Origin: Candidatus Poseidoniales archaeon
Lineage (GTDB): Archaea > Thermoplasmatota > Poseidoniia > Poseidoniales > Poseidoniaceae
Assembly: GCA_003602605.1 (NCBI GenBank)
Contig: QQRW01000018.1
Location: 286 to 64,285 of the forward strand
Direction of reading: 5' to 3'
DNA: 64,000 nucleotides
Shown: in pieces, positions 1-64,000 of the stretch
Layout: the number at the start of each line of letters is the position of its first letter
Position numbering within the stretch: the stretch's first letter is position 1
The notes under the pieces: generated by a model
Database searches by the model: none
Told to the model about the DNA's origin: nothing
Seen by the model: the letters and a program-made list of their open reading frames with translations, nothing else
Program-made: the position numbers and the translations under genes

Positions 1-7
1 TGAGCAT

Positions 8-478
8 ATGTACTACGGTGTTTGCTGTGGGGTCATGATTACCATCCTGCTTATGGCGCTTAGAGGCTCCATTCGGACGTTGCTCCTCATTGGGGCCTTG
101 GCTGCAGTAGGGTCGGGTGTGTTGACGCTGGGTGTGGGGATGGATACCCCTTGGGCGCCTTGGGAACGCTCATCTGAAACCATGTTTCCTCCCGTGTTAT
201 TCACGCTCGCAAGTTTCGTGGCAACCGTTGCTTTCTGTGCAACTACGGTGGTCTTCCACGCCTCGTTGAAGATGGTGACCAGCGACCCAGATAAGTGGTG
301 GAGGGTCAGCGGCGTACTGTTCTTGATTGCCTACGGAATGTTCTCGTTTGGCTCAGGGACTGTTGAAGCGGCCATCATGCTCAATCTTTTGCATCTCCTT
401 GTAGGTCTTCCAGCCCTTACCCTTCTGCCACGGGCTTTTCGTAACGTTCCCCATACGTCGCACTCCCGCAGCATGTAA
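8..478 (+). CDS. hypothetical polytopic membrane protein (about 4 predicted TM helices)
   Basis: ORF of 156 aa with four hydrophobic stretches; no recognisable catalytic motif. Confidence 0.35.
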   Translation: MYYGVCCGVMITILLMALRGSIRTLLLIGALAAVGSGVLTLGVGMDTPWAPWERSSETMFPPVLFTLASFVATVAFCATTVVFHASLKMVTSDPDKWWRVSGVLFLIAYGMFSFGSGTVEAAIMLNLLHLLVGLPALTLLPRAFRNVPHTSHSRSM

Positions 479-489
479 GACATCGCCGG

Positions 490-1080
490 GTGAAGAGTTA
501 TACTGAGAGTTCGCAGGGGTTCAATGTGGACGATTTCGCTGATCTTGAAGAGGAATTGCAACCTGTAGCGTCTCAGATTTTACATTCGGACATTGTTGAA
601 TTAATCAAGAATATAGAATCGGATGAAGAAACGAATGGGTTCAAATTTACGCCTTATGAAATCATCTGGACACCAGCATCAAGTATAGGCTGTTTAGTAC
701 TTGGAATCGTTTTGACTCCGCTGCTTATCGGGGTATTTTGGCTTTGGATATTTTTTACCCAGAGGCCCAACGTCCCTATTTCGGAGACTTCCTATTTTTA
801 TGAGTGCCAATATTATATTGCTGAACATCATTCAATCCTTGAATACGAAATATTGAACGGAATCTTAGATGTGACAAGTTGTAAGGTTCATCCAATTGCT
901 GCTGGGTCATACATCGGTTATGAGAGGGTGTCTATGGGTGACAATGGTAATTCACGGGCCAAGTATACTGTTCGAACTCCTTCAAATTTCGTTCAATTAA
1001 CAATGAAAGAGTCGGTGAAATCTTCTGAAGTCTCTCGCTTTTCCAAATTTTCTGGTTTAGAAATCAATACGATTTCGTAA
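490..1080 (+). CDS. hypothetical membrane-associated protein
   Basis: 196-aa ORF with acidic N-terminus and one strong hydrophobic segment (LVLGIVLTPLLIGVFWLWIFF). Confidence 0.3.
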   Translation: MKSYTESSQGFNVDDFADLEEELQPVASQILHSDIVELIKNIESDEETNGFKFTPYEIIWTPASSIGCLVLGIVLTPLLIGVFWLWIFFTQRPNVPISETSYFYECQYYIAEHHSILEYEILNGILDVTSCKVHPIAAGSYIGYERVSMGDNGNSRAKYTVRTPSNFVQLTMKESVKSSEVSRFSKFSGLEINTIS

Positions 1081-1294
1081 AGTCAAATCCAAATTTCGAG
1101 GTGTACTCTCCACACACATGCATAGTTTTTAAAAATCAAAATGCTGGAATTTCGGTTGCGGAAAGTAACATTATATCCGATTCAAGATTCATCCGACGAG
1201 TACTCAAGTCAATACAGCGTGATTGTGCTGAAAAAAACGAAAACGAGGGTTTCTTTTATTGCCCCTCGACTCGTGGATTTACTGAGGGATACCA

Positions 1295-1555
1295 ATGGTC
1301 GAGGGCGAAGGTTCAGTATCCCGTCTTACTGGCCTTGAGGTCTATCTCCCAGATGGCCGCAGATTGGGTATTGTCCATGATGCCGTGGTCGATGCCAATG
1401 GATTGAACTGTACGCATTTGTTTGTCCGTGATACTGAAGAGGAACTGGTCGAAGGTTCGGTTCACGTCGCAGTCCCTTGGAGATGGGTTCGAGCCATTGA
1501 CAGAATCGTCTTGCTGCGTTGGTTCCCGCAAACGCCCATACCTCTCCAAAGCTGA
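1295..1555 (+). CDS. PRC-barrel-like small protein
   Basis: 86 aa; 'VYLPDGRRLGIVHDAVVD...' resembles archaeal PRC-barrel domain proteins. Confidence 0.35.
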   Translation: MVEGEGSVSRLTGLEVYLPDGRRLGIVHDAVVDANGLNCTHLFVRDTEEELVEGSVHVAVPWRWVRAIDRIVLLRWFPQTPIPLQS

Positions 1556-1564
1556 GTTGATTTC

Positions 1565-2695
1565 ATGAGTATGGAAATACATATTCTCGGCACCTCATCT
1601 GCACGGCCTACGAGAAAAAGACAGGTCAGTGGAAGTTTGATCCATTGCGACGAGGGGATCGTCGTCATCGATGCTGGTGAAGGCTTCCAAACACGATATG
1701 CAGAACAACGTAAGCGTCTCAAGAACTTCGAAAAAGGTACAACATTGCGAGCATCGAAAATTAACGCCGTTTGCCTCACACACGGCCACCTTGACCACAC
1801 ATGGGGGCTCCTACCCTGGATGCATACGATGGCTTTGGATAAACGGGAGACACCTCTTCTTGTCCTTGGCCCAACTTCAAAGGAAGTTTTCGATTCTCTC
1901 TTGCTCGCAAATGAAATACCGGAATCCGCCTCGAATGCAGAACTGGCACGACAGATGCGTATTTGGCAATCGCTTGGTGCTACGACAGCAGATTTGGGTT
2001 ATCCTGTTCGATGGATTCTTGGGGATGTAGCGGGCGACCGCTGGCTCGAACTGATTCCGGGGCGACAGCCCGTGCAAGTCAAGGAAATGCCTCAGCCGCA
2101 TGGTTGGAAGAAAACCAGAATTCAACCGGTCATTACTCGGCATACCGTTCCATCGTGTGGATGGATGGTTGAGTCCAAAGGCAGTCCGGGAAAATTCAAT
2201 CGGTTGAAGGCAGCTGAAATGAAACTGACAGATGCACAAAAGACACACCTTTCTTCTGGCGAAGACCTCGAGTTGCCCGATGGAACAGTTCTGAAAGCAC
2301 TTGATTTCCGCGGAAAGCGTCGGCCTTCGACCCGCCTCGTAATTTCGGGTGATACTGCAGAGATGGCTGAAGGGTTCACATTACTCGACGGTGTTGATGT
2401 TCTGGTTCACGAAGCGACGTTTCTGGACGACGCACAACAATGGGCAGATGAGTTCCTTCACTGCACCAGTACTGGTGCGGTCAGAACTGCAGCAGTATGC
2501 TCAGCACGGCACCTTGTTTTGACCCATTTCAGTGCGCGCCTCAAAGAGGCTTCCGTATCGCTCAATGAGGCGATGGACGAAGCTTCGGCTTCCGATTTGT
2601 CCGTGACTTCAGCGTCTGATGGTGACCGAGTCGTCATTCGTGAGAACGGAGAAATCCATCATTTGGTATGGCGCAACGACGGCTGGTCCTCTTGA
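1565..2695 (+). CDS. rnz: metallo-beta-lactamase fold ribonuclease, RNase Z-like
   Basis: N-terminal 'ILGTSSARPT...IVVIDAGEG' and 'HGHLDHTWGL' (HxHxDH) motif typical of tRNase Z / MBL fold; longer than short-form RNase Z (insertion). Confidence 0.55.
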   Translation: MSMEIHILGTSSARPTRKRQVSGSLIHCDEGIVVIDAGEGFQTRYAEQRKRLKNFEKGTTLRASKINAVCLTHGHLDHTWGLLPWMHTMALDKRETPLLVLGPTSKEVFDSLLLANEIPESASNAELARQMRIWQSLGATTADLGYPVRWILGDVAGDRWLELIPGRQPVQVKEMPQPHGWKKTRIQPVITRHTVPSCGWMVESKGSPGKFNRLKAAEMKLTDAQKTHLSSGEDLELPDGTVLKALDFRGKRRPSTRLVISGDTAEMAEGFTLLDGVDVLVHEATFLDDAQQWADEFLHCTSTGAVRTAAVCSARHLVLTHFSARLKEASVSLNEAMDEASASDLSVTSASDGDRVVIRENGEIHHLVWRNDGWSS

Positions 2696-2740
2696 GCAAA
2701 CGGCCACATCATTGAAGTGGATAACGGCCTACAGCGGTAT

Positions 2741-5215
2741 ATGCGTTCAACCGTCTTTGTCGCGCTTCTCCTCTGCACAATGCTGCTTCCAGTCACTGCG
2801 ATAGCGACTGAAGGCCGTGAGCAGCCAAATTGCTTGAACGATACTCCTGATGCATTCTCTAGCGCCACAGTTATCGGTGACGGCGCCTGCATCAAAATCA
2901 ACCTCGGTGTATTGACTCCCGGTGATGTTTACGATCTCTCCATCATTGTAAGCCAAGACGCTCTTGATGTTCTCGTGTTCGATCAGAATTCAGTGCAACC
3001 GTATGATTTAGGCCAATCGTATCGCTCTTCATACGAACAAGTACCTTCGACTGAATCTGCTCTCGGCAGTTTCGAGTTTCACTGGAAAGTTCCTCCTTCC
3101 ATCACTTCCAAATCTTGGTACATTGTTTTCGATAACACTGCTCATTCTGGAGACCAAGGCATGGGCGACCAGGGTGGCGCTGACAGTCGTGCCAGTTTGA
3201 CCATTTCCAAAATTACAGAATCGTATTGGACACCCTTCCATGATGTCATCGGTATGCAAAGTGATTCCTACAAAAATCTACTTTCAGGAGACGATTTCCG
3301 ACTTGATGCGGGGACCACAGTCGTCGTTTCGGCTTGGTCATTGGAAGGCAACGGTGATGTCTATCTTCAGACTCAAGGGATGAATGATTTGTACACCTCG
3401 GGTGGTGTTGGTTCTTTGTTCATTACCGGTGCTGGACTACGCTCAGTCGACGGCTCCGACTCTTTTTCTTGGGTTGTTCCAAACGAATTGGACGGAGAGC
3501 CACTTTTCCTCATCGCTGACAACACAGATACACCGGTTGGAGGGGGTGATGGAACTTCTCCAGTCCGAATGACTGTGCGCATAGAATTCGCCCCACTGCT
3601 CAGTCCCGTCATCAACGACGATTCAAATGGAACGACCATCATTGGCAGGGCAGTTTCACTTGACGCAATGGCGACTCCAAATCGGCTTGAACAAGTTGCA
3701 TCAGCATCTTGGGACTTCGATGCTGATTTCGATTCCAACGGAGACGGTGACAAAGTCAACGACGCTGATGCTTCAGGTTGGCAAGCCCTTGCCATTTGGA
3801 CAACCCCTGGAGATCGAACTGTGACGCTTACCGTCACATCTCCAACCGGCGAAGTCGCCACAACCTCTTCGATAATCTCAGTGACCGATGTCGTAGATCC
3901 CGTTGCACGAATCGGTGGTAATGGACAACCCATCAGCGGTGGCTGGAAACTGGTAACTGACCAATCGATTGCTCTCAATTGCGATGGCAGTACCGATGAT
4001 GACCAAGTGAGCACCTGCTCATGGAACCTCGATGGAACTCCATACGGGCAAAACAATTCCATCACACTCTCTTGGAGCGATATTGGCTTGCATACAGTGA
4101 CACTGACGGTCACTGACCCATCCGGAAACAGCAACACCATTTCGACGCTGATCAGGGTGACCGATACCACTCTACCCGTTCTTGACCAGACCTCTCTTGA
4201 TTTACTTCCGTCATCTGGTTTGATTGATGATACGATAAAGTGCAGTGCCTCAGCCAAAGACTCCTACGACTCAAGTGCAGTACTGCGTTACCATTGGGAT
4301 ACAAATCCAAACATTGACTCCGACGGCAACGGTAATGCTCGAGATGATGCAGATTTGAGTGGTTCGACTGCAGAAATTGTTTTTGCAAAGGCGGGAAGTT
4401 ATGATGTTGTTCTCACCGTTTTCGATCAGTCCAATAATTCCGACAGCCATGCCTTCACGATTACCGTTGAAAACGCAGATGAAAAAGGGACCATCGCTGG
4501 AATTTTGATGGTGGTCTTGTTTATTGGGGCAATCACCATGGGCGTTGCTTTGGTTGGTCATCGTCGCTGGCAAAAAGGAATTGCAATGCAACTTCTTCTT
4601 GATCGAGGTTTGAGTTCCGCAGAGGCAAAAGCCCACATGTCAAACGTTTCGAGCACACGAAAACTTCCTCTATTTTCGTCTGCAATTGCACTTGCAGGAT
4701 TGGAAAGCAACGACTCTGTGCAATCAACATCTTCGAAAGCCGAAGACGCAAAGGCTGCTGAAATGGCAGCAATTTACGGAACTGAACCGTCCGTTGCACC
4801 AACTTCGCAAGGCGCTTTCGCCCCTCCAACATTCGCTTCTCGAACCGTTTCAGCCGGTAGTCAAGCAGCAGCCGCAGATGCCATGGCCTTGTTTAACGAC
4901 GATTCGCCTGCACCATCGATACAACCTGTCCTACAAACGCCCCCCCCTCAAACACTCAATGAACTCACGCCCACAGCACCGATTCAAACCGTTGTTCAAA
5001 GCGGCGGTATTTCATTGCCCGACGGTGTCTTGAAACCAGCTAACGCCACACCGCCTCAACCGACTCCAGTGCCCGAACAAGTATCGCAGCCTGTGCAGAC
5101 ACGGGTCACGTGCAGCGCGTGTTCTGCAGTCTTTGCAATACAGATGCCCGTCGGTGTCAATAAAGTGGTCGTTGCTTGCCCTTCATGTTCGAAGGATTCA
5201 ACCGTTGAGTTATGA
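2741..5215 (+). CDS. secreted PKD-repeat surface protein with single TM and C-terminal cytoplasmic zinc ribbon
   Basis: Signal peptide (MRSTVFVALLLCTMLLPVTAIA); repeated 'TVTLTVTxPxG...VTD' PKD-like modules; TM (IAGILMVVLFIGAITMGVALVG) then Pro/Ala/Gln-rich linker and C-x2-C-x17-C-x2-C at extreme C-terminus. ORF track starts at 2717; internal Met at 2741 gives a cleaner signal peptide. Confidence 0.7.
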   Translation: MRSTVFVALLLCTMLLPVTAIATEGREQPNCLNDTPDAFSSATVIGDGACIKINLGVLTPGDVYDLSIIVSQDALDVLVFDQNSVQPYDLGQSYRSSYEQVPSTESALGSFEFHWKVPPSITSKSWYIVFDNTAHSGDQGMGDQGGADSRASLTISKITESYWTPFHDVIGMQSDSYKNLLSGDDFRLDAGTTVVVSAWSLEGNGDVYLQTQGMNDLYTSGGVGSLFITGAGLRSVDGSDSFSWVVPNELDGEPLFLIADNTDTPVGGGDGTSPVRMTVRIEFAPLLSPVINDDSNGTTIIGRAVSLDAMATPNRLEQVASASWDFDADFDSNGDGDKVNDADASGWQALAIWTTPGDRTVTLTVTSPTGEVATTSSIISVTDVVDPVARIGGNGQPISGGWKLVTDQSIALNCDGSTDDDQVSTCSWNLDGTPYGQNNSITLSWSDIGLHTVTLTVTDPSGNSNTISTLIRVTDTTLPVLDQTSLDLLPSSGLIDDTIKCSASAKDSYDSSAVLRYHWDTNPNIDSDGNGNARDDADLSGSTAEIVFAKAGSYDVVLTVFDQSNNSDSHAFTITVENADEKGTIAGILMVVLFIGAITMGVALVGHRRWQKGIAMQLLLDRGLSSAEAKAHMSNVSSTRKLPLFSSAIALAGLESNDSVQSTSSKAEDAKAAEMAAIYGTEPSVAPTSQGAFAPPTFASRTVSAGSQAAAADAMALFNDDSPAPSIQPVLQTPPPQTLNELTPTAPIQTVVQSGGISLPDGVLKPANATPPQPTPVPEQVSQPVQTRVTCSACSAVFAIQMPVGVNKVVVACPSCSKDSTVEL

Positions 5216-5363
5216 ACCGCCCGTAGGGCGAACTTGAGAACCCTTGAAAATCCGTCCATGAAAGGGATGGGTTCTCATAGTGGTAATTCTTGAGTGCATC
5301 ATGGTAGAGGGCCAACCGCGTTTGATTCGAGTTGGTCTGCCTCAGGCATCAGACCCCCGTCGA

Positions 5364-8300
5364 ATGGCTGTAGCCATGGTCATCTTGATGTTCATATCGA
5401 TGGCTCAACCCGCAGGTGCAGACTTGTCGGTTTCAAGAAATGACTTTGGCGTGCTGGATGAATTGGACGAGACGCTTTCAAAGAGAACCGCTAACGGAGA
5501 AGCCATTGTAGCTGCAGAAGGAGCAGCTGACGCTCTGAATGCGGTTGACCTTGCTCAACGCCCAGTTGATGCCACTGATCCACTTTCTCAGGCGAGCTCT
5601 TACCTTGACAGTTTGGAACTCCGAGACGCTTCACCGTTTGAAGCGGACCATCCTCGACCGTATGAGTTTCTAATGGACGCTTCTACTCAACCTGACGGTT
5701 GGCCTTACAATTTGTTCGAAACTTTGTTTTCAGTACAATCACTCGGTCTTGACAACATTCTCGGCATTGGAATCAATACGTATGCAGTGTACGTTAATTT
5801 CACTTCAAGAGATAACGGTCCATCACATGAAGCATGGGTTGAGGGCACTTTTACTGGTGAACTTTTGGTTGGAACAGATCTTGTTTTGTTCAACAATTAC
5901 ATCGATATTGACGGCGATTCAGTCGATGATTTATCGGTCGGACTAACCATTCAAGGCATCATAACCCAAGGCGATGGATTTGGAATTGAGCTTGGCGATT
6001 GTGAGTTAACACCGAGCCCTGGCCCGGGCATACCCCCAGTTACCGTACCGTGTGTGGAAGAATTGTGGGTGCGCCCGACCTTCCAATGGAAAGTTACTGC
6101 GCTTAACCAGAACGATTTCTTGTGGAACAACATGTCGCACCTTGAAGTCAGCTTGATGAAAGGTCTAGCTTTCGATTTAACGCTTGACGACTCGGAATCA
6201 TATGCCATTGTCATCGACACACGATTTACTCAACCTCCTCACGAATTTACACTTGGAGTTGGTCTACAGAAAATGGCATTCAATGTGAATGCGGTTATCA
6301 CCAATACTGCTGGTTTCATCACTTCACTGTTTAACGGCGGCATCAATGCATCGTCGCTAAGTCTGACATCCATTTCTGCTCCTTACGCCATCCGAGTCTC
6401 AAATCCTGATTCCGACAGTTCGGACCGTCAATCCGACTGCGATGATGGCACTGGTTACTATGACCCGTTCACCGATCATAAAACTGAAAGCCATTTGCAT
6501 AAATGTGGATTTGGTCTCGGTGTTGGCTTCATTCGATTTGATGGGTACGGTGGAGGAACGACTGCTCCGATTTTGGAAACCGCATACATCGATGTAGGTT
6601 TCCACCCTGAAGAAGGTGAAACACGAATCCCTAACGAAGTTGACATCACTCTTCGCAACGATAATCTCGGTGCGAACACATTTGATACTGTAGAAATCTT
6701 TTCCGATTACGGCTCAGACATGTACTTCCACTATTTCGAAGACCGTTCGAATACTACGGAGGGTGATTCACCTTTCGGAAACACAACGGATTCTCGAACC
6801 TGGATTCGAGGCCTCCCCTCGGGAACACTTCACCCCGATGAAATCAATGCTATTTTTACCATGATTGGTGAGGCCCCAGGAAGCGCAAATTTACCCGGAG
6901 AAATTCCGAGCCGTCTTTCAATGATGATTGCGATAAAGAACTTCTCAGGCGACAACACCAACAACGTTAACGATCCAACTTTGCCGGTAAATCCTGCTGC
7001 ACCTCCAAACACGCTTGTTGCCATTGTAGCGACCGAATCAATCGATCTTTTGGACTACAAATCGACCTTCAAACGTGGGGGGTATGATGCTGACTCATCT
7101 TCCATTCAACTGAGCATAGCAAATGTTCCCAAAGTCATCATTGTTGAGGGCAGTTTTCAAATCCCCGAAAGCGGCTTGAGTCGAGTATCCTACGATAACC
7201 CCAACCTCAACACGGTTGCTCAGATTTTCGACAATGCCTTACTGACCGTGATTGAAGTTATTCTGGATGTTGGAGATGTTGTCAACGGTCTACCTGAATC
7301 GATTGTCGGAACGGCTGGTTCTTCTGGGGGAGCGGTACGAATGAACTGCTACAACCAAGTCCGATTGAGCCTACCTGCCTCGACGCGCAGTCCGATGGAA
7401 ATTGGTTCAGTTTCGATTGCAATCTCGAGCAGTGACCAACCTTGGTTGCCTGACATCGACCATATTCTACTGTCAGAGGACACCAATATCCAAACTGTAA
7501 ACGGCCGCCTTGGTGTTCAAGAGCCACTTGTTCCCGTTGCAATGAGCGCTCGAATTGGAGGCATATCGAGCGTCAGCCATGATTACGACCCGATTAACGA
7601 TGTTCGACAAATGGAATTACGAGGAATTAACGGAGGACCCCTTTTGATCGGTCACCTGTTACACGATGACGGAGATTTGACCACTGCCAATCAACAGTCT
7701 GCTACGCTCTCAAACCGCCCCAGCACGTTCAATGTTACTCAAACTGCGGAAGCCCTTACCTACACAGCTTCTGCTCCAATTGGAACCATCACTTACGGAG
7801 GTAACGGAGATGGCCAGCGAAACGCAATACGCTTGAACGGTCTTCCCTCTTCGTTCCAACTTATTTTGGGCGATACTGTCGGTTATGTCGCAGCAACCCC
7901 AATGGAATCGATTGAAGTTCAACTCACGAACTCGACTCAACCGCTGACAATGGACGGCGACCACTTCCGATTCTGGGTGAACGAGACCTCTGGTGAAGCA
8001 AGCCTCAGTACCGCAATTTCAGATGTTACGAGCCTGCGTCGCCTTTCCCCCTTAGATCCTGGTTCGAAAGGGCCTGAAGGGAACTCGCGCATCGAACTTA
8101 TCCGCGCCAACTCCGCTCCAATGAATGTCTTGATGGAAGACGACACCGTCTACGAAGATTCCTTCAAGGGAATGAACGGGCGTGTGGCGATCGACCCGCT
8201 TCCAGCAAACATCACTATTGCTTATCCAAGTGGGGTCGATTCAGGCGGACTTGAATTGCCTACTTTTGACGAAGGCGACGGCGTTCAAGCCCTGTCGTTC

Positions 8301-10004
8301 TTTTTGGGTGACTTAGTCAATTTCGGCTCTCTTGTCAATGATTTCGTTTATTCGACGGTTGTGGATTTGGGCGGTTTAGAGGCCGGAAATGAAGACATGT
8401 CACTTGGTCTTGATTTGATTACCGGCGAATTGTTTAATGTCACTATGGACATCGAAAAAGGCTCGAATGTGATTGATGAACCTGAATGGTCTCACGGTAT
8501 TGGGATGGAAGTTTTCGAAGCAACAGTTGTTTCGTTCAACCTCTCACGAATGCCAACGTATACATTATCGAGCCGTGAAGTTGTTGACGAGGCACTGCGT
8601 GATTACAAAATCACTCCAGCGGAATATGAACTGGTTTTGGAAGTGTTTGAGAACACCAACATCTCCGGATTTATTCCACTTCTTCTTGCACTGGAAGACG
8701 GTATTGTGCTCGATTCAGAAATTGAAGGAGTGAACTTGAGCCAGTGGGAGGAGCAGGGAATTACCTTTGAATTACGTCGCTCATGGCACATGCGCTCTTG
8801 GTTGCCGAGTCTTCCAACCGGCCGGATACTCTTGGAATATGATTTCAGAATGATCGGCGACCTTCCCGTGTACGAACTTGATGTTTATCTCGAACAATGG
8901 ACTCCTAAACGCCAGCAACTGAGTATAATCGTGAACGGACTCGAAGGCCGCGACCTCGAATTTGTCATTTCTGGACTGGACACAACCGAGGCCAACAACG
9001 TAGAAGCGAATGCCGTATTTTCGACGCAGGACAACCTCACCGTTCCTCGCGTATCCATCGATATGCATTATGACCTCGGAACCCGTTTGGATTCTGCCCA
9101 TGCTACTTTCATCGACCGGCGAGAACTTAGCCGCGTTGAGGCGTTAATCGTAGGCGTTCCCCAAGAAACCGATTTTTCTACCACGATTGGTGATATTTTC
9201 CTCATTGATCTCTTGGTACCGTCGCAGTACCAAATCGATGGCCACTCTGCAGAATCGTTGATGATTCAACAGATGCGTTTCGTCGATGGGTTCTGGTGGC
9301 CTGCTACCGCATTCATGCGTGATTTACCTGGTGAAATGCATCTTGCTGCTCAGCCGAACACCGAGTTTGATATCCGCTCAGAGGTCTCGTTCCAGGGGAT
9401 GATGGAACTCGATTACAGGTCCAACACTGATGACATGGATTTGTATTTGGAAGCAACTGGCCGGTCTGTTGACACAAAGGGAGATGTTCTGATGCTCGCC
9501 GAAGACCTTCCTTCCACATTCGTTCTCGAGATGACCGATGACTGGGGCGTTCGTGTCGCATCTTCAGGTGACGGTGTAAGCCGTCTTTATCTCAAACAGA
9601 CCGATGTTCCATCGTCACCGGGAGTTGTAGTGGATCGCGTCGAAATAATCGGCCAAAACCTCCAATCTGCAACCATTCATATTTACACTGGACCGTTCCA
9701 GTATCCATTGATTGTCATTGATGACATTACCAACGGCCGAATCGTGGCCAGTGCTGAGGCCACCGTTGAGCCGTACCATACAACTGGTATGCTTGAAGGA
9801 TATTCATTCAACGGTCGTGCTGTTCTTCTCGATGCCCAATTCACGGGCATCTTACCGACCGCTTCGTCGATTGGCGTCAACGGTATGGTCACCGATCTCT
9901 CCTTGGTAGGAACGCTTACCGACGATACTGTAGAAACCCGTCACATTTTGCTTGTTGAACCGATTACGACCGTCATTGCCAGTGGTTTGGCACTCATTTG
10001 GTGA
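5364..10004 (+). CDS. giant secreted surface protein (about 1546 aa) with C-terminal hydrophobic anchor
   Basis: Long ORF with N-terminal signal peptide (MAVAMVILMFISMAQPAGA) and C-terminal hydrophobic tail (TTVIASGLALIW). No recognisable enzymatic motif. Start moved to internal Met at 5364. Confidence 0.6.
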   Translation: MAVAMVILMFISMAQPAGADLSVSRNDFGVLDELDETLSKRTANGEAIVAAEGAADALNAVDLAQRPVDATDPLSQASSYLDSLELRDASPFEADHPRPYEFLMDASTQPDGWPYNLFETLFSVQSLGLDNILGIGINTYAVYVNFTSRDNGPSHEAWVEGTFTGELLVGTDLVLFNNYIDIDGDSVDDLSVGLTIQGIITQGDGFGIELGDCELTPSPGPGIPPVTVPCVEELWVRPTFQWKVTALNQNDFLWNNMSHLEVSLMKGLAFDLTLDDSESYAIVIDTRFTQPPHEFTLGVGLQKMAFNVNAVITNTAGFITSLFNGGINASSLSLTSISAPYAIRVSNPDSDSSDRQSDCDDGTGYYDPFTDHKTESHLHKCGFGLGVGFIRFDGYGGGTTAPILETAYIDVGFHPEEGETRIPNEVDITLRNDNLGANTFDTVEIFSDYGSDMYFHYFEDRSNTTEGDSPFGNTTDSRTWIRGLPSGTLHPDEINAIFTMIGEAPGSANLPGEIPSRLSMMIAIKNFSGDNTNNVNDPTLPVNPAAPPNTLVAIVATESIDLLDYKSTFKRGGYDADSSSIQLSIANVPKVIIVEGSFQIPESGLSRVSYDNPNLNTVAQIFDNALLTVIEVILDVGDVVNGLPESIVGTAGSSGGAVRMNCYNQVRLSLPASTRSPMEIGSVSIAISSSDQPWLPDIDHILLSEDTNIQTVNGRLGVQEPLVPVAMSARIGGISSVSHDYDPINDVRQMELRGINGGPLLIGHLLHDDGDLTTANQQSATLSNRPSTFNVTQTAEALTYTASAPIGTITYGGNGDGQRNAIRLNGLPSSFQLILGDTVGYVAATPMESIEVQLTNSTQPLTMDGDHFRFWVNETSGEASLSTAISDVTSLRRLSPLDPGSKGPEGNSRIELIRANSAPMNVLMEDDTVYEDSFKGMNGRVAIDPLPANITIAYPSGVDSGGLELPTFDEGDGVQALSFFLGDLVNFGSLVNDFVYSTVVDLGGLEAGNEDMSLGLDLITGELFNVTMDIEKGSNVIDEPEWSHGIGMEVFEATVVSFNLSRMPTYTLSSREVVDEALRDYKITPAEYELVLEVFENTNISGFIPLLLALEDGIVLDSEIEGVNLSQWEEQGITFELRRSWHMRSWLPSLPTGRILLEYDFRMIGDLPVYELDVYLEQWTPKRQQLSIIVNGLEGRDLEFVISGLDTTEANNVEANAVFSTQDNLTVPRVSIDMHYDLGTRLDSAHATFIDRRELSRVEALIVGVPQETDFSTTIGDIFLIDLLVPSQYQIDGHSAESLMIQQMRFVDGFWWPATAFMRDLPGEMHLAAQPNTEFDIRSEVSFQGMMELDYRSNTDDMDLYLEATGRSVDTKGDVLMLAEDLPSTFVLEMTDDWGVRVASSGDGVSRLYLKQTDVPSSPGVVVDRVEIIGQNLQSATIHIYTGPFQYPLIVIDDITNGRIVASAEATVEPYHTTGMLEGYSFNGRAVLLDAQFTGILPTASSIGVNGMVTDLSLVGTLTDDTVETRHILLVEPITTVIASGLALIW

Positions 10005-10008
10005 TTCT

Positions 10009-10674
10009 ATGACGGATGATTCTTCAATTTTATACAACGAACATGGAGACATGGTCGTTCATGAAGATGATATTGAATCTCTTGGGTTGCTGGACGTAGC
10101 TCGGTTGCAAAAGATAGAATCACTGGGGTATACTCTCGACGAAGACGGAATTGAGACGTACGAAGACATGCAACGTGTCACCAAAGCTCTTCGTACGATT
10201 CGTCGAGAAGTGAGCCCGAGTCGAGTCGCACTTGCAGGTATTGTTGTTCTGTTGTTGTTTGGAGTTCTAGTCAGCGGATGGTATTGGGCTCTTCCACGCG
10301 ATGCAGTCAATGTTGAGACGCAATACCTTCAGCGCGGCGGACATCTCTTGATGTCAGAAGTTCACAATGTTGGAAGCCGTGATATCACCGATGTTTCGCT
10401 CCTTATTGAATTCCAATCGATAGAAGGCGAAATACTTGACTTCATGTCCATCGAAGTTGACAAAATTGAAAGTCACTCTTCTTTGGCTGGAGATAAACTG
10501 GAAATGATAGTTATTGGTCATTCAGTTTGGGATGAATACGTCATCAAGGTGGATTTACGATACACCAACTACAACGGTGAAATTATTTCTGAAACATGGA
10601 GCCATTCCGTCGGGGTTTGGACTGTAGAACAATTTGTCGATAAGGCTGACAGGACAACATGGCCGATTTCTTGA
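10009..10674 (+). CDS. hypothetical single-pass membrane protein
   Basis: GGTGA RBS 8 nt upstream of ATG at 10009; acidic N-terminal region, one TM (VALAGIVVLLLFGVLVSGWYWAL). Co-transcribed between giant surface protein and subtilase. Confidence 0.45.
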   Translation: MTDDSSILYNEHGDMVVHEDDIESLGLLDVARLQKIESLGYTLDEDGIETYEDMQRVTKALRTIRREVSPSRVALAGIVVLLLFGVLVSGWYWALPRDAVNVETQYLQRGGHLLMSEVHNVGSRDITDVSLLIEFQSIEGEILDFMSIEVDKIESHSSLAGDKLEMIVIGHSVWDEYVIKVDLRYTNYNGEIISETWSHSVGVWTVEQFVDKADRTTWPIS

Positions 10675-10723
10675 CTCTGAAATCAACGAACTGACAGTAA
10701 TTAGAGGAGGGATAGCCGTGAAG

Positions 10724-13700
10724 ATGAATCATTCGATGAAGTGGGCGATTGCCCTCGTCACCCTGTTTGTTTTACAGAGTGCATCACCTCTCATTCACCC
10801 CAATTCAACCCCCGTTTCGAACATGCAATCCGATGGTGGCATCGAATGGGTCCAGTTTGATTTGGTTGAAGGCGTCTACTCTGACGCAATTGGACACGAA
10901 GAGTTCACTACTCATTCAGAGTCACGCTCTGAACTTGCTGTGAGTCGAATCGGAACTTTCGATGCGAATGGACTCGAACTTCAACGTCCAGTCCCAAGCG
11001 ATTGGCTTACTCCACGATTGGATTTGAGTCTCGTTATCGTTTCAAATGAAGTTTTGCTGCTCGATGTACGCAACACCATTCAGGCAGTTCCGGGATTGGC
11101 AATTCGCGAATATATTGCACCTTCTGGACTGCTGGTTCAAGGAACTCCATTAGCGCTTTCAATGCTGAGTCAAACGGAGGGCATCGTTGCACAACATCCA
11201 GTTCCTATGGCTTTACTCGTTGAAGGTGATATTCTGGACGTTCTCCTGCTTGAAGATGGTGAGCAATCACTCGTTGGTTCCTCAATGCGGATCGAGGGTT
11301 GGCGCGATGATTCCGGACCTCTTTCCGGCATAGCGTTCACCGATGTCGAAGGCCACTCATTGGCGCAAGAAGTTGAAACATTCATTCCGTACGCATTTTC
11401 ACCCTTCCGCCAATGGGACGAAGGACGATTTCAAGGCATTCTTTCGTCAGAAAATCTTGTCGAAATTGTTGCACAACCTTCGCTGAGAATTCTACGGTTT
11501 GAACCGCTCTTCTCAGGCGACAACAATCAAGCCCGAACACACATGAAAACCTCCCAAATGACCAGTTACTTTACGACGGATTTGGATGGCTCGGGACAAA
11601 TTGTAGCTGTTGCAGATTCTGGACTCGACGAAGATCACGGTGATTTTGGAAACCGTATACTTTCCAGTAATGATGTCATCGGTGATGGTTCCACTGCGGA
11701 CAAACATTCCGGCCACGGTACTCACGTTGCTTGCACCGTCCTCGGAGACGGGACTCAAGGTGGATATTCTGGCGTTGCAACCTCTGCTGAACTTTACTTC
11801 CAGGCCATGGAAAACGACAACACCGGTAATTTCCAATCCCCATCGCTCAATTATCTTCTCAACTCTGCATACTCCGCAGGAGCTTACACGCACACGAATT
11901 CCTGGGGTTCGTCGCTTGAAAGCGACCAAGGGAAATACACTTCCGAGAGCGAAGATGTTGACGACCGTTCAAATTACTATGATCGGTATTACAACGGTCG
12001 AAATGGCCTCACAATTCTTTTTGCAGCAGGTAACGACGGCCCGAATTCCGGAACTGTAGGCGCTCCTTCCACCGCAAAGAACACCATCACAGTCGGTAAC
12101 CATCAGAACCGCTACTCCGGTGCTCCTGACTCGATTATGTCCGGTTCTTCCCGTGGCCCTACCGACGACGGGCGCATCAAGCCAGACATTATCGCTCCGG
12201 GCGGATATGTTCGTTCTTGCCGTGCGCAAGAGGCTGGAGATACTGCAGGTGCAACCTGGTCCAACACGTATTATCTCGAGTATACTGGAACCTCAATGGC
12301 CACGCCAAATGCCGCTGGTGCAGCAGTGATGGTACGTGAATATCTCGAGGAAATCGCCCAACGGCCATCGCCTCAAGGAGCGTTGGTGAAGGCATTGCTC
12401 ATCTTAGGGGCAGAAGATGTTGGAACGCGTGATATTCCGAACGACGATGAGGGCTGGGGACGACTTAACTTGCGCAACACACTTGCTCCGACTACCGGGC
12501 AAGGAATATGGGTCGATGACCGCTCAGTTCTCTCCGGAACGGGGAATTCAAAGACGTACACATTCAATATTTCACAAGGTAATTCAGGTTTCAAGACGGT
12601 GTTGGCATGGTCGGACGAACGTGGCTCGCCGTTTTCCAACACGCAGTTGGTGAATAACCTCGATATTGAAGTTACCAATCCGAGTGGTGAAGTGTTCTTT
12701 GGTAATGATTTTGCAAACGGACGCTCTACGACCAACGGAGTTTCAGATAGCATCAACAACGTCGAAGTCGTCTTGGTAGACAATGCGGAGATCGGTATTT
12801 GGACGGTCAAAGTGAAGGATGCTTTACACGGCGGAAGTCGGGCCCAACCGTTCGCATTGGCTGTCATGGGGCATGGAGTGAATGACTTACGGCCAGACCC
12901 GGTCGTTCTTGAGGATGAATTCGCAATGTCTGTGACTATTCCACAAGTTGGTGACGAATTACAAGTAACGACCAAAGTATTCAACGTCGGCAATGTTCGG
13001 TCGGGTTTCTTCGATATGGAGTTCGAGGTTGACGGCGTGACCATTGACTCCAAGTCGATTGATCTTGGTGCCGGCTCCACCAAAACTCAGGTGTGGTCAT
13101 GGACCCCACAAACTGCTGGCCAATCCACGCTATCGTTCATTATCGACACCAACGATGTCATCGAAGAGATTTTGGAAAACAACAACCGTTACGATGTGTT
13201 GGTGAACGTAACTGCCCCTGGCGTGAAACTTTCTGCTGAACCTCAAACCATCACGCTGCTCAATACCTCACTCTCAACCACCTCATGGAGTCTTGATTTG
13301 ACCAATACCGCTCTTGTATCGACCAATGCAAGCCTCCTCACTCAAACCGTGTTCAACGAAGACTCTGGCCAATCGATGCCGTGGTATGTTGGTTCAAACG
13401 AATCAAACTTTACGTTAGGCGGACAGGAATCTGCTGAGATTGTTGTTACACTGGTTCATCCAACTCCCCCGCTCCCCGGAACGTATCGCATAGATTTGCT
13501 CGGAATTGATGTTGATAATGGGGTAAATTATCCTTACATGCTCTATTTTATCGTCCCAGACCTTCCGAATCTTCGACTTGAGTACGATTACCAAATTGTT
13601 CCAGTTTCCCCTACAGAACCGACCAGTATCGACATTCGCTTATTCAACATTGGAAACGCCAACATTGGCTATGACCTGTTCCTTGAAGCTCCCGCTGGAT

Positions 13701-15253
13701 GGGACGCAGGTTTTGATACCCTTTCCAGTGTACCGGGTGCGAGTTCGGGTTCGACAGGCCTGATTACGAAGGATACTCACAGAGACATCGGGATGTCGTT
13801 TACTCCTCCACAGGTCATGACTGGAGCCGGTGCGGAACGGATGGTTCGCTTGACGGCCATTTCACAAACAGAGGTTGCGGAAAGTTGGGTCTTTGACATC
13901 CCTATCAAGGTCGATACCGTGAAAGCCATCGACATTGACCTCGAATCGAATCTTGGCGTTCTACGCCCTGATTCATCGTTCAGTATGCTGTTCGCACTGG
14001 AGCACAGGGGGAATGTTGACCTCTCGTTAACTCCTTCGTTTGAATTGCCATCTGGTTGGGCCGTGACTTCAGGAATGGAGGCTTTTGATCTCCCATGGAC
14101 CTCTTCAAAAAATCTGTTGTTTGGAATTTCAGGCGATGGGACTGGGTCCTCAGGTCAAGTAAAATTACACCTTGACAGCGGTTCAGACCGAATGACTTGG
14201 ACAGGTGAATTCAATGTTGAACTGCTTGCTCAACCAACCATCAACTTCGTACAACTTGCCTACGATGGTCAGACTTGGGACACGCCGTTTGGACCAGGCT
14301 CTCATCCCACGGGTGTACCTCTTCAATTCACGTGGCTTATCGGCAATGAGGCCAATGTTGAGTGGCAACCTACTGCGTCCGTTTCACTCTCAAGTGGATT
14401 GTTTGGCGAATGTTCAACGCTCGAAGCAATTGGGCAGGGCGACCTCAAACCAGTGACATGCACAGTCATCATTTCTTCCTCAATGGAACCTCTCTCTGAA
14501 CCGTCTTTCGTGCTCAAACTAGCTGGAGATGAAGTCGAATCGACTCAAAACATTGGCCTCTTGGTTGCTACTGTGGTCGAATCCGCATGGCAGATGGAAC
14601 GCACAACTCAACTGACTACCGGTGCCCAAGAACAGATTCAGGTGACGCTGACAAATGTAGGTAACACCGCATATTCGCATAAGATCGTTGTCGATGGTTC
14701 GAAAGATTGGAAGGCGTCAATCGACGGAAACGATGTCTTGAATTTGGAATCGGGTGAATCAACGAAGATTCGGCTGCTCGTGCGTGCTGACCGCCCAGGT
14801 GATGGCTCAATCACCCTTGCATTGCAAGGTGCTGAGCAAATGACAAACAGCTCGTTTACTTTCTCACTTTCTGCTGTCGGTGAACCAACGGGGACCTCTG
14901 GCCAATCCTTGCCCGTTGGCGCAATAGGTGTTGGTGCTCTTCTCGTGGCACTGCTCATTGTCGGACTTTTCTTATCCCGCCGGAAATCGGAATCTGATTT
15001 TACTATCGACCCTTCGTCGAAATTCACCGCCCCATTGGTGACGGTACCTCCTGTATCGGCAGTTCCGCAAACATCAGCAACTGTGCATTCACCGACATGC
15101 TGGTCATGTCGGCAAGCGATTACTGGGCCAATGCTTGGTTGCCCCGGATGTGGGGCTCGCTACCATCGAAAAGAAGTTCCATCTTGCACTTCTAATACGC
15201 TGCAACAATGTGTAAATTGTAATGCTTCAACTTCGACCTTCGTTCATGCATGA
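10724..15253 (+). CDS. subtilisin-like serine protease (peptidase S8) with CARDB-like C-terminal repeats, TM and cytoplasmic Cys-rich zinc ribbon
   Basis: GAGGAGGG RBS then ATG. Catalytic triad motifs DSGLDEDHGDF, HGTHVACTV, GTSMATPNAAGAAVMV. Downstream repeated 'NxGNxxxG' CARDB-like modules; TM (VGAIGVGALLVALLIVGLFL) followed by CWSC...CPGC...CVNC. Confidence 0.85.
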   Translation: MNHSMKWAIALVTLFVLQSASPLIHPNSTPVSNMQSDGGIEWVQFDLVEGVYSDAIGHEEFTTHSESRSELAVSRIGTFDANGLELQRPVPSDWLTPRLDLSLVIVSNEVLLLDVRNTIQAVPGLAIREYIAPSGLLVQGTPLALSMLSQTEGIVAQHPVPMALLVEGDILDVLLLEDGEQSLVGSSMRIEGWRDDSGPLSGIAFTDVEGHSLAQEVETFIPYAFSPFRQWDEGRFQGILSSENLVEIVAQPSLRILRFEPLFSGDNNQARTHMKTSQMTSYFTTDLDGSGQIVAVADSGLDEDHGDFGNRILSSNDVIGDGSTADKHSGHGTHVACTVLGDGTQGGYSGVATSAELYFQAMENDNTGNFQSPSLNYLLNSAYSAGAYTHTNSWGSSLESDQGKYTSESEDVDDRSNYYDRYYNGRNGLTILFAAGNDGPNSGTVGAPSTAKNTITVGNHQNRYSGAPDSIMSGSSRGPTDDGRIKPDIIAPGGYVRSCRAQEAGDTAGATWSNTYYLEYTGTSMATPNAAGAAVMVREYLEEIAQRPSPQGALVKALLILGAEDVGTRDIPNDDEGWGRLNLRNTLAPTTGQGIWVDDRSVLSGTGNSKTYTFNISQGNSGFKTVLAWSDERGSPFSNTQLVNNLDIEVTNPSGEVFFGNDFANGRSTTNGVSDSINNVEVVLVDNAEIGIWTVKVKDALHGGSRAQPFALAVMGHGVNDLRPDPVVLEDEFAMSVTIPQVGDELQVTTKVFNVGNVRSGFFDMEFEVDGVTIDSKSIDLGAGSTKTQVWSWTPQTAGQSTLSFIIDTNDVIEEILENNNRYDVLVNVTAPGVKLSAEPQTITLLNTSLSTTSWSLDLTNTALVSTNASLLTQTVFNEDSGQSMPWYVGSNESNFTLGGQESAEIVVTLVHPTPPLPGTYRIDLLGIDVDNGVNYPYMLYFIVPDLPNLRLEYDYQIVPVSPTEPTSIDIRLFNIGNANIGYDLFLEAPAGWDAGFDTLSSVPGASSGSTGLITKDTHRDIGMSFTPPQVMTGAGAERMVRLTAISQTEVAESWVFDIPIKVDTVKAIDIDLESNLGVLRPDSSFSMLFALEHRGNVDLSLTPSFELPSGWAVTSGMEAFDLPWTSSKNLLFGISGDGTGSSGQVKLHLDSGSDRMTWTGEFNVELLAQPTINFVQLAYDGQTWDTPFGPGSHPTGVPLQFTWLIGNEANVEWQPTASVSLSSGLFGECSTLEAIGQGDLKPVTCTVIISSSMEPLSEPSFVLKLAGDEVESTQNIGLLVATVVESAWQMERTTQLTTGAQEQIQVTLTNVGNTAYSHKIVVDGSKDWKASIDGNDVLNLESGESTKIRLLVRADRPGDGSITLALQGAEQMTNSSFTFSLSAVGEPTGTSGQSLPVGAIGVGALLVALLIVGLFLSRRKSESDFTIDPSSKFTAPLVTVPPVSAVPQTSATVHSPTCWSCRQAITGPMLGCPGCGARYHRKEVPSCTSNTLQQCVNCNASTSTFVHA

Positions 15254-15344
15254 GTTGATAACTGAGTCACATTAGTTCGAATCAAGCGTGGGTAGCCTTT
15301 TGATAGTAAGGCTTCCACCGGGGGTCATGGACCCCCGAGAAAAG

Positions 15345-18257
15345 ATGCAAAGTCACGCCTCTCGCCGTGCACTCTTCCTTACTGGACTCCTTCTGCTCTC
15401 AATGTTACCAATGGTAGCGCCTGGCGCATCTGCAGACGAGGCACGCGATGCGAGCATCACCATTCAAACCAGCCCTGCAAACAACTTGGAAGTGAATCCT
15501 GGCGAATCCGGAGAATATACCGTGCGAATCTACAACAACGGTCCTGAACCAATAACTGTTCAACTTTCTACCAGCGAAGAGGCAACTCAAGAATGTGGCC
15601 AGTATACCTCAAACATCCAACAAATCCCGGGTGTCATTGAATCAAATGATTTCGGTGAAACCACGATGAACATCACCCTTACCCAAACAGCGGAAGGCAG
15701 TTGTGACACGACAATCACTGCTCAAGCCGCTGAAGCCCCAACCCCTCCAGGTATGGCAGGGCAACCTGCTACTGAAACGAAGACCGTTACAACAACGGCA
15801 GGAGACGGCTCCGGCTCTGCCATTTTCGGTGTTGATTTGTCAATGGCTTCAGAATCTCAGCGTAGCCAACAATGGGCTGGCGAATCGGTTATGGAATTCG
15901 ATGTTGTTGTCGAGAACACTGGCCAGACCAACGAAACCATTGCTTTGTCGCTTTCTGAAGCAGACGGCAGTGGCTGTGTTGGCAATGTTGACGACCTGTC
16001 TGTCGATTTGAGTGATGATACCGTTGCGCTTGACCAAGAAGAAACACAAACGGTCACGGTTTCTGTCGAAGTTCCCGAAGGCCAAGAGGCGAGTAAATAC
16101 TGCTGGGAAATCACCGGTACTGTAACCAATGATCCTTCCCAAGAATCTTCAGATGTCGAGAACTTCGACCTCACGGTTCCCGAACTACACGAATGTTCGA
16201 TGTCGCTCTCTAAAACGAGTATGACGGTCGACCCAGGTGAAGAATCTGAATTGACAGCGACCCTTGAGAACACTGGTAACAGTGATTGGTCCGTAACCAT
16301 GGCAAAAACAGGAAGCCGGGCAGGCTGGGTTTCCTTTGATGGTTCATCCTCAGGGCTCCTGCCTTACAATAACGGCGAAGGAAGTCGAACGTTCGACCTG
16401 ATCGTCTCACCGGATGATTCAGTCACCGCTGGCGACGAATCAGTGATTCAAATTCTCGGCAAAGACGGAAACTCGGTGAAATGTTCAAAAGAACTACGTG
16501 TGATTGTCGGACAGTCGTTTGGCGCATCTCTTTCTCTTTCTACGACCAGCCTTAGCAATGTAGAGCCTGGTGCGAACGGTACAGTTTCTCTCACCGTCAC
16601 CAATCAGGGCAATGGTCTCGACAATCTACGCATATCCTCTTCTGCCCCTCCTTCAGGATGGAGTGTTCAATTGGAATCGACCACCGTTTCAGTTGGTTCA
16701 AAACATGGTTCAGATAAGAGCGAGACGGTGGATGTCGTTGTATCGCTACCTTCCTACGCTTTGGCGACTGAACAAGTCGAAATCGCGTTCTCGGTTCTCC
16801 CTGCAGGTGGCGGAGTTGCATATGCCGAGGTCACGTTGACCGTTTCGGTAAAAGCCATTCATGGTATCGAAGCGCAAGCCACAGCCCTTGACCAAACTGG
16901 GCGCTCAGGCTCTCTAGTGAAGTTCCCCGTGACCATCCAGAACACTGGCAATATCGAAGATAACTACCGTTGCATAGAACAGGACCAAACAGCTTCGCCT
17001 GAATGGGGAGTTCACTGTGAAGACAGTAATGGTAACATCATCTCACCCTCGCAAGGGATTGCTGTAGCGGCACAAAGCTCTGTCCAAGTGTTCATGGTTG
17101 TCAGTATTGACGGCGAAGAAGAACTCTCTTCGTCACGGATTACAGTTCGCATTATCAACAAGGATGATTCAACCAACTCTGGCGACCAAGACGGCGATGG
17201 ATTGCCTGACAATCAGCGTGAGTTCAAGTTCTTGGCAATCCTCTCGGACCGCGTGTTTGCAATGGATGTCCGACTCGAGGATGGGGGACTTGACCAACGT
17301 TCAGGGACCGCTGTTTTGCCACCTTCCGGGACAAAAACATACGGCTTCTGGGTCCAAAATACCGGAGACGGTAACGACAAAGCTGTGTTTGACATTTCAG
17401 GCCTTGAAGGAATTGCAACGCGAGAATTAACGCTCTATGGGCTTCCAGTTGACGGTTCAATCGACGTTCCGGTCGGCTATGGAATATGGGATCAAAACAA
17501 CAGCATGTTCTTGCTTGATTCTTCAGGTGAACCCATTATTGGCTCGACGAAAGATGCTGCTGAAACGCAGATGTGTGAACTCGGCCTGTGTGGAGGGGGC
17601 TATGATGCACGTCCATTCGAACTGTATTTTGAAATGGAATTAACCGTCAATCCAGGAGCTGAAACTGGCGACGGAGGACTGTTAGAAGTGGTTGTTATCA
17701 GTACCAAAAACGCAGCGAATCGTTCGGGTTATTTCGACATCACACTCGATGTTCAAATCCTCTATGATTTCCAATTTAATCTTGAGAATACACCTACTGA
17801 AAGGGACCTCATCTACCCCGACAAAGAAGTTATTCTCGTTAATTTAACCAATACTGGAAACATTCGTGGCGATGTTCTCATTTTTACCTCGGAGAGTTTC
17901 CGTGGTTGGTCTGTTGATCTAAGAGAACCTGATGGCCAGAACTACTGTGAATCAGATGTGAAGGAATTCATATGCGATCTGGAAGTAGGTCAAACCATCG
18001 TCATCAAGCTTGTTGTTCGGCCTCCGAGCGGTGCAGAACAGGCAAACACCCTCAAATTCACGCTTTCTGCTCAACCGGATGAAACCGGTGTTGTAGACCG
18101 AGAAAATGTCGAGTTCACCGTCAGCGGAGATGTGCAATCTGGTTGGTTGAGCCTTGGCATGGAAAGCGAGGAAGCGATGACATACGGGCTTGGTTTGGTT
18201 ATGTTTGTCCTGGCAGTTTTCGTTCTCAGGTCATTCATTGGTGGTTCAAGGCCTTGA
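15345..18257 (+). CDS. large secreted protein with multiple CARDB-like (NxGN) repeats and C-terminal TM anchor
   Basis: Signal peptide (RRALFLTGLLLLSMLPMVAPGASA). At least 7 repeats of the V/L-x-N-T-G-N type. C-terminal hydrophobic helix (GLGLVMFVLAVFVL) plus basic tail. Confidence 0.65.
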   Translation: MQSHASRRALFLTGLLLLSMLPMVAPGASADEARDASITIQTSPANNLEVNPGESGEYTVRIYNNGPEPITVQLSTSEEATQECGQYTSNIQQIPGVIESNDFGETTMNITLTQTAEGSCDTTITAQAAEAPTPPGMAGQPATETKTVTTTAGDGSGSAIFGVDLSMASESQRSQQWAGESVMEFDVVVENTGQTNETIALSLSEADGSGCVGNVDDLSVDLSDDTVALDQEETQTVTVSVEVPEGQEASKYCWEITGTVTNDPSQESSDVENFDLTVPELHECSMSLSKTSMTVDPGEESELTATLENTGNSDWSVTMAKTGSRAGWVSFDGSSSGLLPYNNGEGSRTFDLIVSPDDSVTAGDESVIQILGKDGNSVKCSKELRVIVGQSFGASLSLSTTSLSNVEPGANGTVSLTVTNQGNGLDNLRISSSAPPSGWSVQLESTTVSVGSKHGSDKSETVDVVVSLPSYALATEQVEIAFSVLPAGGGVAYAEVTLTVSVKAIHGIEAQATALDQTGRSGSLVKFPVTIQNTGNIEDNYRCIEQDQTASPEWGVHCEDSNGNIISPSQGIAVAAQSSVQVFMVVSIDGEEELSSSRITVRIINKDDSTNSGDQDGDGLPDNQREFKFLAILSDRVFAMDVRLEDGGLDQRSGTAVLPPSGTKTYGFWVQNTGDGNDKAVFDISGLEGIATRELTLYGLPVDGSIDVPVGYGIWDQNNSMFLLDSSGEPIIGSTKDAAETQMCELGLCGGGYDARPFELYFEMELTVNPGAETGDGGLLEVVVISTKNAANRSGYFDITLDVQILYDFQFNLENTPTERDLIYPDKEVILVNLTNTGNIRGDVLIFTSESFRGWSVDLREPDGQNYCESDVKEFICDLEVGQTIVIKLVVRPPSGAEQANTLKFTLSAQPDETGVVDRENVEFTVSGDVQSGWLSLGMESEEAMTYGLGLVMFVLAVFVLRSFIGGSRP

Positions 18258-18385
18258 AGTTCTCTTCACTGCCATGCAGTGTAGTGGTTTCAAGAATGCT
18301 AGACGCTCACTTTTCCTCGTGATGTTTTGGGAATACTTATGTGAGTCCCTCAAGTCGCAAAGAATGCGGAGCGTATGCTTTGCAT

Positions 18386-18871
18386 ATGGGTGAAAATATG
18401 TCCGGACTCGAATCGGTTCCAAGTGCGTACCTCTCTATTGGTTTCTTGACGGTTCTCGGAATCATCATGCCGCTTACCAATTTCCTCATCACTTGGGTTG
18501 TTCGCCCACGTGTAGATCCTGCTCGACCTCACATTACACGGTCGTATCTTTTGGAGGGCTATGAGCGTGACCACAGCCTCTATCCTCGACGTTTGACGAC
18601 TTTTGAGTGCGGCAGTGAACCGGTTGGTGACGCAATGATCCAATTCCACTTCCAATACTACTGGTACGCTATCATTTTCCTCGTGTTCGATGTCGCATTC
18701 ATGTTCCTCGTTCTTGGTGGAATGGTTGCATCTGATGCAACAACTGCGGACGCTCCTGAAAGCGCAGTGGCTGAAGCAAAGAGCGCATTGATGCTTCTAG
18801 CCCTTTTCTTCGCCATCATGTCACTTGGCGTTTGGTACGTGTTCCGTAAGCGAGGTCGCATTTACATTTGA
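18386..18871 (+). CDS. nuoA: NADH-quinone oxidoreductase subunit A
   Basis: Three TM helices and conserved 'FECGSEP' motif. Start uncertain (ORF begins 18341; Met at 18386/18398 more plausible for NuoA length). Confidence 0.75.
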   Translation: MGENMSGLESVPSAYLSIGFLTVLGIIMPLTNFLITWVVRPRVDPARPHITRSYLLEGYERDHSLYPRRLTTFECGSEPVGDAMIQFHFQYYWYAIIFLVFDVAFMFLVLGGMVASDATTADAPESAVAEAKSALMLLALFFAIMSLGVWYVFRKRGRIYI

Positions 18872-18881
18872 GGTGGATATC

Positions 18882-19475
18882 ATGGCAGAAGCAGGAGAAA
18901 ATTTCGCAGCATTCAACAGTCGCGCATTGGTCGAGATGGTCGGCGGTGTGACCGACGAAGCTCTCAAAGCAACACGAATTAAGAAATTCCTTGGCGTTCT
19001 TGCAGGCCGGTACTTCAACTGGGCTGGGCGTAAATCACTGTTTACGCTTCACTTGGGTATCAAGTGTTGCGCTATCGAGATGGCAGCTGCAGCGACCCCT
19101 CGGTTCGATGGAGACCGGTTTGGTGTCCTGTTCCGTTCATCCCCTCGACAATCCGATGTTCTCCTTATCAACGGACCCATCACCAAGAAATTCGCCGACA
19201 AGGTTGTCCGTCTATGGGAGCAGATGCCGGAGCCAAAGTACTGCATTGCCATGGGTGAATGCGCAATTTCTGGCGGACCTTACTTCCAATCTTACAATAT
19301 TCTCGAAGGCGTCGATACGGTTATTCCAGTCGATGTCTATATTCCTGGTTGCCCTCCACGCCCTGAAGCATTGATTGACGGATTTGGACTGCTCCGTGAA
19401 AAAATCATTCGAATTGGTGGGGCTCCTAGCGTTCAAAGAGTCAGCGAAAAGCCAGTCATTGTGGGAGAGGACTGA
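18882..19475 (+). CDS. nuoB: NADH-quinone oxidoreductase subunit B (20 kDa, N2 cluster)
   Basis: GAGGTGG RBS then ATG at 18882; 'GIKCCAIEM', 'GECAISGGP', 'IPGCPPRPEAL' cluster-N2 cysteine motifs. Confidence 0.9.
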   Translation: MAEAGENFAAFNSRALVEMVGGVTDEALKATRIKKFLGVLAGRYFNWAGRKSLFTLHLGIKCCAIEMAAAATPRFDGDRFGVLFRSSPRQSDVLLINGPITKKFADKVVRLWEQMPEPKYCIAMGECAISGGPYFQSYNILEGVDTVIPVDVYIPGCPPRPEALIDGFGLLREKIIRIGGAPSVQRVSEKPVIVGED

Positions 19476-19476
19476 G

Positions 19477-20130
19477 ATGGTAGGTTCAATTTCCGCAGAA
19501 CAGAACTCATCTGCTGCTGCTTCCTGCCTCGCAGCAATCAACGAACGGTTTGGAGGAAGCGGCATCGTCGCATCCGTCGAAAACCATTCAAACGCAAAGA
19601 AATATGCATTTGTTCGAGCAGTATGCCCTCCTCAACACTGGTTGGCTTTTGCGAAATGGATGAAGTTCGATCTTGGCGTCAATTACTGTTCAATGGTTAC
19701 AGGAACTCATTTTCCCGATGGCCCTGATGAACGTGGATGGGAAGTTGCGTACCATTTCTTGCGACAACCGATCCAAGACCAAACTCCAAACACGTGCACA
19801 GTTCACGATGTGGACTCACTTTCGGGAATGGATATTCCAATGGAATTTGAAGTATTCATCCCACTTCCTCAGGGCGATTCTCCCTCTGTCCCCTCCATAC
19901 AAAGCATCTGGGTCGGAGCCGATTGGAATGAAAAGGAAACTTGGGACTTGGTCGGTATCAAGTTCGAAGGTCACGAAAACATGCACCGAGTCCTCAACCC
20001 GAACGACAGTCCAGAGGGATTCCATCCTCTTCAGAAGCAACATAAGTTGCGCTATCACGATCACAACGAAATGTACGATGACCCGCAGGGATTCATGCGT
20101 AAGCCAGCGGACGAGGGCCGCGTTAAGTGA
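19477..20130 (+). CDS. nuoC: NADH-quinone oxidoreductase subunit C (30 kDa)
   Basis: Position between nuoB and nuoD, stop/start abutting (TGA 19473-75, ATG 19477); NuoC-like size and 'ETWDLVGIKFEGHEN' motif. Confidence 0.8.
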   Translation: MVGSISAEQNSSAAASCLAAINERFGGSGIVASVENHSNAKKYAFVRAVCPPQHWLAFAKWMKFDLGVNYCSMVTGTHFPDGPDERGWEVAYHFLRQPIQDQTPNTCTVHDVDSLSGMDIPMEFEVFIPLPQGDSPSVPSIQSIWVGADWNEKETWDLVGIKFEGHENMHRVLNPNDSPEGFHPLQKQHKLRYHDHNEMYDDPQGFMRKPADEGRVK

Positions 20131-20142
20131 GGTATTATTATG
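20126..20142 (+). promoter_or_regulatory. conserved RBS/spacer element 'GAGGT(G)A(A)TTATTATG' repeated ahead of nuoD, nuoH and nuoI
   Basis: Almost identical 15-17-nt strings at 20126 (gaggtattattatg), 21276 (gaggtgattattatg) and 22795 (gaggtgaattattatg). Confidence 0.5.
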
Positions 20143-21279
20143 GCACAAATGTGGATTACAATGGGACCCCAGCATCCAATGACTCACGGGCTGTGGACAC
20201 TTCGCGTCAAGGTTGACGGTGAGACTGTCGTTGATACTGAAGCCGAACTTGGGTACATACATCGTGGTGTAGAGAAGATTTGCGAAGCACGCGACTTCAC
20301 TCAAGTTACACCGTACTGCGATCGACTTTGTTACGTCAGCGCTATGACCTGGGCTAATTCCTATATTTATGCAGCTGAAGACCTTCTGGAAGCAGATGTC
20401 CCGGCTCGTGCAGAATACATTCGCCTTATTTCAGCAGAATTGCAACGTCTTGCATCTCACCTGATGTGGCTTGGAGCATTCGGTCCTGACATCGGAAACC
20501 TCACGCTCATGACATGGTGCATGCGTGACAGAGAAATGTTCCTTGACCTTCTCCAAGAACTTGGAGGCTCCAGAATGCACTACAATTATCCGCGTATTGG
20601 TGGAGTAAAGCGCGACATGCCAATCGGGTTTGCTGACCGCGTTATCGCGAAGACGAAATTGTTTGAAAAGCGTCTCGACGAATACGAAATGATGCTTGAC
20701 GAATCCACCATTTGGCTCGTTCGATTGCAAGGTGTGGGTTATGCCAACGCTGAATCCATGGTCGATGCAGGCGTCTCAGGTCCAAACGTCCGAGCAGCTG
20801 GTGTAAACTACGACGTTCGCTGGGCTCACCCATACTCCGTCTACGACGAAATCGATTGGGAGCCTGCAGTAGAGAAGCCAACCTCGGTCAAAGGAGCAGA
20901 TTGTTACGACCGTTACCGTGTCCGAATGGAAGAAATGCGTCAATCCTGCCGAATGGTTTTGGATGCTCTCAATAAGATTCCAGGTGGAAAGAACACCAAT
21001 TACGCCAACGGCGATGAGATGATCTACACGAAGGCTCCAACTCGCGCACCTGAAGGTGCTACAGGTTTCAGCAACTACGAGTGTACCCGTGGCGCATCGC
21101 AGTTCTACATCCAAGGCGGTGGCGAAGGGCGTGGAAAGAATCCGTACCGTGTATCGATTCGTTCACCGATGTTCATCACTATTCCTTACGTCGCAAAGAC
21201 GATGATTGGTTACAAGATTGCTGATATTCCAGCAATTATGGGCAGTTTCGACCCGTGCATCGGAGAAACTGACCGCTGA
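20140..21279 (+). CDS. nuoD: NADH-quinone oxidoreductase subunit D (49 kDa)
   Basis: 'MWITMGPQHPMTHG', 'RLCYVSAMTW', 'RIGG' motifs of NuoD / [NiFe]-hydrogenase large-subunit-like family; conserved RBS GAGGTATTATTATG. Confidence 0.9.
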   Translation: MAQMWITMGPQHPMTHGLWTLRVKVDGETVVDTEAELGYIHRGVEKICEARDFTQVTPYCDRLCYVSAMTWANSYIYAAEDLLEADVPARAEYIRLISAELQRLASHLMWLGAFGPDIGNLTLMTWCMRDREMFLDLLQELGGSRMHYNYPRIGGVKRDMPIGFADRVIAKTKLFEKRLDEYEMMLDESTIWLVRLQGVGYANAESMVDAGVSGPNVRAAGVNYDVRWAHPYSVYDEIDWEPAVEKPTSVKGADCYDRYRVRMEEMRQSCRMVLDALNKIPGGKNTNYANGDEMIYTKAPTRAPEGATGFSNYECTRGASQFYIQGGGEGRGKNPYRVSIRSPMFITIPYVAKTMIGYKIADIPAIMGSFDPCIGETDR

Positions 21280-21289
21280 GGTGATTATT

Positions 21290-22798
21290 ATGGATGACAT
21301 CTACGATTTACGCAGTATCTTTCTTGGAAAAGACAGCATTGTCTCTTCTCTGATTACATCGGCTCTCGAAGGCACGCCACTTGAAGAGAATTCAGGAGAT
21401 TTAGCTTTCCTAGTGGGTACTTTTGCCGTTGTGAACATCGTCTTTTTGATGCTGTTCTTTAGCCAATTCGCTATCCTGTGGATTGAACGAAAGGCTGTTG
21501 CCCGTATGAACGACCGCCGTGGTGCAACGACCGCACTCCGCTCCCTTTGGGTCGGAGAAAACGGCGTTACTGCAGGTGAGTGGTGGAAGATGCTTCCATT
21601 TGGTGGCGGAATTGTAGGTGCCATCAACAAATTCCTCAACAAGAAGTTCGGAAACAGAGACGAGAACTTTGCAACCGTGGACCGTGTGAACAACCGTTCA
21701 TGGATGGGTTACTCGATTCTACCCGGTTTCTTCCAAAATGTTGCTGATGGAATGAAGTTCCTTCTCAAGGAACATATGGTCCCTCGACGGGCAGACAAAC
21801 TCATTTTCGAAGTCTCACCGTTCCTTATTGTTTCATCAACTCTACTTATTCTCGGCATTATTCCTCTTTCAAGTGGCATCTATGCAACCAACCCCGATCT
21901 TTCCATTCTCTACGCTATTGCCATCTTTGGAATTGCACCTATTGGAGTTTTCTTTGCCGGATGGTCATCCAACAACAAGTACACATTAATCGGCGGAATT
22001 CGCTCTGCAGCACAACTTACGGCGTACGAAATCCCTCTCCTACTCACACTCTTGTCGGTGGCTATTCTTTCGGGTACATTCAACATCATCGAGAGTATTC
22101 ACTTCCAACACGCCGCCGGTTCATGGAATCTGTTTTTGATGCCTCTGGGCGCTGTCTTGTTCCTCGTGACCATGATTGCAGAGGTTGAGCGTGTTCCGTT
22201 CGATATGCCAGAAGCTGAAGCGGAATTGGTCGAAGGGTGGTGGACCGAATACGGCGGTATGCGATTCGGAATGCTGTTCATGGCTGAATATATTCGAACA
22301 TATGCAGCTTGTTTCCTATTCACTCACTTTTTCTTGGGCGGATGGCACTTGCCATTCCAAGGTACAATCAGTCAAATCCCAGTTCTCGGCGATGCGTATG
22401 TGTTGATTCCAGGCGCTGTTGTTGTTTTGGTTAAGACATGGCTCGTCTTCCTTGTTGTGTTCGTGTGGGCCCGTTTCTCTCTTGCCCGTATCCGTACTGA
22501 TCAAATCCTTGAGTTCGGTTGGAGAATGCTTCTCCCGCTCTCAGTCGTTCAAGTCGTTCTTTCTGCGGTCTACCGACTGTACTTGTTCGAGCCTACCAAC
22601 ATGAGTTATTCTTCTGAAGGTGGAAACGCATGGGATGCATTCGGCATCCCAATGCTCGTCCCTCTTGCAACAACATTGTTTTGGCTCGGCGTCTTCTATG
22701 TGCTTCTCAACGATGAAGACAAGGACGCAGCTCCAGACAGAATGTATCACGTTTACACATTACAGCCCGCGGGAACGCATACTCCGGGAAAGGACTGA
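21290..22798 (+). CDS. nuoH: NADH-quinone oxidoreductase subunit H (ND1)
   Basis: RBS GAGGTGATTATTATG. Polytopic membrane protein with NuoH hallmark 'VERVPFDMPEAEAELVEGW...EYGGMRFGMLFMAEY'. N-terminal extension relative to typical NuoH. Confidence 0.9.
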   Translation: MDDIYDLRSIFLGKDSIVSSLITSALEGTPLEENSGDLAFLVGTFAVVNIVFLMLFFSQFAILWIERKAVARMNDRRGATTALRSLWVGENGVTAGEWWKMLPFGGGIVGAINKFLNKKFGNRDENFATVDRVNNRSWMGYSILPGFFQNVADGMKFLLKEHMVPRRADKLIFEVSPFLIVSSTLLILGIIPLSSGIYATNPDLSILYAIAIFGIAPIGVFFAGWSSNNKYTLIGGIRSAAQLTAYEIPLLLTLLSVAILSGTFNIIESIHFQHAAGSWNLFLMPLGAVLFLVTMIAEVERVPFDMPEAEAELVEGWWTEYGGMRFGMLFMAEYIRTYAACFLFTHFFLGGWHLPFQGTISQIPVLGDAYVLIPGAVVVLVKTWLVFLVVFVWARFSLARIRTDQILEFGWRMLLPLSVVQVVLSAVYRLYLFEPTNMSYSSEGGNAWDAFGIPMLVPLATTLFWLGVFYVLLNDEDKDAAPDRMYHVYTLQPAGTHTPGKD

Positions 22799-22809
22799 GG
22801 TGAATTATT

Positions 22810-23799
22810 ATGCCAATGCATCCACACGCAAAACCGAATTTTAGAAACTTGTTCTGGTATCCGTTCAAAATTACATTGATTACCGCTCTCCGAACCTTCC
22901 CGTTTTTCGGCAAGAGGTTCGGTAAGCGACTCGATTGGGGCTATCACAATACTGAACACCCAGAGTTCCTTGATGATGGAAGTAAATCCCGTGCAGGTAA
23001 AACTTCTGAGTTTAACGACATCTCGGTTCAGACTTTCGCTCCAGACCGGGTCACTTCGGACTTATTCCCTACACTATGGAAGCCTCAAACTGTTCAATAC
23101 CCGTACGAACGCCTTGAGGAAATGGAACCTTGGCTTTTCGTCCCCGGCAACTACAACGGTCGAATCGGCGTCATTTGGGAAACATGCACTGCGTGTAAAT
23201 TGTGCGTCACCGCCTGCCCTAACGATTGTCTTCACATGACCACAGAACTTCGTGTTGACGTTCTTGACGGTGCTGATGGGGAACACGGAGGAATGGGTGG
23301 AGAACTCGAAGTCGGCGGACACGCTGCCACTCTCCTCCCTGAAGTTGCAGCCACTCTTGACGACTTTAACCACGTCACAGCTCACACCGATACTCCGAAT
23401 GAATGGAGATTTGGTGAAGTGCTCGACCTTACCGGCAGTACTGCAACCGTTCGGTGGAACGATTCTGGTGAAGAAGTCGAAATCGAACAGGCTGAGTTGC
23501 GAGTTGCAGACGACCAAATTGTCTCAGGCCGTATTGACTTGGGCCGATGTATGTTCTGTGGATTGTGTATGGAAGCATGTGGTTTCACTTCTTTCTTCAT
23601 GACCAACGAATACGATGGAATGTCTGGATTCACTCGACAGGAACTTTGGATGGATGCCAGCAGAACTCGTGTATTGCCTGGAATCCATCAAGAAGCAGTT
23701 GACACCGAGTTGGCTAAGCGAGCCACCAAGGAACGCACCAAGCGTGCTAAGAAAGCAGCTAAGGCTGCTGAAGCAAAGGCTGCTGAGGAGAGTGCTTGA
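22810..23799 (+). CDS. nuoI: NADH-quinone oxidoreductase subunit I (2x[4Fe-4S] ferredoxin) with large insertion and Lys/Ala-rich C-terminal tail
   Basis: RBS GAGGTGAATTATTATG. Two CxxCxxCxxxCP motifs (CTACKLCVTACP; CMFCGLCMEACG) separated by about 110 aa of extra sequence. C-terminal 'KRAKKAAKAAEAKAAEE'. Confidence 0.8.
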   Translation: MPMHPHAKPNFRNLFWYPFKITLITALRTFPFFGKRFGKRLDWGYHNTEHPEFLDDGSKSRAGKTSEFNDISVQTFAPDRVTSDLFPTLWKPQTVQYPYERLEEMEPWLFVPGNYNGRIGVIWETCTACKLCVTACPNDCLHMTTELRVDVLDGADGEHGGMGGELEVGGHAATLLPEVAATLDDFNHVTAHTDTPNEWRFGEVLDLTGSTATVRWNDSGEEVEIEQAELRVADDQIVSGRIDLGRCMFCGLCMEACGFTSFFMTNEYDGMSGFTRQELWMDASRTRVLPGIHQEAVDTELAKRATKERTKRAKKAAKAAEAKAAEESA

Positions 23800-23800
23800 G

Positions 23801-24076
23801 ATGGACATCGCAAGTGTTGCTGAAACGGGTGTGTTCTTTTTGTTCGCAACCATTGCGATTCTCGGCGCTCTTGGGCTTGTATTGGCCCAAAGAGTTGCTC
23901 ACTCCATGCTTTCTTTGATTTTTTCTTTCATGGCTGTTTCAGGTATTTTCATCCTTTTGGGTGCAGAATTTCTCGCTGCGATTCAGATTCTCGTCTATCT
24001 TGCTAGCGTCGGTCTCGTCGTCTTGTTCGGTATCATGCTGACCCGTCGACAAATCCTAGAGGAGGACTTTGAATGA
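23801..24076 (+). CDS. nuoJ: NADH-quinone oxidoreductase subunit J, N-terminal half (split gene)
   Basis: Begins 1 nt after nuoI stop; 3 TM helices; NuoJ position in operon. Only about 91 aa, so J appears split into two ORFs. Confidence 0.6.
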   Translation: MDIASVAETGVFFLFATIAILGALGLVLAQRVAHSMLSLIFSFMAVSGIFILLGAEFLAAIQILVYLASVGLVVLFGIMLTRRQILEEDFE

Positions 24077-24342
24077 AACTCGTTTCCTTATTCACCCGTA
24101 TGGGCTTGCTCGCTCTTGGTATGATTCTCGTGTCTGTTCTCAGCGCTGACAGCGTTTGGGCGAACAGCAGCGACGATTACCCAACCACCAGCGGTCTAGC
24201 CGATTCACTGCTCAACGATTGGGCGCTTCCTTTGCTTATCCTCGGTATTCTCATGTCGATGGCAATGATTGGTGCTGCATACCTCGTTCGTGACGAGAGA
24301 ATGGAAAACCTTCTTTGGGAATTTGGAGGTGAAGAGGAATGA
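24073..24342 (+). CDS. small 2-TM membrane protein, probable NuoJ C-terminal half
   Basis: Own RBS (GAGGAGG) and ATGA overlap with preceding ORF; 2 TM helices plus acidic tail; sits where C-terminal part of NuoJ is expected. Confidence 0.45.
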   Translation: MKLVSLFTRMGLLALGMILVSVLSADSVWANSSDDYPTTSGLADSLLNDWALPLLILGILMSMAMIGAAYLVRDERMENLLWEFGGEEE

Positions 24343-24641
24343 TTGATCCAGCATTGGTATCCGCACTCTCTGCTTTGATGTTCGTTATCGGACTCGGCGG
24401 CGCATTCACTCGAAAGAACGCTATTATTGTCCTCATGTGCATCGAATTGATGCTGAACGCAGCGAACATGCAATTCGCTGCAGCCGCAGTCCATCACGGC
24501 GATACGACCGGATGGGTTTACACACTCTTTGCCATTGCAATCGCAGCAAGTGAAGTTGCGATTGGTTTGGCGATTTTCCTTGCCGTTTACGGACAGCACG
24601 AAACGATATCATTGGACGATGTGGATGTCCTGAAGAACTGA
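24339..24641 (+). CDS. nuoK: NADH-quinone oxidoreductase subunit K (ND4L)
   Basis: 100 aa, 3 TM, 'CIELMLNAANMQFAA' with conserved Glu; ATGA overlap with upstream ORF. Confidence 0.85.
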   Translation: MIDPALVSALSALMFVIGLGGAFTRKNAIIVLMCIELMLNAANMQFAAAAVHHGDTTGWVYTLFAIAIAASEVAIGLAIFLAVYGQHETISLDDVDVLKN

Positions 24642-24650
24642 GGTGTTTGA

Positions 24651-26930
24651 ATGGCAGGTACAGATGTTACAACTACAATTCAATCGGAGTGGCTCGATTT
24701 CGCTCCGCTCATCATTCTTCTACCAATGGTTACTTTTGCAGTGATTCTCTTTCTTGGTCGAGTGTTCAACGGCCACCCGGTCTGGAAAAACAATCTGAAG
24801 GAAGGCGGCCTCATTGCGCTACCCGTTATGGGTGCCAGCCTTGTGCTCTCTCTTCTCCTGATTTCGGAGTTCCTCGGCGGGTTTAACCCTCTCAAGGTGT
24901 TTGACCCCGAAATTGCAGATAAAATTGCGTGGGTCAATTCAGCTGTTTGGAACGGCGGAAGCACCGTTACTCCTGTCTCTTTTGGTTTCGGCATTTATGT
25001 AGACCACGTTACCGTCATGCTGTTGTTTGTAGCTGCATTCTTGTGTTTGCTCATCAACACATTCAGTATTGGATACATGAACACGGACCCTATTAACGAT
25101 AACCGAAATCACCGTTTCTATGCAGAATTCGTTTTGTTCTGTTCCGGTATGCTCGGCATGGTACTTGCAGATTCGTTCCTTTGGTTGTTCATCTTCTGGG
25201 AGATAATGGGTCTCTGCTCGTACCTCTTGATTGGATTCTATTACGAACGCCCAAGTGCAGCATCTGCAGCAAAGAAGGCTTTCTTGACCACTCGTATTGG
25301 AGACGTATTCCTCATGATTGGACTTGTCATGCTTTGGGACCTCTTCGGATCGCTTGACTACGCAGTCGTCTTTGATACCCACAACATTGAGGAAGTAGCG
25401 AAGAACTCTGCAGGCACACTTCAATGGGCGCTTGGATTAATGTTCATTGGTGCCGTTGGTAAATCTGCCCAATTCCCACTTCACGTTTGGCTGCCAGACG
25501 CTATGGAAGGACCTACGCCAGTCTCCGCACTCATTCACGCTGCCACCATGGTGAACGCTGGATTGTATCTTGTTGCTCGAATGTTCCCGTTCTTTGGAGC
25601 AGAAGCGCTCCACGGCGACCTCGAAGATCTCGCCTTCATTATCGCTGCAATTGGCGGAATTACCGCAGTTATGGCGGCAGCAATCGCTTTCGTCCAGATG
25701 GATTTGAAGAAGGTCCTCGCCTATTCGACCATGAGTCAATTGGCCTACATCTTCACTGGCCTTGGATGTGCAATGTATCTGGCTAATACGCTTGACTGGC
25801 ATCATGATGATGACGCACACTACATCGTTGTTGTCGCCTTCGGTGCTGCTTTGTTCCACCTGTTCAACCACGCTATGGCTAAGGGTATGTTGTTCATGGC
25901 CAGTGGTTCAGTGATTCACGAAGTTCATCACGCTCACCATCACCTCCACCACCACGACGACCATGGTGATGGACACCACGACGACCATCACGACGATGAC
26001 TTTGATGCTCAATCGATGGAAAACATGGGAGGCTTAGCCTCAAAGATGCCAATTACTGCTACCGCAATGCTCGTTGGTTCGGCTTCGATTATGGGATTGC
26101 CACTCATTGGTGGATTCTGGTCTAAGGAAGGCATTATCGCTAACGCTTGGAGAGTTGCACTGGATGACCCACGGTTCTTCCTGCCGGCGACATGCGTACT
26201 TATCGGAGCAGCCATGACTGGCTTCTACATGTCTCGAATGTGGTTCAAGACATTTGCCGGTAAACCAAACAACGAGGTCGCAGCTCATGTTGGACCTACC
26301 AACACATGGATCAAGACGCCTCTGTTCATCTTGACTTTCGTTACCCTTTCTTCGGTAATTTTCGCAGGACTTGGCTTCACACACTGGGCTTCCGATAACG
26401 CGTATGAACTCGGTGAGAAAGGTCTGCTCAAGGGGCTTGTCTACGAATTGGAACACGCCTTTGCAAACTCCGATGCGTTCTTCTTCATCCTGACCTATGT
26501 TGCCATCTTCTTGGGTGCAATCGTCGGTCCCGGACTTGCTATGGCTCTCTACGGAGGCAAACTTGCTGACGGGGAAGAAACAAAGTCATGGATGCGCCCA
26601 GTCATTCAACTCAGTGCTTGGATTAACAAGCGCTTCCACTTCGACAACTCTGCTTTCGCAGAATCCAGTTTGGCCACCGCTCTTGAGAACCGTCTCTACA
26701 TTGATGAGTACTACGACAAAGCTATGGTAAACATCGTGGCAGGATTCTCAAACAAAGCGGCAGAAGCAGACAGCGAAGTCATTGATGGAACCATCAAGGC
26801 GATTGAAAGTGGTTCGCAATCGCTTTCATCCATTGTTCGTTCAATGACCACTGGTTCTGCACGTGATTACATCCTCATGGTGGCAGTTGGAACATTAGCG
26901 ATCTTCATGTTGATTTGGGGGGTGGCTTGA
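24651..26930 (+). CDS. nuoL: NADH-quinone oxidoreductase subunit L (ND5) with His/Asp-rich insertion
   Basis: Antiporter-like subunit motifs ('WLPDAMEGPTPVSALIHAATMV'). Contains 'HEVHHAHHHLHHHDDHGDGHHDDHHDDD' insert; long C-terminal amphipathic extension typical of NuoL. Confidence 0.9.
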   Translation: MAGTDVTTTIQSEWLDFAPLIILLPMVTFAVILFLGRVFNGHPVWKNNLKEGGLIALPVMGASLVLSLLLISEFLGGFNPLKVFDPEIADKIAWVNSAVWNGGSTVTPVSFGFGIYVDHVTVMLLFVAAFLCLLINTFSIGYMNTDPINDNRNHRFYAEFVLFCSGMLGMVLADSFLWLFIFWEIMGLCSYLLIGFYYERPSAASAAKKAFLTTRIGDVFLMIGLVMLWDLFGSLDYAVVFDTHNIEEVAKNSAGTLQWALGLMFIGAVGKSAQFPLHVWLPDAMEGPTPVSALIHAATMVNAGLYLVARMFPFFGAEALHGDLEDLAFIIAAIGGITAVMAAAIAFVQMDLKKVLAYSTMSQLAYIFTGLGCAMYLANTLDWHHDDDAHYIVVVAFGAALFHLFNHAMAKGMLFMASGSVIHEVHHAHHHLHHHDDHGDGHHDDHHDDDFDAQSMENMGGLASKMPITATAMLVGSASIMGLPLIGGFWSKEGIIANAWRVALDDPRFFLPATCVLIGAAMTGFYMSRMWFKTFAGKPNNEVAAHVGPTNTWIKTPLFILTFVTLSSVIFAGLGFTHWASDNAYELGEKGLLKGLVYELEHAFANSDAFFFILTYVAIFLGAIVGPGLAMALYGGKLADGEETKSWMRPVIQLSAWINKRFHFDNSAFAESSLATALENRLYIDEYYDKAMVNIVAGFSNKAAEADSEVIDGTIKAIESGSQSLSSIVRSMTTGSARDYILMVAVGTLAIFMLIWGVA

Positions 26931-28571
26931 ATGCAAGATTGGATTTCATTGCCGCTCGTCGGTTTCCCCTTGATCTCAAGCCTTCTTCTCTTGGCTTTCG
27001 TTTCGAAAGCAAGTGAGTCGATGCGAAACAAACTTTCCGACCCGATCCGAATGGCTTGTTTGGTGTTCTCGTTGGTTCTTCTCGGAATCACCACGGGTAT
27101 GTTCTTCCAGTACTTCGGAGACATCAGTTGGGAGGGTATTGGATTTAACCAATACGAGTACACTCATCGCTACACCTGGATTGAATCACTCGGAATTCAT
27201 TGGACTGTAGGTTTGGATGCCCTCTCCTTCCCAATGGTTTGGTTGACAACTTTCCTCCTACCTGTGACAATCATTGCTACATGGAATGAAAAGAATGGTG
27301 CTACCTACTTCCCAATCGTACTGGCAATGGGCGGCGCTTTAATCGGCGTATTCGTTGCTCTTGACTTGTTCATGTTCTACGTGTTCTGGGAATTGACACT
27401 GATTCCGATGTTCTTCCTCATCCTCATGTGGGGTGGAGCAGACAGAAAGTATGCTTCTCAGAAGTTCTTCATCTACACCTTTACCGCCTCTGTAGTGATG
27501 TTGCTCGGTCTGATAACGCTCTACTTCTTCCAAGACCCCGGAAATCCATTGGATTACGCAGGCAGCATGACCGGTCGAAGTTTCGATATTCCAACCATTA
27601 CACAACACGCTCTTGCAGAGAACAGCAATGGAAACTGGTACCTTGGAGCTAACATTCAGAAGATTCTGTTCGTAATGCTCATGCTTGGGTTCTTGGTTAA
27701 ACTTCCAGCAGTTCCATTCCACACCTGGCTGCCTGACGCTCACGTTCAAGCGCCCACGGGTGGTTCAATGCTACTAGCAGGCGTAATGCTCAAGATGGGT
27801 GCTTACGGCATGTTCCGACTGCCAATCAGTTTGTTCCCGCATGCTTTGGAGTATTTCCAACTCGCTTTGATGATTATCGGTATGATTTCGCTTGTTTGGG
27901 GAGCCATTGTCTGTTTGGGTCAAACCAATCTGAAGAAGATGGTTGCCTACTCATCCGTTTCTCACATGGGTGTCATTCTCATCGGAATCGCTACAATGCA
28001 ACCAATGGGATGGGCAGCAGCCCTCTTCATGATGTTTGCTCACGGCATCATCAGCCCGATGCTTTTCGCCGTGTGTGGCGCTTTCAAGCACCACTACCAC
28101 AGCATGGAAATCGGAGCTATGCGTGGAATGGCAAAGCACTCACCTTGGATTGCCACATCAATGATGTTTGCATGGATGGCCTCACTCGGTCTTCCACTTT
28201 TGGCAGGATTCGTTGCTGAATTAATGATGTTCATTGCTTTGTGGTATTTCATTGATGCTAACGGATGGAGCGTCTTTTGGATGGTCGGACCGGCGCTTGT
28301 ACTCGCTGTTACCGCTGCATACTACCTTTGGTCGATGCAACGAACAATCTTTGAGGGTGGAGACGAAACTCAACCTCCTGCTTCGTTGCACGGAGAACCA
28401 GTGCCCGATCTTGCATCGCCGGAGAAATTGGCTATGCTCATTCTGGCTGCCTTCACAATCCTGTTCGGTGTCATGCCGTGGATTGGTCTCGATATGATGC
28501 ATGATTGGACAAAACAAATCTTTGACGGTTTGATTTTACCAATTCTTGGTGACTTTAGCGGAGGTATCTGA
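26931..28571 (+). CDS. nuoM: NADH-quinone oxidoreductase subunit M (ND4)
   Basis: 'FHTWLPDAHVQAPTGGSMLLAGVMLKMGAYG' Mrp-antiporter-like motif; operon position. Confidence 0.9.
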   Translation: MQDWISLPLVGFPLISSLLLLAFVSKASESMRNKLSDPIRMACLVFSLVLLGITTGMFFQYFGDISWEGIGFNQYEYTHRYTWIESLGIHWTVGLDALSFPMVWLTTFLLPVTIIATWNEKNGATYFPIVLAMGGALIGVFVALDLFMFYVFWELTLIPMFFLILMWGGADRKYASQKFFIYTFTASVVMLLGLITLYFFQDPGNPLDYAGSMTGRSFDIPTITQHALAENSNGNWYLGANIQKILFVMLMLGFLVKLPAVPFHTWLPDAHVQAPTGGSMLLAGVMLKMGAYGMFRLPISLFPHALEYFQLALMIIGMISLVWGAIVCLGQTNLKKMVAYSSVSHMGVILIGIATMQPMGWAAALFMMFAHGIISPMLFAVCGAFKHHYHSMEIGAMRGMAKHSPWIATSMMFAWMASLGLPLLAGFVAELMMFIALWYFIDANGWSVFWMVGPALVLAVTAAYYLWSMQRTIFEGGDETQPPASLHGEPVPDLASPEKLAMLILAAFTILFGVMPWIGLDMMHDWTKQIFDGLILPILGDFSGGI

Positions 28572-28572
28572 A

Positions 28573-30303
28573 ATGTCGAACCTAACTGAAATCGAACCGT
28601 TCGGAGAAGGATTTGTCGAAGCAATGGGGCCAGAACTCATTTTGTTTGTTGGCATGATACTCCTTATCATCGTACCAAATCTCGGTAAAGGTACATTCCG
28701 CATACCTGGAACTCAAGTGAGACTACCTTGGCTTCTGGGTGGTCAGCGTTTTACAATTACCAGTGACCCACGGCTGCCTGCTTGGCTGGCAACCTTGACT
28801 TTAGGCGGTGCTTTCTTCAATGTTCTCTACACATTCAGCCAGGGACTCGACCGGGTTGCTATCGTGACTGAATCTGGAAAGCAATTGCTACTTGTAAACG
28901 GCTTCAGTAGGATTTTCGAACTGATTTTCTTTGGTGCTCTTGCACTTGCTGCATTTTCAAGCATGAACCGTCTACGTGTGGATGGTGTTGGTTCAAAGGT
29001 ATCAGAAACTGAATTATTCAACAACCGACGGCAAGCTGATTTCTACATCTTGATGGTAACTTGTGCACTGGGAATGTCCGTTGTCGCACTTGCCCAAGAT
29101 CTGTTTGTGTTGTTCATCGGGCTTGAACTTGCATCGTTCTCTACCTATGTCCTCGTTGCGTTCCTCAAGGAATCCAAGGTTGGGGTTGAATCTGGAATGA
29201 AATACTTCATCGTCGGTTCAGTTGCTTCAGGTGTCGGTCTATACGGCCTGTCGATGCTTTACCTCTGGGCAGGTTCGCTGCAATTCGATGTATTGGCTAC
29301 TGCTTTTGCAACGACCAGTTCAACAGAAATGGCTCTGCCGTTAATCGGAATCGGCTTTGTGCTGGTTGGATTTGGTTTCAAGGTCAGTGCAGCCCCATTC
29401 CACTTCGCTGCTCCAGATGCGTATGCTGGAGCAACAAGTCCTGTTGCCGGTGTTCTTGCAACTGCAAGCAAGGCAATGGGAATGATTGGATTGGTTCGTA
29501 TGTTACTCATTGTTGCGGCTCCTGAAACCGGTGATGGCAGTGCTATCTGGCTTGTTTGTCTTGGCGTTCTTGCAGCGGTTACCATGACTTGGGGTAACCT
29601 GGCCGCTCTTGGCAGCGACAATCCAAAGCGAATGCTCGCTTATTCCTCCGTTGCTCACGCTGGTTACATGCTGGCTGCTCTCACTGCAGTTGGTGCTTGG
29701 AACTGGGATGCTGCAGTGTCTGGCGATGCTGGTGCGGCAGCGGTTGCCGTCTTGACGGCTGTAATCTTCCACCTGCTGGTTTTGGTTGCCTTCAAACTCG
29801 GCGCCTTCCTCGTACTGTCCATTCTTGAATCAGAAGGCGATGTTTCCCGTTTGTCTTCACTTGGCGGCCTTGCTAAGCGAGAACCACTCCTTGCAGTCTC
29901 AATGTTCATCTTCATGATTTCACTTGCAGGTGTTCCACCAATGGCTGGGTTCCTTTCGAAGTTACTCGTCATCATGGGAATCGTCCGTGTCGCCGTTGGT
30001 GACATGGGTGCGGAACTCGCCGATGGCGGCATCTACGCACTAGGCGACATGCACTGGGTTTGGTGGCTTGCGTTGTTAATGGTCCTCAACTCAGCGATTT
30101 CGATGTTCTACTATCTTCGTGTCGGTGTCGTTATGTTCTTTGACGAACCTGAAGAAGGCCGTGAAGGGCCACTTCCGTCCGGCTGGCAAGTACGTGCAGC
30201 AATCTTTGCTTGTGTCCTTACGACACTCATCATTGGTGTCGCTGGAGACGCAGTGCTTCGCCTTTGTGAAATGGCTGCTCAGAGTCTCAACTACAACTGG
30301 TGA
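28573..30303 (+). CDS. nuoN: NADH-quinone oxidoreductase subunit N (ND2)
   Basis: GAGGT RBS then ATG at 28573; 'APFHFAAPDAYAGATSPVAGVLATASKAMG' antiporter-like motif; last gene of operon. Confidence 0.85.
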   Translation: MSNLTEIEPFGEGFVEAMGPELILFVGMILLIIVPNLGKGTFRIPGTQVRLPWLLGGQRFTITSDPRLPAWLATLTLGGAFFNVLYTFSQGLDRVAIVTESGKQLLLVNGFSRIFELIFFGALALAAFSSMNRLRVDGVGSKVSETELFNNRRQADFYILMVTCALGMSVVALAQDLFVLFIGLELASFSTYVLVAFLKESKVGVESGMKYFIVGSVASGVGLYGLSMLYLWAGSLQFDVLATAFATTSSTEMALPLIGIGFVLVGFGFKVSAAPFHFAAPDAYAGATSPVAGVLATASKAMGMIGLVRMLLIVAAPETGDGSAIWLVCLGVLAAVTMTWGNLAALGSDNPKRMLAYSSVAHAGYMLAALTAVGAWNWDAAVSGDAGAAAVAVLTAVIFHLLVLVAFKLGAFLVLSILESEGDVSRLSSLGGLAKREPLLAVSMFIFMISLAGVPPMAGFLSKLLVIMGIVRVAVGDMGAELADGGIYALGDMHWVWWLALLMVLNSAISMFYYLRVGVVMFFDEPEEGREGPLPSGWQVRAAIFACVLTTLIIGVAGDAVLRLCEMAAQSLNYNW

Positions 30304-30407
30304 GGCTGTTCTTTCGGCTTAAACGCCCTATTGCGGGACTTTTGAGACGGGTTCTTGGGTGCTGTATTCAAGAAGGGTCGGCTGTTGGGATATACAGGTG
30401 AGACTAC

Positions 30408-31109
30408 TTGGGTCGACGTTATGAAGAAAAAGTGGATGTAGAAGAGCTTGCTCGACTCGAAAATCCAGAAGACGCGTCAGGCGGTAAAATCCGTGTCAAG
30501 ATGCCGAACCGTAAAATCAACGAAATGTTTGCATTTGCTGAACAGATCCTAGGTGGTCGACGTGTTACTGTTCTCTGTGAAGACGGTGAAACCCGTATGG
30601 CTCGAATCCCCGGTAAGATGCGCCGCCGTCAGTGGGTCCGTGATGGGGACCTCATCATTGTCTGGCCTTGGGATTTCCAAGACTCCAAAGCAGATGTAAA
30701 GCACCGTTACACCAAAACTCAAGCAATGTACCTTTCACGCAAAGGCGTTCTCCCGAAGGAGTTGGATTTCTTTGGTATGAATACATCAAACGATGATGAC
30801 GATGATGAATTCTCTGACACCTTCGGTACGATGGATGAGCCTGAAGAACAAGAAACCGATGATTTGTTTGGTTCTGATGACGACGATGATGACGATGATT
30901 TGTTTGGTTCTGATGATGACGATGACGATGATTTGTTCGGCTCAGACGACGATGACGATGATGACGATGATTTGTTTGGTTCCGATGATACAGAGGAAGA
31001 AGCACCGGCTGAAGAAGTTCCACACATCCCTGTTGAAGAATATCCCGCAGAAGACGATGACGACGATGACGATGACGATGACGAGGACCTCGAAGCCTTG
31101 TTTGGTTGA
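30408..31109 (+). CDS. eif1a: translation initiation factor aIF-1A with extended poly-Asp repeat C-terminal tail
   Basis: N-terminal about 110 aa match the eIF-1A OB-fold ('KIRVKMPNRKINEMFAFAEQILGGRRVTVLCEDGETRMARIPGKMRRRQWVRDGDLIIV'). This is followed by four or more 'DDLFGSDDDDDDD' repeats and a terminal 'DLEALFG'. Confidence 0.8.
   Translation: MGRRYEEKVDVEELARLENPEDASGGKIRVKMPNRKINEMFAFAEQILGGRRVTVLCEDGETRMARIPGKMRRRQWVRDGDLIIVWPWDFQDSKADVKHRYTKTQAMYLSRKGVLPKELDFFGMNTSNDDDDDEFSDTFGTMDEPEEQETDDLFGSDDDDDDDDLFGSDDDDDDDLFGSDDDDDDDDDLFGSDDTEEEAPAEEVPHIPVEEYPAEDDDDDDDDDDEDLEALFG
30857..30990 (+). repeat. in-frame tandem repeat (about 39-bp unit, about 3.5 copies) encoding DDLFGSDDDDDDD
   Basis: 'gatgatttgtttggttctgatgatgacgatgacgatgat' recurs with minor variation at 30860, 30899, 30935 and 30968. 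Confidence 0.8.
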
Positions 31110-31135
31110 AGTGATGCAAGACCCTGGGTGGGCGA

Positions 31136-32143
31136 ATGGCGAAAGGAAACGACTGGGAAGACGAGTTGGGCTCCAACAAACGCCAGCGTAAACGCCGTCG
31201 CCAGAATAAACAAGCTCGAAAAAAGAACTCTTCAGAGCAGAGCATGGATGAAGACTATGCAAAGAGCGAACAAGACCACTTTCTCAGCAACCTTGAGGCA
31301 AAATCCGGTGCTTTCAACTGGATGAAGGAAGACCGTTACAAGCGAATGTTTCGCGACATAGAATCCAAGATTCAAGGTGCGTTAGGAACTGGGACATACG
31401 ATTGGGTTGACCGACGAGTATTCGACCAGGTTTTTGACAGAATGACCCTCATGTCTCTGTACAAATTGATGAAAGCCGGTACGATTGACACCCTCGATTT
31501 CCCAATCGCTCGAGGTAAGGAAGCTCACGTCTTCCACGCAACAGACATTGACGGCAAAGTCGTAGCTGTGAAGATTTTCCATACCTCCAATGCCGTTTTC
31601 AAGAATCTGATTCAGTACATCGAAGGTGATCGCAGATTTGGCGGCCTACGACGCCGACACCGCGATCTTGTTGACATCTGGGTTCGAAAGGAGCACCGTA
31701 ATTTGTCACGTCTTTCACGTTGGGGATTGAATGTACCTCGCCCGCTTGGCATACACAAGAATGTCCTCGTGATGGAGTATGTAGGAAACAATGTATCAGC
31801 ATCGCCTAAACTCCGTGAGGTGAAAGTTGATGACTCCGAAAGTGTCTTCAAAGATTTGTTGGAATTTTTGGCAATTTGTTGGCAAAAAGCAAACTTAGTC
31901 CATGGAGATTTTTCGCCGTACAATATTCTCTGGCACGACGGAAGAGCCATGGTTATCGATGTCGGCCAAGCGGTCATCCAAACCCACCCTAAAGCACAGG
32001 AGTTCCTCGTTCGCGATGTCACTCGTTTGGTCGAGTGGGGTAAGAAAAACGGAGTAAAAATGGAACTCGCTGAAGCAATGTTTGAGGTGCTCAACATGAA
32101 CCTCGACCACATTCAGCAGCAGATGTTTTCTGAAGAGGAATAA
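31136..32143 (+). CDS. rio1: RIO-type serine/threonine protein kinase (Rio1)
   Basis: Basic N-terminal region, 'AHVFHA', 'LVHGDFSPYNILW', 'VIDVGQAV' kinase motifs; lies next to aIF-1A in a conserved archaeal neighbourhood. Confidence 0.85.
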   Translation: MAKGNDWEDELGSNKRQRKRRRQNKQARKKNSSEQSMDEDYAKSEQDHFLSNLEAKSGAFNWMKEDRYKRMFRDIESKIQGALGTGTYDWVDRRVFDQVFDRMTLMSLYKLMKAGTIDTLDFPIARGKEAHVFHATDIDGKVVAVKIFHTSNAVFKNLIQYIEGDRRFGGLRRRHRDLVDIWVRKEHRNLSRLSRWGLNVPRPLGIHKNVLVMEYVGNNVSASPKLREVKVDDSESVFKDLLEFLAICWQKANLVHGDFSPYNILWHDGRAMVIDVGQAVIQTHPKAQEFLVRDVTRLVEWGKKNGVKMELAEAMFEVLNMNLDHIQQQMFSEEE

Positions 32144-32953
32144 TCACTCTTCGCCCCAACTGACTTCTTCATCTTCTGCAAGTTCCATCATTTCGATGAC
32201 AGCTTCTTCGTCTTCCGGGTCAACTTGGGCTGCACGCATGCGTCGATTCCGTCGTTCAGAGAGGTCAGATAAGCCAGGTACGAGTCCTTCAAATCCAGTG
32301 GAAGGGGCAGTTGTGTCCTCGCGTATTTCGATGCTGTCAAGTTGACGATTTACGATTCGAGACCGTCTTCGATCCCGTTCGAGGAAGTTGAGTACGGTCC
32401 CATGTTCTGCCCCACCGGCAATCATTTCGATAGCTTGACGGGCAGCGGAAAGGCCTTCTTCTTCACCGACCAATACAACCGTAGAATTGTAAATGGTGAT
32501 TTGAGTGTCGGTTAATCCCTCGATGAGTTTGCGGATTTTCCCTTGGCTTCCAATAATACGCCCGCGGATTCTGCGTTGTTGATTCGATCTTTTACCAACG
32601 AATTTTCGGATATCAACAAGTTCGAAAAAGTGGTTGTCTTCAAGCAACTGAATTGCCGCTTTCGGAGCCATACCTCTGCCGATAGCTTTGATGACGTTTG
32701 GAAATTTCATTGCTTTGACAGGATCATAAGTGCCAGGCTCTCCCCAAACAACTTCGACATCACCGGTTTCGGAGTCGATGTTGAATTCCTCGCATCCTGA
32801 TGCGGTTCGGAGGGACTTCGCAGTCGCTCCTTTTGAACCAATAAGCACCGCGATGCGGTTCATTGGTACACGAGGCAGTGGCTGGCGCATGGCTAATCCT
32901 ACAGCCGACCTCTTTTCAATCTCTTGTTCGGCGTTGGAATACACTGATGGCAA
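32144..32953 (-). CDS. KH-domain RNA-binding protein (archaeal Dim2/Pno1-like)
   Basis: Two KH-like GxxG segments ('IGSKGATAK', 'IIGSQGKIRK'); completes the aIF1A-Rio1-KH archaeal gene neighbourhood; acidic C-terminus. Confidence 0.65.
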   Translation of the reverse strand: MPSVYSNAEQEIEKRSAVGLAMRQPLPRVPMNRIAVLIGSKGATAKSLRTASGCEEFNIDSETGDVEVVWGEPGTYDPVKAMKFPNVIKAIGRGMAPKAAIQLLEDNHFFELVDIRKFVGKRSNQQRRIRGRIIGSQGKIRKLIEGLTDTQITIYNSTVVLVGEEEGLSAARQAIEMIAGGAEHGTVLNFLERDRRRSRIVNRQLDSIEIREDTTAPSTGFEGLVPGLSDLSERRNRRMRAAQVDPEDEEAVIEMMELAEDEEVSWGEE

Positions 32954-34721
32954 AACCAGCCAAGAGAAGAAGCATTACTGACGGAGCAAAAGACGGCACT
33001 AATCCTGGTGAACCGATCGAAGCGCCAGTAACGACCATGTGGTTGTAATTGTTACCTTCGTCGTACTCATCGATGACGTTCACGTAGTCGATGACCAGGC
33101 GTAGGTCGAACTGTCCGGTTTTCGGAACTGTGTAGTTCCAAATAAGCAACTCTTCACGGTCGGCGAGCGAGTTCGTTTCCAAAGTTCGTGATTCCATTAC
33201 AGTCCATGATACGGATGAGGTTCGGTCAGCCGGTGCTGATTCAAGCCGTACAACGACGCTTCCACCATAATCTTGGTTGCTTTCCAGCAGGCTCGTGATT
33301 GTAACATTACCATCAGTTTCTCCCGGTCGAACAATCTGTCGGTCAAGATTGGTTTCTGTTGCGTTCCAGTACAGATCAAGGCCTGGAAGGATTTGGTAAG
33401 CGCTTGGATTGGATGTGTATTCATTTCCAGCATTGTCAACAACGATTGCCCGGAACATCAAGTATTGACGCGATTTTGTGGCCCAGCTGGCGAGTCCAAT
33501 TGAGCCGGTAAGCCCCGGTGAGCTCATTTGCAACCAGTTACCGGAGAGGTCAGGAGTTTGTCCAACACCGTTTGAGTCGAAACCGAATTGGATGTATGAG
33601 TTGGATGAATCAATTCCCGAGCCGTCGTCTACGGCATTGAATTGAACATTCGCCGGACCGATGCGACTTGTGGTTAACTCATCGACGGCCCATCCAATCG
33701 ACACTGGAAGTGTGTCATCGATTCGGATTTCGACCAAGGTAGTGGCACCAATGTTACCGACTCTGTCAATAGCGCGAACTGAGACGGTGTGGTTGCCTTC
33801 TGCAAGGCTAAGTTGGACGGAATCAGAAGTCGTTGTGTTCCATACCACGCCGTCCAATGAATATTCAGCGGATGCAACACCGCTGCCTTGACCATCATCG
33901 GCGTTGTTGATGAGACCACTCAAGGTGACATCGGTTGATTTTTGCCAGTTTGAGCCGTCTCCGACTGTAACTGATGAAAGCGTAGGTCCCGTTCTGTCGA
34001 TACCGACAAACATTGTCTTGGTTGCAGATAGACTCGAACTGTCGTAAACAGTGAGACGTGAGTTCCACGTTCCTTCCGCCATGGCGCCACTGCTCCAATC
34101 CCATCCATAGGCAAGGTTTCCAGGTCCGTCGTTTGCTGGTGCTCCTGGACCAGGTACATTGGTAATTGTCGCATAGCTGAGGTCGTCATCGCTTGCGCCC
34201 CAACGGTAGGCCAATGTTCCGTCCGTTGGGATACTAAACCATGCTCTGTCCGAAGCCGATGTGCCGGTTCCAGCAGCTGCATTGAGTGCTGTGAAAATTG
34301 TGATTACTGGGACTTGATTGACGATGTTGAAGGTGCCTGATGTTGCAACAACAGATTCGTTGACATCATCATCCCATGCTGTCGCTCGAAGGCTGTAAGA
34401 GCCGTTGGTATAACTTGTTGAGTCAAAGTAGGTTAACCATGGCGTAGTCGTGAGGTTGGTAACCGTTGTCCAACTGCTTCCATCACTGGAAATTTCTATG
34501 AGGATGGATGACACATTTGCCTCACCGCTCATCGAAAACGACAGGCTGAGCAGCCCAGTTACATCCTGATTTTGAGTCGGACCGTTTGAGAAACCCAGTG
34601 TTAAATCTGAGTTTGTGAAAAGGTTGGTTTTCGAATCGTCGAGTTCGAGATGAACTGTAGGAGTTGTACTCATGAATAGGAGAAGTACGACGAGAACCAC
34701 ACTCGGCCAACTCCTTCCCAT
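32916..34721 (-). CDS. secreted Ig-like/CARDB-like surface protein with C-terminal TM anchor
   Basis: Signal peptide (MGRSWPSVVLVVLLLFMSTTPTV). Beta-rich Thr/Ser/Asn/Gly composition. C-terminal 'LVPSFAPSVMLLLLAGFAISVFQRRTRD' (PGF-CTERM-like variant). Confidence 0.6.
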   Translation of the reverse strand: MGRSWPSVVLVVLLLFMSTTPTVHLELDDSKTNLFTNSDLTLGFSNGPTQNQDVTGLLSLSFSMSGEANVSSILIEISSDGSSWTTVTNLTTTPWLTYFDSTSYTNGSYSLRATAWDDDVNESVVATSGTFNIVNQVPVITIFTALNAAAGTGTSASDRAWFSIPTDGTLAYRWGASDDDLSYATITNVPGPGAPANDGPGNLAYGWDWSSGAMAEGTWNSRLTVYDSSSLSATKTMFVGIDRTGPTLSSVTVGDGSNWQKSTDVTLSGLINNADDGQGSGVASAEYSLDGVVWNTTTSDSVQLSLAEGNHTVSVRAIDRVGNIGATTLVEIRIDDTLPVSIGWAVDELTTSRIGPANVQFNAVDDGSGIDSSNSYIQFGFDSNGVGQTPDLSGNWLQMSSPGLTGSIGLASWATKSRQYLMFRAIVVDNAGNEYTSNPSAYQILPGLDLYWNATETNLDRQIVRPGETDGNVTITSLLESNQDYGGSVVVRLESAPADRTSSVSWTVMESRTLETNSLADREELLIWNYTVPKTGQFDLRLVIDYVNVIDEYDEGNNYNHMVVTGASIGSPGLVPSFAPSVMLLLLAGFAISVFQRRTRD

Positions 34722-34914
34722 GATGCTGTGACGGGTGCGGTTATCCTTGAATGCTCCCCTTGATATGGGTCGTTTCTCGTCAAATGAGTTCTGTCTTTTT
34801 CACATCAGTCATGTATTACCTCTCACGGAGCAGACGAATCTTTGCCTTGAAGTGGTTTTTTTTCATGGCTCGCAGAGATGGGTTCAAGTGCTCCGCAGGT
34901 TGTCGAATACCTAC

Positions 34915-37716
34915 ATGGCAAGCGCGTGGAAGCCGATATTGGCAATTCTTCTCCTCTGTATAGCATCGGTTCCGATGCCTGTATCAGCGGAGCAAAGCGG
35001 TTCGATTCAGGCAAGTCCGAGTACGGTTGCCCTACTTCCAGCCAATCCTGTTGCAGGTGGTTCGGTCACGATTAACCTGCAATTGTACAACAGCGGCAAC
35101 TATGCGACAGATGTCGAATACTCATTTTATCGTGATTCGAGAGGTCCTGACCAACTTCTCAAAGAAGCCACGATTGATATCGATACAGAAACCTCTGCGC
35201 AGGTTTCAGCAGTGTGGAACGGACTCACTGAAGGTGATCACGAGGTTCATATCACTTTCGAACATCCTCGAAACTCTGGTAACGAAGCGCATTTCTGGGT
35301 TGACTTTACCGTTACCGGGCTTCCGAACCTCAAGGTAACGCAAACTGAACTTACACCAGCGACTGGAATTTTCTCAGGAGACACTGTTATGCTTTCTTCA
35401 CTTGTCCGAAATGTAGGCAGTGAACCTGCAGTCTCAAGTATCCTTCACATCGACTTACCCGGTTCGAGCGACTTGGATCTCACAACTCCGCCTCTTGACG
35501 CAGGGGCAACAGAATGGGTCAACACAACTTTTACCGCTCCTGAAAGTGGCTCACACATACTCTATGTTACGCCGGATTACCAAGATGCAGTTCAGGAGTC
35601 ATCAGAATTCAACAAAGTGATAGAAGTTCCACTCGTTGTTGATACTCGGATGGATGTTTTCCACATTGGAGAACTAACAGTAGACATTGCCGAAGGGGCT
35701 CTTCAAGGCCCGTGGGTGGTTTCAGGAAAACTCGGCCGAACCAATGGTACCGGTTTATCGGATGTACCAATGTGGCTCCAAATTTCAAGTCTAACCGGTC
35801 AATTGGTTACAACTGCGCCATTTAGCGTGCCGTTGAGTGGAACAGGATATGCTGAATCGACGTGGAGCCATACCCTTACCGCTGCTGAACTCGATGGACT
35901 ACCTGCCGGTATGCATACCATCACTGCTAAGATTGACCCGTTCTCGAATGCTGCTTTTACACAAGAGTCAACAGATAACGACGAGGTTTCAAGCACCCTC
36001 TCTAAGTTTGAGGTGCCTGATGTATTCGTTGATGCGAACGCTATCGCCTCATCCCCATCGGTAAACTCCGGAGATTCGGTTGAATGGCGTGTAAGTATGA
36101 TCAATACTGGCGATATTCGTGTTTCTGGTCGATTACACTACACATGGGAAGGGACAACTGAAACCTCTCCGATTATCTATCTCGATTCCGGTCAAGATTA
36201 CACCTGGGTCGTTGAACTCACCACCGCTATTGGTGCACACCAGGCTGACTTCGAGGCTCAGTGGGTCGCTTCTTCAAACAGTTGGGACTCAAACCCCTTG
36301 AACAGCGTTGCAACCGGTACGGTCTCCGTAGAAGCAAATTTACGTCTTAGCTGGGCTCTCTCAACCCTCGAAGTGACCGATTCAGAAGGTTCGGCATTCA
36401 CACTCCCAATGACTCAAGGAAACGATTATTCCCTTACCATCGATTTGACCAGTACTGCTACTGGTTCACTAACTTATGATTGTGTAGATGGCAACGATGA
36501 ACTCATTAGCACAGTTACTGCTGAAGTTGTGAACCTCGGAGACAAGGTCACGCTTACATGTGATTTTACCGCAGTAGCCCCGTCTACTGTCGTGCGATTG
36601 GTGCCCTCGGATTCAACGATTTCAAACACCTTTACGCGGACATTCTCTACCGTACTAAGCGGAGATGAAATTGATGATATGAATTCCAATTCTGAACTTG
36701 GGACGTTCACGCTGATTGGGTTCGTTGCCGTTATTCTCATAGCTATCCTGGCAATTTCAGTGTTTTTGACCCGTGAATCAGAGGAAGAAGTTGAACGTGA
36801 CATTTTCGAGTACTGCCCAGCATGCGATGGTGAACTCGAAGGTGATGAAGACCGATGCCCTCATTGTTCATTCAATCTCAAGAAGGCGAGAAAGCAATTC
36901 CATGATTGCAATGAATGTGGCGAATCGATTCCAGATTTACTCGACAATTGTGTCTATTGCGGTGCTGAACAAGACGTCTCCTCCTTCTTTGAGAAGCGAG
37001 AACGTAAGGAACGCACGGTCAAAGAAACGGTTGCTTTGCCTGATGAAATTGACGAAGACGCTATCGTTACAGGAACCGAGAACTTTGCTCAAGCTGTGAA
37101 AGAGTTTGGATTTGATGAAGATGAACTTGAGTTTGAATGGGATGAGAACATCGCAACTGCTGAAGCGGAAGTCGAAGCCGCTTATGATCGTCGAAACGCT
37201 GACGAAATTCTGCGTGAGGACATGACTGAAGAAGAATTGGAAGCGTACGAAAACACAGTTACAACCACGCTCAAGAGCATGAAGGATCTCAGTGAGAGTT
37301 CAAACGACATCGACGCTATTTTGGCTTCGAAGGGCGAGATTATTGCACACAAGGACGATGGAAAGGATCTTTCAGCAAGCGATGCAGACATTCGTGGTCG
37401 ACTGTATGAGATTACTGGGGAAGACGGAATCATGCCGGGCGACAAAGTGAACGTCGGCATGCAACTGTCAGATTCAGCATTTGCAGGAAACGAAGTAACG
37501 GAAACCACCTCTGATTTCACTGTAATTGACGACGAAAAACCGCTTTCAAAGATCGAAGATTTGGCTCCTAAGGCTGAGAAACCTGCCCGCAGGAGAGGTG
37601 CTCGTCGCAAAGCTGCTGAAGAAGTAAAGCCCGATGTTGCAGAGTGTGGTGCGTGCGGTGCTGATTTGCCGGTTGAAGCTACTGAATGTGGAACCTGTGG
37701 CGCTAAGTTTGAGTGA
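34915..37716 (+). CDS. CARDB-repeat surface protein with TM and cytoplasmic domain bearing three zinc ribbons
   Basis: Signal peptide (MASAWKPILAILLLCIASVPMPVSA). Repeated 'NxGxxxA' CARDB-like modules. TM (FTLIGFVAVILIAILAISVFL). Cytoplasmic 'CPACDGELEGDEDRCPHC', 'CNECGESIPDLLDNCVYC', an acidic helical region, and terminal 'CGACGADLPVEATECGTCGAKFE'. T9 tract 55 bp upstream. Confidence 0.7.
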   Translation: MASAWKPILAILLLCIASVPMPVSAEQSGSIQASPSTVALLPANPVAGGSVTINLQLYNSGNYATDVEYSFYRDSRGPDQLLKEATIDIDTETSAQVSAVWNGLTEGDHEVHITFEHPRNSGNEAHFWVDFTVTGLPNLKVTQTELTPATGIFSGDTVMLSSLVRNVGSEPAVSSILHIDLPGSSDLDLTTPPLDAGATEWVNTTFTAPESGSHILYVTPDYQDAVQESSEFNKVIEVPLVVDTRMDVFHIGELTVDIAEGALQGPWVVSGKLGRTNGTGLSDVPMWLQISSLTGQLVTTAPFSVPLSGTGYAESTWSHTLTAAELDGLPAGMHTITAKIDPFSNAAFTQESTDNDEVSSTLSKFEVPDVFVDANAIASSPSVNSGDSVEWRVSMINTGDIRVSGRLHYTWEGTTETSPIIYLDSGQDYTWVVELTTAIGAHQADFEAQWVASSNSWDSNPLNSVATGTVSVEANLRLSWALSTLEVTDSEGSAFTLPMTQGNDYSLTIDLTSTATGSLTYDCVDGNDELISTVTAEVVNLGDKVTLTCDFTAVAPSTVVRLVPSDSTISNTFTRTFSTVLSGDEIDDMNSNSELGTFTLIGFVAVILIAILAISVFLTRESEEEVERDIFEYCPACDGELEGDEDRCPHCSFNLKKARKQFHDCNECGESIPDLLDNCVYCGAEQDVSSFFEKRERKERTVKETVALPDEIDEDAIVTGTENFAQAVKEFGFDEDELEFEWDENIATAEAEVEAAYDRRNADEILREDMTEEELEAYENTVTTTLKSMKDLSESSNDIDAILASKGEIIAHKDDGKDLSASDADIRGRLYEITGEDGIMPGDKVNVGMQLSDSAFAGNEVTETTSDFTVIDDEKPLSKIEDLAPKAEKPARRRGARRKAAEEVKPDVAECGACGADLPVEATECGTCGAKFE

Positions 37717-37863
37717 TGTCCGTCGGCTTTCATAGGGTTCGTCATCGCAGGTGCTCGGCAACCACAAGCGTCATTCGGACAGATCGTGCTGCATCCATTA
37801 GGCTTCAAACCCTCGTATCATTCCGACATTGAATTGATATGTGGGGCGCTCTTGGCATCTACG

Positions 37864-38421
37864 ATGAAGAGCAGTTGGAGTGTACCATTTTTACTGGTCA
37901 TGACACTCTTTCTCAGTTCATTCTCTGGATGTTTAGGGCTTCTCCAATCGAGAGAGTGGTTGGAAGACCGGAGAGATCCCCCGGTTTTGGAAACAAAAAC
38001 AGACAGTTACAAAGAAATCAAAGTATTCAACAATCTGTTTGAATGGGAGGCATATACCAACACGACCTTCATTCCAATCGATGACTCGGTCAGCGAAATT
38101 TCAATTTACAGGAAAGTGCAGATAACCGGAACAGAAGACATCGGATGTTTCGAGAGTTTTACCCGCTATGTGCGTGCTGAGTTGTATACTCCTTCGAATA
38201 ATCTGGTTTGGTCCATTGATGTGTGTCAAGACCTCGGAGCATCGACAGAACCGCTTACTATGGAAGAAGGATCGACTACCTTTGAGAGTGGAAATTGGCG
38301 ATTGGAGATTGATGCACGCGGTGGTGGATTGCAAAATACTGCCTTGCAAGACAATTTCCAAGTCGACGTCAACATCGAGAGAACCTGTTTGACGTATCCA
38401 CTGGAAGATGTTTGTGAATGA
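37864..38421 (+). CDS. small secreted lipoprotein-like protein
   Basis: Signal peptide ending in lipobox-like 'LSSFSGC'; about 185 aa mature; no other motif. Confidence 0.4.
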   Translation: MKSSWSVPFLLVMTLFLSSFSGCLGLLQSREWLEDRRDPPVLETKTDSYKEIKVFNNLFEWEAYTNTTFIPIDDSVSEISIYRKVQITGTEDIGCFESFTRYVRAELYTPSNNLVWSIDVCQDLGASTEPLTMEEGSTTFESGNWRLEIDARGGGLQNTALQDNFQVDVNIERTCLTYPLEDVCE

Positions 38422-38422
38422 T

Positions 38423-39619
38423 TTAGACAAGTGAATCGTTGCAAGCGTATCGCCGAGAACAATTCCTACACTTGCCGGGGCGATCGTGATTACGCGCTGC
38501 ACCACCTTCGACCATGAGCCTCTGAATTTCAAATACGGCATCGAAGAGTTCGTTTTTTGCACTTTCAGTCCAAGGTATCTGGTGCAGGTTTTCACTTCCA
38601 TACCTTAACACGCCATAGGGGGAACTTTTGTTTGTACTTTTTTCGACTAAATGCAGGTATGCAAGGAGCTGCATTCGGTGGCTTGGGTGTGGATTTTTTG
38701 GCACCTTACCCGTTTTCTGCTCGACCGGAATAAACTCGCCATCCACGATGACAATTTGGTCGGGTCTGCCTCGCAGTCCCAGTTTTTCATCGCTGAGAAG
38801 GTTTGAGTCGACATCGTTATCGGAATAGGCTATTTCATCATCCTTTTCCAAGTCAATATCCTTCTTCATCGATTGAAGTTCGTTATCAGATAGCAGTACG
38901 CGCTGGAGTTGCCACGATGCTGCTAAAGTCCAAGTCATTGCGGTAATGAAGAGGATAAAAGTGGCTTGTTCACGGTTATCTGCAGCTGCTAAGGCAATTG
39001 CGTGAAGACCTAAAACGATCGAGCCGAACAGTAAACTTGCCTCAACTCTGCCTGCCTCAAACCAGCCTCCAATGAATCCTTTCGGCTCCCAGAATTGATT
39101 CAAATCATCGCGCTCTTCCAAGAACTTTGTTTTCTGTCGAGGTAGCGTTTCATTGAGTCCAATCCAAGAGCGCCATGGGACCGAAATTGCGATCAGTCCG
39201 GCAATCAATGTCGTTACGCTCCACAAAGCGAGATACCTCGCCATGTAGAGTGGCGTGACTACGTCATCGATGTAATTGAACGCTACAGCGTCAATCGATA
39301 ATGCAATGATGACGGAGAACCACCAAGTCCAGATGGTGACGGAACGACGCATTTGAGTTTGAACCTCTTTGAAATCTTTCATTTTGGAGTGAATTTCTGC
39401 GTGTCTTTTGATTCCGGCGGTGATGGCTTCACCTTGCCCAGAATTTCCTTCCCGGGACAGCGACCATGAAAGCGGGCAATACTCGTGGCGTTCTAAATCG
39501 CTGGCGCTTACTGGTAAAGCAACTCCCTGAGAGTCACGCCAAACACCGTCTTCGGATTGAGTTGCACTCAGTCCACCGATTAGTCCAGTGCTCTCTGTCA
39601 TTTGCAACCCCCCTCCCAT
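38423..39619 (-). CDS. Cas4/DUF83-like PD-(D/E)xK Fe-S nuclease interrupted by a 4-TM membrane insertion
   Basis: N-terminal 'HEYCPLSW' (Cas4 N-terminal Cys helix). Four hydrophobic helices (residues about 95-240). Then 'IVIVDGEFIPVEQKTGK' (D..ExK), 'QLLAY' (QhxxY) and C-terminal 'C-x2-C-x5-C' (CRNCSRRYAC). This is the canonical Cas4 motif order. Confidence 0.55.
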   Translation of the reverse strand: MGGGLQMTESTGLIGGLSATQSEDGVWRDSQGVALPVSASDLERHEYCPLSWSLSREGNSGQGEAITAGIKRHAEIHSKMKDFKEVQTQMRRSVTIWTWWFSVIIALSIDAVAFNYIDDVVTPLYMARYLALWSVTTLIAGLIAISVPWRSWIGLNETLPRQKTKFLEERDDLNQFWEPKGFIGGWFEAGRVEASLLFGSIVLGLHAIALAAADNREQATFILFITAMTWTLAASWQLQRVLLSDNELQSMKKDIDLEKDDEIAYSDNDVDSNLLSDEKLGLRGRPDQIVIVDGEFIPVEQKTGKVPKNPHPSHRMQLLAYLHLVEKSTNKSSPYGVLRYGSENLHQIPWTESAKNELFDAVFEIQRLMVEGGAARNHDRPGKCRNCSRRYACNDSLV

Positions 39620-39753
39620 TGAACACCTTCGCTTTACCTCTTGAGTTCTTCCTAGGTAATCCCGCCCAAATTACCCAATGGTTCGTCTGTATTTCGTTCC
39701 GATACTCTACGAACCGCTTTAATATGGAGTCCAAGTCGGACGACTGCTGAGGA

Positions 39754-40368
39754 ATGACCATGTCCGAAGAATCGAACTTACTCTTGCCCTTCGAATCGTA
39801 TGAAGAGAACGCAGTCAACATTGGTACTCAACAGAAGAGTGCTGACATGGCTCGATTCATCGAACGTGTTCGTGAAGACGGATTGTACCTCCTTGATGTT
39901 AATATGACCGACTCTCGTATTCGCTCCATCGCACAATTCCTCAACAAGTACGATGCAGGAAGAATCATGGTCGTTTCTGCTCGTCAATACGGCCAACGCC
40001 CTGCTCGTCTTTTCTCAGAAGCAATTGGGGCTAACGCTGCAGTAGGTCGTTTCATTCCTGGTTCCCTTACCAACCCAGTTCTTCGTTCATATGTTGAGCC
40101 GGATGTCCTGTTCGTCACTGACCCAGCTGCAGACCAACAAGCACTTCGAGAAGCAGTCAACTCCGGATTGCCAATTGTCGGCATTGTTGATGCGAACAAC
40201 AACCTCCGAAACGTCGATGTTGCTCTACCAGCAAACAACAAGGGACGCCGTTCTCTTGCACTTGTTTACTGGCTCTTGGCTCGTGAAGTCCTCAAGGTAC
40301 GTGGTGAAACAACCGACGAAGATTGGGCAGCTTCCCAAGATTTGGAAGACTGGCAATCCACCTTCTGA
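39754..40368 (+). CDS. rps2: 30S ribosomal protein uS2
   Basis: Archaeal S2 motifs ('YLLDVNMTDSRIRSIAQFL', 'RIMVVSARQY', 'LPIVGIVDANNNLRNVDVALPANNKGRRSLALVYWLLAREV'). Confidence 0.85.
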   Translation: MTMSEESNLLLPFESYEENAVNIGTQQKSADMARFIERVREDGLYLLDVNMTDSRIRSIAQFLNKYDAGRIMVVSARQYGQRPARLFSEAIGANAAVGRFIPGSLTNPVLRSYVEPDVLFVTDPAADQQALREAVNSGLPIVGIVDANNNLRNVDVALPANNKGRRSLALVYWLLAREVLKVRGETTDEDWAASQDLEDWQSTF

Positions 40369-40398
40369 GACGTTTTAACCCTGCTTCGCTGCAGAACA

Positions 40399-41427
40399 TC
40401 ACTCGTTGGCTGCTAAATATGTCGATATTGCATCAGCGAACGCTTCAGGCGTAGGAGCACCGTGCATCAAGTTTCGAATCTTCTTCGCACCGGGTAGTCC
40501 CTTGGTGAATGCGACAGCATGTCGCTGCATCCAACGAGGCTGTAAGCCAACGCTTTGATGAGAATAATCGATGTATTTGTCCCAACACCATTTACGGGTG
40601 GCAAAAGCCTGTCCGATCGCTGAGCGTTCGTACCATTCATCACCAAGGTCTTGAATCCATGGTAAATCCTCTTCTTTCATCCAACCAAGTCCCACTTTAA
40701 TGTCTCCAAAAATCGACGGTCGGCCTATTGCACCTCTTCCAATCATCAGCCCGGCAGCGTGCGTAGTCTCAAGGCATAATTTTGCGCTCTTGGCGTCAAC
40801 TACATCCCCGTTGGCAATGACTGGAACTTCAACAGCCTCAACAATGCGCTTGATTTCGTTCCAATCTGCCTCGCCAGAATATCGCTGACGCAGGGTTCGG
40901 CCGTGAACACACAATCGTGAAGTGCCGATGTCCTCAAGTTCTTTGCAAATCTCAAATGCATTGTTTGCACCCTGTCCAGTGCCAAGCCGCATCTTTGCAG
41001 TCACTGGAATATCCACACGTTGTATTATTCCATCAACCATGGAGACCAGATTTTCTGGTTCTCCCATCAGTGCTGCACCCGCACATATCTTGGTAACTTT
41101 AGGAGCAGGGCAACCAAAGTTGAGATCGATAATGTCAGCGCTTGATTCAAGCATTTCTGCGGCAGTTGCCATGTCTCCTGCATCTCCTCCAAATATTTGA
41201 GGAATGAAAGGAACTTCCTTTTCGTGCGATTCCATTTTTCTCCATGACATAGCAGCCTCACGCGATAAGGCAGTGCTGTTGGTGAATTCTGTAATCGTGA
41301 CATCAGCGCCACATTCTTTGGCAAGTAATCGGAACGGAAGGTCAGATACTCCAGCCATCGGAGCGAGAAAGAGAAGACGGGATTCACCCTCCCATGTGCC
41401 AGGTTTAGCACCGATGTGTTCACTCAT
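40399..41427 (-). CDS. dus: tRNA-dihydrouridine synthase
   Basis: TIM-barrel Dus motifs: 'LAPMAGVSDLPFR', 'IDLNFGCPAPKVTK' (catalytic Cys), 'VTAKMRLG', 'LCVHGRT'. Confidence 0.8.
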   Translation of the reverse strand: MSEHIGAKPGTWEGESRLLFLAPMAGVSDLPFRLLAKECGADVTITEFTNSTALSREAAMSWRKMESHEKEVPFIPQIFGGDAGDMATAAEMLESSADIIDLNFGCPAPKVTKICAGAALMGEPENLVSMVDGIIQRVDIPVTAKMRLGTGQGANNAFEICKELEDIGTSRLCVHGRTLRQRYSGEADWNEIKRIVEAVEVPVIANGDVVDAKSAKLCLETTHAAGLMIGRGAIGRPSIFGDIKVGLGWMKEEDLPWIQDLGDEWYERSAIGQAFATRKWCWDKYIDYSHQSVGLQPRWMQRHAVAFTKGLPGAKKIRNLMHGAPTPEAFADAISTYLAANE

Positions 41428-41445
41428 ATTCTCACGACCTCTGCT

Positions 41446-42573
41446 TCACTCGACAGGTTCGTCTTTAGGACTCATTTCCTTTTCATACAATAGAGCAACT
41501 CTTCGCATACGGCGAAGAATTTTATCAATTCGTGTGGAGATTTCCCTGTGCACTTCATCGGATGAGAACCCTGACATTTGGTGTCCGAGTGGCAGTCTTC
41601 CTCCGAGCAAATTGAGCAACAACATTTGTTCCTCAGGGGAGTGTCCTTTCATGTTCTTTTCCACATCTTCGACTTTCAATTTTCCCGCCTTCAATTGTGA
41701 GAGGAGTGCGGATTGTTGTTTTGTCTTCAAAATGCGCTGAAACCCACCTTTCTTCAACATCCAGTCTTCACCGCGCCGTTGGTGCTGCGCCGTCATTGCG
41801 GTCCATAAGGCGATGTTCAATCGGTCGATTCGTGGCACTCTTTGTACCATACCAGTGGTACGAAACCGTTCCAGTATTCGACCCAAACGAGGTTTCTGTT
41901 CATCCAGTAATTCTCCGGCTTCATCCAATGAAAGAGGTATGTCTCTACTCAGCAACAATTCAAACAGTTGAACCGATATTGACTCGGCATGGGCTTCTTT
42001 TCCTGGCCGCTCTCCAAGTAGGCCAAAATCTCCCATCCATTGCGAGAGGGTGTTTTCTTGGCTATCGGAAAACAGTGGTCGGTGATCGACAATACCGATG
42101 GTGAGGGGAGGTGTCTCAGATGGCGTGGTTTTGACTGCAGAAGGCAGTTCTTTTCGATTCCAATGTGCATCGAGAAGTGCCATTCGTTGTTTCACAATGG
42201 TCTCGCATTGAAGCGTGAAAAATTCAACAGCGTTGGGCAGTGAGCCCCCTCGCAGAAAATAGCGTCGCCACCCTTTGCCTTCATTCGAAAAACCGATGAT
42301 ACCTGCCTCAACAAGTCGGGTAAGATGGTGATTGAGCGAAGCGGGAGTCAACGCTAATTCATCAGCGAGCATTTTGGCATCCCAACTGACGTCCGGTTGT
42401 GCAAACAAGTATTCCTTTAGCAGGCGATGTACCGGTCCGGCCCTGCCAAAATCCGCAGTTGCTTCTCCTCGTTTTCGTACAAGGCAAAGCGTCTCGATAA
42501 ACCACCCTACAAGATTGTCCAAATCTCGCTCGCTTGCAGGCAGCGAAACTTCCGATAATCGGACGCTAAACAT
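41446..42573 (-). CDS. winged-HTH transcriptional regulator (ArsR/TrmB-like N-terminal HTH plus large C-terminal domain)
   Basis: 'MLADELALTPASLNHHLTRLVEAGII' HTH; rest unassigned. Confidence 0.45.
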   Translation of the reverse strand: MFSVRLSEVSLPASERDLDNLVGWFIETLCLVRKRGEATADFGRAGPVHRLLKEYLFAQPDVSWDAKMLADELALTPASLNHHLTRLVEAGIIGFSNEGKGWRRYFLRGGSLPNAVEFFTLQCETIVKQRMALLDAHWNRKELPSAVKTTPSETPPLTIGIVDHRPLFSDSQENTLSQWMGDFGLLGERPGKEAHAESISVQLFELLLSRDIPLSLDEAGELLDEQKPRLGRILERFRTTGMVQRVPRIDRLNIALWTAMTAQHQRRGEDWMLKKGGFQRILKTKQQSALLSQLKAGKLKVEDVEKNMKGHSPEEQMLLLNLLGGRLPLGHQMSGFSSDEVHREISTRIDKILRRMRRVALLYEKEMSPKDEPVE

Positions 42574-42652
42574 GATACTCAGCCTTCGTTTCTGTCGAAG
42601 GTCTTTGAAGCCTGTGGATTATTTGCCGCTCAAGCGGCGAAAAATAGAACGG

Positions 42653-43315
42653 TTATCGTCGCTCGTCGTTCCAATCGTAATCCACGCCTTTCGAACCATG
42701 CCATTCGATTTCCATATCGATGTGTGGCATCATTTCGATTCGATCTTCACGCAGAATCCCTCTTCTTCGTAAGACCTTGACAGCAGAGTGGACGGTTGCA
42801 CGAGAGCGACCAATCCTGCGAGCTAGAGCGGCTTGAGAGCGAGGAACGCCTTCTTTTTGGATGTCTTCGATAATGAGTTTCTGAACTAGAGATAGGCCAA
42901 TTGGGAGTGCTGAAGCTGCGCGTTCTTCCGTAACTGCAATTCCGCGAAGGATTTCGACTTGACTTGGAGCTCCAGCGAAGTAGCATGTTCTGCCGTTTAC
43001 TGGAAGAACGGTGACGCTTCTCCGGGTTTGTAATACGTCCAAATGATGACGAAGCGTTCCATTCGCTGCATTAAGCGTTGATTGGAGTTCTCGATAACAC
43101 AGACCGGGATGTTGCTCCAACGTGGACAAAATTCTTTGCCGTAATGGATGTTCGTAGGCTCGAGATTTGCTTGAGACACTGCCGACAGCAAAGGCTCCAA
43201 CAGCGGTAGCAGCGGCCGCTACACCACTCGCAATTCCAGCTACGCCCCCGGCGGCACCCACCAGGCCTGCAGACAACCAAGGTCGTTGTCGTACCCATTG
43301 TGCAAGCAGAGGCAT
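42653..43315 (-). CDS. transcriptional regulator with two winged-HTH modules and N-terminal TM segment
   Basis: 'LRQRILSTLEQHPGLCYRELQSTLNAANGTLRHHLDVL' and 'RSQAALARRIGRSRATVHSAVKVLRRRGIL' HTH-like segments; N-terminal hydrophobic Gly/Ala-rich stretch. Confidence 0.45.
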   Translation of the reverse strand: MPLLAQWVRQRPWLSAGLVGAAGGVAGIASGVAAAATAVGAFAVGSVSSKSRAYEHPLRQRILSTLEQHPGLCYRELQSTLNAANGTLRHHLDVLQTRRSVTVLPVNGRTCYFAGAPSQVEILRGIAVTEERAASALPIGLSLVQKLIIEDIQKEGVPRSQAALARRIGRSRATVHSAVKVLRRRGILREDRIEMMPHIDMEIEWHGSKGVDYDWNDERR

Positions 43316-43371
43316 GCATCGAACTCGAAGTTCTCCTTTCTTAATCCATCCCTCTCATGTTTGAGAGTTGA

Positions 43372-43836
43372 TCATTCGTCTTGGGCTATGACCGTTCCCA
43401 GATGAATCTTCAGGTGGGCGACAAGAGGAGAGAGAAGGCGGCCACAGGTTCGACCGTGTTCGGTAAGAAGATAGGACACTCGAATTGGTGGCCCTTCAGT
43501 GACCTGCCGGTGTACGAGTCCTTCCTCAGCGAGATAGCGCAGTTTATCGGAAAGTGTCCGGGAAGATATCCCTTCAAGGAGGTTTTTCATTTGATTGAAT
43601 CGACGCGGTCCAGCAATGTACAACGCCGAGAGTATTTCGATGGTCCATCGAGAGCCGAAGACGCTCAAAGCTTCTCCAGCCCTACACACCTCATTGTGCA
43701 AATCGTTGGTTGGGTTCAATTCCTTTTGGGATTCGAGAATACCTCGAATATCTCCACCGAGTGAGATGGCGTTTTCGATTGAACTTCGAACATCGTTGTA
43801 ATCTTCACGTGAAACTCGAAGCGGGGGTATTGTCAT
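43372..43836 (-). CDS. HxlR-family transcriptional regulator
   Basis: 'CRAGEALSVFGSRWTIEILSALYIAGPRRFNQMKNLLEGISSRTLSDKLRYLAEEGLV' is a good match to the HxlR wHTH consensus. Confidence 0.65.
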   Translation of the reverse strand: MTIPPLRVSREDYNDVRSSIENAISLGGDIRGILESQKELNPTNDLHNEVCRAGEALSVFGSRWTIEILSALYIAGPRRFNQMKNLLEGISSRTLSDKLRYLAEEGLVHRQVTEGPPIRVSYLLTEHGRTCGRLLSPLVAHLKIHLGTVIAQDE

Positions 43837-43966
43837 ATTCTCATCTCAAACAGCGCTAACTGTTCGACTACTTAATTCCATTTTAACACTGAATTATGAA
43901 ATGAAATGAGAAAACTACCGGAGTTTGAGTCTCACCTTTGAAGAAGTCTCGCTGCGTGGGTCAATC

Positions 43967-45136
43967 ATGCCCAAACAGGTGTTGCTCGTCCGAGGCGGCG
44001 CCCTCTCAAGCAATACGGGTATCGGCGGGGCTCATCACAACCTTGCAACTTCACTTGCCGAAGGAGAGATTTCCGGATGGTCTACTTCCCAAGTTTGCGA
44101 GTACCCTTTGCGCCGTCGCATGAACCCGCTTTCACGTCTCTACAAGCGATGGTTTTCTCATCCTCGAAAAGTTGAGAAAAAGACACGAGGAGAGCATGGA
44201 CTTACTCTTCTTCATATCACAGATCAAGAACAAGCCCACCTCATTCCAGAAAATTGCTCTCTGCCTGTTGTTGTTACCGTTCACGATCTATTCCATCTGT
44301 GTCCTCAACAAATTCAAATTGGTGACGAAATAATCGATGTTGGCGAACAGAAACCGGGCTGGTTTCGTCGCAAAGATTTGCAAAAATTACGAGATGGACT
44401 TTCGCGTGCGGACCTCCTCGTTTGTGATTCACAAGCAACTCTGTCTGCATGCAAACAACATTTCCCTGAGATAAAATCGGTTTGCGTACCGCTCGGACTT
44501 CGTATTCAATCGTTCACTCCAGTTGCTCAAGATTCAGTCGATGTACTTACTCCCGCTCGCGACTTTACGAAGAAATGCCATTTGCTCATCGTTGGAAGTC
44601 ACGCCCCTCGAAAGCGCCTTGAATTCCTGTGCAAGGTTCTCGGTGAATTGGAAGAGGAAGTCAAAAACAGCATTCAGATTCATCATGTTGGGAATGAGAA
44701 ATGCCCATTTGGAGGCCCATCTGCATCTGCACATGCTCGCGCTCACAAGGTTCTCAATTGGACATCCCATGGTGGTGATGTTTCCAGTGAAGCATTGATG
44801 CATATGCGGTTCGCCAGTGAAGCATTGCTTTTCCCGAGTGCAAGTGAAGGATTTGGCTACCCTCCGCTTGAGGCGATGGCGAGTGGCACTCCTGTACTGT
44901 GTTCAAATCTCCCTTCACACAATGAACTGATGCCTGATGACACATGCCTAAGAGCTGATGACAAAGAAGCATGGAAAGAAGCCATTCTTTCTGTCCATTC
45001 AAATTGGAAGAATCGTACCAAAAACGACACTGAACATTCCTGGCCAAAACCTCGTTCAGGCTTAATCGAGTTTGCTACACGTTTCGATCAAAGCAGATTT
45101 TGCGCACGAATGGCTGAAGTATACGATTCCTTGTGA
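43967..45136 (+). CDS. GT4-family glycosyltransferase
   Basis: C-terminal 'FPSASEGFGYPPLEAMASGTPVLCSNLPS' (EX7E-like GT4 motif); N-terminal 'GGAHHNLATSL'. Confidence 0.7.
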   Translation: MPKQVLLVRGGALSSNTGIGGAHHNLATSLAEGEISGWSTSQVCEYPLRRRMNPLSRLYKRWFSHPRKVEKKTRGEHGLTLLHITDQEQAHLIPENCSLPVVVTVHDLFHLCPQQIQIGDEIIDVGEQKPGWFRRKDLQKLRDGLSRADLLVCDSQATLSACKQHFPEIKSVCVPLGLRIQSFTPVAQDSVDVLTPARDFTKKCHLLIVGSHAPRKRLEFLCKVLGELEEEVKNSIQIHHVGNEKCPFGGPSASAHARAHKVLNWTSHGGDVSSEALMHMRFASEALLFPSASEGFGYPPLEAMASGTPVLCSNLPSHNELMPDDTCLRADDKEAWKEAILSVHSNWKNRTKNDTEHSWPKPRSGLIEFATRFDQSRFCARMAEVYDSL

Positions 45137-45239
45137 ACAGTACGCTTGTTCGGAAAGCACAGTCGAACATTCAGCAGTCCGTATGCCGTTCCATGCCTAC
45201 TTTGAGAGTCGGCACCTTTGCTCTGGAACTGAAATTGGT

Positions 45240-45773
45240 TTAGATTTGGAAGAGAAGGATGAGCAACATCGAGACCGCAAACACTGCATTCGCGGTTCGG
45301 AATCTGTTCCAACGGTTCCACGGCGATTCAAATTCCGTACGTGATGCTGAGGCACTGGAATCATCGAGTGCATCAATATCCAATGCTTGCAACGAATCAT
45401 TGAGAGGAATGTTGAATCGAAATGTTGGTAATTGGACACCCAATAAATACAGAGCAGATGCGATCCAGAGAAGATAGACTTGTATTCCAGTCAAATTCAT
45501 TGTTCCCAGTACTAGTGTCGCAAGAACTGTGAGAATTGAACCGGCCCAGACCAGAATGAACAGAGGTTGATTGTTCTGTATGATTTCATCCATGTGTTTG
45601 AAAGCTAGAAGGAATTTTTTGTCTGTGAGTTTAGCAATACCTGGCATTACGACTATCGCAAATCCAAACAAGAGCCCTGCCACTAACGAGCACAATAAAA
45701 TCGACAACATGAGTGCCACATGTAGAGGGGTTAAGTCCATCTTAGGACCTCCTTGCACGTAACAGTTTTTCAC
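45240..45773 (-). CDS. small 4-TM membrane protein (DUF1772-like)
   Basis: 177 aa, four hydrophobic helices; weak resemblance to DUF1772/anthrone-oxygenase-like family. Hydrophobicity is the only firm evidence. Confidence 0.35.
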   Translation of the reverse strand: MKNCYVQGGPKMDLTPLHVALMLSILLCSLVAGLLFGFAIVVMPGIAKLTDKKFLLAFKHMDEIIQNNQPLFILVWAGSILTVLATLVLGTMNLTGIQVYLLWIASALYLLGVQLPTFRFNIPLNDSLQALDIDALDDSSASASRTEFESPWNRWNRFRTANAVFAVSMLLILLFQI

Positions 45774-45925
45774 TGTGCATGACTACCGCCATGTGGCCGA
45801 GTAAACAATTCTTTCTGATGCAGGTTTACACGGAATCAAAAATAAACTTCGACCGAGTGATCTTCTTCTATCTAACAGGTTGGCAGTCGGTAGCGTTCAA
45901 TACGGCCCATAGAAAGCGACTCCTC

Positions 45926-46591
45926 TCATCGGTGTTCGTAGACCATTGAGACGAAACGGTTTGCTTTATTTTTATCACTAAAGGAAATTGTTTGTTCATC
46001 GTTCACAGGAATATTGTATTTGTAGTGGCTCTGTCTTTCATCATAGTACTGAAATTCCTCAGTAATAGGAAGGTTTTTTTTGCGAATGAATTGGAGATTA
46101 GTCGGATGCCATCCACTGCGAAATTCCTGCATGGTGATGAACACCTCTTCCACTGGATCGTAATATTTTCTAATTCCGCCATCCCTCCAGAAGAATAATT
46201 TGTGGCTCCTTATGAAATTTGAAACGATGTGGATCGTGGCAAACAAAACAAGTGGTATTCCCGCAAAGAAAATGCTCCCCGCCACGAGTCCCCAATTTAA
46301 TTCACCTTCGTAGATGCTGAACGTGATTAAACGGTCATCTGGAATCTCTCCGTCGTTTGATTGGATGTAAGCCAATTTTTCTTCATAGCAACCCTCGGAC
46401 TTTAGCACCAAACTCCAGTGGTGTTCTGAATATTCAACATCGCCGGAGTGTGGCGGACCGACTTCAAAATCACTTCCGCAAGATGGACACTCAAAGGATA
46501 AACCCTGGGCGGTATCCATGTCGAGTTGTTCATCGCAATTTGGACACTGCACGAGCATTGAAGGCCCCTGAAGTGAGTGGTTTATATTCAA
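45926..46591 (-). CDS. N-terminal zinc-ribbon protein with single TM
   Basis: 'CPNCDEQLDMDTAQGLSFECPSCGSDFEV' (C-x2-C-x15-C-x2-C) followed by TM (GLVAGSIFFAGIPLVLFATIHIV). Contains A8 homopolymer in CDS (46074-46081). Confidence 0.45.
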   Translation of the reverse strand: MNINHSLQGPSMLVQCPNCDEQLDMDTAQGLSFECPSCGSDFEVGPPHSGDVEYSEHHWSLVLKSEGCYEEKLAYIQSNDGEIPDDRLITFSIYEGELNWGLVAGSIFFAGIPLVLFATIHIVSNFIRSHKLFFWRDGGIRKYYDPVEEVFITMQEFRSGWHPTNLQFIRKKNLPITEEFQYYDERQSHYKYNIPVNDEQTISFSDKNKANRFVSMVYEHR

Positions 46592-46861
46592 ATCGCCGAC
46601 GTTTTTTTTTCTGTGCAGGGGGACCCATCCTTGAGGTGCCTATTGGATGGGTGTTGGATGGGTTACAATTTTTCAATGCCTCTTCATGGAATGAATATGG
46701 ATGGTAAACAGTTTTTTTCAATCTCACAACGACTTTCCAACCTTGCTGGCCAAGTCCATTTAATTTAGATTGAAAATCGGAATCAACTATCGATAGCAGT
46801 GAGGCTTTCAGCCTTGCCCGTCGGGTCAACCTTCTTATGGGACGAGGTGTGGGAAGTCGCC

Positions 46862-49800
46862 ATGAAGGTACAGACCCTCCTACTGACTTTGATGCTGTTG
46901 CTCTCCGGATGCCTCGGCATGGCCGATGAAGACATTGAAATCGACAAGAACGATATGTTCCCAGATGATGATGCAGCGTACTACGATACCGATGGTGATG
47001 GATTACCAGACCAACTTGATGGTGAATCAACGTCCACACCCCCGCTCGTCGCAGACACGGACGACGATAACGATGGTTTCCTAGACACGATGGAAACCAC
47101 TTGTGGCACAGATCCACTCAACGCAACCTCCTTCCCGGAGGATCTTGATGGGGACTTCGAATGTGACGAGTACGATTTTGATATTGATGGTGACACCGTA
47201 ATCAACGACGCTGATGCCTTCCCTCGAGATGCCAGCGCATCTACCGACACTGACGGCGATGGCATGCCTGACACACTCACCGGGGAATCTACCCTCATTG
47301 AAGATCTCGACGACGATAACGATGGCTGGTCAGACCTCGATGAAACAGCGTGTGGTAGCAACTCATTGGTTGCAAGCCTCATGCCAGTTGATGCAAACGG
47401 AGACGGCATCTGTGATGCAGTTTCGACTGACGACGATGCTGACACCTACTCCGATGACGAAGAGACACAGTGTGGATCAGACCCACTCGATGCAGCAAGC
47501 ATTCCTGCTGACCTTGACAACGACACAATTTGTGACGCATTGGACGATGACATGGACGGCGACGGCACACCCAATGCCCAAGACATGTACCCACGTGACC
47601 CAAGCAAGCACGAAGACGTCCCAGGTTGCACCGACACCGCCTCATTCAACTTTGATGCCGATGCAAACCTCGATGATGGAACGTGCGTTGACGCAGAAGA
47701 TGTCTTCGGCATGATGCTGAATTTCGTGGAGAACGAAACATGGCACAGTTTCGATTCCTCTAGCGAGGACTTTGACGGTGATGGAGCTGTTGATTTCATC
47801 ATGAGTATGCTCATGATTTCCGCACCGGCACAAGATTCAGTGCTCATGAATCAAGTGATTTCTAATCCTGATGGTGAAGAGATGCTCAACATCACCTACC
47901 TATACTCGAGTGGAACGATTCAACTGGACCAATATGTTGTTGTGGAAGAAGATGAGGACAGTGGCGAACAACTCACCATGAACGATCAAGTCCTCATCCA
48001 CCACCAATACATGGCTAATCCTTTCATAGAGGCTCCAGAATGGATGCATTGCGAGCAACTTCCTGACAACACATGGCTTTGTTCCGATTCGGATTATTTT
48101 ACTGAAGGCAACCCCGACAGCGCCACAGAAACGCTCCACCAGTACACATGCGCCGATGGAACAACCATCATGAGCAGCGAGGTCAATGACGGAACTGAAG
48201 ACTGCGCTGATGGTTCTGACGAACCACAATTCACAGAAACCTACTCTTACACCTGCTTGAGCGGCGAAACAATCGGCCTCATGCACGTTAACGACGGAGA
48301 CGAAGACTGTGCTGATGGGTCAGACGAGGCCAAAATATTCCAATGCGCTGATGGTTCCTATGTGTACTTTGCAGTAGCAAACAACGGTGGCGCTGACTGC
48401 AACGATGATTCGGACGAACCTGCATATAATGTTACTGAACTCTCAACCTATGATTGCGCGGACGGCAGTCAAATTTACCTCTCACAGGTCAACGACGGCG
48501 TTGAAGATTGCCTGGATGCAGATGATGAACCCACTTACGAAGATACTGAACAGACTTACTTTGATTGTGACGACGGAATCTCATACATTTACCTCTCACA
48601 AGTCAACGATGGTACCGAAGACTGTGCAGATGGTGAAGACGAAGCAACCTTTGACGAAGATGGTGAAGAAACATCTACCTTCGAATGTGAATACACTGGA
48701 GATATCATACCATTGTCATATGTCAACGATGGTGAGGAAGATTGCTATTACGGTGACGACGAGCCATTTGTTGGGGAAGAAGAGACTTCCGTCTTCGATT
48801 GCGCTGATGGTTCAGATACCATTGATCTCTCAGAAGTCAATGACGAATACCAAGACTGTGAGGACGGTTCAGACGAACCAGTCTATGATATGACAGAGAC
48901 CTCGATGTTCGACTGTGAGGATGGCAGTCAAATCTTCTTCTCACTCGCAAATGATGGTGTTGAAGATTGTGCAAACGGTGAGGATGAACCGTCTGAAGAA
49001 TACGTTGAATACACAAGCTTTGATTGCGCTAATGGTGACACTATTCCATTATCCCTCGTCAACGATGGTACTGAAGACTGCCAAAGCGGCGATGATGAAC
49101 CATCCTACGATCCAATCACAGGTTCAGAACTCACCACTTATCAATGTCCATATTCGGGAGAGTCAATCGCTCTTTCCTTGGTGAACGATGGAAGTTATGA
49201 TTGTGGAGACTATGAAGATGAACCTTATGGTGATATTGAGGAGACCTCTTTCTTCACTTGCGACAATGGCGACGAAATCGTGATGAGCTGGCTCAACGAT
49301 AATTACAATGACTGCGAAGGTGGTGAAGACGAAGCACAGTTCGACATGGGAGAAGAAATCAGTGTCTTTACGTGCGCTGACGGATCTGAAGTGTCATTCT
49401 CATTGGTGAACGATAACAACAACGACTGCGCTGACGGTGAAGATGAATACTACACCTACGAGTGTGCAGATGGTAGCGACACTATTCCGCTTCTCGCAGT
49501 TAACTTTGGATACTATTTCTGTCAGGATGATTCCGATGAATCCGATGCTGAAGAATCGAGCGAATTCACTTGCTTTGATGGAGAAACTATTCCGCTGAGT
49601 TACTACTCTGATGGTGAAGCAGACTGCTCAGATCGCTCTGATGAGATCTCTTTCGACGACGATTATACCGATTGTGTTTGGGACGCTGAGGCTGGATTCT
49701 GGGTCTGTGCCGAGACAATGCCTGAAGGCACTTGGTCAGGTGAAATGCAAGAGGATGGCGGCATGATTGTCACCATCACCGAAATCGACCCCGATTCTTT

Positions 49801-50887
49801 GGTAGAAGAGAACATGAGAGTGACAATTTCCCCTGATATGTCAGTTGTATCAATCGAAATCGAAGAAACGGTTGAGGGAGATGTTGTCATCATGTCCTAT
49901 GTTGCCGGAACCGGCGGCCATGACCTCTTGATTGACACGACCCTCGAAGAAGCCGCTCCACCGTTTGTTGTTGCCTTTGATGGGGAACCAATTCAACAGG
50001 CTACATTTGAGTGCAATGATGGAACAATCATCGATTTTGCTCTCCTCAACGATGGTGCTTATGATTGCGCTGATGAAGAAGATGAACCTGATTTTGTGGA
50101 AGAAGAAATAACTTTCTGGATGTGCGCTGATGGCGAATCTGAGATTCTCCTCTCTGCTGTTTCGAATGGAAACCCCGACTGTGATGATGGGTCTGATGAA
50201 ATTCTTACTTCAACCTTCGATTGTGATGACGGAACCTCAATCACCCTCGATAAAGTGAGTGATGAAAACATGGATTGCGTCGGCGGCGAGGATGAGCCTC
50301 AATTTGAACAGGGAGAGGACAACAATATCTTCTACTGTTATGATGGCTCAGACTCAGTACCTATGGAATGGGTCAATGACGACTGGGATGATTGTGCTGA
50401 CGGATCTGACGAAGGCCTTGGCGATGGTCACGGTTATGGCCAATACATGGTCGGAGCAATCGGTATGGCGGCTGACGATATTGTTGAATGGAACGGAGGT
50501 TCAATTACCGATGCAACAAGTGCAGACGGCATGGATCTTGTCCTATCATTGTGTGATTCATTCAAGACAATCGACGGCGAAAATGGCGAATACACCGTCG
50601 GTGAAGGCTGTGGTGACGATGTTGAGCGTTGGTCGTTTGCTGACATTGCAGCAGGCGATGTCGACGGAATTGAGTTTTATGACGCTGATGAAAGCGGTAC
50701 ACTCACCGATGGAGACATGTTCAGTATCACGGACCTTGATACCATGGAGGACTGGAACGCAGTTCGATTGGCAAAGGGTACGACCTACGCTGATGAGAAT
50801 CCTGAAGTCGTACTTCCTGGATTCACAGCAGCACTTGGTATCATCTCGATGCTCGGTGCAGCGCTGCTTGTTCGCAAGAACGAGTGA
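46862..50887 (+). CDS. extremely acidic cell-surface Ca2+-binding-repeat protein (TSP3-like N-terminal repeats plus about 25 degenerate LDL-receptor class A-like 'C-x-DGS-x-I-x-LS-x-VNDG-x-EDC-x-DGSDE' repeats) with PGF-CTERM-like anchor
   Basis: Lipobox-like signal (MKVQTLLLTLMLLLSGCLG). 'DTDGDGLPDQLD', 'DTDDDNDGFLD' TSP3-type motifs. Periodic repeat of about 30-33 aa with the 2-Cys 'DCxDGSDE' core. C-terminal 'VLPGFTAALGIISMLGAALLVRKNE'. Confidence 0.7.
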   Translation: MKVQTLLLTLMLLLSGCLGMADEDIEIDKNDMFPDDDAAYYDTDGDGLPDQLDGESTSTPPLVADTDDDNDGFLDTMETTCGTDPLNATSFPEDLDGDFECDEYDFDIDGDTVINDADAFPRDASASTDTDGDGMPDTLTGESTLIEDLDDDNDGWSDLDETACGSNSLVASLMPVDANGDGICDAVSTDDDADTYSDDEETQCGSDPLDAASIPADLDNDTICDALDDDMDGDGTPNAQDMYPRDPSKHEDVPGCTDTASFNFDADANLDDGTCVDAEDVFGMMLNFVENETWHSFDSSSEDFDGDGAVDFIMSMLMISAPAQDSVLMNQVISNPDGEEMLNITYLYSSGTIQLDQYVVVEEDEDSGEQLTMNDQVLIHHQYMANPFIEAPEWMHCEQLPDNTWLCSDSDYFTEGNPDSATETLHQYTCADGTTIMSSEVNDGTEDCADGSDEPQFTETYSYTCLSGETIGLMHVNDGDEDCADGSDEAKIFQCADGSYVYFAVANNGGADCNDDSDEPAYNVTELSTYDCADGSQIYLSQVNDGVEDCLDADDEPTYEDTEQTYFDCDDGISYIYLSQVNDGTEDCADGEDEATFDEDGEETSTFECEYTGDIIPLSYVNDGEEDCYYGDDEPFVGEEETSVFDCADGSDTIDLSEVNDEYQDCEDGSDEPVYDMTETSMFDCEDGSQIFFSLANDGVEDCANGEDEPSEEYVEYTSFDCANGDTIPLSLVNDGTEDCQSGDDEPSYDPITGSELTTYQCPYSGESIALSLVNDGSYDCGDYEDEPYGDIEETSFFTCDNGDEIVMSWLNDNYNDCEGGEDEAQFDMGEEISVFTCADGSEVSFSLVNDNNNDCADGEDEYYTYECADGSDTIPLLAVNFGYYFCQDDSDESDAEESSEFTCFDGETIPLSYYSDGEADCSDRSDEISFDDDYTDCVWDAEAGFWVCAETMPEGTWSGEMQEDGGMIVTITEIDPDSLVEENMRVTISPDMSVVSIEIEETVEGDVVIMSYVAGTGGHDLLIDTTLEEAAPPFVVAFDGEPIQQATFECNDGTIIDFALLNDGAYDCADEEDEPDFVEEEITFWMCADGESEILLSAVSNGNPDCDDGSDEILTSTFDCDDGTSITLDKVSDENMDCVGGEDEPQFEQGEDNNIFYCYDGSDSVPMEWVNDDWDDCADGSDEGLGDGHGYGQYMVGAIGMAADDIVEWNGGSITDATSADGMDLVLSLCDSFKTIDGENGEYTVGEGCGDDVERWSFADIAAGDVDGIEFYDADESGTLTDGDMFSITDLDTMEDWNAVRLAKGTTYADENPEVVLPGFTAALGIISMLGAALLVRKNE

Positions 50888-50995
50888 ATCTGCTTACGGT
50901 GAACATCTGTTGTGGGTTGGCCTTGCTCGACTGTGTCAACCTTTGATCGGAATGTGTACAGAAAAGACTAATGCAGGGTTTTATCTAGTGATTTC

Positions 50996-51535
50996 ATGAC
51001 TGTGAAGAATTTGATGATGGCTCTCATGATGGCGTCAATGGTTTTCGTTGGCTGCATAAGTGATTTAACACCGTTTGGTGGAGAGAATGTTGGAACTTTT
51101 GACATCGATGGCCTCGGCACTGGAACAGCTGAAACGGATGACATGATTGTGAAGTTAGAGTTGATAAACAGCACATCTCCAATCCAGTTCCACGATGGTA
51201 CATCTGCACAGGATGGAGCAGAACACTACAGATTTCGCCTCGTAGTAGGCGATCCAGATGACGAAAACAGCCCCACGTACGAATGTAGGCTAGCATCCAA
51301 TTCACCAGATGCTTGTCTCATCATAGAAACCGTCGAAGACGGAGTATGGATGCCTGAGGAAATTATTACATTGCGAGAGAACAATGTGGACATATGCAGT
51401 GAAGGTTGTCTCAATCAATTGACAATTATGAACGGAGACATAACGACCGAACAGGAAGAGAATCTGCAATATCTCGGCCAAGAATCAACGAGTGGGTCCG
51501 TTGGACACACGACGAATTTTTGGATGGGTCAATAA
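50996..51535 (+). CDS. small secreted lipoprotein-like protein
   Basis: Signal peptide with 'VFVGC' lipobox-like motif; acidic mature domain. Confidence 0.4.
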   Translation: MTVKNLMMALMMASMVFVGCISDLTPFGGENVGTFDIDGLGTGTAETDDMIVKLELINSTSPIQFHDGTSAQDGAEHYRFRLVVGDPDDENSPTYECRLASNSPDACLIIETVEDGVWMPEEIITLRENNVDICSEGCLNQLTIMNGDITTEQEENLQYLGQESTSGSVGHTTNFWMGQ

Positions 51536-51536
51536 C

Positions 51537-51905
51537 TCAAATTTGTATCGAATCACTGACAAGTTCTGCTCCGCAGTTCATGCAATGCTTGCCTTGCGAG
51601 GGTGTCTGCTCATTGCACGTGTTGCAGGTGATGTAGCCATGAAGTTCGAGCACAGCCCTTTGTTTGATCATCACCCAAGCGACCCATGCATAGGCCACAG
51701 TCAGCAACACAAACAGTCCAAAGACAGCACCGGTGCCGAGAGATAAGAACTGAACACCTAGAGCAAAAGCGAGGAATACACTGGCAGTAAATGCATAGAC
51801 CGGCCATTCCAAGCGCATGCTTAACCCACTCTGTGCATGTATTTGATTTATATTCAGAGATGAGTCCAACACTTGCATAACTTGCAGTGTTGTAAGAACC
51901 CACAA
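51537..51905 (-). CDS. small 3-TM protein with C-terminal zinc ribbon
   Basis: Three hydrophobic helices then 'CNTCNEQTPSQGKHCMNCGAEL' (C-x2-C-x11-C-x2-C). Confidence 0.45.
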   Translation of the reverse strand: MWVLTTLQVMQVLDSSLNINQIHAQSGLSMRLEWPVYAFTASVFLAFALGVQFLSLGTGAVFGLFVLLTVAYAWVAWVMIKQRAVLELHGYITCNTCNEQTPSQGKHCMNCGAELVSDSIQI

Positions 51906-51936
51906 CGCTCAAAGGGGTCGGAGCGAAGGCACGTGT

Positions 51937-53172
51937 ATGAGCACCCGCCGTCTCTTCGCCGCAGTGCGAGACCTCGATCCACCAGGAGGCGGTGCAGAGC
52001 GTTCTTTGGCGACCCTGCTGAACGGTATTTCCGTACCTGGGCCAACGCTCGAAACCGCTCCAACGTTCGTTCCCATGTCATCCGCTGCAGATGCTCCAAC
52101 GCATCCAGCGTGGACGGTGAGTGCCTTTGCAAGTCACGACAGAGGCGACCCTATCGGTTTGCTTGAACCCGAGGTGACATTTGAAACCACAGACCTTCCA
52201 CTCGAAGAATTCTGGTCGAAGGTCGCATGGGTTCTGCGAGAGCGCAAAGGCGAGCTTAGACGTAGAAAGTGGGCCCTTGACCGACACATTGCCAAGCGAA
52301 GTTCCCAATTCGCCGCAGAAGTTGGTTCATGGTTGGACAAACACGATGTAGAAGGCGGCATTGGCCTGACCCAACTTGACTGGGCACCAGGGGCCGCAGA
52401 AGCGTTTGCTTCCCGTGGAATGCCTTATGTCATGTTCGTTCGAGATGACAAGCCTTTCTTGCTCGAGGAACGCTTTCGCCCTGTAATAGAGGGCGCAGCC
52501 CTCGTGTGTGCAGCTGGGGAAGGTTTGCTGGCTGATATTGAATCACGTTTTTCCATCCAGAAAGGTCACAACGTACCATTACCAATCGACTTTACTCGAC
52601 GCTTTGGGAGCATAGAAGAGGTTAACGCCTTGCGTTTGGCTGAGCAAGCGAAGCGACCTGCTGGTTCTCCACCAACCATCGGGATTATGGGAGTGGTCCC
52701 TGAAAAGGGGCTTCGAACATCTCAACGCATCCTACCTAGGTTGCTCGAACGATGGCCCGAGGCAGAAGTTCTGATCGCAGGAGATAATACGTATTCGCAA
52801 GATCTCGCTCACCATCCAAACGCACGGATTCTAGGCTACATTGATGCAGCAGCGTTCTTCTCGAAAATCGATATCCATCTTATTCTATTTGAGAGGACAG
52901 GAACGTGGGGACGGGTCATAGGGGAAGCAGGCTTGTTCGGTGTACCAAGTGTGACTTCCGACATTGGCTCGCAAAAGGAAGCGTTGGGAGAGGGAGGCAT
53001 TCTGGTGGACGATGGTCATGATACGGATGCAGTCATTGATGCCCTGATGGCCGTGTATGAGGACCGAGAGCGCTATGGGGCACTGGCGCGCAAGCACACA
53101 CAAATGGTTGATCATCGGCGGTCTGTGGCCGCCTTCCGCACCGGGCTTGAGGATTTGTTTGAAGGCCGTTGA
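51937..53172 (+). CDS. GT4-family glycosyltransferase
   Basis: N-terminal 'PGGGAERSLATL'; C-terminal 'GRVIGEAGLFGVPSVTSDIGSQKEALGEGGILV' GT4 signature. Confidence 0.7.
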   Translation: MSTRRLFAAVRDLDPPGGGAERSLATLLNGISVPGPTLETAPTFVPMSSAADAPTHPAWTVSAFASHDRGDPIGLLEPEVTFETTDLPLEEFWSKVAWVLRERKGELRRRKWALDRHIAKRSSQFAAEVGSWLDKHDVEGGIGLTQLDWAPGAAEAFASRGMPYVMFVRDDKPFLLEERFRPVIEGAALVCAAGEGLLADIESRFSIQKGHNVPLPIDFTRRFGSIEEVNALRLAEQAKRPAGSPPTIGIMGVVPEKGLRTSQRILPRLLERWPEAEVLIAGDNTYSQDLAHHPNARILGYIDAAAFFSKIDIHLILFERTGTWGRVIGEAGLFGVPSVTSDIGSQKEALGEGGILVDDGHDTDAVIDALMAVYEDRERYGALARKHTQMVDHRRSVAAFRTGLEDLFEGR

Positions 53173-53385
53173 GTCCAGTCTGCTTGAAGGACCCTACACT
53201 CACCCACTGAGCCAGCTAAGGTTTGGAGTGAGCAGCGGGCAACATGAGCGCCCAGCTCAGTGAGGCTCCAGTGTACCGTGTTAGGTAGAAATGATTTGGG
53301 CCATAGTAAGGGAACGTTCTTGAGCAAAAGGGTTGTCCCCGTAATATCAGGTAATGGTTATACCAGTGTCTGTTGAGGTTTTTGA

Positions 53386-54030
53386 ATGATAAATCGGATT
53401 CGGCAAATGCTATTTAGAATGCGTCATAAAAACAGCCCTTTCCCGGGGTCTTCTGAATATTGGGACCGCCGTTACCGTAGTGGAGGTACTTCGGGGGATG
53501 GTTCGTACGGCGGTTTGGCGGATTTCAAGGCCGAAATAATCAACGTATTTGTCGAGGAAAACGGTATTGATACTGTAGTCGAATTAGGTTGTGGTGATGG
53601 GAACCAACTTGGATTGATGGATGTCCCACAGTATACTGGTTATGATATTTCTAAAAAAGCTGTAGAGATGTGTGCAAAAAAGTACTCGGCTGATTCTTCA
53701 AAGAAATTTATTCACTATTTACCCAACCAATACGATGGTGAGGCGAAAGCGCAACTTTCACTCTCATTGGATATCATTTACCACTTAGTCGAGGATGTAG
53801 TATTTGAAACGTATATGCACCATTTATTCCAGTTAGCCAGTGATTGGGTCATTGTCTATTCCAGTAACTCGGAGGATCCGGAAGCAGAAGGGATTGAACA
53901 CTGTAGGAATCGAAAGTTCGTCGATTGGGTTGGTGCAAATATTTCAGGCTGGGAACTTGTTAACAAAATCAAAAACCGCTACCCTGAACGTTCAAGATGT
54001 GATTTCTATATTTACAAAAAGTCGGCATGA
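53386..54030 (+). CDS. class I SAM-dependent methyltransferase
   Basis: 'VVELGCGDGNQLGLM' (motif I GxGxG), 'YTGYDIS' (motif II). Confidence 0.6.
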   Translation: MINRIRQMLFRMRHKNSPFPGSSEYWDRRYRSGGTSGDGSYGGLADFKAEIINVFVEENGIDTVVELGCGDGNQLGLMDVPQYTGYDISKKAVEMCAKKYSADSSKKFIHYLPNQYDGEAKAQLSLSLDIIYHLVEDVVFETYMHHLFQLASDWVIVYSSNSEDPEAEGIEHCRNRKFVDWVGANISGWELVNKIKNRYPERSRCDFYIYKKSA

Positions 54031-54053
54031 TTTAACCGGTATCCAGGCGAAGG
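53951..54053 (+). repeat. direct repeat copy 1 (about 100 bp, 3 mismatches versus copy 2), spanning the methyltransferase 3' end and stop
   Basis: 'aacaaaatcaaaaaccgctaccctgaacgttcaagatgtgatttctatatttacaaaaagtcggcatgatttaaccggtatccaggcgaagg' recurs at 55248. Confidence 0.85.
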
Positions 54054-54201
54054 CCGCTCGGCTTTTTGGTGTTCTTGCTCATCCACATTCTAAATTGCAA
54101 AACACCAAATCTGGTGTGTGTGACCAAAGTGTTATTGCCAAAATGCTGGTTATCGAAATCACACCAAAAATAAACCTTTCATTAAAAATTGAAAATGAAA
54201 T

Positions 54202-55164
54202 CTATTTGTCATTAATTAAAAGTTCATATTCCATGCCATTTTTATTATTCGGCATATCTAACTTATGAGGTAAATTGTAGTCTGTTGAAACATTTGAGTG
54301 TTTGGAAAAAGTTACCTCCAATACAAGGGGCAAATCATCATCTTCGCGTAATGGACGGAAATTATTAGCATGAACATGAACTAAATTTAAACTCAATTCA
54401 TTTATGAACTTTTCAATTTTGTTAAGATGTATATCAACATCATGAAACTCAAGCACTAAGCCAGTAATTCTCTCTTCATTAGCGACAATGTCATGCAAGA
54501 TCCGATATTCAGATCCTTCTATATCAATTTTCAAAAAAATATTGTTACTTTCAGTTTGATTTAAAACATCCATAAAAGTGCAGTACTGCTCACTTTTAAT
54601 ATTCGAGCCTACAAATTTTTGGAGATGATTAACATTTGGTTGAGTTTTAATATCCATGCTTACAAATTTTGTGATATGATTAACATTTGATTGAGAGAAG
54701 AATTTTCTATAATTTAAGAGCACATTTAGCGAATTCAGAAAGCGTTTAAATCTATAAATCCTTAATGCAGATCCCAAGAGGCGTCTGAAGAAAATTCTTT
54801 CACTAACACTCGCATCATAAGCCTCTATGGATACTTTTTTTTGATTTAAGAAATCCTCTTCAAAACTCCAATCATCACTAATACCAAATCCTAAAAGTAA
54901 ATCTGTTTGTTCAATGTCTGATTTTGAAACGAGATATCCTCCATCATAATCCCTTCCAATTCGGACTAAATCCGTTGATTGCTTTATTGAAAAGAAATGT
55001 GGTAGTCGTGCTTTCATAATGTTATGGACAGGAGGAGGGGCAATAAGTGTTTTTGAATGGTTGATAATATCTGTTGCTAAGGGCAGACGCTGGGAAAAAG
55101 TCCCATGTTCCTTCTTTAGTAAGGGGTTATCCGAAACCCCTTTGCATTTTATATCCCGATACAT
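54202..55164 (-). CDS. FkbM-family methyltransferase
   Basis: 'FLKIDIEGSEYRILHDI' (FkbM 'DIEGxE' signature); low GC; lies between the two direct repeats. Confidence 0.6.
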   Translation of the reverse strand: MYRDIKCKGVSDNPLLKKEHGTFSQRLPLATDIINHSKTLIAPPPVHNIMKARLPHFFSIKQSTDLVRIGRDYDGGYLVSKSDIEQTDLLLGFGISDDWSFEEDFLNQKKVSIEAYDASVSERIFFRRLLGSALRIYRFKRFLNSLNVLLNYRKFFSQSNVNHITKFVSMDIKTQPNVNHLQKFVGSNIKSEQYCTFMDVLNQTESNNIFLKIDIEGSEYRILHDIVANEERITGLVLEFHDVDIHLNKIEKFINELSLNLVHVHANNFRPLREDDDLPLVLEVTFSKHSNVSTDYNLPHKLDMPNNKNGMEYELLINDK

Positions 55165-55247
55165 GGGGATTCAGTGGGTCGATACAGACGCTCCCCTCTG
55201 CTTGACCCATCTTGAAGGCGCAGGGTTATGATGGAGGCTATCTCGTT

Positions 55248-55342
55248 TAACAAAATCAAAAACCGCTACCCTGAACGTTCAAGATCTGATTTCTATATTT
55301 ACAAAAAGTCGGCATCATTTAACCGGCATCCAGGCGAAGGTC
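55248..55342 (+). repeat. direct repeat copy 2
   Basis: Near-identical to 53951-54053; encodes a pseudo-ORF fragment 'NKIKNRYPERSRSDFYIYKKSA'. Confidence 0.85.
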
Positions 55343-55353
55343 CAACCTACCGT

Positions 55354-56250
55354 TTACCCTTGCTCAAGAAGACGTTCTTGTTCTGCGAGCAGAGCATAGG
55401 TGCTGGGAAGGAAGGTCTGGCGAAGTTGCACATCGTTTTGTTGTTCAGAAACATTGGTCTTATGCAGGGCTTGTTCTTGGCTCCCAGGTATATTGTCAAA
55501 TTCAATGCTTTCCTCTGCTACTAAACCAATACCAACGCCGTGTTCAATGGATTGAAATGTGAGCCAAATGTCATCGGCTCGGGGACATGTTTCCCTAAAT
55601 CCATCTCCTGCCTTCCGCATTATCTCAAGGAAATTCGGGGGAAACAATACTCCTGAGACACACGTGGCAAAATTCAGATGACTCGGTCCTTTAATTCCGG
55701 GTGGCCACGAATTATAGGGGGCGAGCCCTTTCTTGTCATCACTGAGAACTATTCTGTGTGCTCGATGTGCCATGACTGAAGTTGGTTCACGTTGTGCTGC
55801 TTCAAGGATGCGTTCCAGCCACCAATTTGGATAGAATATATCGTCGTCGGCAACAATATGTGGGCGAGAAAAATCTGGAGCGTTTTGAATCCACCACTGT
55901 ATCTTCGTATGCGGACCGAGATTTTCAGCCAGATGGATTTCCAAACCTCGTTTCATCAGCCGTTTCAAGGCCTTAGTTGGATGCAATACATCTTTCTCTA
56001 CATCTAAATAAAGCATGAATCTTGAGGGGAGAACCGTCCCCTTAGCAATTGTCTCGATGGCGATGTGGGCAGTTTTCAAGCGTTGCCCGTAGGTTGTCAT
56101 TGAGACAGTGGGGCCTTCTGGATGAAGGATGGAGGAAGAAGTGAAACGGTTTCTCAATCCGAGACGAAATGCTCTCAACGGCAGCAGAATCCTCTTTAGA
56201 TGATTTCGGAGGTAGGATTTCACATTGGGAACTCTCATGCACTTTACCAA
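55354..56250 (-). CDS. putative glycosyltransferase (DxD-type)
   Basis: 'PHIVADDDIFYPNWW' DxD-like motif; no closer assignment possible by eye. Confidence 0.4.
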   Translation of the reverse strand: MVKCMRVPNVKSYLRNHLKRILLPLRAFRLGLRNRFTSSSILHPEGPTVSMTTYGQRLKTAHIAIETIAKGTVLPSRFMLYLDVEKDVLHPTKALKRLMKRGLEIHLAENLGPHTKIQWWIQNAPDFSRPHIVADDDIFYPNWWLERILEAAQREPTSVMAHRAHRIVLSDDKKGLAPYNSWPPGIKGPSHLNFATCVSGVLFPPNFLEIMRKAGDGFRETCPRADDIWLTFQSIEHGVGIGLVAEESIEFDNIPGSQEQALHKTNVSEQQNDVQLRQTFLPSTYALLAEQERLLEQG

Positions 56251-56368
56251 CGTTGTTGATTCAAAGGGCTAATTCGCGTATTCTTATACCTTTCCCAGCA
56301 CTGGTGCTACCGAAGAAAACGATACACTGCAGTTCACATCATGAGGCCAGTATCTGTTCTGGATCTTC

Positions 56369-56929
56369 TTACACTCCGAGAACAGTGACAAATCTTTGAA
56401 CAGTATCTTGAAATTTTTTCCTCCACCCCTTTTCTTTGGAGTTTTTATGGAATACTGTGATTTCAAGTTCCCAATCTTCACCCCACAAAGTGCTACCTTG
56501 AATCCATATCCCACTTGAACCTCCCGAACCTTTTCCATCGCCGGTATCTTCGGCGATATTCATTTTCACCTTCTTCACTTCGGACAATTTGTGTTCAAAG
56601 GTTTGATCGATTTTGCCAAAGAGCGTGGAACGAAGTTCCAATGTGTCACGGCCTTTATCGATTTGAATCACATAAATGCGTAACAGTCCACGTTGAGTTC
56701 TGAAAATGAGGTAGGGTATGACGGCGTAAAACGGCCCAATACAGATGGTGCCTAAAATGCCAAGAACCATTTCTCGTCTCCCAGTTTGAATCACATCCGT
56801 AAGTGATGTCAAAGGGAGCACGATGGAAAATACCAATAGAGGAATAAGGAAAATGGAAATGAATACTTTTTCATGAAAAGGATACTCTCCTTTTTCTTGA
56901 TATTGAGCAGCATGGGTTTCTTGTTCCAC
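56369..56929 (-). CDS. hypothetical 3-TM membrane protein
   Basis: 186-aa ORF with three hydrophobic helices N-terminal and a soluble Gly-rich C-terminal region. Confidence 0.35.
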   Translation of the reverse strand: MEQETHAAQYQEKGEYPFHEKVFISIFLIPLLVFSIVLPLTSLTDVIQTGRREMVLGILGTICIGPFYAVIPYLIFRTQRGLLRIYVIQIDKGRDTLELRSTLFGKIDQTFEHKLSEVKKVKMNIAEDTGDGKGSGGSSGIWIQGSTLWGEDWELEITVFHKNSKEKGWRKKFQDTVQRFVTVLGV

Positions 56930-57048
56930 AATTGAACTCGCGCGATTCTATTTTTAATCTATACCCCTGCGTATTGGTCTCGCTGCACAACAGAACAGAG
57001 AGAACTTCTGAGCGGAGTATTCATGGGTGGGTTTTTGCTGGCACTGCT

Positions 57049-59139
57049 ATGCAACCTATTCAGCGTGTAGCAATCGTCGGTGCGGGAAACATGGGTTCCG
57101 GTATCGCTCAGAAAACGGCTCAGGAAGAATTCGACGTCCAGATGGTTGACAGAGAGCAACAGTGGGTCGACCGCGGGCAAGGCATCATTCGTGATTTCCT
57201 CTCTGAGGCAGTAGAACGGCGCATTTTTTCACCGGCTCAAGTCGAGGCGATCCAAGGTCGAATTACGGGAGTTGTTGGCGTTGAAAACACAGCCGCAAAC
57301 ACCGACCTCGTTATCGAGGCTGTTTTCGAAGATTTTGACATTAAAACGGCAGTTTTCAACACATTGGACTCTGCATGTGGGCCCGAAACAATTCTTGCCT
57401 CTAACACGTCTTCGCTTTCCGTGAATGCCCTTGCTGAAGCAACGGGTCGAGCTGACCGGTTCGTTGGATTGCACTTTTTCTACCACCCGGCAAAGAACCG
57501 CTTAGTCGAGGTTATTCCAGCTGAAGCATCAAGCGCTGAAACAGTCGAGAAGGTCGTTCAATACTGTAAGATGTTGGGTAAAGTGGTCATTGTTTGTGGC
57601 GACCGACCAGGATTTGTAGTCAATCGATTCTTTGTTCCATGGCTCAATGAAGCATGTTTACTGCTTGAAGAGGGCGTTGCTACCGCTGCACAAATTGATG
57701 CAGCAGCATGCAAAGCGTTCCGAATTGGTTTGGGACCCTTTGGCCTCATGAACCTCACAGGCCCACCGATTGCTCTGCATTCTACGGATTACCTTGCTGA
57801 ACAACTTCATACTCCTCGCTACACCGGTGCTCAAAATCTACGGGATCTCATCGAAGCAAATGAGCACTGGGATGTATCTGGCGATCAAACATACTCTCCT
57901 GAACAGTACGCTGCAGTCGCAGAGCGACTCTACGGTGTCGTCTTTGGCGTTGCAGCACAAATTGTCGAAGAAGGCGTTTGTTCGATGGAAGATGTGGACC
58001 GCGGGGCGAAAGTTGGACTACGCTGGGCGCGAGGACCTTTCGAAATGATGAACCGTGTTGGTATTCAAGAAGCGCATCGCATGGCACAAGCTTACGCAGA
58101 TTTGAGTGCTGAAACCGACCCTGGACGCTCATGGACCGTTCCTGAATACTTTTCCAAGCAAGCGCAAGCAAACCAAGGATGGAACTTCTCGTACGTCGAT
58201 GTAAGCATCGAATCTGGAGTTGCCACGCTCACTATCAATCGACCCGAAGCCATGAATGCGCTCAATGAAACGGTCGTTGGACAACTGAACGATGCTCTTG
58301 ACCTTGTCAATGCTGATGCAGAAGTTCACACCATTGTACTCGATGGTGCTGGAAAGGCATTTGTTGCCGGCGCGGATGTCAAGTTTTTCGTTGATAAAAT
58401 TAGAGCGGAATCAATCCCTGACATCGTTACATTTACCGCTGATGGACACACCATGCTCAACAAATTGGAATCATCAAAGAAGACCACTGTTGCATTGACG
58501 ACAGGTCTTGCTCTTGGCGGTGGTTTGGAATTGGCTCTTGCTTGTGACTATCGAATCGGTACTCGGCGTACACAATTCCGTTTCCCGGAGACCTCCATCG
58601 GTATTTACCCTGGATTGGGTGGTACGCAACGCCCTGCACGTATTTGCGGCATTCCAGCTGCACGCTGGTCTGTTCTCGCTGGAAATTTCATGGATGCACA
58701 AACTGGATATGACCTTGGTCTTCTCACACACTTGGTTGATGTGGCTTCGGTTGATTCATGCGTTGCAGAATTGGCATCGGCCGGTAAACCGGACAACAAA
58801 TACCCCGGTGCACCTACAAACCCTACCAGTCCAGCAGCTGCTTTTGCTGCCTCGTTTTACAGCGATGAGAACATGGCATCCATCTTGAACGGGACATGCC
58901 CAGAAGGGTTTGACGCCGAGGATAAGATCGTCTCACGGCAATTGAAATCGCTCTCTCGAACCGCGCCAATTGCTTTGAAGATGGCCAGCGATTTGATCGA
59001 CGCCACTTCGACCACTGAATTGCCTGCAGGGCTTCAGATGGAACTCGACCAGTTGACAGATATTTTCTCAACCGCAGATTCATTGGAAGGTTTGTCTGCA
59101 CTCATCGAAGGTCGAAAACCGTCGTATTCAAACTCGTGA
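57049..59139 (+). CDS. fused 3-hydroxyacyl-CoA dehydrogenase (N-terminal) / enoyl-CoA hydratase (C-terminal)
   Basis: 'VAIVGAGNMGSGIAQ' Rossmann plus 3HCDH region; C-terminal crotonase motifs 'GKAFVAGADVKFF', 'ALGGGLELALACDYRIG'. ORF track starts at 56932; Met at 57049 precedes the Rossmann motif. Confidence 0.8.
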   Translation: MQPIQRVAIVGAGNMGSGIAQKTAQEEFDVQMVDREQQWVDRGQGIIRDFLSEAVERRIFSPAQVEAIQGRITGVVGVENTAANTDLVIEAVFEDFDIKTAVFNTLDSACGPETILASNTSSLSVNALAEATGRADRFVGLHFFYHPAKNRLVEVIPAEASSAETVEKVVQYCKMLGKVVIVCGDRPGFVVNRFFVPWLNEACLLLEEGVATAAQIDAAACKAFRIGLGPFGLMNLTGPPIALHSTDYLAEQLHTPRYTGAQNLRDLIEANEHWDVSGDQTYSPEQYAAVAERLYGVVFGVAAQIVEEGVCSMEDVDRGAKVGLRWARGPFEMMNRVGIQEAHRMAQAYADLSAETDPGRSWTVPEYFSKQAQANQGWNFSYVDVSIESGVATLTINRPEAMNALNETVVGQLNDALDLVNADAEVHTIVLDGAGKAFVAGADVKFFVDKIRAESIPDIVTFTADGHTMLNKLESSKKTTVALTTGLALGGGLELALACDYRIGTRRTQFRFPETSIGIYPGLGGTQRPARICGIPAARWSVLAGNFMDAQTGYDLGLLTHLVDVASVDSCVAELASAGKPDNKYPGAPTNPTSPAAAFAASFYSDENMASILNGTCPEGFDAEDKIVSRQLKSLSRTAPIALKMASDLIDATSTTELPAGLQMELDQLTDIFSTADSLEGLSALIEGRKPSYSNS

Positions 59140-59379
59140 TTATGCCCATTGGTTCTGGAGCTCTTCCATCTGTTTGATGAGCGCCACGATATCCAATGTT
59201 TCATCCTGCTCGTGAGCAAGTTCGATTCGATTCTTGACTGCTTGAACAAATTCTTGTTCTGGTTTTACACCAGTGATGTTTTCGATGAAGTCATCCAGTG
59301 AAGTGCCTTTTCCTTGAGCAATTGCAATTCGTGCTTTGATTTTCTCAGCGTCGTCCTTAGGTTTTCGGATTCCACTCAT
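59140..59379 (-). CDS. small (79 aa) predicted all-helical Lys/Glu-rich protein, translationally coupled to upstream JAMM gene
   Basis: ATG overlaps JAMM stop (ATGA on minus strand). Sequence 'MSGIRKPKDDAEKIKARIAIAQGKG...MEELQNQWA'. No Gly-Gly C-terminus. Confidence 0.4.
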   Translation of the reverse strand: MSGIRKPKDDAEKIKARIAIAQGKGTSLDDFIENITGVKPEQEFVQAVKNRIELAHEQDETLDIVALIKQMEELQNQWA

Positions 59380-59927
59380 GCTCTCACCTCTTCGGTGTTG
59401 AGGTTGCTTTCATACCAATCACCCCAAGGAATAATTTCTTCATCTGACCAATCATTCAACGGGCCGTTGGATGCAATTCTTGCCGTGTCTTCAGTCAACG
59501 GTAGCATGGTGGCGTTGTGAGCACATTTGACTCCAGGTGACCCGAGAACCATTGCTTTCTCAACGATACCTACTCCGATGGAGAGGCTTCGAGTATCTGT
59601 TCCGGACCAGTACGCACTGAATCCTGGATGTGTATGTACCCAGAGTTTGAACGGTGCAACACAACCAATCGGTGGTGAAAGTTGGACGAAACCGGAGGTT
59701 CCCCAATCGATCGAGATGACATTCTCTGCATCGATAAGCACCGATGTCTCAAGACCAGCGAGAACCGATATTGCATAGACGACATCCCATCGACCGTTCT
59801 GTGCTGCACGCTGTTGTACATCGAGCAAGACTTCGTCGTCAATTTGCCGTTGCTGAGCCATTTCAGTCACATGAGACCACATCTCTTCATCGACATTCAG
59901 TTGTTCTAGTCCGGGAATGAATATCAT
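59376..59927 (-). CDS. JAB/MPN (JAMM) metalloprotease-domain protein
   Basis: 'LWVHTHPGFSAYWSGTD' = HxHx7Sx2D JAMM zinc motif with upstream acidic residues. Start chosen at Met overlapping E1 stop (ATGA); ORF track extends to 60041 in another frame overlapping the E1 gene. Confidence 0.65.
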   Translation of the reverse strand: MIFIPGLEQLNVDEEMWSHVTEMAQQRQIDDEVLLDVQQRAAQNGRWDVVYAISVLAGLETSVLIDAENVISIDWGTSGFVQLSPPIGCVAPFKLWVHTHPGFSAYWSGTDTRSLSIGVGIVEKAMVLGSPGVKCAHNATMLPLTEDTARIASNGPLNDWSDEEIIPWGDWYESNLNTEEVRA

Positions 59928-60577
59928 GCATTCACCTCCATTGACGAGCTGCTTACCTTCGGGAATTCGAAACTCCCGTATGTGAGGCTTCCAATCGATT
60001 GCAACGGCGCACGCTTTTCTCTCAATTGCTGCAGAATCCATTGAGCACCGAACGTCCCAGCGATGGAAAATCCAAATTCAAGATTTCCTGCATCGAGCGC
60101 TCCCTCCACTTGGCAACTCATCGGTTCGTGGTCGGGTGTCATTTGAGCCACTAATTCTGGGTTGGAATCTGAAGTGAATACCATCCAACCATCACCAGAG
60201 CATCGTAAATCAATCCAAGGCACATCAAGGGAATGAACGAGGCGACGTGGCTCAGGTCTGTCGACACAGACCACAATCAAATCATATCCCTTAAGTTGTT
60301 CAAACTGCCTCAAGTTTTCGGCAACTGAGCGTACTTGGATGCCATTGGCGTTGGACCATTTGCCTGCGAGAGCATCCACTTTGAATGCCCCAATATCGGA
60401 AGCAGTGTAGTTTTGATGACCGAGGTTTGAGGCTTCAACAGTATCACCATCCATTAGGGTAATTTGGGCACTGAGTTGTATTCGATCAAGTGCTGGAACG
60501 AGTAGGTCGACAACGGTTGTTCCGATGCCTCCGGCACCAACTATCAGCAGCGATTTTGGCGATGATTTTTCATCCAT
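59924..60577 (-). CDS. minimal E1-like (ThiF/MoeB/HesA superfamily) adenylyltransferase
   Basis: 'LLIVGAGGIGTTVVDLLV' nucleotide-binding loop, 'MDGDTVEASNLGHQ' (DxDxxExSNLxRQ-like), 'IVVCVDRPEPRR'. Only 217 aa, with no C-terminal CxxC or rhodanese. Confidence 0.7.
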   Translation of the reverse strand: MDEKSSPKSLLIVGAGGIGTTVVDLLVPALDRIQLSAQITLMDGDTVEASNLGHQNYTASDIGAFKVDALAGKWSNANGIQVRSVAENLRQFEQLKGYDLIVVCVDRPEPRRLVHSLDVPWIDLRCSGDGWMVFTSDSNPELVAQMTPDHEPMSCQVEGALDAGNLEFGFSIAGTFGAQWILQQLREKRAPLQSIGSLTYGSFEFPKVSSSSMEVNA

Positions 60578-60808
60578 GAGGACTTAAGAAATCGACCTTA
60601 CATAAACTTCGAGGAAGGTGATTCACCAACGGTTTGGATTGACCCTGCTGTCATGAATGCTATGGTCGTTGGAATACTCTGCGTTTTCTTTATGCCTTCA
60701 ACTGAATAAGAGAGAACAAAACTAAATAGCAAAAACAAGGAGAGAAATATATGGCAAGTGCTTCAACAAGAGTGTGGGCACACAATCAAGTTCAACTGAG
60801 GTTTTGAC

Positions 60809-61648
60809 ATGCTTCGAGCGTTTTATTGGCGCCTTAATCTTGGCCTTAAGAAAATAAAATCAAAGCGTCTTAGGAAGAAACTTGGTAGCAATATCAAAGC
60901 CATCATTACGAACAGTGAGAACGGTATATTCGCAGTTGACCCTGAGGATCTTGAAGTAGGCCAAAAGTTACGTTCAGGTGGATTTGGTATCGGCGAAGTG
61001 GAACGCCTAAAGAAATTCATCAACAATAAATCCAAGGTTTTGATTGTTGGAACGCATATTGGTTCGTTAGCAATACCACTTTCAGAACATTGTAAGGAAA
61101 TAACAGCGATTGAAGCAAATCCGAACACCTTTGAATTACTCGAGATAAATCTCCAACTTAACAACAGTAAAAACATAACACCACACAATATTTTTGCCAA
61201 TGATTCTCACGAAAAAGTAGAGTTTCTACTCAATACAGTAAACTCAGGTGGAAGTAAGAGGAAACCAAAAAAGAGCAGTTTTCTGTACGATTATGATGAC
61301 CCCGAAATTATTGAATTAGAATCACACAGACTTGATGATTATTTACCTCAACATGATTATGATCTCGTTCTATTGGACATCGAGGGTTCTGAGTACTTTG
61401 CAATGAAAGGTATGAAAGAAATTCTATCCAATTGTAACACATTAGTTGTTGAATTCCTACCGCATCACCTCAAGAACGTCGCAGATATCGATGTCGAAAC
61501 ATTCCTCTCTGTTTTACCAGATCATTTTACCAAGTTTAAATTACCAGACAACAAACAAGAACACAACATTTCAGATGTCAAGACAGTACTGCAGGACATG
61601 TATGACGCTAACATCGGCGAGGATGGAATCATTTTCACTTCAAATTAG
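60809..61648 (+). CDS. FkbM-family methyltransferase
   Basis: 'LVLLDIEGSEYFAMKGMKEIL' FkbM signature; AT-rich. Confidence 0.6.
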   Translation: MLRAFYWRLNLGLKKIKSKRLRKKLGSNIKAIITNSENGIFAVDPEDLEVGQKLRSGGFGIGEVERLKKFINNKSKVLIVGTHIGSLAIPLSEHCKEITAIEANPNTFELLEINLQLNNSKNITPHNIFANDSHEKVEFLLNTVNSGGSKRKPKKSSFLYDYDDPEIIELESHRLDDYLPQHDYDLVLLDIEGSEYFAMKGMKEILSNCNTLVVEFLPHHLKNVADIDVETFLSVLPDHFTKFKLPDNKQEHNISDVKTVLQDMYDANIGEDGIIFTSN

Positions 61649-61705
61649 AACTTGGTTCTACTGTAACGGCTCAACATTATAGCAACCATCCCTGTCACAC
61701 GACAC

Positions 61706-62941
61706 ATGGCTAACCATCAAAGAAAGCGCCTTTTACTCGTGAAAGGCTCTTTTGAGCACTTCGGTGGTGGTGAAAGAGATTTGATTAACAATCTCGAAGC
61801 TTGGTCTGAATATTTCGAATTGAGTGTCGCAACATTACATCCTAACCAGGAACTCGTAGAGAAATTAAATCAATTGGATATACCACTGTTTTCTCCAGTA
61901 AGCAATTGGTCTTACTCGCGAGGAATTTTTTCTGAAATTTTCGCAAAATCATCAAAAAACGCGTCAAGAAAATGGTACTCTATGCTTTCTTTAACAAAAC
62001 AAGGAGTTGGTTTGAGTACATCATTTTCCAACATTGACGCCGTGAACATAACTACTGGGATGGCTTCTTTAGAAATTCTCCCATACATACCTGAGGACAT
62101 CCCTGTTCACACATACATGCACGAACCAAACAGGGGGCTGCACAGCAACGACTTACACTTCGATGTTGACGGAACACCCAAACAAAACCTCAAGTTAACA
62201 AATCTCCTTTTGTCAAAACAAAGAAAAATAGACGAAAAATTAGTAACTCTTGCATCCAAGAGAGGGAAGATCAGTGGTAATTCGAAAAATACGTGTGATC
62301 GAATCAAGCAAGTTTACGATGTCGAATCGGACTTTCTTTATCCCAGCATAAATACAGATCTTTGGCCGATTAAACCAACCAAAGATGAAGACTGGGAGTC
62401 TGTAAAAAAGGAATTTGACCTTGTCAAAAACAAGTATGTAATTACCATTGGACATGCTATTTTTGCAAAAGGACTGTGGGAGACGATCACAAAACTTAGC
62501 AATTCAAATTTGCAAGTCGTCCAAATCGGCGGTGGGGTCAATGAAAAACACGAGGAGCACGCCAGAAAAATGAACGTAGAATTAAAAGCCCTGCCAAGAG
62601 TCTCTCAAGCGACCATTCGAGCATTGATGAGAAATGCTAAGGCATTGGTTAGCAATGCTATCAACGAACCATTCGGCTTAACTCCACCAGAAGCATATTT
62701 CGTCGATTGCCCAGTAATAGTATCGAATCAAGGAGGATTTACAGAAACCGTTGTTGATGGAAAAACAGGACGGTTAATGGAGGACGGAGATGATTGGATT
62801 TTGGCAATCGATCAAGGGCATAAAAATCGAAAGGAGTGGTCGAAGGCTGGGCGAGAACACATCAAAAAAATCGATTTAACACCTGAAACTCAAGCAAGGA
62901 AAGTATTCGAATCCTTTTCTCAGTATTTTGAAGAGGAATAA
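61706..62941 (+). CDS. glycosyltransferase, GT4-like
   Basis: C-terminal 'SNAINEPFGLTPPEAYFVDCPVIVSNQGGFTETVVDGKTGRL' GT4 motif. Confidence 0.7.
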   Translation: MANHQRKRLLLVKGSFEHFGGGERDLINNLEAWSEYFELSVATLHPNQELVEKLNQLDIPLFSPVSNWSYSRGIFSEIFAKSSKNASRKWYSMLSLTKQGVGLSTSFSNIDAVNITTGMASLEILPYIPEDIPVHTYMHEPNRGLHSNDLHFDVDGTPKQNLKLTNLLLSKQRKIDEKLVTLASKRGKISGNSKNTCDRIKQVYDVESDFLYPSINTDLWPIKPTKDEDWESVKKEFDLVKNKYVITIGHAIFAKGLWETITKLSNSNLQVVQIGGGVNEKHEEHARKMNVELKALPRVSQATIRALMRNAKALVSNAINEPFGLTPPEAYFVDCPVIVSNQGGFTETVVDGKTGRLMEDGDDWILAIDQGHKNRKEWSKAGREHIKKIDLTPETQARKVFESFSQYFEEE

Positions 62942-63058
62942 TCAATTCGACTGCACAATCCACGCGTTTCAAATACACTCACATCTCTTATGCCATGTTC
63001 TCTTTTTACACACAATCCTACGCGACGATTGAAAAAGGGAGGCGCTAACGGATACACA

Positions 63059-64000
63059 TGAACGGCAAGACAGCAATGATTACCGGTGTTACCGGTCAAG
63101 ACGGTTCTTATCTTGCTGAATTACTTCTTGAGAAGGGGTATGTCGTCTATGGATTGGTTCGTCGAGTATCTCAACCGACTTCCGGCCGCAGCCTCATCAA
63201 CCACCTAATGGAGAATGAGAACTTCCACCTTCTCAACGGTGACCTTGCCGATCAAAATTCCATTGACAACGCTGTATCTCGTGCTCATCCCGATGAGTTT
63301 TACAATCTCGGAGCTATGTCCTTTGTTCCTGAATCATGGCGCTCTCCTATGATGACAGCAGATATTACAGGTCTTGGTGCTCTGCGATGCCTTGAAGCAA
63401 TTCGCAAACATGCTCCAGACTGCCGTTTCTACCAAGCGGGTTCATCCGAACAGTACGGTAAAGTTCGTGACGTTCCTCAAACTGAAGCGACTCCATTCCA
63501 CCCACGTTCCCCCTATGGTTGTGCGAAAGTGTTCGCTTTCGAAATCACTCGTAATTATCGAGAATCTTACGATATGTTTGCATGTACTGGGATTCTTTTC
63601 AATCACGAAAGCCCTCGACGTGGACTTGAATTTGTAACACGAAAGGTAACGATGACGGCTGCTCGCATCTCTCATGGCTTTGATGAGTGTTTGTGGATTG
63701 GGAACGTCGATGCAAAGCGCGATTGGGGGTTTGCAGGAGACTACGTCGAGATGCAGTGGCGAATGCTGCAACAAGATACCCCCGGTGACTATGTCGTTGC
63801 AACCGGCCGAACGCACAGTGTTCGTGACATGATTACTCTCGCTTTCTCTCACGTTGGCATGGACCTCGTTTGGTCCGGAGAAGGAGTTGACACCATTGCT
63901 AAGGATCAAAACGATATCGTCCGGGTTCGTACCAACCCCAAGTTCTTCCGACCAGCAGAGGTCGACTTGCTGATTGGAGATCCTGCTCTTGCAGAGAAAG
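63059..64000 (+). CDS. gmd: GDP-mannose 4,6-dehydratase (3' end outside window)
   Basis: '[30 protein letters not shown]', '[12 protein letters not shown]', '[39 protein letters not shown]' are the canonical Gmd/SDR motifs. Runs to the end of the window with no stop. Confidence 0.85.

Follow-up and report, generated by a model that had tools for sequence, protein, structure and literature searches.

The LDL-receptor class A (LDLa) module (Pfam PF00057), as found in LDL-receptor repeat 5, megalin/LRP2 and VLDLR, occurs in tandem arrays with a period of approximately 37–40 aa and combines an F-x-C hairpin, a G-x-x-I core and a D-G-x-x-D-C-x-D-x-S-D-E cage with four acidic Ca2+ ligands. Its six cysteines form three disulfides, C1-C3, C2-C5 and C4-C6, and a tryptophan, W193, clamps the lysine of the bound ligand. 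Strings of LDLa modules behave as flexible beads and, to our knowledge, have no precedent as lattices. Known archaeal S-layer proteins form lattices through Ig-like or beta-sandwich domains, and the S-layer glycoprotein of Haloferax is the best-known substrate of the PGF-CTERM sorting system. In RTX/BIg-type repeat adhesins it is Ca2+ that stiffens the chain. Here we describe a surface protein gene from an uncultured Poseidoniaceae archaeon (Marine Group II, Poseidoniales) in which a reduced form of the LDLa module is found together with a PGF-CTERM signal. The window referred to below is the whole 64,000-nucleotide stretch of DNA that was analysed, and all coordinates are on its + strand.

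The gene is a complete CDS at 46862..50887, the exact coordinates given in the preliminary description, and is supported by the ORF list, composition, homologues and dN/dS; it encodes 1341 aa followed by a stop codon. Direct reading of the sequence places a Shine-Dalgarno-like GAGGTG 12 nt 5′ of the ATG (46844..46849), and because of this element and the homologue N-termini, which begin MK(V/L/I)QTLLL, the ATG at 46862 is preferred over an upstream GTG at 46799. The protein is as extremely acidic as first described, with 368 Asp and Glu residues against 15 Lys and Arg (27.4% and 1.1% of the composition respectively) and a pI of approximately 4.05. Against the 6–17% D+E of the 28 window proteins used for comparison it stands out as an outlier. 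The Cys map contains 25 pairs, of which 18 belong to LDLa-like units and 7 lie elsewhere: four in TSP3-type loops (aa 81–275), two in Trp-containing C-x9/10-C loops (aa 397–407 and 938–949) and one in the C-terminal domain. The figure of about 25 LDLa-like repeats put forward initially was wrong; it corresponds to the count of all Cys pairs in the protein.

The units are reduced LDLa modules in a 14 + 4 arrangement. Block 1, with 14 two-Cys modules (aa 424–928, 48131..49645), was delimited by Pfam Ldl_recept_a, the Cys-pair map, the unit alignment and the megalin alignment, and block 2, with four (aa 1046–1184, 49997..50413), by the Cys map, AF2 and Foldseek; within these limits the units themselves occupy aa 430–928 and 1051–1184. 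The unit consensus is x-F-x-C-a-D-G-x-x-I-x-L-S-x-V-N-D-G-x-x-D-C-x-D-G-[SE]-D-E with exactly two cysteines per unit. The conserved core is 28–30 aa, and the distance from first Cys to first Cys within a block is 30–40 aa, mostly 35–38, rather than the unit length of 30–33 aa first proposed; the period of approximately 37 aa matches a canonical LDLa module in size. At the DNA level, block 1 shows no tandem repeat with the unit period. The Pfam Ldl_recept_a match has an E-value of 1.5e-55 (185.5 bits against a cutoff of 24.1, in 16 separate stretches) and phmmer against the PDB matches megalin at E 3.8e-45, so the repeat pattern is far beyond chance. AF2 models the block 2 units with pLDDT 84–90, and Foldseek matches the model to megalin (E 2.3e-6, probability 1.00), with further matches to VLDLR, LDLR, CD320, ApoER2 and glucosidase II beta. 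The profile and fold matches together confirm the LDLa-like identity originally suggested.

With two of six cysteines left, a convergent Asp-rich Ca2+-loop repeat of dockerin, EF-hand or propeller-blade type could in principle mimic the DCxDGSDE motif, and the PROSITE LDLRA_1 pattern, as applied in this analysis, gives no matches here against 15–51 in three canonical multi-module controls. We consider such convergence extremely improbable. The same type of signature with relaxed Cys positions matches 17 times, and the profile match spans positions 5–34 of 37, taking in the F-x-C hairpin and the G-x-x-I core as well as the acidic motif. The block 2 model superposes on solved LDLa tandems, and the retained cysteines are an exact native disulfide pair: in residue-level alignment to megalin (phmmer register) they fall on C2 and C5, and an Asn falls on C4. 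The Pfam search suggested in the preliminary description as a possible refutation did not refute it: the LDLa profile is highly significant, and no dockerin, EF-hand or propeller family is reported at E ≤ 1.

Loss of the C1-C3 and C4-C6 disulfides has left the Ca2+ cage in place, as first proposed. The cage ligands of each module are the equivalents of D196, D200, D206 and E207 of LDL-receptor repeat 5, and in the unit alignment the ligand positions hold D/N in 17/18, D in 17/18, D in 18/18 and E in 18/18 units. All four acidic ligands are present in 15 of the 18, and unit 13 has lost two. For most units 34–42 of 42 homologues conserve the ligand columns, whereas only 23 of 42 conserve the equivalent of D200 in unit 13. 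Asn is fixed at the C4 position (1297 of 1403 family units, 92%). The equivalent of W193 is Trp in 2 of the 18 units here and aromatic or His in approximately 42% of family units, so capture of lysine in the manner of LDLR is not assured. In each module the predicted C2-C5 disulfide would link the hairpin of the N-lobe with the Ca2+ loop. Seawater Ca2+ is approximately 10 mM, so all cages are expected to be occupied, and the bound Ca2+ would then stabilise the module in place of the lost disulfides.

Between the two terminal signals the modules are accompanied by a TSP3-type cassette and three small domains. The cassette (aa 22–275, 46925..47686) contains nine D-x-D-x-D-G-like Asp loops (aa 42–238, from the motif list) and four Cys-bridged loops (aa 81–101, 164–184, 204–224 and 256–275). 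The Asp loops bear out the TSP3-like motifs noted earlier, although the formal Pfam TSP3_bac assignment falls short, its match (E 1.4e-4, 22.1 bits) being below the gathering score of 25. Of all parts of the gene the cassette is under the strongest constraint, with omega (dN/dS) of approximately 0.03, and it is 35–47% identical to internal segments of approximately 40 other large surface proteins, several of them named Poseidoniales and many carrying PF18884. Domain A (aa 276–396, 47687..48049) is modelled as one helix on an antiparallel beta-sheet (AF2 model m3ab1d90b7a0c, mean pLDDT 69); it has no Pfam or NCBIfam match, and its best Foldseek PDB match (E 0.047) is not significant. Domain B (aa 950–1045, 49709..49996) is all-beta in AF2 (strands with pLDDT 54–77) and is the least constrained part, with omega 0.2–0.3; it has no Pfam match, no confident PDB fold match and, by hhalign, no homology to domains A or C. 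Domain C (aa 1185–1315, 50414..50806) is a conserved membrane-proximal beta domain, defined by invariant columns of alignment A1 and AF2 strands with pLDDT 68–88, and has the conserved motifs G-H-G-Y-G-x-Y ... W-N-A-V-R-L ... Y-A-D-E-N-P-E-V with no Pfam match or confident fold match. Two conserved Cys loops were taken from the Cys map. The first (aa 397–407, 48050..48082) has the family consensus W-S-H-C-E-x-D-G-x-x-W-Y-C, with W143, H145, C146, E147, W154 and C156 (alignment A2 columns) invariant in 20 sequences. The second, D-C-x-W-x5-W-x-C (aa 938–949, 49673..49708), is modelled as a beta-hairpin with pLDDT of approximately 60, and C9, W18 and C20 (alignment A1 columns) are invariant in 24 sequences. 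The two loops have weak profile similarity to each other.

Motifs at both ends point to export through a Sec-type signal and lipid anchoring. The signal peptide (46862..46912) ends in the lipobox L-S-G-C (aa 14–17), and the N-terminal sequence, MKVQTLLLTLMLLLSGC, agrees with the lipobox-like signal reported initially. Lipid attachment is predicted at Cys17, and the motif L[LMV]LSGCLG is kept in those listed family N-termini that are complete. In Euryarchaeota, lipobox proteins are known to receive a thioether-linked archaeol lipid in an AliA-dependent manner (PMC12462473). The C-terminal sequence, VLPGFTAALGIISMLGAALLVRKNE, contains a sorting signal of P-G-F, a hydrophobic helix and an R-K-N-E tail (50807..50884), matched by Pfam PF18204 (PGF-CTERM) over aa 1319–1339 with 24.0 bits against a cutoff of 18.8; NCBIfam TIGR04126 (PGF_CTERM) gives 20.3 bits, below its cutoff of 24.5. 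A relative with 80% identity is named "PGF-CTERM sorting domain-containing protein" by NCBI, further upholding the PGF-CTERM-like terminus of the preliminary description. Cleavage of PGF-CTERM by ArtA is described in a bioRxiv report (10.1101/2023.06.07.544157). The signal would make the protein a substrate for archaeosortase A, with predicted cleavage and a putative C-terminal lipid anchor.

The architecture, LSGC lipobox and C-terminal sorting tail are common to at least 78 full-length relatives, one of which (P0001) is a database protein with 100% identity. In an exhaustive search two-Cys units were found only in low-Cys archaeal proteins, all other matches being six-Cys modules, and most complete two-Cys-unit proteins have a PGF-CTERM-type tail. 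Poseidoniales contain one conserved family and approximately 15 further two-Cys representative clusters, and the variant appears to be confined to this lineage. We found no description of it in the searchable literature, although the automatic annotation of NCBI already assigns some relatives to the LDL receptor class A repeat proteins. The earlier description of the module as unusual applies only with reservation, since within Poseidoniales it is routine. In paralogs it is combined with EF-hands and PGF-CTERM, and no enzymatic domains were found in the two-Cys paralogs. These added EF-hands, the very dense conserved acidic ligand sets and the near absence of basic residues would suit a surface reservoir or buffer in which approximately 18 cages and the TSP3 loops hold Ca2+ or other metals, with no macromolecule bound and no structure built. 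Ca2+ is plentiful in seawater and varies little, so surface buffering has no obvious benefit, and simple sequestration would require neither two membrane anchors nor a fixed order of modules nor three conserved domains outside the repeats, making this role very unlikely.

Selection on the gene is strongly purifying, with omega of approximately 0.10 against three orthologs. Across 42 diverse relatives of 34–83% identity the 14 + 4 layout is kept, and each of the 18 units aligns column by column; even at 35–48% identity, a unit finds its best match in the unit of the same index in 4–9 of 18 cases, where approximately 1 is expected by chance. In other genomes the gene stands alone among unrelated housekeeping genes. 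Such a fixed repeat number, selection and neighbourhood fit a structural part of the envelope better than a variable adhesin. Together with the conservation of both anchor signals and the precedent of the Haloferax glycoprotein, they could indicate a core envelope component, either as a subunit of the S-layer or as a tether or spacer, stiffened by Ca2+, that keeps an outer protein layer at a constant distance from the membrane; with both ends anchored the protein would form a loop or strut. The searchable literature yielded nothing on the MGII envelope. We regard this structural role as possible but rather unlikely, as LDLa strings are flexible and differ from the lattice-forming domains of known archaeal S-layer proteins, the 1341 aa contain only 5 N-glycosylation sequons, and several giant CARDB, PKD and Ig-like proteins in the same window are better S-layer candidates.

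On balance we favour a Ca2+-rigidified polyanionic tether, most likely for Ca2+-dependent surface binding. Ca2+ occupancy would produce an extended, strongly polyanionic and rigidified tether on the cell surface, whose acidic cage faces may capture cationic (Lys/Arg-rich) proteins or peptides as canonical LDLa modules do. Alternatively it may serve in adhesion to particles; hypothetical proteins that carry domains for Ca2+-dependent adhesion are overrepresented in particle-associated MGII genomes (PMC4511931). The "Ca2+-binding or adhesion layer" envisaged at the outset is a reasonable suggestion given the conserved ligands. Overall we infer a Ca2+-loaded, polyanionic, lipid-anchored string that probably functions in Ca2+-dependent binding or envelope structure.

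Compared with the LDLa modules of LDLR-type receptors, the archaeal units share the period, tandem arrangement, hairpin, core, cage and C2-C5 pair, with profile, PDB-sequence and fold matches, but they lack C1, C3, C4 and C6, which leaves room for a single disulfide where the receptor modules have three; Asn stands in the place of C4, and the ligand-clamping Trp is poorly conserved. The host is archaeal, the protein has a predicted lipid anchor rather than being a type I endocytic receptor, and EGF and YWTD propeller partners are absent. Paired LDLa-like Ca2+-binding modules also occur in the N-terminal G2B domain of glucosidase II beta (PRKCSH-like, PF12999; PDB 5F0E and 7KBJ), and the PRKCSH-like match (36.7 bits against a cutoff of 34.9; PDB sequence match E 2.9e-10) is explained by these modules alone; the eukaryotic modules keep the full disulfide set, and the archaeal protein lacks the EF-hands and MRH domain. 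The cassette resembles TSP3_bac (PF18884) in its nine D-x-D-x-D-G-x-x-D loops and C-G-x-D-P-L...D-x-D-G-x-C-D elements and recurs in many PF18884 proteins; its own score here is subthreshold, and the protein has no match to eukaryotic TSP_3. RTX/BIg-type marine bacterial adhesins, such as the Marinomonas ice-binding adhesin, offer a functional analogy only, in that a long Ca2+-holding tandem array is displayed on a marine microbe; fold and secretion route are unrelated, there is no homology, and the repeat number is fixed here rather than highly variable. With PGF-CTERM/archaeosortase A substrates such as the Haloferax volcanii S-layer glycoprotein the protein shares the tripartite signal of P-G-F, hydrophobic helix and basic tail at the extreme C-terminus, acidic character and an archaeal surface location. 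It differs from them in that Y-A-D-E-N-P-E-V-V-L precedes the motif in place of a Ser/Thr-rich linker, and the LPGF of close relatives becomes LPAPG[IVA]GF in distant family members. It also carries an extra N-terminal lipobox and has a body of LDLa modules instead of Ig-like domains.

The gene is an intact open reading frame on the forward strand, with an ATG at 46862 and a stop codon at 50885-50887 in the list of open reading frames, and the coordinates proposed for it in the preliminary description stand. This start was preferred over an in-frame GTG upstream at 46799 because a Shine-Dalgarno-like motif, GAGGTG, lies 12 nt upstream of the ATG and the N-termini of homologs begin at the equivalent methionine. 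The predicted surface protein, referred to here as the LDLa protein, comprises 1341 amino acids, including 51 cysteines and 368 aspartates and glutamates against 15 lysines and arginines. It has a computed pI of approximately 4.05 and only five N-x-S/T sequons. Genome-wide acidity can be ruled out as the cause of this composition by the 27 other window proteins compared, which contain 6-17 % Asp+Glu and 3.4-16 % Lys+Arg.

The cysteines of the LDLa protein form 25 pairs, of which only 18 belong to an LDLa-like unit. Fourteen of these units are contiguous (block 1, aa 430-928) and four form a second block (block 2, aa 1051-1184). Of the remaining pairs, four lie in TSP3-type loops (aa 81-275), two in short loops containing tryptophan (aa 397-407 and 938-949) and one in the C-terminal domain. 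The preliminary description counted about 25 copies of a unit of 30-33 aa, which is the number of all cysteine pairs and not of the 14 + 4 units. Its unit length also has to be revised, as successive first cysteines inside a block are 30-40 aa apart, mostly 35-38, and the true period is therefore that of the canonical LDLa module. At the DNA level TRF found no tandem repeat at the unit period, which rules out a recent duplication or an assembly artefact as the source of the array. Two conserved mini-loops bracket block 1, W-S-H-C-E-x-D-G-x-x-W-Y-C at aa 394-407 (window 48041..48082) and D-C-x-W-x5-W-x-C at aa 938-949 (window 49673..49708). Their cysteines and tryptophans are invariant across the family, the two loops are weakly alike, and no known motif could be assigned to either.

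The Pfam family Ldl_recept_a (PF00057) matched the protein with 185.5 bits (cutoff 24.1, E 1.5e-55) in 16 separate stretches that span profile positions 5-34 of 37. The only other Pfam families reported at E <= 1 were PRKCSH-like, barely over its cutoff, PGF-CTERM, TSP3_bac and LDLRAD1_C. Dockerin, EF-hand and propeller families gave no Pfam match in the LDLa protein even at that threshold, and a reading of the repeats as dockerin, EF-hand or beta-propeller modules, the alternative offered earlier to an LDLa assignment, is ruled out. When block 1 was compared with PDB sequences using phmmer the best match was megalin/LRP2 (E 3.8e-45), with VLDLR, glucosidase II beta and LDLR next in rank.

The disulfides of a canonical LDLa module link C1-C3, C2-C5 and C4-C6. 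Because the printed phmmer alignments fix the register (for example, sfdCangdtIplslvNDGteDCqsgDDE in the query against nfrCdnGyCIpasWrCDGtrDClddtDE in megalin), the two retained cysteines can be assigned as C2 and C5. Relative to megalin, C3 is replaced by S/T/x and C4 by asparagine, and C1 and C6 are absent. All 18 units contain exactly two cysteines in place of the six cysteines and three disulfides that define the classical family, and for this reason we treat the units as a reduced variant. The PROSITE pattern LDLRA_1, which we take to read C-[VILMA]-x5-C-[DNH]-x3-[DENQHT]-C-x(3,4)-[STADE]-[DEH]-[DE]-x(1,5)-C, has no match in the LDLa protein compared with 15-51 in three canonical multi-module controls; when relaxed at the three missing cysteine positions it matches 17 times.

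The consensus of the 18 aligned units is x-F-x-C-a-D-G-x-x-I-x-L-S-x-V-N-D-G-x-x-D-C-x-D-G-[SE]-D-E, and we take four of its positions to be equivalent to the Ca2+ ligands D196, D200, D206 and E207 of LDLR repeat 5 (LR5), assuming the residue numbering of the LR5 structure. On this basis the D196 equivalent is Asp in 15 of 18 units and Asn in two, the D200 equivalent is Asp in 17, and the equivalents of D206 and E207 are Asp and Glu respectively in all 18. Two ligands are lost in unit 13. For most units the ligand positions are kept in 34-42 of 42 homologs, and in unit 13 the D200 equivalent persists in 23 of 42. Judged by sequence, the units retain the acidic ligands of the predicted Ca2+ cage. 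An AlphaFold2 model of aa 930-1318, for which 24 aligned homolog segments were used as input, has a pLDDT of 84-90 across the four units of block 2. Foldseek matched this model to megalin (E 2.3e-6, probability 1.00) and also to VLDLR, LDLR, CD320, ApoER2 and glucosidase II beta, and the modelled units show the LDLa fold of a beta-hairpin N-lobe and a putative Ca2+-binding C-lobe. On the strength of the alignments and the model the units are homologous to LDLa modules and are predicted to work likewise. With the profile scores for Ldl_recept_a and PGF-CTERM over their Pfam cutoffs and the fold match to megalin, the domains originally proposed for this protein are in the main upheld.

At the N-terminus a Sec-type signal closes, after MKVQTLLLTLMLL, with the lipobox L-S-G-C (aa 14-17), which is kept family-wide as L[LMV]LSGCLG in the complete N-termini listed. 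A lipobox is defined as [LVI][ASTVI][GAS]C closing a hydrophobic signal peptide, and AliA (arCOG02177), a lipidation enzyme, is reported to be present in Euryarchaeota (PMC12462473). A TSP3-type cassette at aa 22-275 carries nine calcium-loop motifs resembling D-x-D-x-D-G-x-x-D (aa 42-238), in agreement with the TSP3-like motifs noted previously; the profile itself, TSP3_bac (PF18884), reached only 22.1 bits over three stretches (E 1.4e-4), below its gathering score of 25. Close homologs have a precomputed PF18884 match, marked as faint at the loci in other genomes. Internal segments of approximately 40 other large surface proteins share 35-47 % identity with the cassette. Several of these proteins come from named Poseidoniales, many carry PF18884 and several have PGF tails; the cassette is a lineage-shared module. 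The three further domains A (aa 276-396), B (aa 950-1045) and C (aa 1185-1315) had no match in Pfam or NCBIfam and no significant fold match in the PDB, and hhalign did not detect homology among them (probabilities <= 5 %). The model of domain A (pLDDT 69) places a single helix on an antiparallel sheet, and among the three domains conservation is highest in C.

The protein ends in ...VVL-PGF-TAALGIISMLGAALLV-RK-NE, which has the tripartite layout of a PGF motif, a hydrophobic helix and a basic cluster. The PGF-CTERM-like end proposed in the preliminary description is supported by Pfam PF18204 (24.0 bits, cutoff 18.8) and not by NCBIfam TIGR04126, for which the score of 20.3 bits falls below the cutoff of 24.5. 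A homolog with 80 % identity, P0009, is named 'PGF-CTERM sorting domain-containing protein' by NCBI. The tail is present family-wide, as LPGF in close Poseidoniaceae relatives and as LPAPG[IVA]GF in distant members, a difference that may point to a change, within the order, in the motif recognised by archaeosortase. PGF tails also end many other Poseidoniales surface proteins. ArtA is reported to cleave PGF-CTERM (bioRxiv 10.1101/2023.06.07.544157). No exosortase or archaeosortase family matched among the window and locus proteins scanned. A 601-aa acidic protein at 32916..34721 on the reverse strand ends in LVPSFAPSVMLLLLAGFAISVFQRRTRD, a tail of the form 'P-x-F-x-P-S + helix + basic' that resembles the LPF[TMV]SP... 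tails of the two-Cys LDLa paralogs P0185, P0203 and P0214. This type of tail may serve the lineage as a second C-terminal sorting signal, distinct from PGF.

A protein search found at least 78 relatives with the same architecture (the main family), which are 35-100 % identical and nearly all full length. They are named either 'hypothetical' or 'PGF-CTERM sorting domain-containing protein' and derive from Poseidoniaceae, Poseidonia or Thermoplasmatota MAGs. The related loci lie in uncultured Poseidoniales genomes, including the 2.06 Mb MG-II chromosome record CM001443.1, in which the identity is 79 % over the full length. Another complete or near-complete Poseidoniales record with a family member is CALSPS010000001.1. 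Every unit detected in the 78 homologs has two cysteines, with 13-21 units per protein and mostly 16-18; the C-terminal signal occurs in every relative, and each complete N-terminus that was checked has the lipobox. When 43 sequences were aligned, all 18 units matched column for column, and both cysteines are kept in 37-42 of 42 homologs. The best match of a unit is the unit of the same index for 18 of 18 in a relative with 82 % identity, and for 4-9 of 18 at 35-48 % identity, compared with approximately one by chance. Against three orthologs dN/dS is approximately 0.10 overall, with 0.03 for the TSP3 cassette, 0.07-0.11 for the LDLa blocks and 0.2-0.3 for domain B. The array is old, fixed and strongly constrained, and not a rapidly expanding adhesin repeat. 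A subgroup of relatives, P0016-P0018 (1592-1594 aa, with an identical C-terminal tail), has three or four extra two-Cys units inserted after domain A and ahead of block 1, for totals of 20-22 units, and the otherwise fixed array can therefore grow by insertion.

Block 1 was searched exhaustively with HMMER against 1.84 billion representative proteins, which gave 1270 matches at E <= 0.001, and the best 150 of these were classified by cysteine pattern. Among these 150, units with asparagine or serine at C4 and at most two cysteines were found only in low-cysteine proteins (approximately 2-5.5 % Cys), and a PGF-type tail closes most of those that are complete; all other matches have canonical six-cysteine modules and 6-13 % Cys. 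The further two-Cys proteins with named cluster members come from Poseidoniales, Thermoplasmatota, Euryarchaeota or unclassified 'archaeon' MAGs. In the paralogs the two-Cys module is combined with EF-hands and PGF-CTERM and with no enzymatic domains, and one Poseidoniales contig of 440,573 bp carries a main-family member and a paralog together. Position C4 is asparagine in 92 % of 1403 main-family units. The view that such an array is unusual on an archaeal surface protein needs correction: the module is routine within Poseidoniales, and NCBI already labels some of the further two-Cys proteins 'low-density lipoprotein receptor class A repeat-containing protein'. The two-Cys variant is lineage-typical, fixed and visible to automatic annotation.

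The single-disulfide, Asn-for-C4 LDLa module, set within an order-wide conserved surface protein, is apparently found only in Poseidoniales-type archaea. We regard it as a long shot that the unit represents a minimal LDLa fold in its own right, held by one disulfide and Ca2+ and evolved in or confined to Poseidoniales. LDLa modules serve as docking sites for animal viruses, and if the minimal-fold reading were true the LDLa-like protein would be an obvious docking site for Poseidoniales viruses. Our literature search found no paper describing a two-Cys LDLa variant, nothing that connects the LDL receptor or PGF-CTERM with MGII (Marine Group II, Poseidoniales), Poseidoniales or archaea, and, among the papers listed, no link between archaeosortase and MGII or Poseidoniales. 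The MGII literature mentions only generic 'thrombospondin' genes or 'calcium-dependent adhesion' domains (PMC6461757; PMC4511931).

Window genes consistent with an archaeal source include HVO-type HTH regulators, a Cas4-like nuclease, CARDB and PKD surface proteins and beta-oxidation enzymes. No homologs of 14 neighbouring window genes were found within 10 kb of the orthologs at four loci in other genomes (L001-L004), and at three more (L005-L007) the neighbours are unrelated housekeeping genes. The LDLa gene has no conserved neighbours at these seven loci; there is no operon clue. It sits at the edge of a cluster (43925..63000) of GT4 glycosyltransferases (43925-45136, 51937-53172 and 61706-62941) and FkbM-type or other methyltransferases (53386-54030 and 60809-61648, with a weak match at 54202-55164). 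The GC content of this cluster drops to 0.39 at 54-56 kb and 0.41 at 60-62 kb, compared with approximately 0.48 elsewhere, and none of its genes lies beside the orthologs at L001-L007; it is probably a variable surface-glycan island. A 179-aa acidic protein with a lipobox-like signal, MVFVGC, is encoded 109 bp downstream of the LDLa gene (50996..51535, forward strand); it has no Pfam or NCBIfam match and was not found beside orthologs. Zinc-ribbon motifs occur in small proteins flanking the LDLa gene on both sides (45926..46591 and 51537..51905, both reverse strand), whose translations appear to contain hydrophobic, membrane-type segments, and also at the C-termini of the large CARDB/PKD proteins at 2717..5215 and 34735..37716. 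A run of giant predicted surface proteins occupies 2717..18257 on the forward strand, comprising an 832-aa PKD protein, a 1574-aa protein with no match at all in Pfam or NCBIfam, a 1539-aa subtilase with CARDB and a 989-aa NPCBM_assoc/Ig-like protein.

At the level of sequence and model, the LDLa protein has 18 LDLa-homologous units with Ca2+-ligand sets and a native cysteine pair each, a lipobox signal at the N-terminus, a PGF-CTERM signal at the C-terminus and strong purifying selection. By inference each unit would bind one Ca2+, and its two cysteines would pair as the C2-C5 disulfide. Seawater contains approximately 10 mM Ca2+ and LDLa modules have affinities in the nM-µM range; the cages would be saturated in seawater, with Ca2+ making up for the two lost disulfides. 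ArtA would remove the C-terminal helix and add a lipid, and Cys17 would be lipidated through an AliA-type pathway (PMC12462473). What results would be a polyanionic chain, stiffened by Ca2+ and held to the membrane by one end or by both.

By analogy, we favour a role in Ca2+-dependent binding, either adhesion or the capture of cationic ligands on the acidic face of the cages, because LDLa modules function in this way and MGII are tied to particles and protein degradation. Canonical LDLa modules use a tryptophan against ligand lysines. The equivalent position is aromatic or histidine in only approximately 42 % of main-family units, and lysine capture of the LDLR type is therefore not assured. 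The fixed architecture of the protein would also suit a structural role in the envelope. We consider this role, the main rival to Ca2+-dependent binding, rather unlikely. The giant proteins at 2717..18257 make stronger candidates for an S-layer or envelope component than the LDLa protein does.

MGII archaea are uncultured, and our literature search found no published work on their cell envelope. They are among the most abundant microbes of surface seawater (PMC6461757). An order-wide, highly conserved, surface-exposed protein offers a concrete handle on this envelope. It could be targeted by antibodies, in cell sorting, for quantification in metaproteomes and when cryo-ET is interpreted, and the predicted double lipid anchoring by lipobox and PGF-CTERM is a testable topology. 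No paradigm is overturned, since the domain types had been guessed correctly and automatic annotation already recognises some relatives. The family amounts to a natural experiment, in which more than 1400 sequenced LDLa-like units lack two of the three disulfides and keep the Ca2+ cage. It bears on the share of calcium in holding the LDLa fold, and on how a module commonly regarded as animal arose in evolution.

Follow-up and report, generated by a model that had tools for sequence, protein, structure and literature searches.

A duplicated methyltransferase gene end around an FkbM-like insert in a variable glycosylation slot of a Marine Group II archaeon

Genes and repeats at the locus

The stretch of DNA analyzed here (the window, 64,000 nt at its full length) comes from a Marine Group II (Poseidoniaceae) archaeon and harbors an island dominated by glycosyltransferases and sugar-modifying enzymes, namely a GT4, a SAM methyltransferase and an FkbM-like methyltransferase, with a further GT4, an epimerase and a TRM5/FkbM gene nearby on the same contigs (Table 1). 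The methyltransferase next to the conserved GT4 (MT) gives weak profile matches only (Methyltransf_25/11/12/23); many of its 1777 homologues carry PF13489, PF08241 or PF08242, and the nearest named ones belong to marine group II/III euryarchaeotes. Its counterpart on the right of the insertion, U298, has a faint PF00535 match (E = 0.084) across a VADDDIF stretch and possibly encodes a GT-A type glycosyltransferase; a search for a relative with a solved structure returned none.

The region contains a 94-nt direct repeat, R1 and R2, whose copies are 97% identical (3 mismatches) at a spacing of 1287 nt. Searching the window for the 94-mer with up to 3 mismatches recovers these two positions only, and none in 100 dinucleotide shuffles; in self-BLAST of the whole window the pair is the sole long dispersed repeat in 64 kb (E = 3e-38). 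The direct repeat flanking a low-GC FkbM insert that the first-pass annotation had described is thus real, its coordinates being off by 1–9 nt and its extent being 71 nt of MT coding sequence, stop codon included, plus 23 nt downstream, rather than about 80 plus about 25. In strains L048, L049, L051, L056 and L076 the repeat is 3 nt longer, at 97 nt, R1 in other strains reaching 54056.

The repeat copies themselves record some of their history. Since the two copies in L076 differ at a single base of 97, they were identical at the outset. The Ser codon TCT, present in all other lineages, is kept in R2 and has changed to TGT or GCT in R1, depending on the strain, while the stop codon within R2 reads TGA in L004 and L076 and TCA elsewhere; because these codon and stop states differ by strain, with R2 keeping the ancestral TCT, the duplication is older than the diversification of the population. 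The bases C, G and T at the variable positions of R2 in L004 had been considered as gene conversion from R1, a reading dropped once L076 offered a simpler one, the ancestral state of R2.

Table 1. Features of the locus, in window coordinates
Feature	Position	Strand	Remarks
GT4 glycosyltransferase, conserved left neighbor	51937..53172	+	411 aa; PF13692 E = 3.6e-14, PF00534 E = 8e-9
MT, class I SAM-dependent methyltransferase	53386..54030	+	214 aa; 3′ end is the duplicated target
R1, repeat copy 1	53960..54053	+	MT 3′ end with TGA stop and downstream sequence
J1, left junction	54054..54075		about 20 nt of filler, from R1 to the conserved FkbM module
3′ tail of FkbM module	54076..54201	-	non-coding, conserved; length 126 nt, or about 131 nt counted from the stop
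FkbM-like methyltransferase CDS	54202..55017	-	271 aa
Tandem duplication in FkbM-like gene	54594..54695	-	51 nt, in frame (17 aa); copies 84% identical
FkbM upstream (promoter) region	55018..55119	-	travels with the module; outer limit ragged
Spacer	55120..55220		normal GC, population-specific
J2, right junction	55221..55258	+	inverted copy of FkbM codons DYDGGYLVSKS (54919-54952)
R2, repeat copy 2	55247..55340	+	fragment of MT 3′ end, probably non-functional; stop TGA to TCA, ancestral Ser codon TCT retained
U298 3′ flank	55323..55353	-	common to L031/L032; first 18 nt within R2, also in R1
U298, right neighbor of insertion	55354..56250	-	298-aa ORF; called as 248 aa from 56100
U186, conserved gene, right border of variable slot	56369..56929	-	homology to L007/L029 resumes at about 56326-56331 with 90–92% identity

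The FkbM-like gene and the sequences that accompany it

The 1193 nt between R1 and R2 hold a single gene, on the minus strand, with a GC content of 31.2% against 47.9% for the window; GC dips to 29–31% over 54200-54950, compared with 45–55% on either side. An AT-rich insert with one reverse-oriented FkbM gene, as first described, is indeed what is found. It is tempting to take such composition as a sign of recent foreign origin, an idea that we rejected: the gene has 31–35% GC in every Marine Group II lineage, and because it does, low GC is uninformative on the age of the insertion. The nearest non-archaeal relatives (64% at the amino acid level) reside on a bacterial contig of 32% GC along with a TonB-dependent receptor.

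The assignment to the FkbM family deserves some care. The profile matches fall below the curated cut-offs (PF05050, E = 0.003–0.004 and 17.8–18.3 bits vs 22.7; TIGR01444, E = 2e-4 and 21.7 bits vs 37.7), and the family profiles align through the C-terminal part of the profile only. Full-length homologues lend support: across 84% of its length the protein shares 54% identity with a Ruegeria entry that RefSeq names “FkbM family methyltransferase”, the homologues P0141, P0143 and P0211 come with precomputed PF05050 assignments, and motifs are invariant throughout the homologue alignment. The product is thus a putative FkbM-like methyltransferase, weak by profile. The open reading frame was listed as 320 aa (54202-55164), an over-call of about 50 codons. 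Because the homologues outside the population, all of about 253 aa, begin with MKARLP(N/H)FFS in the alignment, and because indels that differ by strain occur in the stretch before Met50, this residue is the true start, giving the length in Table 1. A practical point for annotation is that gene callers place the start within the repeat in some strains; the called lengths are 271, 314, 320, 350 or 352 aa, depending on the strain. The tandem duplication inside the gene occurs neither in L076, which belongs to the same species, nor in any other lineage.

The gene does not stand by itself. Its 3′ tail is 81–90% identical across four different genomic contexts, and a search for the tail beside other genes found it only next to FkbM. 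Consensus folding of the tail predicted pairs that lack covariation support, and an Rfam scan of 53000-57000 at E ≤ 1 gave no match. The 3′ boundary is fixed, homology to L062, L067 and L077 always ending at 54076, while on the upstream side homology stops at 55077 (L062), 55098 (L077) or 55119 (L067). This module of gene, upstream region and tail recurs in four neighborhoods, the repeat sequence being absent from the other three. It is conceivable, albeit improbable, that the module of about 1.0 kb constitutes a discrete mobile gene cassette of Poseidoniales, in which the gene brings its promoter along and a conserved 3′ element of 131 nt forms the precise end, which would move by an integrase-free one-end mechanism and leave the 97-nt duplication as its footprint. 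Set beside integron cassettes, the tail of 131 nt ends sharply at a 3′ boundary common to all contexts, is found by one gene only and has predicted pairs without covariation; the eight neighboring ORFs scanned contain no recombinase domain. When IMG/VR was searched for viruses carrying the gene or the tail, only relatives of 36% identity turned up, and the tail was left unmatched.

Between the module and the repeats lie sequences of another kind. The other FkbM contexts contain nothing homologous to J1, whose 10-nt inverted match to 54160-54170 is weak (about 1%), being equaled by 20 of 2000 shuffles. The spacer likewise returned no match by BLASTN and TBLASTX against the window and the fetched loci; since 55120-55220 lacks any match, the inserted piece is not simply the module seen elsewhere. 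J2 is more telling. It aligns with the reverse complement of 54919-54952 at 34 of 38 positions with two gaps, a match that none of 2000 shuffles reach, that the inverted-repeat comparison also reported as 36 nt at 89%, and that recurs against the FkbM genes of L062 and L077. J2 ends within R2, sharing 12 nt with it, and the transition runs through a patch of microhomology (CTyGTT..CAAAATCA). J2 points to a microhomology-mediated, illegitimate insertion rather than to the work of an integrase.

History of the slot and origin of the duplication

Across Marine Group II, the slot between MT and U186 is hypervariable, with at least five contents across lineages. It holds a 390-aa GT4 in L007, L029, L017 and L033, the same 390-aa GT4 with a truncated U298 in L028, L034 and L035, a GT4 3′ fragment with U298 in L031 and L032, and FkbM, R2 and U298 in the window population. 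Against L007, the flanks are 83% (left) and 92% (right) identical and there is no homology over 54027-56325; against L033, identity runs at 95–100% up to about 53400 and drops to 86% thereafter, in a sharp break at the start of MT. The GT4 3′ fragment of L031/L032 is in frame and shares 83% identity with the resident GT4 but 87% with the allele of L028 type; because it is closer to the latter, it probably arrived from another lineage together with U298. Since this fragment and the truncated U298 of L028, L034 and L035 represent further scars, illegitimate joins recur in the slot, and these scars differ both in length and in the gene that they are a fragment of. Such lineage-by-lineage differences bear out the view, taken in the first-pass annotation, of a hypervariable glycosylation island.

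The ancestral arrangement can be read from R1. Over its last 18–21 nt (CCGGTATCCAGGCGAAGG(TCC)) it shares homology with the U298 3′ flank in L031, and because R1 holds this piece, MT and U298 were once direct convergent neighbors and the cassette entered between them; the earlier proposal that recombination had inserted or exchanged a cassette where the MT gene ends is upheld and sharpened to that site. Accordingly, we consider it probable that the FkbM module was inserted between convergent MT and U298 by illegitimate joining that duplicated its target. The ancestor would have had about 36 nt between the two stop codons. The module of about 1.0 kb (the FkbM-like gene, its upstream region and the 131-nt tail) would have landed in the MT/U298 spacer 10–13 nt past the U298 stop, with 97 nt of target, the last 71 nt of MT and 26 nt of spacer, becoming duplicated. 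The left copy, R1, would have stayed as the working end of MT, and the right copy, R2, would be a dead scar, functionless and decaying. Neither a recombinase nor an att-like site would have been involved in the joining. At J2, 26 nt would have been templated in inverse from the FkbM gene about 270 nt off, merging into R2 by microhomology, and a junction of this type may reflect microhomology-mediated end joining with snap-back synthesis or template switching during replication. The repair pathway is read from one junction, J2, and both that pathway and a single insertion event are what we infer from the arrangement. R1 and R2 would subsequently offer substrates for homologous recombination, rendering the cassette deletable again.

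Alternatively, the arrangement may have been imported in two steps by homology-facilitated illegitimate recombination, if a recipient that already had MT next to FkbM took up DNA in which MT lay directly beside U298, homology in U186/FadB anchoring its right side and an illegitimate join within the donor MT attaching its left, R2 being the piece of the donor left behind. The scar in L031/L032, where a GT4 3′ fragment and U298 come from another lineage, looks alike, and the unequal flank identities to L007 and the break at the MT start against L033 suggest that the two sides of the slot differ in history. In addition, U298 and FkbM are direct neighbors in L062–L066, in the same relative order and orientation as in the window (U298 is convergent with GT4 in L067–L068), so the pair could predate R2. 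However, the U298 flank is already present in R1 and is identical to that of R2 in L076, such that the recipient would itself need MT/U298 descent and the scheme an extra event, and with the L076 copies so nearly the same the donor would have to be nearly identical as well. Taken together, these considerations make the two-step import unlikely.

A third scenario would have R1 and R2 as the attL and attR sites of an integron-like cassette or small integrative element whose recombinase is encoded elsewhere. In its favor, the 3′ boundary of the module is constant in four contexts, and a serine-recombinase gene does lie about 3 kb upstream in L004. This resolvase, though, occurs neither in the window nor in the other strains with the same structure, no integrase, transposase or tRNA is found in or beside the insert, the repeat is missing at the other three locations of the module, the remaining scars in the slot are dissimilar fragments, and the repeat and the tail show neither a hairpin nor covarying structure. 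We regard this scenario as extremely improbable. Integration by an integrase at a tRNA or att site was itself ruled out, as the scan of eight neighboring ORFs found no recombinase domain, the tRNA search of the window found none, and the repeat does not accompany the module elsewhere.

Turning from the illegitimate insertion that we favor to its fate, we find the R1–insert–R2 structure in 15 distinct sequences, which stem from many samples and from several assembly sources, and four partial contigs are consistent with it. Mis-assembly, named in the first-pass annotation as what could undo its reading, is excluded by this recurrence, and an apparent extra 20 nt in L054 proved to be a run of N in the scaffold rather than an indel. 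The suggested search for strains without the insert turned up one insert-free contig, so the cassette is missing from 1 of 16 informative population sequences, and the insertion is old enough to be almost fixed in the population. In this contig, L037, MT is joined straight to the U298 flank through a single repeat, flanked on its left as R1 is and on its right as R2 is. The repeat is a hybrid, carrying the derived R1 base at the first mismatch and the derived R2 bases at the second and third; because a hybrid is the expected outcome of an R1 × R2 crossover, L037 looks like a secondary deletion rather than the ancestral arrangement. At 1026 nt the contig is short, its MT carries a frameshift, and it could be an assembly chimera if the R1 of that strain had been converted to the R2 sequence. 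A search for insert-free alleles with a read-through MT found no protein on record similar to the ORF spanning R2.

The hybrid repeat also bears on whether a circle with one repeat copy and the FkbM module might have entered the 3′ end of MT through one homologous crossover, in the manner of Campbell, and might be excised again as a circle. The topology of repeat, insert and repeat is the exact product of such a crossover, and if R1 × R2 crossovers occur, as L037 implies, a released circle could re-integrate elsewhere in the population. What this leaves unexplained is the origin of the first circle with the repeat beside the insert, and the inverted junction fragment and its microhomology still demand one illegitimate join; moreover, a circular or extrachromosomal form was not found, IMG/VR holding no close relatives. 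Integration of a circle is, in our estimation, an improbable source of the duplication.

It is also worth considering, compatibly with any of these origins, whether R2 has gained a function. A minus-strand transcript running from U298 into FkbM would be antisense, over 94 nt, to the end of the MT mRNA and might thereby couple the expression of the genes. R2 is kept in all 15 full-length copies, and in L062 the co-directional U298 and FkbM are only about 90–125 nt apart. On the other hand, R2 is variable at 2 of its 94 sites vs about 2% across the insert, a rate like that of its neighbors, its stop codon and one further base are mutated, and it has no notable secondary structure (z = +0.97). 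A regulatory role is therefore very unlikely.

Comparison with known systems

As Marine Group II archaea are abundant and uncultured, change in their surface islands is readable only from scars of this kind, and the record at this locus is unusually complete, covering the junction as it was in the ancestor, the target duplication, a microhomology junction with templated sequence, the state across the whole population and a probable revertant. Its direct repeats around an insert resemble transposon target-site duplications and att repeats, and excision by recombination between the repeats is similarly possible. Unlike in transposons and integrative elements, however, the repeat of 94–97 nt is host gene sequence, and there are no terminal inverted repeats, transposase, integrase or tRNA target. 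A test for a transposon or IS found the methyltransferase as the only ORF of the insert and a sole inverted repeat (54919-54952 / 55221-55258) with one arm within the gene and not at the left end. A target duplication of 97 nt is also much longer than transposases produce.

Closer parallels are offered by homology-facilitated illegitimate recombination and microhomology-mediated insertion, which are known from natural transformation in Acinetobacter and Streptococcus and are described by the synthesis-dependent MMEJ and MMBIR models. Shared with these are the recombinase-free joining, the gene-fragment scar, the junction microhomology and the short, templated inverted insertion from nearby; here, by contrast, the 97-nt duplication exceeds typical repair footprints, and one junction only is convincing. 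We know of no experimental system for Marine Group II archaea. In our interpretation, single glycosylation genes are shuffled via illegitimate joins without dedicated recombinases, with homologous recombination then acting on the repeats and the flanking genes.

At the scale of the island, the nearest counterparts are the replacement-type flexible genomic islands (glycotype or O-antigen-like) of marine prokaryotes such as Alteromonas (PMC4898812) and Pelagibacterales (PMC11898729). As in those islands, the slot sits at a fixed position between conserved genes, encodes glycosylation functions (GT4, methyltransferases and an epimerase) and differs in its genes by lineage, with alleles swapped by homologous recombination at breakpoints on gene borders. 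It differs in that four modules (GT4, MT, FkbM and U298) are shuffled as single genes rather than whole clusters being replaced, that the content is near-fixed within the species (15 sequences with the insert vs 1 without), and that the host is archaeal. The locus is thus a well-documented example of a known process, and it leaves current views of flexible genomic islands unchanged.

The direct repeat and the module it encloses

The first-pass annotation had described a near-perfect repeat of about 100 bp, with three mismatches, around an AT-rich interval holding a single reverse-oriented FkbM methyltransferase gene, and each of these elements holds up. Repeat search and self-BLAST give the repeat as 94 nt with 3 mismatches, its left (R1) and right (R2) copies spaced 1287 nt apart. 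Queried at up to 3 mismatches, the 94-mer finds two sites in the window, R1 and R2, and none in 100 shuffles; across all 64 kb the pair is the sole long dispersed repeat in the self-BLAST, which alone also returned a short tandem repeat at 30857-30989 (two units, each about 64 nt, at 87.5% identity). No secondary structure was detected in R2. Between the copies, GC is 29-31% over 54200-54950 against 45-55% on both sides, and a single gene is encoded. FkbM-family profiles match this gene below threshold; its assignment comes from homology, namely 54% identity to an annotated FkbM-family protein across the whole conserved length and PF05050 in several of its homologues. Because homologues are about 253 aa long and all start MKARLP, the true start is placed at Met50 of the listed 320-aa ORF; the stretch upstream carries strain-specific indels, and gene callers report 271 to 352 aa.

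Features of the MT–U298 interval and related features in comparison loci (L-numbers)
Feature	Coordinates	Strand	Description
MT	53386-54030	+	214-aa ORF; class I SAM methyltransferase, from weak Pfam matches and many homologues
R1	53960-54053	+	final 71 nt of MT including TGA stop, plus 23 nt past the stop
Insert	54054-55246		FkbM module with filler at both ends
Left filler	54054-54075		about 20 nt, outside the module
FkbM non-coding tail	54076-54201; L062:6763-6889; L067:6834-6957; L077:2103-2226		131 nt, 81-90% conserved
FkbM-like CDS	54202-55017	-	271 aa
Tandem duplication in FkbM-like gene	54594-54695		in-frame 51 nt (17 aa), copies 84% identical
Right filler	55120-55246		127 nt, outside the module
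R2	55247-55340	+	MT stop position reads TCA
U298	55354-56250	-	gene right of R2
GT4 3′ fragment scar	L031:1250-1624; L032:5753-6124		in frame, 124 codons, between MT and U298
Truncated U298	L028:7311-7778 (also L034, L035)		N-terminal 143-155 residues, abuts 390-aa GT4

The limits of the FkbM module (gene, upstream region and non-coding 3′ tail) were set by comparison with three other genomic contexts, in which it follows U298 (L062-L066), precedes a family 4 glycosyltransferase gene, GT4 (L067-L069), or lies beside a TFIIB gene (L077/L078). The 5′ limit is ragged, at 55077, 55098 or 55119; the 3′ limit, 54076, lies 131 nt past the stop and falls on the same base in all four contexts, window included. 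The tail thus shares its end in four unrelated neighbourhoods, and it occurs beside the FkbM gene only. Its alignment showed no covariation, and an Rfam search that included it returned no match. This precise 3′ end is the one feature that could go beyond the ordinary.

Low GC as a sign of recent insertion was considered and rejected, since the FkbM-like gene is at 31-35% GC throughout the Marine Group II lineages, on host contigs of 48-52%. Its nearest relatives outside Marine Group II (64% at the amino-acid level) lie on a 32% GC bacterial contig with a TonB-dependent receptor gene, and low GC in all lineages together with low-GC bacterial relatives thus points to a transfer that is older and came from low-GC marine bacteria, with composition kept. 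No close viral copy of gene or tail was found in IMG/VR. Most strains of the window population have the 51-nt tandem duplication; L076, of the same species, lacks it, as does every other lineage. In L049, about 20 private SNPs fall within 400 nt of the gene (approximately 1290-1700, equivalent to 54499-54913), which suggests that part of the cassette was swapped for a diverged allele by homologous recombination.

Junctions and the arrangement before insertion

How did the module come to lie between MT and U298? The history judged most likely is one insertion by illegitimate, microhomology-mediated joining, in which the module would have entered the MT/U298 spacer with duplication of 97 nt of target. 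The earlier proposal of a cassette inserted or exchanged by recombination at the MT 3′ end is supported, with refinements. The initial 18-21 nt of the U298 flank also stand at the end of R1, from which it follows that R1 was formerly joined straight to U298. On this evidence MT and U298 were convergent, their stops about 36 nt apart, and the insertion point lies 10-13 nt past the U298 stop. The window and L031/L032 share homology over the 31 nt past that stop (55323-55353); in L031/L032 these are preceded by the stop of a GT4 fragment, not by MT.

At 55221-55258, the right junction repeats the FkbM codons DYDGGYLVSKS (54919-54952) in inverted orientation, matching at 34/38 positions, a score reached by 0/2000 shuffles, and the match recurs against FkbM genes of other lineages. 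Its final 12 nt are the first 12 nt of R2, and at this meeting point MT (CTTGTTAACAAAATCA) and FkbM (CTCGTTTCAAAATCA) are alike by chance. The junction is a microhomology join with a short templated inverted insertion. The left junction has a 10-nt inverted match only, found in about 1% of shuffles and treated as weak, and BLASTN and TBLASTX against the window and the fetched loci traced no source for 55120-55220. Tests for a dedicated recombination system came out negative: besides the lack of structure in R2, of Rfam matches and of covariation in the tail, there is no tRNA within the window and no recombinase domain among the eight neighbouring ORFs scanned. A Campbell-type integration of a circle is possible, at lower probability than the single microhomology-mediated insertion.

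Age and probable loss of the duplication

MT homologues and genome matches point to Marine Group II Euryarchaeota, family Poseidoniaceae. Among same-population contigs, gathered by exact-protein look-ups and a metagenome scan, 15 distinct sequences spanning both copies (window included) have the same R1-insert-R2 structure; the copies are 1287 or 1288 nt apart except in L076 (51 nt shorter) and L054 (a run of N). Four partial contigs are consistent with this structure. Such sharing rules out mis-assembly of the window and shows the arrangement to be close to fixation in the species. In five strains (L048, L049, L051, L056, L076) TCC follows R1 as it does R2, and the original duplication was therefore 97 nt. 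In L076 the copies differ at a single base. Ancestral states come from comparison with all other lineages: the Ser codon TCT is retained in R2 and changed in R1 to Cys (TGT) or Ala (GCT), depending on the strain, and L004 and L076 retain TGA and T in R2, where other strains have TCA and C. The duplication is therefore older than the diversification of the sampled population, and both copies have drifted since.

Strains without the insert were envisaged in the first-pass annotation; one was found, L037, in which MT is joined directly to the U298 flank, but this 1026-nt contig, with SNPs of its own, carries an R1/R2 hybrid repeat and not the ancestral empty site. At mismatch 1 the sole repeat of L037 shows the derived R1 base (TGT), and at mismatches 2 and 3 it shows the derived R2 bases (TCA, C), unlike the TCT, TGA and T expected of that site. 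The pattern fits an R1 x R2 crossover somewhere between repeat positions 40 and 70 in a window-like strain, which would have deleted the cassette and left MT with no stop codon. A 1-nt deletion at L037:570-585 (GTGTGCAAAAAAG to GTGTGAAAAAAG) also shifts the MT frame, and with both lesions MT would be a pseudogene there, provided that the contig sequence is right. A search for a recorded read-through MT protein found none. The contig is short, which leaves a residual chance that it is an assembly chimera. After the single insertion, then, the useless repeat copy would have drifted, and the cassette would occasionally be lost through recombination between the copies.

The slot in other lineages

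The slot between MT and the conserved right-border gene U186 varies widely. Against L007, identity is 83% to the MT end, homology is absent over 54027-56325 and resumes at 92% identity from 56326 on. The slot holds a 390-aa GT4 in L007, L029, L017 and L033, the same gene with the N-terminal half of U298 in L028, L034 and L035, and U298 together with a GT4 3′ fragment (372 nt or more) in L031 and L032, a comparable scar from a sister lineage. With 83% identity to the resident GT4 and 87% to the allele of another lineage, the L031 fragment was therefore imported along with U298. A two-step import at the window locus, R2 having come with U298 from another strain, is possible, again at lower probability than the single insertion. 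Of the resident GT4 upstream of MT, L032 keeps only the last 52 codons.

The boundary between truncated U298 and GT4 is a further illegitimate junction in the slot. Against L033, identity of 95-100% over GT4 and the intergenic region falls sharply to 86-87% exactly at the MT start (53386-53400), a homologous-recombination breakpoint. Taken together, the slot contents, the imported fragment and this breakpoint argue that the island evolves in two ways, by allele replacement via homologous flanks and by illegitimate joins that leave gene fragments.

Elsewhere, L004:1-7480 (contig Ga0206677_10003433) encodes a serine recombinase (PF00239), a UvrD-like helicase, a PD-(D/E)XK nuclease and an N6/N4 DNA methyltransferase, a block that may be an integrated element or defence island. 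It occupies the place of the window's 1362-aa repeat protein (46799-50887), a predicted surface protein with many Cys/Asp-rich CADGSDE-like repeats, a weak LDL-receptor class A match (precomputed Pfam) and a hydrophobic C-terminal segment, whose length is 1339, 1357 or 1362 aa by strain.

The different genes with which other lineages fill the slot support the variable glycosylation island suspected in the first-pass annotation. Flexible glycosylation islands are a well-described class (PMC4898812; PMC11898729), to which the window locus belongs; its repair-type scar is clear, and no new type of element is involved.

Follow-up and report, generated by a model that had tools for sequence, protein, structure and literature searches.

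A three-gene operon joined by overlapping stop and start codons

The DNA analyzed here, a 64-kb stretch from a Poseidoniaceae (Marine Group II) archaeon (hereafter the window), contains a compact operon of three minus-strand genes, encoding an E1-like enzyme, a JAMM metalloprotease and a small helical protein. Its features are:

59924..60577, minus strand: ThiF/E1 gene, first of the operon, encoding a minimal E1-like (ThiF-fold) putative adenylating enzyme of 217 aa
59376..59927, minus strand: JAMM/MPN+ metalloprotease gene, encoding 183 aa, the N terminus extended by three helices
59140..59379, minus strand: gene for a family-specific partner protein of 79 aa, predicted to form four helices
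59924..59927, minus strand: ATGA stop/start overlap between the E1 and JAMM genes, kept as NTGA in ~92 of 94 related loci
59376..59379, minus strand: ATGA stop/start overlap between the JAMM and 79-aa genes, kept as NTGA in ~89 of 91 related loci
59932..59939, minus strand: Shine-Dalgarno-like GGAGGTGA for the JAMM start, within the end of the E1 gene
59384..59390, minus strand: Shine-Dalgarno-like GAGGTGA for the start of the 79-aa gene, within the end of the JAMM gene
60598..60606, minus strand: TATA-like box TTTATGTAA, putative operon promoter, 21-29 nt upstream of the E1 ATG

All three reading frames lie at these coordinates, and the ATGA overlaps by which an initial annotation of this DNA had linked the genes recur in relatives. 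A mechanical list of open reading frames gives a JAMM frame of 221 aa (59376-60041), yet the gene actually begins with the ATG at 59927, in the overlap with the E1 stop codon. Shine-Dalgarno-like motifs precede the JAMM start at 76 of 77 distinct junctions from related loci and the start of the 79-aa gene at 69 of 77. The recurrence of the NTGA overlaps and of these motifs, together with low dN/dS ratios (see below), indicates that the coupled gene arrangement did not arise by chance. Because the motifs are embedded in the gene ends, the E1 and JAMM proteins recurrently terminate in ‘EVxA’. An A/T-rich box also recurs across related loci at an equal distance from the E1 ATG; the TATA-like box of the window would be the operon promoter, implying a leaderless or near-leaderless mRNA.

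The module is conserved among Poseidoniales and is under purifying selection

All 94 related loci examined (which we refer to as window-type loci) carry these three genes in an unchanged order, and the co-conservation that had been named beforehand as a test of the module was therefore borne out. Of the GTDB species-representative genomes, 142 have relatives of the JAMM protein, and all those that are named belong to the Poseidoniales. Comparison with close orthologues yielded dN/dS values of 0.13 for the E1 gene, 0.03 for the JAMM gene and 0.04-0.06 for the 79-aa gene; purifying selection on each of the three is strong.

The module is located within a conserved syntenic block that includes genes for 3HCDH/ECH, Taw1, an epimerase, HxlR and Dus, and Taw1 is the gene upstream of the module in loci L007 and L008. 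The initial annotation had placed the operon in a glycosylation island and suggested that it acts on a cell-surface or glycan-pathway component. The neighboring glycosyltransferase and methyltransferase genes differ from genome to genome, however, while the module keeps its place in core synteny, and we dropped a role in a glycan pathway for this reason. A fourth gene present in locus L009 (340 aa) was considered as a component of the system and was rejected, as it has no relatives elsewhere.

The first gene encodes a very small E1-like enzyme

Profile comparisons place the 217-aa protein in the ThiF/E1 family, as had been proposed: it matches Pfam ThiF (PF00899) with 64.1 bits against a cut-off of 28.1, the domain beginning at residue 8. 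Its best NCBIfam match is PRTRC_ThiF (TIGR03736), at 58.1 bits and below the cut-off of 144.75, and its top PDB profile match is MccB (E 1e-10), across the Rossmann half only. The family includes very small E1-like enzymes (183-217 aa). The window protein contains the motifs GAGGIG, D43/D45, N51, Q55, K66 and D106, of which GAGGIG, D43/D45, K66 and D106 are invariant; its nucleotide and Mg-site residues, including the Asp of D-x-x-D/N, are intact. Residues conserved family-wide, that is, in window-type, Ubl-linked and viral groups, are G14, G16, G17, I18, G19, D43, D45, V47, N51, Q55, K66, D99, D106, R111, W121, D123, R125, C155, Q156, G177, A178 and W180, and the window protein has every one of them. 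The window E1 has no CxxC zinc pairs and is missing the canonical Arg of the SNLxRQ/NLxRQ motif, reading SNLGHQ with His54 instead; this position is invariably His in cellular relatives and Tyr in viral ones. With that ATP-contacting Arg replaced, adenylation by the E1 is an assumption here.

Neither of the cysteines initially put forward as catalytic, in ‘CVDRPEP’ and ‘DLRCSGDG’, is conserved across the wider family. The sole cysteine that is conserved is C155 in ‘SCQ’, and C155-Q156 is kept in window-type, Ubl-linked and viral relatives. By way of a ‘PD..EP..SCQ.EGA’ motif aligned by eye, C155 appears to be the counterpart of Cys184 in the crossover loop of E. coli ThiF; HMM alignment of the C-terminal half of the E1 with E. 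coli ThiF gave no alignment, the match being at the level of the motif alone.

Some E1 orthologues contain an inserted HRDC nucleic-acid-binding domain, and some have an N-terminal extension of ~140 aa. We considered this extension as a decayed di-Ubl and rejected that origin (hhalign probability 0.25%). All that it has in common with a 315-aa domain fused to Ubl (L180, L225) is a short motif.

The JAMM active site is intact and the third protein is a distinct helical family

The HxHx7Sx2D motif initially recognized in the second protein is intact: residues E60, H98, H100, S108 and D111, which make up the E...HxH-x7-S-x2-D zinc site, are invariant in 30 homologues, and the protein has the MPN fold. 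Both the active site and the fold of the JAMM protein are intact. We also considered it as a relative of PRTRC protein B and found no profile similarity by hhalign.

The 79-aa protein is predicted by AF2 to form four helices (pLDDT 66) and is not a beta-grasp protein, in agreement with the original impression of a helical product that does not resemble Ubl. Its family is 78-80 aa long throughout, its alignment is gapless across 76 distinct sequences, and all 76 end at the same alignment column. Within a subset of 25 sequences, R5, P7, D9, E12, G23 and E57 never vary. The C-terminus, which is predicted to be helical and to have no flexible tail, in most cases reads W-A and in none GG: Trp occupies the penultimate position in 65 of the 76 sequences, and A, V, I or S the final one in all. 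Among close relatives this is the most conserved of the three module proteins. Searches of Pfam (with 25 members), two PDB profile searches, Foldseek with the model and PHROGs returned nothing meaningful. In sister lineages, homologues of the 79-aa protein coexist with a GG-terminated putative ubiquitin-like protein (GG-Ubl, described below) and have five residues after the conserved Trp (WQELHC, WQSELA, WREDNS). A protein of ~70 aa that follows JAMM in an AAA-linked variant and ends in ...EWS was rejected as a homologue (hhalign probability 0.6%).

Cellular and viral relatives are linked to a small protein ending in GG

Profile searches traced this E1 and JAMM to more distant relatives on other Poseidoniales chromosomes, on a contig with a T7-type RNA polymerase, and on 327 viral contigs; these 327 JAMM-carrying contigs look like magroviruses. 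No relatives of the viral JAMM were found among GenBank phage records. JAMM lies downstream of E1 on the same strand in both settings, adjacent or fused in cellular relatives and within ~1.7 kb on viral contigs. Where viral loci had been kept with a match to the E1 model, E1 was upstream on the same strand in 65 of 65, and the 15 viral loci lacking an E1 match have less than 2 kb of upstream DNA. The JAMM profile search also recovered E1-JAMM fusion proteins.

In these relatives, a ~65-aa protein ending in GG adjoins E1, is fused to it, or lies up to ~6 kb away. Between 0 and 32 extra residues follow the GG, and tandem copies sometimes occur. Linkage or fusion of this protein to E1 was found in 36 divergent metagenome loci, which are mostly cellular (one type may be on a mobile element), and in at least 28 viral loci. 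The metagenome relatives encode, directly upstream of E1, a protein of 73-129 aa that ends in ...PGLVGG plus 1-32 residues, and both Ubl-Ubl-E1 and Ubl-Ubl-protein fusions have GG at each junction. One variant of the cassette is linked to an AAA ATPase, and in viruses the Ubl, E1 and JAMM genes are within a replication gene cluster. The GG protein had no Pfam or PDB sequence match, and we did not assign it to the ThiS/MoaD family by sequence, the matches not being significant (2.9% hhalign probability against E. coli ThiS). Sister lineages contain a four-part cassette (Ubl, E1, JAMM and helical protein), and viruses contain Ubl, E1 and JAMM. In a rough neighbor-joining distance tree that carries no support values, the window type, which lacks the Ubl, forms a derived clade nested within the Ubl-linked clades.

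As the initial annotation had observed, no GG-terminated Ubl and no E2 are present anywhere in the 64-kb window. Searches extending 59 kb to one side of the module and 10 kb to the other found no GG-Ubl of the family, and all 94 window-type loci likewise lack one. Of the two possibilities offered at the outset, a Ubl encoded elsewhere and a non-canonical module with adenylation and isopeptidase activities, the first is favored by the GG proteins located near or fused to E1 in relatives. In one cellular relative (L265) the Ubl is ~6 kb away on the opposite strand, which sets a precedent for an unlinked Ubl. The modifier of the window-type module is probably encoded at another place in the genome; alternatively, it may have been lost.

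A ubiquitin-like cassette lacking an E2 is the favored interpretation

On balance, we favor by a little the interpretation that the window module is the Poseidoniaceae form of a lineage-specific, E2-less ubiquitin-like cassette whose modifier acts in trans or has been lost. As distinct from the gene structure, coupling, folds, motifs and selection described above, the chemistry of this cassette is something we infer, as follows. The 217-aa E1 is probably a homodimer, like ThiF, MoeB and UBA5, and would bind ATP through GxGGIG, D43, D45, K66 and D106. It would adenylate the C-terminal glycine of a GG-terminated modifier of ~65 aa, which would then be moved to Cys155. The JAMM zinc protease would trim the C-terminal tails or fusion partners that follow GG and may also strip the modifier from its targets. 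The 79-aa protein would be an obligate partner, held by translational coupling in a fixed ratio with E1 and JAMM, and could serve as an adaptor, a regulator or a preferred target.

Alternatively, although we consider it unlikely, the module could belong to a sulfur-carrier pathway of the ThiS, MoaD or CysO type, in which a GG protein adenylated by the E1 is converted to a thiocarboxylate for thiolation of a cofactor, tRNA or metabolite and JAMM merely exposes the GG end, like Mec+ and QbsD. Consistent with such a pathway, the E1 is in the ThiF family and its Cys falls within the motif that holds C184 of ThiF, the C-terminal tails on cellular Ubls need trimming, the conserved synteny includes genes for the tRNA-modification proteins Taw1 and Dus, and the HRDC domain inserted in some E1 orthologues binds nucleic acid. 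However, the conserved neighbors of the module include no rhodanese, cysteine desulfurase or biosynthetic partner, tandem Ubl repeats and Ubl-protein fusions typify conjugated modifiers, and both the AAA ATPase linked to one variant and the position of viral Ubl, E1 and JAMM in a replication gene cluster argue against a sulfur carrier.

A second possibility, to which we assign a low probability, is that the 79-aa protein is itself the E1 substrate, its ...QWA C-terminus being adenylated for ligation or modification and JAMM reversing the reaction or maturing the product, as modeled on MccB, which acts on a peptide, and on Cap2, which acts on a non-Ubl protein. The window type would then have exchanged a presumed beta-grasp modifier for a helical one. 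The MccB match, the strictly fixed length and common end of the 79-aa family with its penultimate Trp, its high conservation among close relatives and the lack of a linked Ubl in the window type all point this way. Against it, the family coexists with GG-Ubl in sister operons, which argues that Ubl was not replaced, and the five residues past Trp in sister homologues show that the position of the C-terminal carboxylate is not conserved. Moreover, the MccB match covers the Rossmann half alone, the E1 has no N-terminal peptide-clamp domain, and the C-terminus of the 79-aa protein is predicted to be helical instead of a flexible tail.

We give similarly little weight to a broader proposal, that Marine Group II archaea and their magroviruses have in common a ubiquitin-like system of their own, in which the window-type operon is a host module without its own Ubl, which strips or hijacks tagging by a GG-Ubl delivered by viruses or uses the 79-aa protein as a non-beta-grasp modifier; if true, either reading, with viral Ubl as substrate or with a helical modifier, would constitute an undescribed mode of E1/JAMM use. 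Least probable of all is an antiviral or virus-interaction module, in which host E1 and JAMM strip conjugates of, or divert, magrovirus GG-Ubl or act in the manner of Cap2/Cap3 or Bil: homologous Ubl, E1 and JAMM on magrovirus-like contigs, the missing linked Ubl in the window type and weak PADLOC hits on BilD and on the E1 domain of Cap2 are offset by a core-genome position with synteny kept over 94 loci and the family in 142 species instead of a variable defense island, by the lack of an effector and an E2, and by confinement of the PADLOC matches to the generic Rossmann region.

We found no description of a ubiquitin-like system in Poseidoniales in the literature searched, and ThiF, JAB and ubiquitin go unmentioned in the magrovirus literature examined; within the literature searched, the proposed E2-less ubiquitin-like system of this operon is previously undescribed. 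The tandem and fused GG-modifiers of the family resemble polyubiquitin and ubiquitin fusion genes, and viruses of these archaea carry modifier, E1 and protease together. The module makes two questions testable: how small a ubiquitin-type cascade can be, and whether protein tagging is a ground on which virus and host compete in the dominant planktonic archaea of the ocean.

Comparison with known E1- and JAMM-containing systems

Cap2/Cap3, SAMP/UbaA and CysO/Mec+, with which the operon had initially been compared, are analogues and not its own family. In type II CBASS, Cap2 is an E1-E2 fusion, whereas the module E1 is 217 aa without an E2 region; there is no CD-NTase and no effector near the module, and PADLOC matches, none above 36 bits, are confined to the Rossmann region. 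The SAMP/UbaA/HvJAMM1 system differs too: against the UbaA model (NF047750; cut-off 450) the module E1 scores 31.1 bits, and it is shorter by ~50 residues, with neither the CxxC zinc motifs nor the canonical Arg. The family Ubl has no sequence match to ThiS, MoaD or SAMP models, no SAMP-type GG-terminated beta-grasp modifier was found in the 64-kb window or the 94 window-type loci, and, in contrast to the SAMP system, the module genes are packed closely into one operon together with that of a helical partner.

The microcin C7 synthetase MccB, to which the E1 has its top PDB profile match, resembles E1 enzymes and adenylates the C-terminus of a non-Ubl peptide. The match is limited to the N-terminal Rossmann half of the E1, however, and MccB has an N-terminal peptide clamp and a heptapeptide substrate, while an export or immunity context is lacking at the module.

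PRTRC systems provide the best-scoring named E1 relatives, and PRTRC ThiF genes match the E1 by tblastn (at most 81% of the query, 25-29% identity). Type 6d PRTRC operons likewise include a ‘novel alpha-helical protein’ and a JAB that has an N-terminal domain (Iyer et al. 2006; PMC1779556). Membership in PRTRC was nevertheless rejected, given the E1 score of 58.1 bits, below 144.75, and the dissimilarity of PRTRC protein B and JAMM. No ParB, E2-like protein or PRTRC A-F proteins are encoded in the window or related loci, and PRTRC is carried on plasmids and integrative elements of bacteria.

In the bacterial Bub (6E/DUF6527) and Bil operons, a small E1 of the homodimer type occurs together with a JAB/JAMM peptidase and a Ubl (PMC11601596). 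E1 and peptidase may be one polypeptide (BubCD), and the Ubl, which can have 1-3 beta-grasp domains, is produced as a fusion that is cleaved by the peptidase (PMC11601596). The window E1 scores 20.7 bits against the BilD model of PADLOC, and, unlike Bil and Bub, no examined locus contains an E2 (BilB/BubB) or a DUF6527 protease gene. Like Bub and Bil, the Poseidoniales and viral family has E1-JAMM fusions, tandem Ubls and Ubl-E1 fusions.

Gene structure and conservation of the operon

The operon consists of three minus-strand genes, and inspection of the sequence agreed with the initial annotation on both their coordinates and their joining by ATGA stop-start overlaps:

60606-60598, minus strand: TATA-like box TTTATGTAA, 21-29 nt upstream of the E1 ATG
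59924-60577, minus strand: E1-like gene, 217 aa; 3' end reads ...GAG GTG AAT GCA TGA
start ATG at 59927, inside the 3' end of the E1 gene, minus strand: JAMM gene, 183 aa; 3' end reads ...GAG GTG AGA GCA TGA
59140-59379, minus strand: third gene, 79 aa, start at 59379

Because the JAMM and third-gene starts fall inside the ends of the preceding genes, both junctions are ATGA overlaps, with a GAGGTGA-type Shine-Dalgarno motif embedded in the upstream coding sequence just ahead of each. (A 221-aa JAMM ORF from a mechanical listing was rejected, since the start is the ATG within the E1 3' end, giving 183 aa.) The third gene converges with a 3-hydroxyacyl-CoA dehydrogenase/enoyl-CoA hydratase (3HCDH/ECH) gene and lies directly against that gene's stop codon.

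Cellular relatives with the same operon (window-type loci, L001-L094) keep the order E1, JAMM, third gene on one strand in 94 of 94 cases, the third gene being missing from three loci that are each cut by a contig end; this co-conservation supports the three-gene module first proposed. A 4-nt NTGA overlap is present at the first junction in ~92/94 loci and at the second in ~89/91, and a Shine-Dalgarno-like motif lies upstream of the JAMM start at 76 of 77 distinct junctions and of the third-gene start at 69 of 77. An A/T-rich box stands at constant spacing from the E1 ATG across loci, which would fit E1 opening a transcript that is leaderless or nearly so. Compared with close orthologues (L015, L017), dN/dS was 0.13 for E1, 0.03 for JAMM and 0.04-0.06 for the third gene. 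Judged by sequence, the three ORFs are real genes, predicted to be co-transcribed and translationally coupled, and strongly constrained.

Thirteen marine metagenome contigs carry an identical E1, and the homologues that carry names all belong to Candidatus Poseidoniaceae or Poseidoniales (Marine Group II). In a scan of GTDB with one genome for each species, JAMM relatives turned up in 142 species, the best 80 of which all have Poseidoniales-type names. Two MAGs each contain two window-type loci of differing sequence (L022 and L042 in CASIAW01, L062 and L069 in JAYYDY01), which could be paralogues or mixed bins.

A conserved syntenic block surrounds the module and includes the convergent 3HCDH/ECH gene, Taw1 (radical SAM, wyosine), an epimerase, a GST, PhoU/PHO4, HxlR and other HTH regulators, and Dus; in L007 and L008, Taw1 is the immediate upstream neighbor. 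The glycosyltransferase and FkbM-type methyltransferase neighbors of the window module occur in some genomes and not in others, and the G+C content of the regions covering these flanking genes (54001-56000 and 60001-62000) is 0.39-0.41, versus ~0.49 elsewhere, which fits variable, acquired insertions. The "glycosylation island" of the initial annotation is thus local variation around a core operon and not a functional link, and the cell-surface connection drawn from it is not supported. A possible role for the module in defence or virus interaction, which if true would be the most interesting outcome, is weakened by its syntenic position in the core genome.

The E1-like and JAMM enzymes

Profile searches placed the 217-aa protein in the ThiF family, as its initial description as E1-like implied, with 64 bits against Pfam ThiF (cut-off 28). 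The best NCBIfam model, PRTRC_ThiF, gave 58 bits, far under its cut-off of 144.75, and scores against the UbaA, MoeB and ThiF equivalog models were also far under each cut-off. In PADLOC, Cap2-type E1-E2 proteins and BilD match in the Rossmann region only. When the E1 family profile was compared with the PDB, MccB ranked first (E 1e-10), followed by two 2025-era "THIF-type" chains and then Uba1, Uba4, MoeB and ThiF, with all matches confined to the N-terminal half; tblastn against plasmids retrieved PRTRC ThiF genes, with 25-29% identity and coverage of the E1 reaching 81%.

Invariant E1 residues include GAGGIG, D43, D45, N51, Q55, K66, D106, R111, R125, C155-Q156 and Q179-W180. An invariant His54 stands in place of the canonical SNLxRQ Arg, CxxC zinc pairs are absent, and the chain stops ~60 residues past C155. 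The catalytic cysteines suggested initially, C104 and C126, lack conservation across the wider family; the cysteine kept in 190 of 190 classifiable E1s (window-type, Ubl-linked and viral), with one further sequence ambiguous there, is C155. By eye, the window E1 PDHEPMSCQVEGA...GAQWILQQL can be likened to E. coli ThiF PDNQEPERNC(184)RTAGV...GTLQALEAIKLL. No HMM alignment of the E1 C-terminal half to E. coli ThiF was obtained, so the putative equivalence of C155 and C184 is drawn at the level of motif. In some window-type orthologues (P0034; L013 256-1272) the ThiF domain is interrupted after K66 by a genuine HRDC domain (59 bits in Pfam), which hints at nucleic-acid binding.

The Prok-JAB model barely detects the JAMM protein (E 0.0076, over the motif). 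Residues E60, H98, H100, S108 and D111 are nevertheless invariant among 30 homologues with identity down to 44%, the eight PDB profile matches with E <= 10 are without exception JAMM proteins aligned at the motif, and the AF2 model is confident (pLDDT 92), upholding the intact HxHx7Sx2D motif reported at the outset. Residues 1-57 make up a three-helix extension in which W17 and R46-W47-D48 are conserved.

The third protein

Homologues of the 79-aa protein (n = 93) are exactly 79 aa long in 88 cases, the other five appearing truncated or mis-started, and all share at least 66% identity across the aligned stretch. From the 94 loci come 76 different sequences, 78-80 aa in length, whose alignment has no gaps; R5, P7, D9, E12, G23 and E57 do not vary within a subset of 25. 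Of the 76, 56 end in W-A; none ends in GG, the last position being A, V, I or S throughout. AF2 predicted four helices with moderate confidence (pLDDT 66), and searches of Pfam, PDB sequence profiles, Foldseek and PHROGs returned nothing meaningful. On this model the protein is an orphan helical protein with no ubiquitin-like beta-grasp, much as it was first described.

A GG-terminated candidate modifier in cellular relatives

The JAMM profile, used in a full HMMER search, gave 147 cluster representatives, two of which (405-407 aa) are E1-JAMM fusions with the ThiF domain N-terminal to this JAMM domain. Such fusions recurred in several of the 80 loci found by scanning metagenomes with more divergent cellular JAMMs. 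Many of these divergent loci have, directly upstream of E1, a small gene (73-129 aa) whose product ends ...V-R-[IL]-[LM]-P-G-L-V-G-G plus 1-32 more residues. Two tandem GG-domains, each GG-terminated, are fused in frame to E1 in L208, L229 and L237, and two GG-domains (L225) or one (L180) are fused to a 315-aa protein. Examples of these polyubiquitin-like architectures are:

L208 4687-5992 and L229 4323-5589: two tandem GG-ending domains and E1
L225 834-2247 and L180 4062-5337: GG-ending domain(s) and the 315-aa protein

The GG protein is a candidate modifier (Ubl) and a putative beta-grasp: its size, its GG end, its occurrence in tandem and in fusions and its ThiS-like C-terminal pattern all fit, but it has no significant sequence match. 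The 315-aa domain shares the short motif P-x-[IL]-D-T-[LF]-x-[GS]-L-I-L with an N-terminal extension of ~140 aa in the E1 orthologues P0022, P0078 and P0118 (L011 8001-9083), in which no Ubl was detectable.

An HMM of the GG protein found it in 36 divergent metagenome loci but gave no match in the 94 window-type loci or the 64-kb window; tblastn and a listing of GG-ending ORFs were both empty, and there is no E2, so that the initial report of neither a GG-terminated Ubl nor an E2 holds. A JAMM-gene segment, ...ISIDWGTSGFVQLSPPIG... (window 59661-59738), resembles the GG-Ubl C-terminal ...IDW..V..V.L.P..VGG (tblastn E 0.003), which may be chance. Several Ubl-containing relatives sit on ordinary chromosomes, as their neighbors IMPDH, enolase, isocitrate dehydrogenase and RNase H show, and one is named Thalassarchaeaceae. 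In L265 and L266 some ~6 kb and a change of strand separate the GG gene from the E1-JAMM-third operon, and in L264 another gene sits between it and E1; unlinking of the modifier therefore has precedent.

Homologues of the third protein (A4 HMM, 15-73 bits), with a conserved Trp and then five residues, lie downstream of JAMM in Ubl-containing operons. This coexistence with the Ubl, together with a C-terminal end that varies in position, weakens the alternative that the 79-aa protein is itself the E1 substrate.

One variant has the order Ubl, E1, JAMM, a 70-aa protein ending ...EWS and an AAA ATPase, as in this locus:

L257 1-895 and 2503-5808 (GCA_049606035.1, JBMYVD010000060.1): Ubl, E1, JAMM, 74-aa protein, AAA ATPase

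The cassette adjoins a T7-type single-subunit RNA polymerase gene (PF00940) on a contig binned as Poseidoniaceae, which may represent a mobile element or a virus unlike the magroviruses.

Viral relatives

The most distant JAMM group (197-263 aa, K/E/N-rich, with acidic tails) is found on 327 IMG/VR contigs of up to ~95 kb. Among the 80 viral loci kept (L097-L176), 65 have an E1 upstream of JAMM on the same strand at 0-1.7 kb, scoring 33-115 bits against the cellular E1 profile, and the remaining 15 have less than 2 kb of DNA upstream of JAMM. At least 28 encode a GG-family protein of 65-70 aa a few kb upstream, ending at GG or GG plus 1-2 residues. The viral E1 is ~183 aa long; the SCQ cysteine is retained, and Tyr takes the place of His54. 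In one example:

L124 3601-3802: Ubl (~66 aa)
L124 7359-7914: E1 (183 aa)
L124 7910-8357: JAMM

Neighboring genes include ATP-dependent DNA ligase, a Cpn60-type chaperonin and class II ribonucleotide reductase, in agreement with the published magrovirus replicative gene cluster (PMC5434244), and the contigs look like magroviruses. The magrovirus and Poseidoniales-virus literature examined mentions neither ThiF, JAB nor ubiquitin, and within the paper collection searched "Poseidoniales" and "ubiquitin-like" never occur in one paper.

The third-protein family was not detected in viral loci. In the main viral subgroup (e.g., L120, L101, L103), the gene directly after JAMM encodes a 112-128-aa CPxC...CxxC zinc-ribbon protein ending ...KWLA, ...KWLAKEK or ...KWLVKEK, which recalls the W-A end of the 79-aa protein, with no detectable homology between the two. 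Ends of three acidic residues (often ...GGEEE or ...EEE) occur in 6-11% of predicted viral proteins of at least 60 aa, viral JAMMs among them, versus 1.5% in cellular loci.

Evolution and relation to known systems

In a rough neighbor-joining distance tree of E1 domains (rooted on PRTRC ThiF, no support values), the window type is derived and nested among Ubl-linked cellular clades, with the Ubl-Ubl-E1 fusion lineage as its sister and the viral clade below. This topology suggests that Ubl linkage is the ancestral state and that the Poseidoniaceae window type has lost it. Three findings make a sulfur-carrier role less likely: the architectures with fused and tandem Ubls, which point to conjugation, the lack of a conserved sulfurtransferase or biosynthetic partner nearby, and the presence of the Ubl/E1/JAMM system in viruses. 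The module is best read, from its sequences, as the putative E1, protease and accessory subunit of an E2-less ubiquitin-like system. Overall, the observations of the initial annotation stand, and its interpretation does in part. Interest in the module rests on the abundance of the organism, the minimal enzymes and the distribution shared between host and virus.

Membership of known systems was rejected in each case: for CBASS, there is no CD-NTase and no E2, and Cap2 matches the Rossmann region only; for PRTRC, ThiF is under cut-off, ParB is absent and PRTRC protein B does not match JAMM; for SAMP/UbaA/JAMM1, the curated UbaA cut-off is not reached; and for Bub and Bil, there is no E2. In Bub, a Ubl fusion precursor is cleaved by a JAB-E1 fusion (PMC11601596). 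The closest mechanistic analogues of the module are the archaeal SAMP/UbaA/JAMM1 pathway and the bacterial Bub and Bil operons.
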